A stretch of DNA of 64,000 nucleotides from Bispira polyomma (lineage: Eukaryota): assembly GCA_965649765.1 (NCBI GenBank), contig OZ287754.1, positions 18,600,001 to 18,664,000 of the forward strand, read 5' to 3'. Below the pieces are notes generated by a model. That model did no database searches. It was not told where the DNA came from and saw nothing but the letters and a program-made list of their open reading frames with translations. Numbering within the stretch: the first letter of the stretch is position 1; each line of letters starts with the position of its first letter. This document shows, piece after piece, positions 1 through 64,000 of the stretch. The translations under genes and the position numbers were made by a program.

Positions 1-10320: not shown

Positions 10321-13300
10321 ATACGTGTTGCATATACATACAACAGAGTACTATCTAGATACTTAAAGTGATAGAAGTAATAAATGAATGGTCGACCAAG
10401 ACACCTCCTTTAACTGCCCTCGAAGCTGCAAAGGGTCTGATGTCAAGGGTCTTAAGTTGTAAGACATTTAGAGAATGGTGATCCATTTGCTCCCACCCCG
10501 TTCTGAGTCCTTCTATTAGATGTGTTTGTGAAATTTCTTTTGCAACAAATATAGTACTCAAAAATAATTTACGTAATATCACAGGCAAATAACTGTTTCT
10601 ATAAATACAAACCAACTGATGCAGGCATTTACAAATGTGAAGCTTCGCCCATTTCTACATTTTAACTGAAACCCCATGTATCGCCTATAGTTTTGAGCCA
10701 AAGAAGTTGGTGCAAAAAATAGTAAATTTAATATAGCATCTAACCATTTTGAAGCTACTGGAACACAATAAACAGGCACAAAACTATATATCCACGTTAT
10801 AAAACTAGTTAGTTAATGAGTACTAACATAATAATTCAGGTATTTTGATCTTAAAATCTGAAACAGACGTTTTGGTTAGCCATTGTTGAAATTGTATTTT
10901 AACCGGTGAAAAAAAATACGATACACCAAAAGATGTTTTACAGATTCGAAAATATAGTTTAGGCTAACTTTTTAAATCTAATTCGTTTTTCTATTTTTTA
11001 AGTTTTTATTTTAATTATGATTTCTATGTGTTTGTTCTTTTTCATTATTTTGATGTCTAGCTATATATATCTATTTTTAGCAGGATTTTCTTGCAATGGA
11101 GTCTCCATATTATATAGTGAAACAACAAAGCCACATTGAAATAAATTATATTTTCTGTGGATTTTAACTTGATTAGATATTTTGATTTGAAATCTATATT
11201 TTTGATCAATTTTGCACAGCTGGTTTTTTACAAATGCAGTTGTGATGTTGATCTAGGTCCTCAAAAATCTTACATTCACAACATTGGCATGTTTATCATG
11301 GGAAACAGACTACAGTCACATAATCACAGCAGTAAGAAAATATATATATTTATATGTGTGTTCCTACTGGATATTATAATGGCTGTAGCTTGAGAACCAT
11401 AGATGGTTCCCCAAATTTTTGGTCTCCCAGCCGGTCAGTTCTATTAATAGCTTATAGGATTTTCTTGCAATGGAGTCTCAGTAGTACATTTGAGCATAGA
11501 AATTCCTGAGCATTACTAACAGTACTTAGTTTTGTATTTCTAACTTGGGGCAAAGCCCCGAAACCCCTTTTGAAAATTTGTTTTTAAGATAAAAATTGTT
11601 TTCTTTCAATAGTACATTGTATAACTATTACTTAATTATTGAGTTTGTTTGTCCTAAAGATTATATAATACTGTACATAAACCTCCCATATTTGTACCTG
11701 TATAGATCTGCGTAGAAATGAAGTTTAAGTATTTTTAAATCAGTAAAAGCATCCACTAAATTTTAAACTAAGATTACAGGTTTTAGGAATAAGCTTGAAA
11801 CCTTTTCTCCTACTGGATTGTTCTTTTGCATACTGATTGGGATGTGCACCACAGAGGATTTCTGGTCATCGATTGTGGCGCTATATAGATGTAAAAACAT
11901 TAACAATATCATTGTCACAAAGTGCCAGTTCCGTCAGGCTCCTATAAATTATAGGCTAAAAGTTCATCTTTAAATGAATATAACTGTTGTGACATAGTGT
12001 AATCTGTGCATGTGAATCCTGTGTTTTCGTCATGTGCAAAATTTTGTCAAGTAATTTCCGTAGGCTGGTGGTTTACAGTGGTATCAGCAGTAGTTTCTTC
12101 AACCATATAATCTGACCAGAAGTGGTTTCTTCCACTATACAATCTGACCTAATCCATAGCATAAATTACCACACTAGATGGTTGCAGATTACAAATATTT
12201 AAATGTCTGATTCATAATAAAGTGACTAGCGGATTGTGTTTAAGAATATAAAAAATGTGAAGCAGAAACAGATTCATACCCAAAAATGTATGAGAAAATA
12301 TCATATCTGTAAATAAAACACAGCATCAGAGAGATACCACATTCTTTAGGCATTTCCTAACAAAAGGAGAATGGCCTCGTGGCCATATCATGATGATGCC
12401 CCAAGTTACTGACCAGTCCGAAAAAGGTGAACCACTCAGTTAGCGGTTGAAATTGACAAGGACACAGTCGCTACGTGGTTGGTTTACAGTGGGCGATAAT
12501 AAAAAATATTAGAAAGATCAGAGAATGTTGTTTACGTTTTCGTCCTCATTTAAATTTTTTTTAAATCCAAAAATAGGAGACTTGCTAGCAGAACTAGTTA
12601 ACAGGAAGCGTACGCTAACAGGACATTTGACGATTGACGATAAAAAATTCTATCGACCAACTTTCAGGACCAATTCCGTGGTAGCAGTATACTGTAAGTA
12701 AATCTCACCCTAACCAGAAACTTTTGCAAACTGTCGAGTCCAGACAATCCATCCATTTTCCCGTTTTATTTTTTATATATTTTGGGGTTAATCATACTGT
12801 AGTTTCTAACAGATCTCTGCTTATTGACCAAGTGATGGATCGTTCGGTATACGCAGAAAAAACAGTATAAATAATTTCCAAAGACTGCACATGCGCCTAC
12901 AATATCCCAAAATTTGCGAGTCCACCAATATCGTTGTGTTACATAATATCGACGGTCGTCTATTTCCGACGGTCGCGTAAGAATACATTGTAGTTCTAAC
13001 CATGTGCTTTATTTGTAAATAAAAATAATATGATGGAAAATACCAGCCTCGATTTCAATGTTGGGATAGTCATTTTGTATTTTGAATGCTTTAATATAAT
13101 GAATTTTTAATAAATAAAAAAAAATGATTAAAATTTATGTCTTTTACTCTGTTGTAGTATAATGTAATTTCGCCATATTGCCGACAGTTGTTTTCCTGTG
13201 ATAGGTTTAAAATCTACACAAGCAATTTCATTTGCATTAAAAAATATATTATTACGTACTGTTTTATTATAATAAAATGGTCTATTATATGGGAAATTCA

Positions 13301-14295
13301 ATGAATTTTCCATTAATGTCCTCATATTTTAAAAGTAGTCATTGACACGTTTGTTTAATGAATTTATCAATGACCGTCGATAACCAGTAACTGTTTTGAT
13401 ATTCACAAAGGAATTGCAGTATTTAAAAAAATGAGTTTAATGTAGGTTTATAAATAGAAATAATCCGTGATTTATACTTTAAAACAAGAACAGAGCCGCC
13501 CATGGGCCGCTGACTAGTTTGCTATGCCCATGCGTGAGGCCCAATTTGTGGGCTGCATAACTGAGTGTGATATTTTATCATGAAACAGTGATGTTACGGT
13601 CACTACTGCAGTTACAAACCAAGTTTTCTGTCCTTAACAATGCTTAGATTTACTGACAGTACGCATGGTGAGGGACAGAATTTTTTATTGTGGCAAATCA
13701 TTGTAAATCTGACACAGCAGTTTATTATGTTTTTTTTCAAAGAGGAAATATAAGGCAATATTTTTTAATAATGATATTTATGTAAATAAAAATCTTTGTA
13801 GGTTGACCATAAGTTATAACATTGTGTATGGCTATTGGATGAATAAACATACAACCACAGACTAAATGGAAAGATCATGATAGTTTTTCTGATATAGATA
13901 TTCACATAGATACAACAATTTGGTTACAGGTCCAGTAAACCGCCACTGACACTATATAATATATTACAAATAAACAAATAAAACTTCCACAACCTACCAC
14001 ATTGCACAAGTCCAAATTTATAGTAATTAAATAAATATAACAAAAATTTTGACTGTATAACCTCCAATAAGTTTGATTTTACTATCTTATGTAATATTGT
14101 ACATAGTTTTGTATATAGTTATGTATATGAGAAGTAAGGTGTTTGACTTTGCTTTTCTATACTACACTGGTTGTCAAAATTATGTGCTGTTATAATTGTG
14201 TCATTTTTAAGGCCAGTTTTTATGGTTAGGCTGAGAAAATGTCTGTGGTTTTTTTAAACTTACACCAATAAAATGATTGCTTTAAGCTCAAAACC

Positions 14296-14301
<6 letters not shown>

Positions 14302-14342
<41 letters not shown>
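14302..14342. repeat. (TA)n microsatellite
   Basis: Direct reading. Confidence 0.95.
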
Positions 14343-14349
<7 letters not shown>

Positions 14350-14862
14350 GAAATTAATAAAAAATAATCAAAACAGTAAACAAAATTAAATCAATTATAA
14401 TCAGGCCAAATATTGTGATCAGCAGTATATATGTATGCGAACTGCCAAGTGAAACCCCAATCACACACACTCTTTGATCTGTAGGTTGTAATGTCATTCC
14501 TTGTTGTACCTGCACACACACACAAAACACCAGGTGTGCCATCCATGCTGTTTAGTGTGGGAAAAATTCTAATGTTGAGATATAGGGGAGTTTTGCAATT
14601 TTAGTAGAAATTAAAATTTGTGTTGTATATTTGATGCACTGAAGCTTTTTTCTGAGTAAACTAATTATTTAGAATGTATTGTTTATGATGTCTAATTTTT
14701 AGTTTGCTTTGGAAGGGTAAAAGTGCATACTTAATTACATATATTATGGATAGTTTATTCTTTTAGATATAACTGCGATTGTAGGATATCATTACTGAAC
14801 AAAGCTAAAGGCTGTAGGTATATTTTCTCAGACTCTATGATCTACAGGCAGGTAATTATCTA

Positions 14863-14969
14863 GGCCCGTATTCACCAAACGACTTAGCCAGGTCTTTGGC
14901 TTAAATCTAGCACAAAAGTATGCTGATTTAAGCCTAAGGCCTGGCTAAGTCCCTTCGTGAATACGGCCC
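14863..14969. mobile_element. Palindromic Harbinger-like MITE
   Basis: ~45-bp arms ggcccgtattcacc..gacttagccagg / cctggctaagtc..gtgaatacggcc. Confidence 0.75.
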
Positions 14970-15665
14970 CAGGCTTTTCTGACAGTAACACTACGATTGT
15001 TAGAAGGTTCTAGCAACTTCTTTGTGAGAATAAATTGGGAAAGTGTATTGATCGCGTCACTGCGCATGCGTGGAAGATCACGTGACCTTACTACGTTTTT
15101 CTACTCCCATTCACAAAAACTATCCATCAATGAACCAGCTGATGAGATCGTTCCAGAAACCGAGAAACCGGAAATGGGTGGTAATAGACCCTTCAATCAT
15201 AGCTCAGGATCTCCAAAAAGAAAATGGCTGTTTCTCACTTATTTCTACCTATATTGACACTAAATTAAAAATGGACCGTCACTAAAACAGACTACATATG
15301 TATGCCAAATATTAAAGCTGAAATCCTTGTAAGTTCAGACATTACCCTGTCGACAGAAAATCACCATGGTTACATACGTTTTCCCCTCTTTCCAAAGGAA
15401 AGCACGATTATGCCAATAAGCATTGGCATAATCATGCAAAAAGGTGTAAACCCAAGGTCTAAACTTTCAGCAAGAAACACAGAAGTACGTGCATTTGGAA
15501 AAAAAGGTTGACACTATGTTTTTCATATCAATTATCATATCATTTAATATGTCCACTGTGTTCTGATATACATTACATTTACAACTTGACCAAAATTTGG
15601 CAGAGTGAATAATACCAAATATGAAGAAATCAAATTCCAAACAAAATTTAACAGGCTAGTAAGTT

Positions 15666-15706
15666 TTACAGATTATAATACAAATAATTTGTATTATAAT
15701 CTGTAA
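15666..15706. repeat. Perfect 41-bp palindrome
   Basis: ttacagattataatacaaat-a-atttgtattataatctgtaa. Confidence 0.95.
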
Positions 15707-16679
15707 GTTTTTAGTTATTTACTCGTATCAGAGAGATAAACACATTTTAGGTATAGGCAGCTGCAGTGGCTTAGCTGGACACTTTAAAAGGTCTTCTGTC
15801 ATTTGGTCATTTCCTTTCATTCAAATCCATAGTAGCAGGCTAAAAACGTAGCCATATTGATTTATATCATCTTAAACCCTCCTTTCAGATACAAGATAAA
15901 CAGTCAAGAAAAGTGTAATTCACAATTTGAATGTCCAACAAAAGAAGATACTGTTCGCACTATATATCTGTCTTCCGACAAAAATTTATCTTCAAATTCC
16001 ATATTAATTTATGGTTAAATGGGTGTATTTGATTATTTTATTTAGCATTTGATTTTTACCTCGGTCAGGCTCTGTTTACATCACTCATCACAATATCATA
16101 GAATGATATAATACATCAATCATTACAATAAAATTACAATATTATATTAATATTTCATTACAATGTGGTAGACTGATATTGACAATTTGTTTACTGTAGA
16201 AATTGTGAGAAATGAGTTGTCTCTATAGAAAATTTAAGAAATGTTTTTGACATCAATTTTGTAACATGTGTTTGGAGAGCTAACATAAAAATAGGTTTAA
16301 CAAATAAAAGATATACATGAATATAGTTTTCTTCAATGACTGTTTTATTTTTTTTTACCTAAATTTATTTTTATGTGTGATAAATAAAGTAAAATAGAAC
16401 AAAGAAAAAAAGATTATTATATGCAACTTTCTGTTAAATTACCGGCACTAATTTAATGTATCCAAAATTGCCAGCAAATGATCAAATGTGAAATGTGGTG
16501 GCGTTGCTTACAGTGAAAACAAACGTAGAATATTTCACTAACACCTGTAATAGGAGGGAAAAAAACCCTCTGAGGTCTGAATTTCAGAACTAGTAGTACC
16601 CTATGGATTTTTTGTTGATCACTTTTTGCCGTTTGGACAAGCTCTGTATTGAAGAACACTAAAGATCTGAGCTTGGTTT

Positions 16680-17005
16680 TTATATGGTCCGGTACTAAAT
16701 GATGAAAGTTGTTCAGCACTGCACCATGCCTCAGAGGACTCTAGTTAGCAATCATGGTAAAGACAATCATTGTTATATCTCCCTGTTGTAACTTGTGTTG
16801 TTCCCCTGCACTGTGAATGGTTAGGTTATCCTCGAGACTTTTCCACACGTCGGAAAAGCCAATGCTAGCGAGTTTTATTGAGGGAATAAGTTTAGTACTC
16901 TCTGCTTTGATAATGGCTGGATCGCAGAACATCAATCTTGTGCTGCTACTTTTGCAACTTCCTGCAGCTTCTGTATGTCAAACTACCGGCACCATATCAA
17001 TATAG
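16680..17005 (+). pseudogene. Relict coding exon of an unknown protein (homologue ~34840-35168)
   Basis: Two-copy consensus MMKVVQHCTMPQRTLVSNHGKDNHC..NGKVILETFP..GNKFSTLCFDNGWIAEH..SC..CMSNY ends at a phase-1 GT; most stops differ between copies; several synonymous differences. Confidence 0.45.
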
Positions 17006-17667
17006 GTCAGTAATTAATCTGCATCTTCTCTGGATTCTCTGTGCACCAATGTACCATCCCTCTAACACATTTAATGCAAAATAGTACAGTAGTTTTTTAT
17101 GACAAGTCCACCAACCAAGGGATATGGTTGAGAACATATCCTCTGTTTTGGGGATGTAAAAACGAGCAAACCAACAGACATGGGTGAAAACATAACTTGC
17201 TTAGCAAAGGTACTTATAATTTAGAAGTTTTTCTCACTGAACAATATCACACACATAGTATGTCTTAGTTTGGATAACGTATAGTTTTTTTTACTGTAAC
17301 CTAATGCCACTTTTCATTGGAGTTTAAGATAATCAGGCAGCTTAGCGATTTTTAGGGGAACGACCGGACAAAACCACCATTTTTGTTTTATTGTTTCATT
17401 AGACCATAAGCAATGGATTTGGGGTGGGAGGAATTTGATCTGATCCGTTTTTCAGTTTTTATTGCCAAAAAACGAAAAATCGCATTTTTACACTAAAATG
17501 AGTCATTCACAGTGACGACGAGAACCATCTTTACTTAGATAACTTTCAAAATAACACAGAAGTTCATAGAAGGCTTTACTAGATAGTAAATTAGTAGACA
17601 AATATGTTTCAGATTGATTTGCCTATTATTGACAACTTGTATTAATTTTAATGATTACCTACTATTA

Positions 17668-17874
17668 CACTGGCGTTCATAATACCAGTCAGGTCACACT
17701 ACCGGTCATTGCATTTTTAAATACTTTACCAACAGAAATTAAAACTAAGAAAAATATGCTACTTCATGTCTATGAATTAAAGTACAGAATACTTTTTTAA
17801 AATAAATCTATGTTTCAAGCATTCAAATGTGCTTTGAACGGTATTGTGACCAACCGGTATTGTGACCGCCTGTG
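17668..17874. mobile_element. Tc1/mariner-like MITE nested in the Academ left TIR
   Basis: Imperfect TIR cac(t/a)ggcg(t/g)tca(t/c)aatacc; TA on both sides; removal restores the TIR match. Confidence 0.75.
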
Positions 17875-18099
17875 TACTAGTAGTAGATAATTTGGTCCAG
17901 GGTGTATTCATGAAAGGTCTTAATTTTTATAAAAAAATGGCTTAGTGGTACTAATTCACAAAAAACTGGTTTAGCGGTACTAATTCACTACCTTAAGCCA
18001 GTCTCAGACTTAGCGAAGGATTTAACTTTAAGACAGCTAGGTACGTGTTTTAAGTTGTGCTTTAAAATAGCAGATTTATTCACAAACAGTTCACCTTAT

Positions 18100-20215
18100 C
18101 ACTAAAACAAAGTTCACTTCAAGCAGAAGATCTTGGCACTTTTTCCAGAAGTACAGGGGGAAAATGATGGGAAAAATGTCATTATCATCTTTCCAAATGA
18201 CATGCAGCAAATGTTGAAACAAGCTTTTAATTTAACTATGAAAATGATGTTGCTGTTCTTGCAAAAGCTGCAAACATAGTGAGACATTATATATTCACAT
18301 TGGATCGGCAACCATTTGATGGTTCTTTCCTTGCTGAATGTCAGAAATCACTACCTACTAATCTGAAATTGCTTGACTCAATGCTTTTTAATTGGGCAAA
18401 TTTCAAAGGCCAAGAGCCGTTAGGTTCACAAAAGGGTCTTACCATCTCTGAGTCTATTATTTTCAACTGCAAGCAGCGTAAAACAAGCATGTGTACATCT
18501 CGTCACTCCACACCACCATTGCTGCTCGATGTTCGATTGACACAGCTTCACCTCTCTTCAATGAGAAGGCTGCAATAGCAGCTAGGATAAAACATGGAAT
18601 GGATATCCGTCGACAAGCTACAGAATTCCTCAACCCTGGACAGATACCAGTTATTGCAGTGGATGCTCCACTTTACGACCTGGCAAAGCATATCCAGTGA
18701 AACTGGAGTCAGACACATGGAGAAGAAAACTATGTCATAATGTTAGGTGGTCTCCATACTGAGATGGCACTGTGTCATACTTACAGGGACTACCTCTGAA
18801 AAGGACAAGACATGCTCATCAATTGACTGCTTTAGCTCTAGCCAAACTTCAACAGGATGCTTATGATACCACAGATGAGCCACACTCAGTGGAGGGTAAA
18901 GAGGCCTGGAAAAGAAACATGATTGACAAATCCTACTCTTTTCAGTATTGGGATACCATCTTCAACATGAAGTTGTTGCGACTCATTTTCGTCAGGGTGC
19001 ATAGAGATCAAAACTTTGCTTTGTATGTGGAGTGTCTGAAGGCATTGGCTCCTTGGTTCTTTGCTTTTAATCACCAAATTTGGCTCAGTGGATTCTTGCA
19101 TATATTAGAGACACGAAGAGCCTGCCGGAGTTTGAGGAGCAGTACCTTTCCAGAGAAAATGACAGCCAGATGCCATCATAAAGAAGGTATGTCAAAATCT
19201 CATCAATACCTTCAATGAGATGGAAAATTCTTTAATGGATGACATAACAGAACTCTTGAAGTTGGATACACAGGATGTCATGGATGAGTCTGTAGTCACC
19301 ACTGTACGGACAGTGGAAAAGATTGACTTGGACCAGTACAACCACTACTGCAAATCAGTGTTGATTGATCGCACAAAATCAATTCATGAGCCAATCAAAA
19401 AGAACTCATCTCCACTGTTCAAACTGTCCACACAAAAGGTAAAGAGCAAACAATCAGATTATACGTCAATGCTCAGAACTGATGTAGCCCTCTTCTCGCA
19501 GATCTATATTGTAATGCAACACCAGGATGGTGGACCGGATCAGCGCATTAGAGGATTTTTATCAATTTTGCGCTATATAAATGCTTCTATTATTATTATT
19601 ATCTATTATTATCATAGTGATTTAGATGCATTCTTTTAACATGAAAATCATCCATATGCCCCATCGTTATCAGATGGTGGAAAGTTTCACCAGGGCAAGA
19701 AAGCTAATTTACTGGCATGACTTGAAATTGACACACAAACTGAGCCACTCCTTTCCGTTGATGCCAGAATCATGGATGGAGCTGCTGGTTTACAGTTACT
19801 GCCCACAGTCAATGTTACAACATTTAGTGAATATGCGAAGGATCTATTCCTGTTGTACATCCTGAAGAAATTGGAGACATGCACTAGAGTTGACATCATT
19901 GGGGATGCTTATTTTCTATACAGCATCATAGCACTCCTTGCCTTTCACAGCTTCTCTGGATGTGATACAGTGTCTGCTGGTGTGGAAAAAAGGGAAGAGA
20001 ATGGGATTGCATGTATGGAGCTCCTACCCAGAAGTTACTGAAGCCTTTTATCAAATGGTAACAAAAGCGTTTCATAAAAAGGATGTTGACGATGCTTGCT
20101 TCAAGCTTTTAGAACGGTATACAGTCATCTTCCATGACAAAACATTAAAGCAGGAATTAATCAATGAGGCAAGGAAGAACCTGTTTTGCTAAATGAGCAA
20201 GACAATGGAAAACCA
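18100..20215 (+). pseudogene. Academ transposase with XPG-like nuclease region, fragmented
   Basis: HGM..LNPGQIPVIAVDAPLYDLAKHIQ..GEENYVIMLGGLHTEMAL; RTRHAHQ; PWFFA; LAFHSFSGCDTVSA. Confidence 0.85.
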
Positions 20216-21975
20216 TTTTCTAGTTTGCTAGGTTTAGTAGGGTTTTTGTTTTGGATATAAGCTCTTAACAGTCTACATATGAGTTAAATATTGTAACAAT
20301 TTGATACACCGATTCTGTTTCAATAGCCTTGCATGGCCTCACACACCTTAAATCACAGTTTTGCATGTGAATACAAAGGATTTCATATATGAAACTGAAA
20401 AGTTTTTCAGCTGACACTTACAACATATAGATTTTGTGTTGTAACTTTTAAAATAGTTTTAGAACATATCATTGGAAAAAAATGTTTAGCCCATCGGCTA
20501 CTGGTGATAGTTGGTAATCATTAAAATAAATGCAAGTAGTCAATAATAGGCAAATCAATCTGAAACATAATTATCTACTAATGTCTGATCTAACAATGCC
20601 TCCTATAAACTAGTAATAACTGTGATATTTTGGAAGTTATCTAAGTAAAGATGACTTTCGACGTCACTGTGAATGACTCGTTTTAGTATAAAAAATGTGA
20701 TTTTTCGTTTTTTTTGGCAATAAAAACTGAAAAACGGATCAGATCAAATGCCTCCCACCCCAAATCCATTGCTTATGGTCTAATGAAACAATAAAACAAA
20801 AATAGTGGTTTTGTCCGGTCGTTCCCCTTCTTTCAAAATTTTTATGCTAAGCTGCCTGACTAAGTAAGATGTGTACTGCTTTAAACACTAATCTAACTGT
20901 ATTTATGAATTAATACATCCAAGCACAATGTATCTGGAATTTAAAAGGTACTATTTGGACAAATTCAATAATTAAACATATACCTTGTGCATGTGGTATT
21001 GAAGACAGAAGATTCATTGAGGGGAATAACTTTAAATTAAATAAATGTCAGCCAGTTTAAGAACCAGAAGAAGGCTGTTCTAAACTATATTATTAGATCA
21101 GCGGCAGCAGTGAAACTATATATGATCACCATTATAACTGTTTAAGTGTCAATGCTTTCTAGAAACATATGTTATTGTTTTGATTGTAGAGGCTCTGTAG
21201 GAATTTTAGCTTTAGCTAAGCTATAGTTTACGTGAAGATATTGAGGTGCAGTGGTATTATTATACAGGCAGTTGTAATAATGTACCATTAGTTTAATAAT
21301 TCAGCACAAGTTTGTTAAATAACATTTGTCGAAAAGAATCTATAATTCTGATATACACGTGTGCAGTTTTTGAGAAATAAAAGGTTTCAAAGTCATCACA
21401 ATAAATAAGTGACCACATCATATGCTGTTGAGTTTCAGAAGAAAACTGAGGCATTTAAAAGCTTTAAAGCCAGTGGTTGTGTTTTTTCTTTACATTTTAA
21501 AGCTCAATTGTCAAACAAATATTCTTAATATACATGTGTATAGTATTTAAGAAATAAAATATTGCATCAGTATCACAATTAAAAAGTGATTTCATTAGCT
21601 GCTGTTACGTTTCGGAAAAAAAGTGACTCATTTAGAAGGCTTTAAAGGCCAAAAATAGTTGTCTTTTGTTTACATTACAAAAGCTCATTCACATACCTGT
21701 CATTCTAAATTAAATCTTTTATTTATTCGTTCTAGTTTAACACTTTAAATTTGTATTATGCTAAAGCGCAAGCCTACCTAACACAACACAGACAAGAAAA
21801 AAGTGTAACAATTTTTTACTTTTAATGGAAGTTCTAGAACAGGATTAAACAGCCACATATTCCATTTGATGTTTTCTGGGAAAACATTTTAGCAAATACA
21901 TGTACAGTTACATTGTTTTAGTGTATATGAACACAACTGCAATAGTCTCTTAGACTAGAACCTAATACTAACAGA

Positions 21976-34607: not shown

Positions 34608-36407
34608 GCTTTCCAGTTGGAGTCGTTCAGAAGGTAGACAGGTACTGGAACTACTGGCCAAGTTACCTGCAGAACATAGTATAGTTAAGTATGTTATAAT
34701 AATCCCATGGATCCAACCCCCAATATTTGAAAAATTAGAGATAAAAAGGTTAAATAACCGAGACACCTCCTTTAAAGACCCTGGAAGCTGAGCTTTTATC
34801 TATGGCTGCCTCTTGGACAAGGTCTGTATTGAAGCTTGATTTTCATATCGTCCGGTACTAAATGATGGAAGTTGTCGAGCACTGCACTATGCCAAAGAGA
34901 ACTGTAGTTAGCAATCATGGTTAAGACAATCATTGTCATATCTCTCTGTTCGTACCTGTGTTGTTCTCCTGCACTATGAATGGTAAGGTTATCCTCAAGA
35001 CTTTTCCACTTGTCAGAAAGGCCGATGCAAGATAGTTTCATTAAGGGAATAAGTTTAGTACTCTCTGCTTTGATAATGGCTGGATCGCAGAACATAAATG
35101 TTCTGTTGCTACTTTTGCCAATTCATGCAGCTCTTGTATGTCTAACTACCCACAATGTCTCAATATAGGTCGGAAAATATACTGCATCTTCTCTGGATTC
35201 TTTGTGGACCTATGTACCATCCCTCTAACACATTTCATGCAAAATAGCACAGCAGTTTTTATGACCAATGGAGATGGGTGAGAACATATCCTGTTTGGGG
35301 GATGTAAAAACAAACAAACAGACATGAGTAAAAGCATAACTTGCTTCGCAAAGGTACTTCTAATTAAGAAGTCTGTCTTACTAAACAATTTCACTTCCAT
35401 CTATTTTTGATTTGCGATTAACGTTTTGGGTTTGTTGCGCCTTAGAATTTGTTGTACAAAGATTAAGCGCTATAAAAGTACGACTAGATTAGATTAGATT
35501 AGATATAGTATGTCTTAGTTTGGATTAAAATAGATTTTTACTTTAACCTAATGCCACTTTTTAGTGGAGTTTAAGTTAAATGTACTGCTTAAAACACTAA
35601 TCTAACTGTATTTATGGCTTACTACATTCAAGCACAATAAACCAGGGCCGGTATTCTCGAACGTAAACTCAGCTTAAACTCATACTCAACTCAAATATAG
35701 ACCATGTGCAAACAATTAAAACATAAACTATGTGGCTACCCTTATGCTTTTGAAGACAAAAGGTATTATTGAGAATTATTGAAGAAAATAGTCTTTAATT
35801 AATACAGTTATGTGGTTGAGATATGCCCGAAGTATAAATAAAATTATATTAAATGTATCAATTGTGTTCTTCATGTTAACTGCACTTTTACCTGTGGCCT
35901 GTAGTTGACCTCACCTACCATCATCTTCTCCCTAATTTCATTTTCACATTTGACTTTAGTTTGACCTTGTTCAAATTATCTTCATGCCATGGGCTAACAC
36001 GACTGCCGTAATATCTATTTAAGTGTCAAGGTTTTCTAGAAACATATGTTCTTGTTTTGATTTTAGAGACCATGTATAAATGTCAGTTTTAGCTAAGCTA
36101 TAGTTTACACAAAGATATTGAGGTGCAGTGGTATTATTATGCAAGCAGTTGTAATAATGTGCCATTAGTTTAAAACTCAGGTTTGTTAAATAACATTTGT
36201 GAAATAAGTATTCTTAATATTCATGTGCACAGTATGTGAGAAATAAAAGATTGCATCAGCTTCACAATTAAAAAGTGACTTCATCAGCTGTTGTTAGATT
36301 TCAGAAGAAAGGTGATGCATTTAAAAGACTTAAAAAGCCAAAAATAGTTGTCTTTTGTTTACATTACAAGTGGCTCTCTCAGACTGGAATCTAAAACTAT
36401 TAACAAA

Positions 36408-37948
36408 ATGATGAAACTTGTGCTGTTGCTTCTTGAATTTTTGTGGTCACAACAAGGTAAATGATCAAAACTATAAAAGCTGCAAACTAAAATAGAGAGT
36501 GTCTCTAGGATATGTGTTTGGCCTCATAACTAAAGAGAAAAACTTTTTTGTTTGTTAACTCCGCCAAATATATGAGATTTCATAACCATCAGAATAATTT
36601 TGCATGAACTTGAAAGTACAATATCTTGTGATTTTTTTTTTGTTTTTGTCCCCCAATATGATGTTAATTTACCATTTTTACAAAGTTACAGGACCCTGGG
36701 AGGGTGAGGGTAGCAACCGTCCATCAGGGTTTTAACAATAAACATCATATGCAGTTTGATCAATTTGAGAAAAAAATAAGTTGGACATACTTTTAATAAT
36801 TACAACCAATTAGAATAACCATTGTACACTACTCTCTCCCATCTGCATAACAAAAAAAAAAAAAAAAAACCCCAAAAAAAAACAAACTACACTGTTTTTC
36901 TTTAATTAAAAGGTATGCACATATGTAACAGTTAGCACATTTAAAATTGTTCACATTTTTTTTAAATACTGCTCGAGACAATGTGATCTATAATGCTCTA
37001 AATCAAAACCTAACATATAAACATACTTATTCTAATTAAAAAGTGGCTTTAAGTTTTCCTAAATTGAATTAAAATGCTTTGAATTAAATTGTCCCTTATT
37101 TACAAGTTCTTTTTCGTTAAAAATAGTGGTTAGTCTATTTTTAAACTCAATCAGATTTGGGAATTTTTGAAAATAGGCCGATATAAATATATAATATTTC
37201 AAAGTTATCAAAATTGTGTTAAATGGAATAAAAATTTTGATCAAGATTGAAATAACCTAATATCATTGTATACACATTTGTTGGTGAACTTATGTTAATC
37301 TTTTTACAAATCCATTTTGTCACCTCAGTGATAATATTTTGTGAGTGTTCCCAATAGTAAAACAAATGTATTAGAGACTCTTTATGAAGGCGTACATTTA
37401 TTTAATATTCGATTAATATCATGAACATTTTTTTGGATTTTAAAATGATACATAAGGGTTGTAGTAAAACTAGAGTTTTAAAGGAAAAGTCATCGTCCAT
37501 TTTATACTTTTTGGTATATAACTGAAGTAAACCTCAGATATTGCAGTAGTCTAGATAGTTTAAGCTTTGAATGTTAAATCTTCATCGTCCATTTTATACT
37601 TTTTGGTATATAACTGAAGTAAACCTCAGATATTGCAGTAGTCTAGATAGTTTAAGCTTTGAATGTTAAATCTTCTTGGCTTTGTCCATCTTCATTGAGT
37701 AAATCTGATACAAATCGTACTCCCGCTAAGTCCCAATTTAATAGATATGAAGTGTTTTGAGATCATTTTTAATTATACCAACTTGGTGTTGATAATAAGT
37801 CTAAATCGCCTTTAATCACTATATTATTCAACAACTCATGTAACTGCTCTTTTCCACAGTAGCTAATAAACCAGAAAACCAAGCACTCAATGTCTAATAT
37901 ATGTTAAGTCTGGTTTGTGAAAGTCTAGATTAAATTTAATGTTTCAAT

Positions 37949-38001
<53 letters not shown>

Positions 38002-41000
38002 TAGACATTGAGTGCTTAGTTTTCTGGTTTATTAACTACTGTGGAAAAGAGCAGTTACATAAAATTTGAACAAAAATTTTGGAATTAGTTTGCATTATAT
38101 GATAATTTCTATCATGTTTTAGGTAACTAAAACAGCTTTACTTCAGGAGCACAGTAACACAAGCTATTTGTTTGGCTGTTTTTAAAATTTATTGAGTCAC
38201 TTCTGTGCCTGTGCCACACTTATATCACAAGACTAATGGCAAAGGGAAGCAAACACTCACAACTTTATCAAAATCCCAGAGGAGAGATTAGATAGAAAGA
38301 ATATAATATTGATGGCTGAATTTCACAAAAGTTCAACCCTGACTGGAGCTGTATTTGCTAAAAAGCTAAAAATAAAATTATTTTCAATCTGATGTTCCCA
38401 TACCTCCAGAATTTAGAATTTAGTTGTGTGTTACGTTGCTTTCACCAGTTTAGGTCATAGATTTGATGGTGGAAGAAACCAGTGCTAAAGTACTGTAAAC
38501 CAACAACCTACGGCCACAACCCGACACACATTTACACATGAACGAACACAGAGGATTCAAACCCATATTGGTGAGTAGCTAGTGGGTGTGAAGAAGGCAC
38601 TTCTATAACTACTTGGCCACTGTGGCCAATATGTCCGAAGTGAGAAGTCTTTAACCTTATTGTACAGGCATTAGATGATCAAAGATGTTTGTAAATATGC
38701 ATATTCGGTCCATTATTTACATCTTTAGGTTCAAGTTCTGAAAAGTGTATATCAGTAAATTATGTTGACTGGTACAATTGGGTGAAGCAGCCCCTGACCA
38801 ACAGACTTGTTACAGATCCTTGTATATAATGGCCTATATTAGTACACAATAAAATGCAGCTTAGCTTTTATATCATCAAATGAGCATGAGTGTTGTAATG
38901 TGCTCCAGATATTCAAAGTAAGTCGGATTCGTTATAATTAAATTAAAAAAAAAAAAAACAACAACAAAAGAAATCACACCCCAAATCAACACAGCAGAGC
39001 CTGATACATGTATTTTAAATATATATGTATTATTGATTAACATTTGTTGAAGCACCCTTTCTAAATACACATTGCTTAGCATTTTAAGTAATCAGAACAT
39101 TTAAGGTCAGTAAAATAGAGAGATAGATGTGACCCAGTATATGCTTTCATATGCATATATGCATTCATATAATACATGTAAACTGGTCAAGAATATGCAT
39201 TCATATATATAAGTGTGAATTAAGAGAGAATAAATGTAAAAGTAAGCACTGAAATAAAGAATGAATTTTAAATTGAATGATACTGAAAAATGCAGTATAA
39301 AATTAAAGAGAATCATCTTTAAAATCTTTTAGAAACAATGTCAGCCAGTTTAAGAAGTAGAAAAAAAGCTCAACTAAACTATATCATTATACCAGCTGCA
39401 GTAGTAAAACTATATGATAACTATCATATATGTTTAATGGTCAATGTTTCCAGCAGTGTATGTTATTGTTTTGATAATTGAGACCATGTAGGAATGTCAG
39501 TTTTAGCTATAGTTTACACAAAGATAAAGAGGGTACAATGGTATTATTATACAGACAGTTATAATAATGAACTATTAGTTTAAACATTAGGTTATAAAAC
39601 AACAATGTTAAATAAGTATTTATAAAATATACACGTGTACTGTATTTAAGCAACAAAAGGTTACAAAGTCATCATAATACCAAGTAACTATATTAGCTGC
39701 TGTTGAGTTTCAAAAGAAAAGTGACACATTTAAAATCCTTTAAAAGTCAATAGTTGCATCTTTTTTTTTTACATTTCGAAAGCTCATTCATAAACATGTC
39801 ATAGTAAATGAATTGATGCTTTTATTTTATCTAGTTTAACACTGAGATTTTCATAAGGCAAAGGCAATTAATCATGAACCTGCCAAAGACAAAACACAGA
39901 CAAGACAAATCTTCAATGCAGAAAGACTTATAACTTTCAATGAAAGTTCTAGAACTGGATTAAACGGCCACATATTCCAATTATTGATTTTTAAAGAAAC
40001 ATTTTGTGAAGTATGTACACAGTTGAAATCATTCTTTAGGTGTATATAAACACAACTGCAAGTGAGTCTCCCATCCTGGAACCTATAACTAAGAGAATGA
40101 TGAAACTTGTGCTGCTGCTTTTTTGATTTGTGTGGTCACAACAAGGTAAATTGTGAAAACTAGAAGCTGCAAAATAATGGAAGGGTGTCTTTAATGCTTG
40201 TGTTTGGCCTCATAAATATTGACAAAAACTATTTGTTAATTAGTTATATGGGCAAAAATAGTAAATTTCATAGCCTTCACCACAGTTGAGAAAAATTATT
40301 TCGATTATTGAGAGGTTATTTTATTAAACTAACAATAGAAAACAAACTTTCTTTATTTTATGCTTTAGAGACATTCCTCATTTTTTTTGTTTAATATGAA
40401 CACAACCTTGTTTTGTACCCACACAAAACTTTTACAGATCAGATTATATATATGTGTTTGAATTATTGAACAAATATAGTATTGGTGTGCCCTAACAAAT
40501 AATGGACTTCAGCCTTTCAAAATGATCAGAAAACTAAAATCTGTAACTTTGACCACATGTTGAACTTTAAAATATAACATTTTTTTTGTTATTGAAAGGT
40601 TATTTTAAAAACTAATGAAACATATATACTGTGTTTGTTGAGACCAAAACAGGCCTAAGAGACATCCCACTTCCTAATGAGCTATGGACCATTGATCCTT
40701 TGTCAAATTAGAAAAATTTGAGAAACTATTATGGAATAAAAAATCCATGAATTAAAAAAAATAAGGAACCATATATCATCTGCTTTCCTTTCGTACTCAA
40801 ATTAAGGGAAATAGATTGTCTATTTCCAATATAAGATAAAGCAAAAAATTAGGATCTTGTGCGTATTTCATGGTGTCATTCATTGGTAAAAATAGTGTAC
40901 CCATATAAACCAGCCAGCACTGATGTCTCTGTTTTCAAAGTAAACTAAATCCACATCTCTTTGAACTGGCTTTTAATAACCATGCAATTTTGTTTTGTTG

Positions 41001-43538
41001 TTAATGTTTTTACTGTTTAGAAGATGCTTGGAATCGATTGGCATTTTAAAAATCCATATGTTACTGTAATATAAACAACGTTTAGAATTTGGGTCTAACA
41101 TAGCTTTCAACACATGCATATATTCTGTACTGCAAATCACTGGTCTTCAGCAATTCTACTGTCACCACAGATTTCTTATGTATGCCTGGGTTGATATTTG
41201 AACCTAAGACTACAGAGATGGGAAGTAATAGTATTACCGTTAAACTGGTTAAGAGGACCAAAAGCTCCATTGTGTCATCGATTTGACATGGTTCAGTTGT
41301 CTGAAAGAATGCCAATGCTCAATATCAATGTTTTCTACAAGCATATGTTATTGTTTAGATCTTAGACACCATGTAGAAATATCAGCGTTAAGCTATAGTT
41401 TAAAAAAAGATAAATAAGTGCAGTGATATTTTGATGTGGTTTTGTAATATCGAACCATTAGTTTAAAACTTTAGCACAAGTTTGTTTTTGTTAAACAACA
41501 TTTGTCAAAAAAGATTTCCTAATACACGTATAGTATTTAAAAGATAAAGATTGCAAAGTCATCATAATCAATAAGTGACCACATCAGCTGATTTATAGTG
41601 TCAGTAGAAAAGTGACACATTTGAAAAGCTTTTAAAGTCAATGGTTGTGTATTTTGTTTACATTTCAAAAGCTCAACCATATTCAGGTCATTGCATAATA
41701 ATTGACTTATATTCAATCTAGTTTAACCCTGAAATCTTCATAATGCAAAGGTAATTGATGACAAACCTGCCTAACACAAAACACAGTCAAAACAGGTTCA
41801 ATGTAGAAAGACTTTTTTTACTTTTGTTATAAAACAGCCACATATTCTTGCATTCATATTTTCTGAGGAAACATTTCAGTAAATAATAAAATTATTGTTT
41901 AAGTGTATATGAGCAAAGCAACTGCAACTGTTTCTCTCAGACTAAAATCTAAAACTACCTTCAAAATGATGAAACTTGTGATGTTGCTTCTGCTTGATTT
42001 TTGGAAATTATCCAAATTAGAATCAACAAAGGGCTATCTCTGAGGCACTACCTAATGAAAAACAGATTTTTATGCTCACTCTTAATACTACAATTGCTCA
42101 GCTTTACTTTTGATTAAAACTGATAACATTAGTTGTATATATTTGTCAAAAGCCATCAGATGGCAAATATATGGATTATTTATCGCCTGTAGTCCCTCTG
42201 TAATTGTGTTAGTTTTCTGTTTACATGATATCACAAATACTTCTCGATGTACAGATCTCAGTGATGACATAGATGTGATCCCAAATGAAAACAAAATCCT
42301 CAGCTTGTAATAAAATTCTATACAACATCTAACTTTACCAAATTTACAGAACAATTTAGCTTGTGTAAGCATTTATTAAATATTGAGCAATCACTGGGCT
42401 CATTATACAAACGTACAGTTCTAACAACAGAAAACAAACCCAGAAATGACAAAATACACCACACAAGTCTGTATTACAAATCGTCAAGGTTGATTTTACA
42501 TATATATATTTGAACCTCTATTATCCAAACTTCGGTTAGTATGTGATTTTATGAACCATTTTTGCTTTCCAAAACAGTTTTTATTGTTTTATATTAAAAT
42601 GCCTCTTCTCTTTTTTAACCTTTTCCATTATTGGACGGGAATCTTGAAACACCCCATAGGTCTTGCATAATATAGGTTCTATTGTGTATATTGTTTTTAT
42701 GTGTGATCCAGTTTTGTGAAGTTGCTTCAATTCAATGTTGAAAGCTCTATTGTCACAAGCACAGGTTATTTCCATGTACAAATATATCCACACAGTTATA
42801 CATAAGTATAGCTATCATCTAAAACATCAACTTGGTCATGGACTGTTGTGTTATAGCACTGGCTGGCCAACATATACATGCGTGTGTGATTCATATTGAT
42901 ACTAGTAACTTGATTGTATTCACTTATTTACAGATGTGGGTAGTTTAAAGGACAATTTGGTGTGTTTTAGCACTGGATTACCATTATATACACAACTGAG
43001 TGTGTGATTCACATGACATTTTCTTGCATTGACTTGATTGTATTCACTTATTGATAAGTTCATGATACTGTTTTGTATGCTTAAGCATTGGCTGGCCCAA
43101 CCACTGAGTGTGTGAATACTCTGTGTATCGTAGCCCCATGTGACCTTCCTCAGAATGACCTGCCCTGTAAACAGTTCTATCCTGGTGCAGTGTGCGAGTA
43201 AGTGGGTAAATTTCAACTTCCAGAAATCTATTTGTTTACAAGCTATTCCTATTTGTGTTCAAATAATCAGTTATCATCAGTACATTTATTTACCTTTGTA
43301 TGCTATGAAAAATCAACACCTAACTCTGTCATTTGCATAACTAAAGACAGATGCTTGACATTTTAATAAAAATGTTGTAAATAGAAGGTCATGGCAAACA
43401 AGTTTAACAGTCAATGTTTAGAATACGATAAACTATTATCATGCAAACAAATGCTTAAACAAAACATTCTTTATTCGATATTGTACAAATTTTTGTTAGA
43501 TTTTCTGTGTTTAAAGCTAATGTTTTGATATTGATATA

Positions 43539-43594
<56 letters not shown>

Positions 43595-46500
43595 ATTTTT
43601 AATAAAAAATTACTTGTTTTACAGAAATACTTACTGCAACGGATGTCATGCCATCTGGAAGACTCCAAAAGGAAAAGTCATCAATTGTGATCCTTGTGGT
43701 TTGTAATTTAAAACCTCATTCTGTGGTCATTGTCATTATCTTTCATGGTCTGGTGATTAGACTTGTTCTGGTTATCACAAAGTCCCTGGTGTATACAGAA
43801 GTGGGGAGTTGTTTTGTAATCAGAAACTCTTTACTTCGACTACAGGTTGGAGGAGTTGATTTGGTGATCAAAAAGTCACCGGTTTAACTCCTTCTAATGC
43901 CACTAGATTAATTAGTGGGATAACATGTTTGGGCTAGTGGTTGTTGCTAACTGATGACAACCAAGGCTATATGTAATAGGGCTATCCCTGTTACTGGATG
44001 AGCACCTTAGAGGGTGATATATCACGAAAATGCTATTTATAAAAGCTTTAAAATTAGGAGTAATAGTAATAAGTTATTTCAATGAAAATAATTGAGAAAA
44101 CGTTGTGGCTATTGAATGTTATCAGTAAGTAATCTGTTACTGTATCAATATTGAAACAAGCAATATATCTACCAATGAAAACCTTTCAAATCTTTTGAGC
44201 TTCTCCTGATGAAGTCTGGGCAAAATATTCAGTCATATTTTACAAAATAGAATTTATTTTCAACAAAAAAACAAAGTACTATGACCACTGATACTAAGGT
44301 TTTTATTATTATTTTAGTGTTACCACTTTTGACAAAACAAAAATATCACAAGTGATGGGCAGCCAATCCCCACTGTATACAAATGTCTTTTTACCATATG
44401 TACCTTAACACTTTTGATGCCTTGGTGTTGCAATACAAACTTTTCTTTTGCATTCCCTAGCTTTCCCAAAATGTAAACAAGAGGAAATGGTTCTGTGCAT
44501 AGCAGATCCATGTCTATTGCAAGAAAAACCAAAATGTGGGAGGAAAAGTAAGAAAGCCACGTGTATGTAAGTATATTCTACCAAATATAGAAGTGCATAT
44601 ATACTCACTGTTCACATAAGGTTTAAAATAAAAGATATATCTCAGTATTTCATCATGAACTAAAAATACAAAATATTCACCATTGTTGAAAAATGGCAAA
44701 AGCATATTGTCTAAGTCGAAATTTTAACATGGTATTAATTTTAGCTGTTTTAGCCTATGACATGGACAATGGAAATTTATTCCAAGCAAAAATTTCAATT
44801 TTCGTCATGAAAAAAACCCAACTAAAAACAGGCAACAGTTTGTAAAAAAAAGTTGATCAGTAAATTTAGTTCAGCTAAAATTCTCACAGGTTCTCATGGT
44901 TCTTTTATAAGTATTTAACTGTATGAAGTATTGAATTGTATTTTGTTAAATTATAACATTCTTGTAGGACTATGCCTTATGGATGATCAGCACATCGCAC
45001 AAAAAAAAAAAAATACGGCAAAACATATCCATGGTTTCAACATTAAATTGAAGCAACTTCACAAAACTGGATCACACATAAAATAATGATATTGGTTATA
45101 TTAATTTTGTTTGTTTGTATATTTTAGTTCTAATTTCTGTGGAGGTTGCAATGCTGTATGGGTAGACCAGAAAGAACGTCAACTCCCACAGAGATGTAGT
45201 GAGTATACTTCTTGAGGGTTTATATGATTAAATACGGCTAGCCCATAATCTGACATTACCAGTGTATGTGTGATGCTTTGAATTTGTAATGTCAGATCTA
45301 AACCATGACGATAGATTTTACCACGATTGGAGGAGTAAAACATTGTATTGTATTCAACTGTGGTTAACCTATTTTTATCTGCCAACTGGCCCCAATAACT
45401 GCTATTCCCTTAATCGTTAGTATGCCACTGGGGATAGGACCCAATCACAGAGGACCGCGTTCCTTTAAAGTATATATCTGCCTGTACTTGGCCAATCCCA
45501 AACTGAGACAAACCCATGGCCTATCTGTTCATTCTTAAGTGACTGTGTCACCTGTTAAGACATTCTTTTTATCAATTACGGCAAAACATATCCATGGTTT
45601 TGTCATAGAATATAGAGGCCGCAGTGGCCTAGTGGTTAGCAAGCATTGCACTTTACAATCAGTTGTCTCTCACCACTGGAGATTGACTGGCATGGATTTG
45701 CCTATTTGGAAAAGGTGGTAGCTCCTTACTGTTGGCTGTTGGTTTCAGTGTAGAACATTGATCAACTGTATGCAGTGTTTCCTGCAACACTTCCAACTAT
45801 CCATCCCAATATTACCTTAACAGGTATTAGAGTGGACATCAAATATCCCAATTAAAATAAACAAAAAATAGTCAAAGAATATTTCTTCAGTATATGTTCT
45901 CATAACAATGTCACAACCTTTGGTGATGGTTCATTGTAAACAATATCTAGACTTAAAAACCTGTAATTATCACATTGTATCCTGTAATTATTCTTGTCTC
46001 CGTAGGACTTCAAGTATTTTGGTTATACTAAATAACCAGTATGAATTTGCTAATACTCAGAAGATGTAACCACACTTTTTCCTTTTGATTGAAAAAAATG
46101 CATGAAAGCATGTTATAACCAAGTTTATTGTCAAGTATGAGTGTATCCCTCAATTCAACACTTACTGGCCACGACATACTGCTGGGAAATCCTGCTAACT
46201 TGTTGGTCCTTTACCTTGGCAACAGAATGGAACAGCTGTGATTCCATGTCACACACCATGTCTCTATAATATAGAACCATGGTAAACTCTTGGTTTTCCT
46301 TAGCAAATGTCATTCATCTTGGCATTGCTTTGCTGTTGCTTGATCCTCGAAACCCCTCAAACCAATTGACCAACGAATGAATCATGCAAAGTGCACACCC
46401 TATTTACAATATGTTTCCAAGGGCATAACTCAAACAATATGGATGAAACTAATAATAAAACAGTTTGATTTAAAACTTAAGAGTGTAATTTTTGAATTCT

Positions 46501-46710
46501 ATATGACTTTTGTACACATATATTTGTCTGTTTCCAGACTGTATTGACTGTTTTGGCAAGTGGACAGTTAAAGTTAAGAATGAGATATGCAATGATTGCA
46601 CTTGTGCTGACCTCCGTGGGCAAGGCAAAACATTTGTGAAGAAAGCCTGTACAAAGTACAAGAATATCAAAAAGATGTGCTGTAATACTTGTGTGTGGGA
46701 AAAATCCTAG
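36408..46710 (+). CDS. Secreted Cys-rich protein, copy 3 (exons 2-6 intact; exon 1 uncertain)
   Basis: Exons 43086-43197, 43625-43698, 44461-44566, 45128-45198, 46538-46710 are in frame; the only intact exon 1 is 36408-36456 (MMKLVLLLLEFLWSQQ). Confidence 0.75.
36630..37900 (-). mobile_element. Decayed L1/Tx1 3' fragment
   Basis: ESLIHLFYY zf-RVT remnant, KYYIF..FKNRL tail; T-rich end. Confidence 0.6.
37490..37673 (+). repeat. Perfect 92-bp tandem duplication
   Basis: 37490-37581 equals 37582-37673. Confidence 0.92.
37838..38060. repeat. ~65-bp inverted repeat flanking a (TA)n tract
   Basis: atgtaactgctcttttccacagtag..aatgtctaatat and its reverse complement at 37996-38060. Confidence 0.9.
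40044..40050 (+). promoter_or_regulatory. TATA box of the Cys-rich gene promoter module
   Basis: gtgtatataaac ~50 bp upstream of the exon-1 ATG; tatatga at the equivalent site in the other modules. Confidence 0.5.
40097..40145 (+). pseudogene. Extra exon-1 copy with premature TGA
   Basis: MMKLVLLLF*FVWSQQ with intact gtaaat donor. Confidence 0.75.
41966..42005 (+). pseudogene. Extra exon-1 copy lacking its splice donor
   Basis: MMKLVMLLLLDF, followed by a deletion through the donor. Confidence 0.7.
43522..43588. repeat. (TA)n microsatellite
   Basis: Direct reading. Confidence 0.95.
45616..45865 (+). mobile_element. Older copy of the tRNA-headed SINE family
   Basis: gaggccgcagtggcctagtggttagcaagcattgc..gtattagagtggacatcaaat, homologous to the 34351 and 62373 copies. 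Confidence 0.85.
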
Positions 46711-46829
46711 ATTCTACAATACACCTAGAATCCAGGACAAAAATAACGTGTAAAAAATTCCTGCAACTGCAATTTAAATTTTATTTTTTTTCAAAAAAAA
46801 AATAGCATGCGTTAAAGATGCAAATGATA

Positions 46830-46972
46830 CATTACTGTTTTTTTAGCAAGTCGACTGTAAAAATTCAGAAATACATACTAAAGGATTGCACTGGTACTGA
46901 CCTCTGTGAAAAAGGCAAAACGTTTTTAAAGACATTTTTGAAATCTGCAAAAGGCACAACGACATCAGAAAG
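46830..46972 (+). pseudogene. Degenerate partial duplicate of exon 6
   Basis: SKSTVKIQKYILKDCTGTDLCEKGKTF resembles SKWTVKIKKDICKDCTCGDLRDKGKKF. Confidence 0.75.
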
Positions 46973-47916
46973 TCCTGAACAAAAACCAGTATTAACTTTA
47001 TATTTATTTTAATTTTACTGATAGAACAGTATTAGAGCAGATAGAACAGTCAGTCTTCTAATACTCAACGTACCAGTATCAACATCTAGACAATTATTTG
47101 TATTCGATGAAGTTTATATAGTTTCCTACTGTTTTATACTAAAGTACCTCTTCTATTTATAAACATTATATTATCCGAACAGATTATCACTTTCCAAAGG
47201 TTTTGGATAAAATAAGCTTTGATCCTTGAATATAATTTACGTACATAAAAGACAAGTGTATCTTTCCCTACACTTCTGAGTGGCCGATCCCGTTTTGTAG
47301 AGGTATTATATCACAGATTGGTTGATCCATGCCTAAATGTATCTTTCATAAACAATAGGTAAGTCCTAATGTAACAATTAACTTTTAAAAATAAAAATAT
47401 CGGTTACTAATTAAAGGCTTACATTTGCTCCAAGACCCCCCAAAATATAAAGCTTTTGCTGACATCAGCCAACATCTGATATCATCCGTTCACATCTGAC
47501 ACATGAAAATGCTTACACTGTATTTGGATAACCAGATATGTAAGGCAATTTGGCCACCATTTAACTTTTTGCCGGGGTTAAAACTTTTTAAAAACAAATG
47601 TAGAACTTTAAAACATAGTTTTAAACAAGTTTCCATGCTTGAATCTTGGTAGTTTTGTGCTATTTAATATAATTTATATATTTAATTAGTAGAACTAGTG
47701 CTAAAACCCCTTCTTGCCATTCTCGGTATCAACTCACTGGTCATGTGACCTTTCATTGAGTAAATATATTTGCCCCAAGAGAAACAACAGGCGGTATTAA
47801 ATTCCAGGGGTGAACAACTGTCACAGCCACAAGACGAGGAGACAGCAGCCGTGAAACAACAGCCGTGATAACTACAGCCGCCAGACATCAAGCAGAAGTT
47901 TCTAAGCCCTGAATAC

Positions 47917-48142
47917 ATAGCTGCCGGGTCTTGTGGTATTTATGATTGAATATTAATAGCCGTCGGCTCTTGTGGTATTCAGAGTATTTAGAATTGAATG
48001 CTAATAGCCGCCAGATCCTGTGGTATTTGGAATTATGTGTTAATATCCACCGGCTCATGCGGTATTTGGAATTGGGTGTTAATAGCCGCCAGCTCCTGTG
48101 GTATTTAGAATTAAATGTTAAAAGCTGCAGGCTCCTGTATTT
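47917..48142 (+). repeat. 39-bp minisatellite (~6 units), possibly inside a solo LTR
   Basis: Unit approximately taatagccgccagctcctgtggtatttggaattgaatgt. Confidence 0.85.
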
Positions 48143-48234
48143 TACGTACCTGCTTTGTTACCTTGGCCCTTTGTCTATACTATAAATACTAACTGGTTAA
48201 TAAAAGGATTTAACCCCTACATAAAAAAATCCTT

Positions 48235-48602
48235 GTCAGATGCTCATTGTTAAGACTACTAGTTAACCTTTTAGATCCTGACAACTACCTCCGGCTGATG
48301 GGAAGTGAGCTCTGTAATTCAAACTTAAATTCCTCACCTCTCACCCCTCATCCTCGGTATCATTCATTTAATTCATTTCATTAAGAGAGCCTTATTTATG
48401 GAGGGTTAGGAGCCTAGTGGGCTTGGTTTGATTCAGAGATTGAATCTGGTTTGGAATCTTGGAGGTGCTGTTAGAGAGCCTAGTGGGCTTGGTTAGATTC
48501 ATAGATTGAATCTGTAGGTGTGGCATGTGAAAACTGACGTCAGCCGTGCCACTGTTTTATTGTTTTTATACCTGTGGGAATCTTTCACTTGAATCCGTCA
48601 CA
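48235..48602 (-). mobile_element. Possible solo LTR
   Basis: TG...CA ends with weak inverted similarity; internal ~38-bp direct repeat gagcctagtgggcttgg; no TSD seen. Confidence 0.35.
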
Positions 48603-49084
48603 TATGTTTTACTGAATGATATCGCAAACACAGTGTGCCATATTTTGATTAAGCATAGTTCTGTTACTTTAACCTAATACTACTTTTAGTGGAGTTAAAG
48701 AAATGTACTGCTTAAACACTAGTCTAACTGTATTTATGGCTTACTACATTCATGCACAATGTATGTGGAATTTAAACATTCCTATTTGGACAAACTCAAC
48801 AATATAAACGTAAACATTGTGGCTTGTGCATGTGCTATTGAAGACAGAAGGTTTATTTAGTGAAATTAAATGCTACCAAGACATATTGAAGATCACAGTT
48901 TTTAAAATGTTTTTAAACTTAGACATAATGTCAACTTGTTTAAGAACCAGAAGAAGGTTGTTCCAAACTGCAGCAGCAGTGAATCTTATGATTGCCATAT
49001 ATCTGTGTGAGGGTCAATGTTTTCTACAAACATATTTTATTGTTTTGATTGTAGAGACCGTGTAGGAATGACAGTTTTAGCTAA

Positions 49085-51415
49085 AACCGCTGTCACACTA
49101 TCAATACCTCAATAATGCGGTAGGAAGCAATAGTTAGTTTTGCCCAGATTTTTTTAAAAGCCGGAAAATTTTATGTGCGACGACTATGGTTCCCAATTGT
49201 TGCGATAGGTCAGGAGCAAGGCCCGATAGATCGGGACAGATCGGGGATTTTGCTTTTAAGAACCAAAAATATCCTTCTGATTGACCAAGATGGGTTGGCA
49301 CAACCAGTTGCGACCATAAAGATAGGTTGTTGTTATTCCCGACACCTCGATCCCAATAGGTCGATACCTCAATCTAAGATAAGTCAGTACCTCGATCTCG
49401 ATTACACGCTACCTCGATGAGATAGATCTTTCAATATTGCAATCGGGAAACTTATGAAACCTCGCGATTGCCTCCAAAACCATATATATAGGGAAGAGCA
49501 CACAAATCAAATCAGTTTTTGCTGAGAAGTCAACTGAGCAACATGATACCCTAAAGGATTATAGATATTGCCTAAATTTTACAAGCTTTGTTAACATTTA
49601 TGCAGATACAATCACTTGCACTTAGAGATTTTCAAGGTCGAAGAAGAAGACAAAATATCATACCCTCACAGAATCAGAATCAGGATAATAATGTCGGGAT
49701 CTGGAGAGCCAGACCACCAAGGAGGTTCTGGGTCAAGCCATTACTCAGGGATAGGGAGGAGCACTGTCACTACTAAGCACTTCTGCCACGGATGGAGGCA
49801 CAAGATGCACAGTCATATAGAACTAGAGAGGAGGGAAGGATAGAAAAAAAACATGACCTGGTACTGCAAGGCACTGCCACCTGGCCTGAAGATTGCAATT
49901 ACGTTAAGACATTTGGCGACTGGGGTGTCATATACTTCACTTCAGTATGCATTCCGAGTGGGGAGGTCAACCATGTTTGTTCCCAAAGTTTGCCAGGCTA
50001 TCATCGACGAATTCCAGGAGGAATATCTCTGCTGCCCCACCACCCCAGGTGACTGGAAGAATGTTGCAGCTGTATACAGAGACAACTGGAATGTCTCCAA
50101 TGCCCTGGGGGCGATAGATGGCAAACACATAGCAATGAGATGTCCAAGAAAGTAGGGGGGTGAGTTCTACAACTACAAGGGATTCCACTCCATCATTACG
50201 CTGGCCCTGGTGGATGCTGAGTACTGCTTCATGTGGGTGGACCTTGGTTCCAGTGGCTCCTGGTCTAATTTACAGATTTCCAACCAATCTGAATTGAAGG
50301 AAATGATTGAGGACCAGTCTACCAACTTTCCCTTCTTGATCCAATAAGCCCTGGTAGGCCCCCCACCCCCTACGTCATCATGGGAGACGACACATTTGCC
50401 TTAAAGACCTGGATGATGAAACCTTTCTCCAGACAAGGTCTGGACCCCAATCAACAGATATTTAACTACAGGATATCCAGGGGCAGAAGGGTGGTCCAGA
50501 ATGCCTTTGGTATATTAGTGACCAAGTTTGGAATTTTAATCTCAATGATGCAGCAGGAACCACCTGTGGTAGCCACCTTAACCCTAGCCTGTGTAGTCCT
50601 GAGCACAACATGCTCAGAAGTGAAATAATCCACCAGGGATGAGAGCACCCAAATCCAGCAGATGACCTCCACTCCCACAGGTTGTACTGATTGGAAATCA
50701 ACACAACCCAGCCAACAGAAATCCTAGCCAAGTAGCCAAGGAACAGAGAGACACCCTGATGGACTACTTCATGATCGAGGGGGCAGTGTCATGGCAGAAC
50801 GACTGTGTTTAAAGCCTCCCCTGAGCCTGAGGAAGAAAGAACTAATCGGCCGTACAGATCCACACAAAGCATCCAAGAACATGTTCCGAGCTGTTATTTC
50901 AAAATATAATCAATCCCAAACCCCTGATGACAAAAAATATGTTGGCCCCACACAAAATATCAACCCTACAGAGACAAAGAACAAAATATTAAGATCCCCC
51001 CCTAACCCCCTTACACCCCCCCCTCCCCCCCCCCCCTTACTGAAGTTAAATTCATAACTGTCCAAGTCCAAGTATAAAATATAAGTAGATGTTGACTCTC
51101 TGGAAGCTGGCCTGATTCTGATGAGTTATCTTTAGAGTTGCTGCTTCCTTGCAATTTATCGTCCGCTTTAGCTAAGTTATCTTTACAATCAAGAACATGG
51201 TAACGACTTATCTTTATGACTTGTTGAGTTATCTTTACGATTGAAGTATTTCTTAAGACCTATCCTTGTCATTTGACAGGATAACTCGGGAGAAGTAGAC
51301 GACAACTCGTAATGCTCCCGACCAATCGGGACCGATTAGACGTTTAATTTTTTTTAAAATGGCAAATTTTTCTTCCGATTTAGATGCCGATCGGAAAGAT
51401 AGGTCGTTATAAGGT
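49085..51415 (+). mobile_element. PIF/Harbinger DNA transposon, decayed; right end cut by a LINE
   Basis: Left terminus ..ccgctgtcacact follows TAA in a fourth promoter module; CpG-rich subterminal regions. Confidence 0.85.
49588..50792 (+). pseudogene. Harbinger DDE transposase (HARBI1-like)
   Basis: LKIAITLRHLATG, GAIDGKHI, YNYKGFHSI, GDDTFAL..MKPF, FNYRISRGRRVVQNAFGIL. Confidence 0.93.
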
Positions 51416-51417
51416 TG

Positions 51418-53208
51418 TTTTTTTATATATTTTATTTATTAACAACAAAAAAGGAGACATTCACAAGTTATAGTAGGCATTGTAGATAGAGTTTTATACT
51501 GTACAATCTCATATTGATATGCTTGCAACAAAAGAATATAGTACCTGTATTACACAAATGTTCAAAAATCCATACTTACATTAAATACAAAACATTACTC
51601 ACAATAAATTTTACAATAGTGTTGTTTACTTTCTATGTTAATCTTTTTGAATTTCTGTTTTTATAAAACATCATAAAGTAACCCAAAGTTTTTGTTAACT
51701 AAATGATCTTGTTTGTATTGATCATTTATTATTTTTTCTATATAAAGCTTATCCTTGAGTATTACTAAAAAATCTAAAAAAAACTTTGCTCTTTTGTTAC
51801 GCTTGCATTTGCTGACAATATGTAGTATTTACCCATTAATGTGACATAATTCAACACATAAAAAAATTAAGGATCAAACTTGATAAATCCTAGTAAAGTT
51901 TTCAAAACAGTTAAGTCAACATTTATATCTAATGAAACAGATAACTACGTTTTAATTTGTTCCCAGAACACACATACAGTCTTGCAATAGTAAAGATAAT
52001 GTTAAAGATTGTAGATTTCTGAACACCAGTCACAATGTGGTGAATTAACTATACTCCAAAGAAATAATTTATAATTACAATAATAAACCCTGTGCAAAAT
52101 TTTATATTGTAGAGTCTGAATATAAGTATCTTTAACAATTTTAAAACTTAAAGGATATATATTCCTCCAGTCAGCATTTTCAAGAAAAGGATAATATTCA
52201 ATCCATCTATCTTTACTATTTGAAGGTTTCATATTCTTATGTACAAGGTAATTATATACCTGTTTACTTTTTACTTTAGACAGGTTGCCAAGACAAAGTT
52301 TTGGAATGTTGTTAGACATATTAGCACTAGAAGTGTTTTCTTTTTTAAGTAAATATTTCCAATCTGAGGGTATAGCGCTTATCAAGTTATTTTATTTCAT
52401 TACTGGGATACAGATATTATATTTAGACTCCTGATTTGATTTTGTTTCAAAGATTGCCTGGTGATCTTTTAATTCATCAGCAATATAACAAATACCTGCG
52501 TTGAACCAATCTGTATATTCAATGTTTATTATTTTGATTCCAATACAGATTGCCGTATTATTTCACAATTTTTTTTGTTTTACTTCGAATGCATTTCTAT
52601 GTGGAGCTGCAATGAAACTGTACCAAGTGTATAATAAATCAGTATAATAATCAGTTTTTGGTAAGTTTTTAATACTTGAAACAGGTAGTTTGTTATACAG
52701 CTGCTTTGGCCTTGATACACATCAGATATTCTGATAAAGACTTCCATTTAGCATTATTATTATTACAGAATCTATTTATCCACATTATATATGTTGTTTC
52801 AACAAGACACTTTGTAGAGACAATATTTAAACCATCATTTTTAACCGATACAATTAGTGTATTTTTTTACACTAGATGTTTACATTTTATCAAGTTGAAA
52901 TATTAAAGTTTTATTCAAAGGAAAGACAGAAACAATCTGATAAATGTGTGGGATGATTAGAGATTATAAAACTGTGATTTTACCTTTAATTGTTAAACAT
53001 CTGGACTGCCACCAATTAAGGATTGATTGAATTTTGTGCATCTTATCTCCAATGTTTAACTGAAACATTTCTTCAGAATTAGTGGAAAACTACATTCCTA
53101 GTGTCTTAAATGGTCCAACTTTACAGGCAATATCACATATCTTTTCAGAAACATCCTCTAAATTTTCAACTAAGATTGCTTCTGTCTTGACTTTATATAG
53201 CTTTCAGT
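51418..53208 (-). mobile_element. L1/Tx1 LINE, 3' half of ORF2, decayed
   Basis: KTEAI, RCLTIKGKITV, LQYKILHR, CDWC; A-rich tail at ~51418-51440. Confidence 0.88.
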
Positions 53209-53705
53209 GCCCTACCCTAATGAAGTTGTCTGATGAGTAACACGGGTAAGTAAAAAGGCAAAGATGGGGATATTAGTTTAATGCTTCTATGTTATATATC
53301 TAATATTATTTACATACTGGAGTTTTTTAGGGCCACCTTAGCACCAGACATTTAAAAATTTGAAAAGTTAAGGTGACCTTAACCTGAGAATTTCTCGGTT
53401 AAGGTGTGGAAAATTTTGAATTTAGGGTAGCCTTAACTTGAGGTTAGGGTTAGCTAAGATTGAGTTTAAGATAGTAATTTTAAGGTTACCCTAACCTAAA
53501 AGGTTAGGGTGAGATAAAATAGGTTTTAAATTTAGAAATAGGAGGTAACCTTAGTTTGACTTAAGGTTGCCGAAGATGATTTATTAAATGTATATGAAAA
53601 TATTTAAGATGAAATGAGGTGGTAAGGTGGCCCAAAAGATTTATCTTCAACATTTAAGTATACAATAATAGTGTAAAAGTATGTAAATGAAGCCCCAAAG
53701 CCCAA

Positions 53706-54509
53706 TTAGGAGGTAGTGGTTTTGGAAAGTAGAGTCTGAAATGTCAGGGCCACCTGTTCAGAGGAATTGTGGTCCTGGACTATATACTTCCACACACAAT
53801 CTAAGGTCCAAGTGCCATGACTTTGGATATCTAGGATTGGTACATTACTATTAAATGCTAATGTGGCACCTGAACGACGGAAGGTGTCGAAGGAGATAGC
53901 CGAGTGCTGAAGACCCAGGCGGGTAAGTATTAAAGAGAGATTTTTCCTAACTTGAGAGTCAATCATGGGAAACCACTTCTGGGCTTTTTTAAATTGGAAT
54001 AAGGGAGAGTTTTTGTTACCTGGAGTAATTGCCAATAAAATCCTAGTGGCTGACACTAGGCATAATGGGGAGCCATTTAAGGCAGGAATTTTAAGTACTT
54101 TAACAACATTTTTGGACTGAAGTATTTTGGACCATTTTATTATAATATGCAAGCCCGTGGGAGCAAAAAATAAATCGCCTCTTGCTAACTAAACTAAAGG
54201 AGAAAACTGGCCAGCAGCATGAGAGACCAAATTTGAAATTCTTAAGAAAGAAAAGAATGCTACCAGGTATAAAGCCTTGAACACTAGACCCATGTACATA
54301 CTGTCACACGTGTGTATAATTTTATGAACGAGTGGAATGTCTATAATTGCTTTGATTTTTGCCCTGAAAGGGCTGTTTAACACTAAGGCTTTCTGATAGT
54401 ATTTGATACGAGGATCTGCAAAAGTAGCAGTATCAAGGCCAAAAATAGCCATCTTTGCTTTGATGGCGGACAGGTAATTTGAAATTGAAGGAGAGGAGAC
54501 GTTATTTAC
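53706..54509 (-). pseudogene. Tyrosine recombinase of element 3, C-terminal part
   Basis: NYLSAIK, FLRISN, KWSK, TFRRSGAT, HGTW..VWKY; one frameshift. Confidence 0.9.
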
Positions 54510-54972
54510 CACAGGCCCCACCAACCCCAGGGAAAGAAACCTTAAAGACACATGAATTGAGCTTACTATTTTTATTATACATAAAATTGAGGTTATTGCT
54601 ACTACTACAATATATTTACACATCCATTAAGTATACATGTTAAGTTCGTTATACACATTTAATTAGTACATTATGTATACTGATAAACCTTTAATTAGTA
54701 CATTCTTGATTCTGGCAACCTTAACTCAACACTCAGTCTTTCAAGTTAAGGTTGGTTTGACAGTAAACTATGATCACCTTAACATCACTTTAAGGGGACC
54801 TTAATGTTTCCTTGATTTAAGACATAATGATACAATTAACTTTAAGGTAACATTAACATGTGTATAATTTTGAAATATTGAGTAATAAGTAAAATTCATG
54901 AACAGTAATAGCATAACATAACAGTAAAATTTCCTTCAAGCCCAACAGTAGTGTAGTGCTGCATTTATGTAG

Positions 54973-55971
54973 TTATTTATCTAATATTGATTGAAACGAA
55001 CGAGCTACTTGCTCCCCCAAGTTATGGTCTGCCTGGATGTACCTCCACACACAATCTGACGTCCAGGTGCCATGATGTTTGATCTGTTGTATTGGTATAT
55101 TTGCATTATAAGCAAAAGTAGCACCTGAACGTCGGAAGGTGTGGAACGTAAAGTAATGCGGGTCCAGACCCAATTGTACATTGAGTCTAGACAAAGTTTT
55201 CCTAATACGGGTATCCGTAAGCACTTGCCAACCTGCAGCAGTTCTGCACTGGAATAAGGGCTCATGTTGCTGAGGGTTATACAATTGAAATACGTCACGC
55301 AAGGCTCGGTATGGACAGAGGTGTGATTCACCTAGCTTGGGGAGACTAATGACATTGACCTTGTTTCTGTCTTGCATTGTCTTAGTCCATTTTATTAAGA
55401 CCTTGACCAGAGACTTGGTGAAGAAGACATCGCCCCCTGCCAAGTTTCTAGTGCTGTCAAAAGTATGCAAAGAATGTGGGGCAAGATTTGAGGCTCTAAA
55501 AAAACCAAAAAATGCTGTTAGAAACACAGCCTTGAAAACCTTGCCATGATGCATTTTTTCACATAATGATATCAAACTTTTTAGTGTTACCACATCCATG
55601 ATGTTTCTACGCGTTATTGATATGGGTCTATTAATTCTAACTGCTTTTACAAAGTACTTGATTTTGGGTTGCTCAAGGCACTGATAGGGGAGATCATAAA
55701 TGATGCATTTTGCCTTTATGGCTGATATATAATTGCTAATCATGTTGACTGAGACTCCACTTAGCACCAAACATTCCATAAAGGCCAACACTACCTCAGT
55801 ATTGATATCTGCTAATTTAACTTTGACATGTAAACAAAATGACACAAAGTTCTTGAATAACATGCTGTAACATCTTTGGGTCTTTGGTCGAAATGCCTGT
55901 TGCAATCTAGCACTTGCCTGACCCGACAGCCTTGCCACCACACTGTGACCTACAACAAAGTATAGTATCAT
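54973..55971 (-). CDS. Tyrosine recombinase of element 2 (intact frame)
   Basis: FFRASN, KWTKT, LCPY, HTFRRSGAT, HGTWTSDCVWRY supply the R-K-HxxR-H-Y catalytic set. Confidence 0.93.
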   Translation of the reverse strand: MILYFVVGHSVVARLSGQASARLQQAFRPKTQRCYSMLFKNFVSFCLHVKVKLADINTEVVLAFMECLVLSGVSVNMISNYISAIKAKCIIYDLPYQCLEQPKIKYFVKAVRINRPISITRRNIMDVVTLKSLISLCEKMHHGKVFKAVFLTAFFGFFRASNLAPHSLHTFDSTRNLAGGDVFFTKSLVKVLIKWTKTMQDRNKVNVISLPKLGESHLCPYRALRDVFQLYNPQQHEPLFQCRTAAGWQVLTDTRIRKTLSRLNVQLGLDPHYFTFHTFRRSGATFAYNANIPIQQIKHHGTWTSDCVWRYIQADHNLGEQVARSFQSILDK

Positions 55972-55994
55972 TAGTTATCAGTATGTGCTGTAGA

Positions 55995-57819
55995 TTATAA
56001 GTCATTATCTAATTCTAACATTTCAATACACACAGGAAGCCATACTGGCTGTTGCACATACAATAATAATTCACTGTTATTTTCCACTGTATTCTGCCAT
56101 CTAGACAGGAGATCGGCAGTCCTATTCAGTTTGCCCAGGACATGGATGTACTGTAGATCTACATCTGCCAGTGCAGCCAGATACCACACATTCCTGGCAC
56201 AGGCCCCCAAGAAAGGGTCCCTGGCCCGACCTGACTGCAGCACTTTTACTACAGCATCATTGTCACATTTAATTAGCACTCATCTACCACTCCAATGTTT
56301 GTAAAACAACCTCAAGGCAAGTAATATATTGATCATTTCTAAATGAACAATATCTAGCTGTTTGTAACCCCTACATATTCCAAGGTGGTATACCATGTCT
56401 TTCCATCTGCCCCCCAAACCTGTTAGGCAAGCATCTAGTTCTAATATAAAATCAGCATTTTTATGGTCATACATCGATATGCCATTGTATGTTGGCAGAA
56501 ATTTAGCGAACCACCTCAAGTCCCTAAAGAAGTCTGCAGTCAATTGAATTTTGCCCCCATGCTGGCTTTTTCTCAAGAGCTCCAGCATCCTGTTTAAGAA
56601 GAACCTGGCCGGCTTTACACATTTGTGTACATACAGTAGCAGCCCCAAAAGGGACTGCAACTGCCTAATAGTACAAGTTTTTCGGTTATGCCATTCCTTG
56701 ACAACTTCATTAATTTTGTACAACTTATCTTGGGGAATCGAGATAGTTCCAGTTTCTGTATTAATGAGGACTCCCAAACACACAGCCTGTGTGCTAGAGG
56801 GTATCAATTTCTTTGCACTAATCGTGAGACCCAAATTTTCCAACAATTGGTATAGGCATTCATAGGACTTCTTTGCTACAGTACCCAATATAATCGTCAA
56901 TGTAGTCCACGACACTGTAACCACGACAACGCATGACATAACGGACACCGTCACTTAATCGTTGAAAAATTTGACTTCCGTGTCTACTCCCAAAGGGAAG
57001 ACAAGTGTCAACGTATGCGCCTTTCCATGACAAGCCCAGCAAGTCGTAGTCACATGGGTCGTTCTTTACATGACGAAATGCCCTACTGACATCTATTTTA
57101 TAAACATGCGAGCCACGGCCTAGTTTTCTAAGCTCATCTGTGATGTGATCTACTGTGGGAAAAGTCAAGCAGAAGTCAGTGCCTAGATAAGTATTCTTAT
57201 CTACCCCTGCATTTACTGAGTGTCCTTCCGGCCAACTCAAGTCTATTATCACACGTCTATTAACCGACCCTGGCTTGTGTCTAGTCATGAAGGGGGAGTA
57301 ATGCCCCCCCTTTATTGGATGTTTGTCAAAAGGACCTATAATCGCCCCATGTTTTATTTCTTCATTTAAATAGGCTTCTATGTCTTCAGGGAAATTAACA
57401 GCTGACTTGTGGTTTTCCCCCTCCCACACCAAATCAGTGTTCCTGTTAAAGTCCAATGGAAAACCATATTCAATGAACTCTAGTATTTCCTGGTCCCAGT
57501 AGTCTTTTAATACCATTTTCCAATGGTCTACCTTTAATTGGGAGTTGACAGGTATTCGTGCCTGTTGAAAATTGAATTTGCCAGTTTTGGTGACCTCAAA
57601 ATGTGCCTTAATCGGGTCAGTCATTACTGGTGCCTGAGTTTGAACAATATCATGGTGAAGTGGGTCTGATAATGGAACAAAGCCATAATTAAAGTCAGTC
57701 TGTTCTTGCCACTGTCTGTGTGCTAACACCCTGTCCACTAAACCTGTCACATCTCTATGTTTGTATAATATTGAATGGACAAATTTATCACCCTCACCAT
57801 TTCTGTTTATGTCAAACAA
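55995..57819 (-). pseudogene. RT-RNase H of element 2
   Basis: YGFPLDF, RRVIIDLS, KIDVSRAFR, LPFG, YIDDY, ELDACLTG, IKCDN; one frameshift and one stop. Confidence 0.93.
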
Positions 57820-57843
57820 CTGTGTTTGTTTCCCCTCAGCCTT

Positions 57844-58539
57844 TTATTTCAATTCACTGCACGTGGTACTAGTACTAACTTCATTTGCAGATGTATTGTT
57901 ACTGGCTAATTGAATCCCATCCCCACAATGTTCAATCAAGTCTTGACACTTCTTTTGTTCCCCACCCGTGACTCCCCCCAGAACAAGGGAGGGTGTTATG
58001 CCCCTACTTGTTATGGTTGGGTCACACTTCACGGTTTGTGTACACACTTTCATTGTCTGCTTTACATTGTTGACAATTTGGGGACACTTGCTTTGTTTAA
58101 ACACTCTCTCAGTGACAAGTTTGGTTTTCTTGTTTGTACTAGCTCCCTGAGCATTAACCCAAATTTCTTTCATATCAATTCTAGAGGGACAGTGCACGTA
58201 CCTAATCCAATTTTCCTTTCTACCTGCTAACAAAGCCTCAACGTTTTTTCTGGCAGTTTTTGAATTATAAAAAGTTCTGGTTCTATAACACTCGTGTACA
58301 TGAGCCTGATTTTTAACATTGAACCTGTCACTGAGAACCGTGTTTTTAAAACTCTTTGCTATTCTACCTTTAGTAAAACACATATTACCAACACAGTGAT
58401 TAAACCTCTGAACACATTTTCTATCAACAACATTACATAACACTTGGTTAATCTTGTCTGGAGTATATACCTCTGGTTCCTTATACACAATGCTGCCCAC
58501 TTTTCTTACTAAAGGTGAGCAGCTGGCTGCTCGTTTTTT
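57844..58539 (-). CDS. Linker ORF in the -1 frame between gag and RT (probable pol N-terminal extension)
   Basis: Open ~230 codons starting at the AAAAAAC site; positional equivalents in elements 1 and 3. Confidence 0.55.
   Translation of the reverse strand, partial: KKRAASCSPLVRKVGSIVYKEPEVYTPDKINQVLCNVVDRKCVQRFNHCVGNMCFTKGRIAKSFKNTVLSDRFNVKNQAHVHECYRTRTFYNSKTARKNVEALLAGRKENWIRYVHCPSRIDMKEIWVNAQGASTNKKTKLVTERVFKQSKCPQIVNNVKQTMKVCTQTVKCDPTITSRGITPSLVLGGVTGGEQKKCQDLIEHCGDGIQLASNNTSANEVSTSTTCSELK
58492..58539 (-). promoter_or_regulatory. Putative -1 frameshift signal (element 2)
   Basis: A AAA AAC, then 9 nt, then stem gctgctcac/gtgggcagc. Confidence 0.65.
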
Positions 58540-59651
58540 GAATGAAAATATTTCTTCCCAAACATACAGTCCTTTTCTGGGTGACCACTCACCCTTCCCC
58601 TCTCCAGACAAGAAGAACATATATGTTTGTGGATTTTGCCACCGTTCTCGTAGTCCTTACTCTGGCTACAAGCCCCAGTTTGATACACTTTACAATACCA
58701 ATGTTTACCACCCCGATTAACATCTGAATTTTTTCCCCAGTTATTTTTACTTGGTACTACATGCTTTTGTGCATGAGCACGTCGAATCCTATCTATTCTG
58801 TGACTATCTTCCCATTTCAGGGCACCCCTTTCCATCTCACAAAGCAGCACAGCATGTGCTGCTTTAGCTGTCTGCCACGAGAAATCAGTGGCATCCTCCA
58901 TCAAATCTGACATGTATAGTAACATTTTCTCTTTAATATCGGAGTCTTGCTCCTCAACAATATTCTTGGTAAAACCCTGCACCCACTGAGTGAGTGACAA
59001 CTGATCATAGGAAATGCGTTGCCTAGTAGTGCCACCCAATATTGTTTCTTGGGGCCAGGAGACTTTGCTTTTAACTATTACCTCAATATTACCCCCCCTT
59101 TTTGATTTAATTTTGTTTGCCCCATCATTACCTTTCTGGCTCGTGGACTCAGCCTCTAAAGCACGAACACGAGCATCCACCTGCTTTTGCAGCTCATTTG
59201 AACTTCTCAACACAGATAATTTGGGGACAATTTCCTCATCAGAGGATGACTCTGAAGAATCTACTACTTTGTCAACAGTACGTTTTTTACTTTTACTGGT
59301 TTTCTTATTTAAGTTGGCACTACTTAACTTAGGATTGTTCTGTGAGGACGATTCTGCTGCTCCTGTTGATTGACCAATGGCCACCTTGTCCTCCACCAGG
59401 TCCAGCCGTTCATTCACCTTCCGCAGCTGTTTTAGGATCAGGCGTTGCACATCTTCTTCATCAGATGAAGATCCAGAGTCCATTGCTGTTGTCATCCGGG
59501 TGTCTTTGCTCTTCTTGCTCTCTGCCCGTGTGCTCCTCATAGGGGACTTTTCTTTCTGTGGTTTCAAAGCACCAGCAGTGCAGTTCCTTCCCGTGGGGGG
59601 GTAGTGTCTCAACATACACTTATTACATTTCACTTTATTTTTACTAGGCAT
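58509..59651 (-). CDS. gag/ORF1 of element 2 (380 aa, intact)
   Basis: CNKC..H..C N-terminus; WPQETILGG; DRIRRAHAQ; C-terminal CKVYQTGAC..HICSSC..HPEKDC. Confidence 0.88.
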   Translation of the reverse strand: MPSKNKVKCNKCMLRHYPPTGRNCTAGALKPQKEKSPMRSTRAESKKSKDTRMTTAMDSGSSSDEEDVQRLILKQLRKVNERLDLVEDKVAIGQSTGAAESSSQNNPKLSSANLNKKTSKSKKRTVDKVVDSSESSSDEEIVPKLSVLRSSNELQKQVDARVRALEAESTSQKGNDGANKIKSKRGGNIEVIVKSKVSWPQETILGGTTRQRISYDQLSLTQWVQGFTKNIVEEQDSDIKEKMLLYMSDLMEDATDFSWQTAKAAHAVLLCEMERGALKWEDSHRIDRIRRAHAQKHVVPSKNNWGKNSDVNRGGKHWYCKVYQTGACSQSKDYENGGKIHKHICSSCLERGRVSGHPEKDCMFGKKYFHSKNEQPAAHL

Positions 59652-60200
59652 TGTTTATGCTCCAGAATTGTTCATATATAGTCCAGTATCTAGAAAGGAC
59701 ACACACACACACACCACCAGTACGCTGTTTGAGGCAAATCCAAGCTTGATAGCCAAATTTCAAATAAATTACCCTGTTAATTAAATATTATATGTAAACA
59801 TTCCTTTTTAAGAGACCCTTTCGAGTCAAATCAAGCATGAGGTTGTCAAAGAGCGTGTGGTAGTGGTATAGAGGTCAATATTCCTTGAAGAGTAGACACA
59901 AACACAAAAAGTTAAAAAACTAAAATATGTAAAATGATAAAGTTCAGCATATAAAAAGTCCTCAAAAACACAATTCAATTATTCACATCTGACTTGTCCA
60001 TTAAGTCAGTTCAAACTGAGAAAGTATGGGGGGTTTCTTGTAAACAAGCTAGGCTTAGCCAATGACATAAGTTGTGTATCTTATTGCCTAGGTACTAGAT
60101 GGGGATTCCAGCTGACATCACAAAATAAGCAATTAGCCTGGTATCCTACTAATTTTGAATGGGGTTAAGGCCTGACCCCTGTGATGCCTCGACACCACAG

Positions 60201-60390
60201 ACGACTAGTACCTCTAGGAAAGCTAGAATGATGATAGGTGTAATAACGTGAGGGCTGACCTGAGCAAAACTGCAAAAGGCCAAGAAGATCCTAAACATAT
60301 TTGTGTATGCCCTCTGAGTGCTTGGTCTAAAGGCTTGGTGTATTCTAACTGAAGCTCGAGTGGCAATCTTTTTTAAGTGAGAGGGTGCTT
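60201..60390 (-). pseudogene. Tyrosine recombinase of element 3, N-terminal part
   Basis: EAPSHLKKIATRASVRIHQAFRPSTQRAYTNMF..LAFLEVLV, homologous to the YR N-termini of elements 1 and 2. Confidence 0.85.
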
Positions 60391-60398
60391 CTGAAAAA

Positions 60399-62219
60399 TT
60401 AAATAGACCAATCTATTTCTAACATGGTGGCTTGCACCTTAAGCCATTTGGGATTTGGTAATAATTCTGATAATTTATTGTCACTATCAGTGGTCAAGTG
60501 CCATCTTGAAAGCAGGTCAGCCACCGTGTTTAGTCTGCCTAATATATGTATGGTTTTGAGGCTTATGTCGACGGATGCCACCTCCATAAATATGTTTCTG
60601 GCAATTGCTGCCAAAGTGAGATCTTTAGTTTTACCCGAATTCAGGACTGTAACTACTGCTGCATTATCACACTGCAGTATTAGTCTTTTGCCTGCCCAGG
60701 TGGATTTCCATAGTCTGATAGCTACTAGGATATTTAACATTTCGAGATGGACTATGGTCATATTTAGGTATCCTAAGGGAATGGAATACTCATAGGCTTC
60801 ATTATTACAACGACCCCCCATCCCTTGGAGGCAAGCGTTCAGTTGAATACAGTCAGTAGTGGGATCATGGTCGTAAAAGGCCTTTCTATTAAATTTAGGG
60901 AGAAATTTTGTGAATTAGTTTAGGTCTTGATGGAATTCAGGTGAGAGACTGCTTTTTTGGTTAGCACCTATTGACCTTAGCACATCAACCATGCGATTTA
61001 AAAATACTCGTGAAACTCTTACACATTTTGAAACATAGAGAAGTTTTCCCAGAAGTGATTGCAATTCTCGTTTTGAACATACGTTCTTATTTTGCCAGTC
61101 TTGAACAAGGGCACTGATGTCTTTTAGTTTTTTCATCAGGGAGGGAGACCGTTAAATCTACTGTATTGACTAGCACTCCCAAACATACTACTTCAGTACT
61201 AAGGTGGACGACCTTTTTCTGGCTCAGCACGAAACCTAACTCTCGGAGCAGACTGTGCAATATATCAAATGAGCGTTTGCTTTCTGTGACGTCACCATAG
61301 CTGATTACGTCGTTGATATAGTTTGTGGCGTCACAACCTTGGTTTCTCATTATGTACCTGACGGCGTTGCTTAAGCGCTGAAATATTGCACTTCCGGGTT
61401 TAAAACCGAATGGGAGACACGAGTCTATGTAATACTTGTCTAATTTAAGTCCCAAAAGATTATAGTCAGCCGGGTCCATCTTTACGTGACAGAACGCGTG
61501 GCCGACGTCAATTTTATATGAGGATGTACCTCGACCTAGACGGGCAATTTTGTTGGTAATGGTATCAATAGTTGGGAGAGTCAGTACGAAAGGAGTATCT
61601 AGGTATTTGTCCTTAGCAACTGCTGAATTAACGGATTCCCCGTGTGGAAAACTTAATTATGAAACATCTATGCCCCCCCCCCCCCCCCAGGTTTCTCCCT
61701 GGTCATAAAGGGGGAGATATGGAGACCTTTAATAGGAATTTGCTCAAAGGGGCCTAACATAGCACCGAACTGCGTTTCTTCATCCAAATAGGCTTTAACG
61801 TCACCCGGATACTGAATCGCTGACTGATGGTTTGTCTTTGTATGTGAGAGTTTGCTGTCTCGCTAAAAGTCAAGCGGGAAACCATATCTTATTAAAAGGG
61901 GCAACTGTTTGTCCCAATAGTCACCGAGATACTTCTGCCAAACATCAGGGTTCAATTCTGATTTAATTTGTATCTGAGGACCCATAAAATTTGCGCACTG
62001 TTGCTCTTTAAGACGACTGTGTAATTCTAATAACGTAACGTCTGACTTTACTTGCTTGTCCATATCGGGAAGCCGGAGTTTACCAAGCGGTATGAAACCA
62101 TACTTGTCACTGGCCAGGCTATTATCAACGGAATCATTGTCCTGCAAGGGTGTGAATTTATTGTTTATGGGGACTACCCAATTTCCCTCAACTAGGGGGC
62201 CACTTTGCACCCTGTTCAA
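60399..62219 (-). pseudogene. RT-RNase H of element 3
   Basis: YGFPLDF, CLPFG, YIND, LQSLLGKL, HLEMLN, LQCDN; multiple lesions. Confidence 0.9.
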
Positions 62220-62372
62220 CTTGTCACCTGAATTCCCTTTATTCTCTTTTACAACATGACCCCTGTGAGGGGGGAGGACACACTGGTTAAACCAAGGGAT
62301 TTGTTTTTGACTTCCCAGCGAGTGACATTGGTTGAATTATTTTCACCTGTTTGCTTCCAGCTCCCTTTGTTT

Positions 62373-62617
62373 TGAATTTGAATTTGGATATTTAACGTCC
62401 ACTCTAGTACCTTTTAGTAGGTTATATTGGGACGGGTAGTTGGAAACGCTGGAGGAAACACTGCATACAGTCGGTCAAGGAAACCAGCCGCCCACAGTAA
62501 GGAACTACCACCTTTCCCACATAGGCATCGATGGGATTCAAACTCACGCTGCCCAGAGGTGAGAGACCAGTGATTGTGAAGCGCAATGCTTGCTAACCAC
62601 TAGGCCACCGCGGCCCC
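62373..62617 (-). mobile_element. Young tRNA-headed SINE inside element 3
   Basis: Perfect 17-bp TSD tccagctccctttgttt (62356-62372 and 62618-62634). Confidence 0.92.
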
Positions 62618-62860
62618 TCCAGCTCCCTTTGTTTCTAATTTTAAAAACAGCAGGACTGTGAAAGACTTTGGGGTTTTCTGCCCCAGACACAGTAATTGCT
62701 GCACCTGAAATATTTTCATCAACTCCACACAATACAACATTTGACTTCTGATAATTGGTACACATTTCTGTCACATTTTTCATACTGTTACTTACAATAT
62801 TTTTCATGATATTAGAGCCTTTAACTACATTTTATTGCTGCTTTAGAGGATACAGGAGTG

Positions 62861-62895
62861 GGCACTGCAAGAATGCAGTGCCTTACTCGTTTTTT
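62861..62895 (-). promoter_or_regulatory. Putative -1 frameshift signal (element 3)
   Basis: A AAA AAC gag taa, then perfect hairpin ggcactgca-ttct-tgcagtgcc. Confidence 0.7.
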
Positions 62896-63660
62896 ACAGG
62901 ATTTTTTCGACAATCCTTGGCAGGGTGTGGGACAGATTTGCCAGTCTTGTAGCATTCACTGCAGATATGGCTGTAGGTTATACCCCTAGTCTCGTGCTCA
63001 CCTTTGTGAGGGCATGTACCCTTTTGGTAACATCTGCAGGGAACAGATCTCTCATGATTTCTCTTGGGATTTGTGCTACTATTTTGAGATTGTGTTGTGA
63101 TCTTTTGGGCATGTGCCCTCCTGATCCTATCTATTTTATGTGAATCCCTCCATGATACTTTCCCTTCTGCCATCCTACACAACAATACAGCATGGCTGCC
63201 CTTAGCGGAGGCCCAAGAGAAATCATGTGAGTCCTCCATAATATCTGCTAGATATTCTAACATGGTTTTTTTGGCAAAACCAGCTACCCATTGTGACATT
63301 GACAGAGAGTCATACGATACTCTGGATTTATTTTGACCCCCCAATATATAGCTCTGAGGCCAAAACACCTTATTTTTGAGCCATACTGTCTCAGTGCCTC
63401 CCCATTGGGACTTGCACGTACCTGCTTCTTTATCTGTACTAGTTTTTTAAGGTGAGAGTCCACGGCAGTCTACAGGGAGTGGGAGGTCCTCAACGTCTGG
63501 AGTGTGGGCACCAGGAGTTCATCGAGCTGGGCAGTGGCAGTCATCTGGACAGGATTCTCCAACCTCGCAGTTGTGGGTTGGGCTCTATGCTCCCCGTGAT
63601 CGACCCTCTGCTCGACTTTAGACATATGATTACTTAGGGCTTTCAGTTCGGCAAGTGTCC
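62883..63660 (-). pseudogene. gag/ORF1 of element 3, 5'-truncated
   Basis: WPQSYILGG, SWASAKGSHAVLLC, DRIRRAHAQ, CRCYQKGTC..HICSEC..HPAKDC. Confidence 0.88.
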
Positions 63661-64000
63661 AAAACTAGTTTGTTCTTTTTGTTTATCGATAGTGCATATA
63701 AAATGACAAAAACATAAGAAGCATCAGAAATTGTACATTCTACAAGCAATAATCGACCTTCCTTGTCTCTGACAGTATTAACTACATCAACACTTAACTG
63801 TTTTGACATCAGAATAGCAACTCCCCTACAATTTGACTGCCCATGTGAAAATACAATTCTACTATCCCATTCCTCTATCCAATTTGTCTCGACTGAAGAT
63901 ACTGAATGTGTTTCCTGGAGGAAAAAGATGCCAGTATCTTTGGCTTTCAACCATGTAAAGATTACCTGTCTTTTCTTTTTATTAGCTAGGCCGCTTACAT
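63661..64000 (-). mobile_element. L1/Tx1 ORF2 endonuclease (APE) N-terminal fragment
   Basis: VSGLANKRKR..FFLQETHS..W..FSHG..RGVAIL..DKEGRLL..LYA. Confidence 0.9.

Follow-up and report, generated by a model that had tools for sequence, protein, structure and literature searches.

Conserved splice signals suggest a Gag–tyrosine recombinase fusion in Ngaro-type retrotransposons

Retroviral env and foamy virus pol are expressed from spliced subgenomic RNAs. In the available text on Ty1/copia elements, a spliced subgenomic RNA of gag balances the products of one transcript (PMC5580714, PMC3735527). MLV forms an SD′ mRNA, in which a donor inside gag is joined to an acceptor near the end of pol, and the splice product P50, a Gag–IN protein, is a transcriptional regulator (PMC10496198, in the accessible sections). 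According to the same sections, P50 is accessory and its integrase part is limited to the last 116 aa, the MLV integrase itself is made from Gag-Pol, and the SD′ RNA gives rise to integrated intronless copies. Tyrosine recombinase (YR) retrotransposons are widespread, and the literature, as far as its text was available, treats YR as a separate third ORF and leaves its translation route unstated. Ngaro elements are defined by their ORF order, the lack of a methyltransferase (MT), and split direct repeats (PMC4157794, PMC8547959, PMC9210276, PMC13465315), while PAT-like elements combine split direct repeats with an MT domain (PMC4157794). The available portions of the four Ngaro papers do not describe expression of YR by splicing from gag. 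No published description of such a splice was found in a search that ran without Poulter and Butler 2015, Goodwin and Poulter 2004, the Repbase entries, and supplements.

We analyzed a 64,000-nt window of Bispira polyomma (GCA_965649765.1, contig OZ287754.1, 18,600,001–18,664,000); all positions below are window coordinates. The window contains three YR retrotransposons on the minus strand. Element 1 (26489–31995) is degenerate, with its gag ATG at 31778, a slippery heptamer at 30725, and a gag disrupted by a frameshift. Element 2 (54504–60204) is a Ngaro-type YR retrotransposon of the A-ORFs-B form, the ends of which were set from the 97–99% identical copies L126–L128. Its gag-like ORF1 (58509–59651, 380 aa) would be the product of the unspliced RNA and had no Pfam or PDB match; the fold search for gag likewise gave no clear match. 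The pol of element 2 (55995–58539; RT and RNase H) is disrupted by stops and a frameshift in this copy, which was overlooked in the preliminary description. Element 3 (53205–63649) is degenerate and 5′-truncated, with a slippery heptamer at 62895. According to tblastn and blastn comparisons with L131, L135, and L139, element 2 (about 60204–54504) is an insertion in the YR gene of element 3. The 5′ part of this gene (60205–60390) runs up to the insertion, and the 3′ part (53721–54512) resumes after it; reading the latter as a fourth element was rejected. This nesting had also been overlooked. Element 3 is further split by a 247-nt high-copy repeat (62371–62617).

The elements are of the Ngaro type, on the basis of their ORF order, split repeats, and MT absence together with the published definitions. 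The gag-like, RT/RNase H, and YR genes lie in this order on one strand. Split direct repeats (A1-ORFs-B1-A2-B2, the internal repeats being downstream of YR) were found with both pairs in seven copies (L095, L131, L135, L140, L156, L157, and L158), and 6 of 40 ten-kb loci had both the A and B pairs. All six pol ORFs searched lacked an MT match at E ≤ 0.1, and pol ends about 30 residues beyond the RNase H ADLLSRW motif. A DIRS1-like assignment, which calls for inverted terminal repeats with an internal complementary region and an MT domain, was ruled out, as the repeats are direct and MT is absent; a PAT-like assignment was ruled out by the absence of MT despite the split repeats. The elements differ from described Ngaro elements in a conserved 330–930 nt spacer between A2 and B2, in the A-ORFs-B form of most copies (the three window copies show neither repeat pair), and in YR, whose overlap with pol is slight and for which expression through a splice from gag is predicted.

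The six splice sites that the preliminary description had proposed were all present on the minus strand at the given positions, and all are in phase 1. Element 1 has a donor GGAG/GTAAAA at 31294/31293 and an acceptor TTTACAG ending at 28204, giving a predicted intron of 3089 nt (28205–31293). For element 2, the donor AAAG/GTAATG (59132/59131) and the acceptor TTGTAG (55949) delimit a predicted GT...AG intron of 3182 nt (55950–59131), which takes in the 3′ half of gag and the entire pol. Element 3 carries GCAG/GTACGT at 63422/63421 and TTTTCAG at 60390, with a predicted intron of 3031 nt (60391–63421). The predicted coding part of exon 1 in element 2 (59132–59651, from the gag ATG at 59651) comprises 520 nt, that is, 173 codons and one base, with a Cys/His motif and two predicted long helices. 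The coding part of exon 2 (54973–55949) would encode the whole tyrosine recombinase up to a TAA. Since 324 open codons follow the junction codon, the uninterrupted 498 aa product claimed for this splice agrees with the arithmetic. The claimed need for a frameshift correction in element 1 was borne out, the frameshift lying about ten codons 5′ of the donor; measured against the KSQCGG frame downstream, the donor is in phase 1. In elements 1 and 3, the junction codon is preceded by an in-frame stop at a distance of 6 and 8 codons, respectively, with no ATG between, in line with the reported lack of a start codon ahead of YR, and the first Met of the YR exon is residue 32. Element 2 has a rival start, an in-frame ATG (55969–55971) 7 codons upstream of the junction codon, within the predicted intron. 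Contigs of three runs of unrecorded type behaved as DNA over 52500–64000, with the flanks and single-copy stretches covered as in DNA; the 59132/55949 joint was not among the 15 joints listed (213 more were present), which has no bearing on expression.

Conservation of the sites was followed in 83 elements of 37 families, 82 of which had a YR anchor (L108, with no YR anchor by pattern, was left out). The gag motif could be located in 63 of the 82, the other 19 being omitted from the donor count, and the donor read G/GTA in 61, G/GCA in one, and G/TTA in one. AG/GTA was invariant in all 33 of the 37 families with a locatable donor. It remained unchanged while the residue before it varied among S, G, T, A, and K, and the residue after it among K, T, N, I, M, and S. 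Only 84 of 218 gag Gly codons are GGT, and 25 of 61 in the adjacent KSxRGG. Away from the homologous site, 11 gag ORFs with 3923 codons in all contained three phase-1 AG/GTA sites, a count that covers this donor type. The +5 position is G in only 7 of 33 families. In the structural model, the donor falls within a low-confidence linker (172–179) between a predicted helix (152–173) and a folded domain (182–296).

The acceptor, a T-rich YAG, had its AG 53 or 56 nt upstream of the A-F-R-P anchor in 80 of 82 elements, and the remaining two were off by one base. Among 37 family representatives, T was found at −5 in 37 and at −6 in 36, and a pyrimidine at −3 in 37. AG was depleted just upstream of the acceptor (7/629 positions, vs. 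147/2590 farther up and 258/2590 in the exon). The A of the acceptor AG is the third base of a codon that encodes six different residues, and four-fold sites in YR have A at 868 of 2942 positions. The conservation p value of 2e-14 is nominal and overstated, because the families share ancestry and their counts are not independent. Genome-wide, TTNYAG was located 53–56 nt upstream of 553 of 682 YR anchors; the reversed-pattern control gave 0. One search query extended eight residues beyond the acceptor on the upstream side and may have favored similar acceptors in its clade, while the other searches, including the genome-wide anchor count, ran without those residues. The upstream motif in the element 2 clade has one frame relative to YR in 12 of 19 families and another in 7, and is therefore not a peptide. 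We dropped the idea that the GATACTAT motif is a branch point; it is absent from the other two clades.

Both splice signals are kept in distant relatives at 27–37% identity. Of 16 metagenome loci, 9 were left out as showing no YR start; in all seven others, a pyrimidine tract was followed by a phase-1 YAG, as read by eye, and four of four distant gag ORFs had a phase-1 AG/GTA past the last exon-1 helix, again by eye. Among 120 database YRs, 40 of the 43 with a long enough N-terminus showed an AG-compatible residue pair at one position, and 75 of 82 database gags had Gly followed by a residue with an A-starting codon (background, 395/932). The comparative evidence favors splicing, with donor, acceptor, and phase kept at the nucleotide level over the 37 families and the distant relatives. 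Judged by sequence, the sites have the marks of a spliceosomal GT–AG intron: donor and acceptor consensus, pyrimidine tract, AG depletion, and matching phase.

Exon 2 matched Pfam PF00589 (E = 1.6e-4) and SAM-like entries. Its structural model aligned with Cre over the full length (Foldseek E = 5.9e-8, TM 0.62, 14% identity), although Cre has no Gag-derived N-terminal extension. A core-binding and a catalytic domain with the R...HxxR...Y motifs are present, and the catalytic residues R151, H269, R272, and Y303 (exon-2 numbering) are invariant or nearly so in 23 sequences. Pol is likely made by a −1 frameshift from gag. Element 2 has an A AAA AAC heptamer (58539–58533) with a downstream hairpin (together 58492–58539, minus strand), the predicted signal for this step, and an automatic tally found the heptamer with a hairpin of ≤ −12 kcal/mol in 26 of 33 families. 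A pol spliced through its own acceptor was rejected, as the other TTNYAG sites in seven introns shared no position opening pol and the slippery site was found instead.

The conserved signals suggest that these Ngaro-type elements probably make their recombinase as a fusion of the N-terminal half of Gag with YR from a spliced, shorter mRNA. The earlier proposal that a spliced gag–YR mRNA supplies the enzyme is thereby supported, with signals and phase kept and two of the three clades having no conserved ATG. Translation of YR alone, starting at an ATG shortly before the acceptor by re-initiation after pol or from an internal promoter, would make the splice-like sites secondary. We consider this improbable. 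The preliminary description had named a YR start codon throughout the family as evidence against splicing. In the element 2 clade, 16 of 19 families do have such an in-frame ATG, located 5–8 codons ahead of the acceptor at differing offsets and kept despite a 2-nt motif shift between subgroups. It is not family-wide: of the 18 families in the other two clades, none has an ATG within 8 codons and 4 have one within 40, at scattered places. In 16 of these 18 families, the first Met comes at residue 32, inside a predicted YR helix (21–40), and in L171, L172, L173, and L176 the acceptor is preceded by an in-frame stop, with no ATG. Many database YRs start with MLYFV or MLCFV, but this is weak evidence because gene callers force a start. 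Stand-alone translation also leaves the invariant gag donor unexplained, and it could be a second route in one clade.

The pairing of the gag donor with the YR acceptor is deduced from phase only, so both sites might be real without forming a pair, or the product of splicing might be a regulatory RNA, lowering the full-length RNA, with a fusion that is not a working enzyme. The regulatory role of MLV P50 (PMC10496198, available text) lends some weight to this reading, which is nevertheless very improbable: phases agree in almost every element, the acceptor requires a coding phase-1 exon upstream and the 11 gag ORFs hold only three other phase-1 AG/GTA sites, no alternative pol-opening acceptor position is shared in the seven introns, and exon 2 is a whole enzyme with its catalytic motifs kept. 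It is extremely improbable that YR is expressed as a Pol–YR polyprotein by readthrough or frameshifting, or that the motifs reflect protein-level or chance conservation. Pol and YR share a frame in 9 of 32 measurable families, and the database protein P0121 is a pol–YR fusion; however, all three YR frames relative to pol occur (in 9, 13, and 10 of the 32), at a spacing of 6–80 nt. Conservation at wobble positions and across codon boundaries, while the residues vary, argues against a protein-level cause, and the empty reversed-pattern control against chance. These last alternatives are largely refuted.

Under the splicing model, the unspliced RNA would yield Gag and, through the −1 frameshift at A AAA AAC and the hairpin, Gag-Pol. 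A fraction of the RNA would be spliced, dropping about 3.1 kb, and encode a 460–515 aa protein in which a complete Cre-like enzyme carries the Cys/His motif and the long helices of gag. This would explain the translation of the last gene, which often has no start codon. In the element 2 clade, the upstream ATG may give a second, stand-alone YR form. More speculatively, the recombinase might, through its gag part, assemble together with Gag and accompany the cDNA, and the donor, which rarely has the +5 G, might be weak so that full-length RNA survives. As in MLV P50, an N-terminal Gag part would be fused in frame to the gene of the integrating enzyme, but here exon 2 holds the whole recombinase, without another conserved route to it. 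The splices of LTR retroelements yield Gag, Env, or Pol, and not a Gag-tagged integrating enzyme that skips RT. We lean slightly toward a broader reading, in which Ngaro-type elements of animals and beyond make their recombinase only as a spliced Gag–YR fusion, an ancient rule held at <30% identity. The Gag half would then be a particle-loading tag, and the three proteins would arise by translation, recoding into pol, and splicing into YR. If the fusion is real, annotation misses about 150 residues of the enzyme, YR ORFs labeled truncated or start-less are in fact intact, counts of active elements need both splice sites, and the exact junction can be searched in RNA-seq of any Ngaro-bearing animal.

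Unlike the integrated intronless copies described for MLV SD′ RNA, none were found here in three gapped-motif searches, one per clade; this type of search itself works, and its exact motifs miss decayed copies. No gag–YR fusion or YR domain was present among the best 150 of 665 gag-exon-1 matches, and none of 23 gag cluster members had a YR domain. Longer proteins gave no match to the gag-exon-1 alignment, nor did five of the seven long YR proteins (P0126 and P0127 being left out) combine gag exon 1 with YR. The ten gag-exon-1 matches that were looked up all came from ENA contigs.

The three tyrosine-recombinase (YR) retrotransposon copies in the window all lie on the minus strand, each carrying gag-like, RT/RNase H and YR reading frames. 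Element 2 extends from about 60204 to 54504, has 97–99% identical copies elsewhere, and is inserted within the YR gene of element 3, which resumes at 54512. Both of its termini (60204 and 54504) carry TG/TGTG-like overlaps of the kind typically left by a circle junction. The pol of the window copy is broken; that of a further copy, L127, is open over 890 codons. Seven relatives showed an A1-ORFs-B1-A2-spacer-B2 arrangement and pol contained no methyltransferase; the elements are therefore Ngaro-type by structure. The A2–B2 spacer of full-length copies (L131, at 7234–8165, L135, L140, L156–L158 and L095) is family-conserved, apparently non-coding and 330–930 nt long. Most copies lack A2-spacer-B2 altogether.

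The preliminary description proposed an intron running from a donor inside gag to an acceptor at the YR start. All six sites were found in the sequence where it had placed them, with donors at 31294/31293, 59132/59131 and 63422/63421 and acceptors at 28204, 55949 and 60390 in elements 1, 2 and 3, respectively. For element 2, 173 codons plus one base precede the donor, and the sequence after the acceptor starts on the second position of a YR codon, so that both sites are indeed phase 1; summing the codons yielded the 498-aa fusion claimed. The degenerative frameshift said to lie near the element 1 donor was located about ten codons before it.

For the conservation analysis, 80 further elements were picked for long open YR frames out of three protein searches, giving 83 with the window copies. 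The 82 that could be anchored fell into 37 families when grouped at 80% identity, with a median pairwise identity of 54%. The donor was locatable in 63 of the 82, reading G/GTA in 61, G/GCA in one and G/TTA in one; AG/GTA was present in 33/33 families with a locatable donor. Its five bases cover three codons. The wobble base ahead of the donor Gly is A in every case, across five different residues (and a stop in one decayed copy), the Gly codon is invariably GGT, and the first base of the following codon is always A, under six residues. GGT accounts for 84 of 218 gag Gly codons and for 25 of 61 in the neighbouring KSxRGG motif. Donor offsets from the motif (7–8 or 3 codons) were assigned by eye. 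Copy L111, of the L101 family, has a donor GC rather than GT and otherwise looks intact, reflecting either a GC-AG donor or decay.

At the other end, the distance from the acceptor AG to an A-F-R-P anchor downstream is 53 nt in the element 2 clade and 56 nt in the other clades for 80/82 elements; L102 and L168 deviate by one base. Once the AG of these two had been brought into register, the consensus of the 37 family representatives was TTNYAG; T occupies −5 in every one, and AG is depleted across the 20 nt upstream. Genome-wide, TTNYAG preceded the anchor by 53–56 nt at 553 of 682 matches; reversed controls gave 0 and 28. A further motif, CTATRCTTT (55965–55957, minus strand), stands 16–19 nt upstream of the acceptor in 19/19 element 2 clade families, in two reading frames, and is likely an RNA-level signal.

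Of 16 metagenome loci, seven include a YR start. As read by eye, all seven (at 27–37% identity; L172 and L173 are almost identical) have a phase-1 YAG preceded by a pyrimidine tract. Four distant gag ORFs carry a phase-1 AG/GTA after the last exon-1 helix, also by eye, site homology being approximate for L173, L175 and L176. At the residue level, 40/43 YR and 75/82 gag database proteins are consistent with the splice sites.

The splice signals are real and strongly conserved, and we consider the predicted splice, and with it a Gag-YR mRNA, likely. In the models, exon 2 by itself forms a complete Cre-like recombinase, and the donor falls in a predicted Gag linker, preceded by the Cys/His motif and two long helices and followed by a folded domain (182–296). 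Production of YR by Pol-YR recoding is unlikely, because the pol-to-YR frame offset takes all three values. A second, stand-alone YR form may start from its own ATG in the element 2 clade, where 16/19 families have an ATG 5–8 codons upstream of the acceptor, kept across a 2-nt shift. The other two clades, in contrast, have no such ATG within 8 codons in 18/18 families, and their first Met (residue 32 in 16/18) is modelled within a core helix. Elements 1 and 3, as had been noted, lack an ATG just upstream of the acceptor, and both have in-frame stops there.

Gapped-motif searches found no intronless genomic copy, and no fused gag-YR protein appeared among the best 150 of 665 gag-exon-1 matches or in 5 of 7 long YR proteins. 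Three sequencing runs mapped over 52500–64000 gave coverage resembling that of DNA. Keyword passages of PMC7192593, PMC9341512, PMC8547959, PMC3783388, PMC9210276, PMC6681497, PMC4157794, PMC3266345, PMC9940879, PMC13465315 and PMC10496198 contain no description of splicing into a DIRS/Ngaro YR. The predicted spliced expression of YR in Ngaro elements is provisionally new relative to the literature searched. The closest parallel to the predicted Gag-YR fusion is MLV P50, a spliced fusion of Gag with partial integrase (PMC10496198).

Close to the gag stop, the gag frame of all three window copies contains the heptamer A AAA AAC (58533–58539, 62889–62895 and 30719–30725, minus strand), with a hairpin downstream. 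This heptamer is a retroviral −1 slippery site. The pair recurred in 26/33 families by an automatic tally with at least one doubtful pick (L168), and is a predicted −1 frameshift signal from gag into pol. In copy L126, a single 1219-codon frame (1905–5561) covers gag and pol, and gag likewise runs into pol in database protein P0292. The four distant elements keep gag and pol in the same frame with an intervening TGA (L171:1121, L173:3229, L175:1193 and L176:1990; followed by TAT, CAA, CTG and CTA), which suggests stop readthrough in place of frameshifting.

A 247-nt SINE-like repeat of very high copy number is inserted in element 3 (62371–62617) and recurs at 34351–34607 and 45614–45865. LINE-like fragments, with a weak endonuclease match and zf-RVT at E=1e-6, lie at 63633–63998 (minus), 2037–3457 (plus) and 52005–52391 (minus); one adjoins the truncated 5′ end of element 3. 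The element at 17354–20828, likely a DNA transposon, ends in long inverted repeats (119-nt arm, 98%) and contains two unannotated ORFs (18763–19636). Several interspersed repeats occur in the same order three times (5400–9900, 23000–26400, 32600–33900, 43000–46900), a pattern that points to an old triplication, either segmental or tandem.
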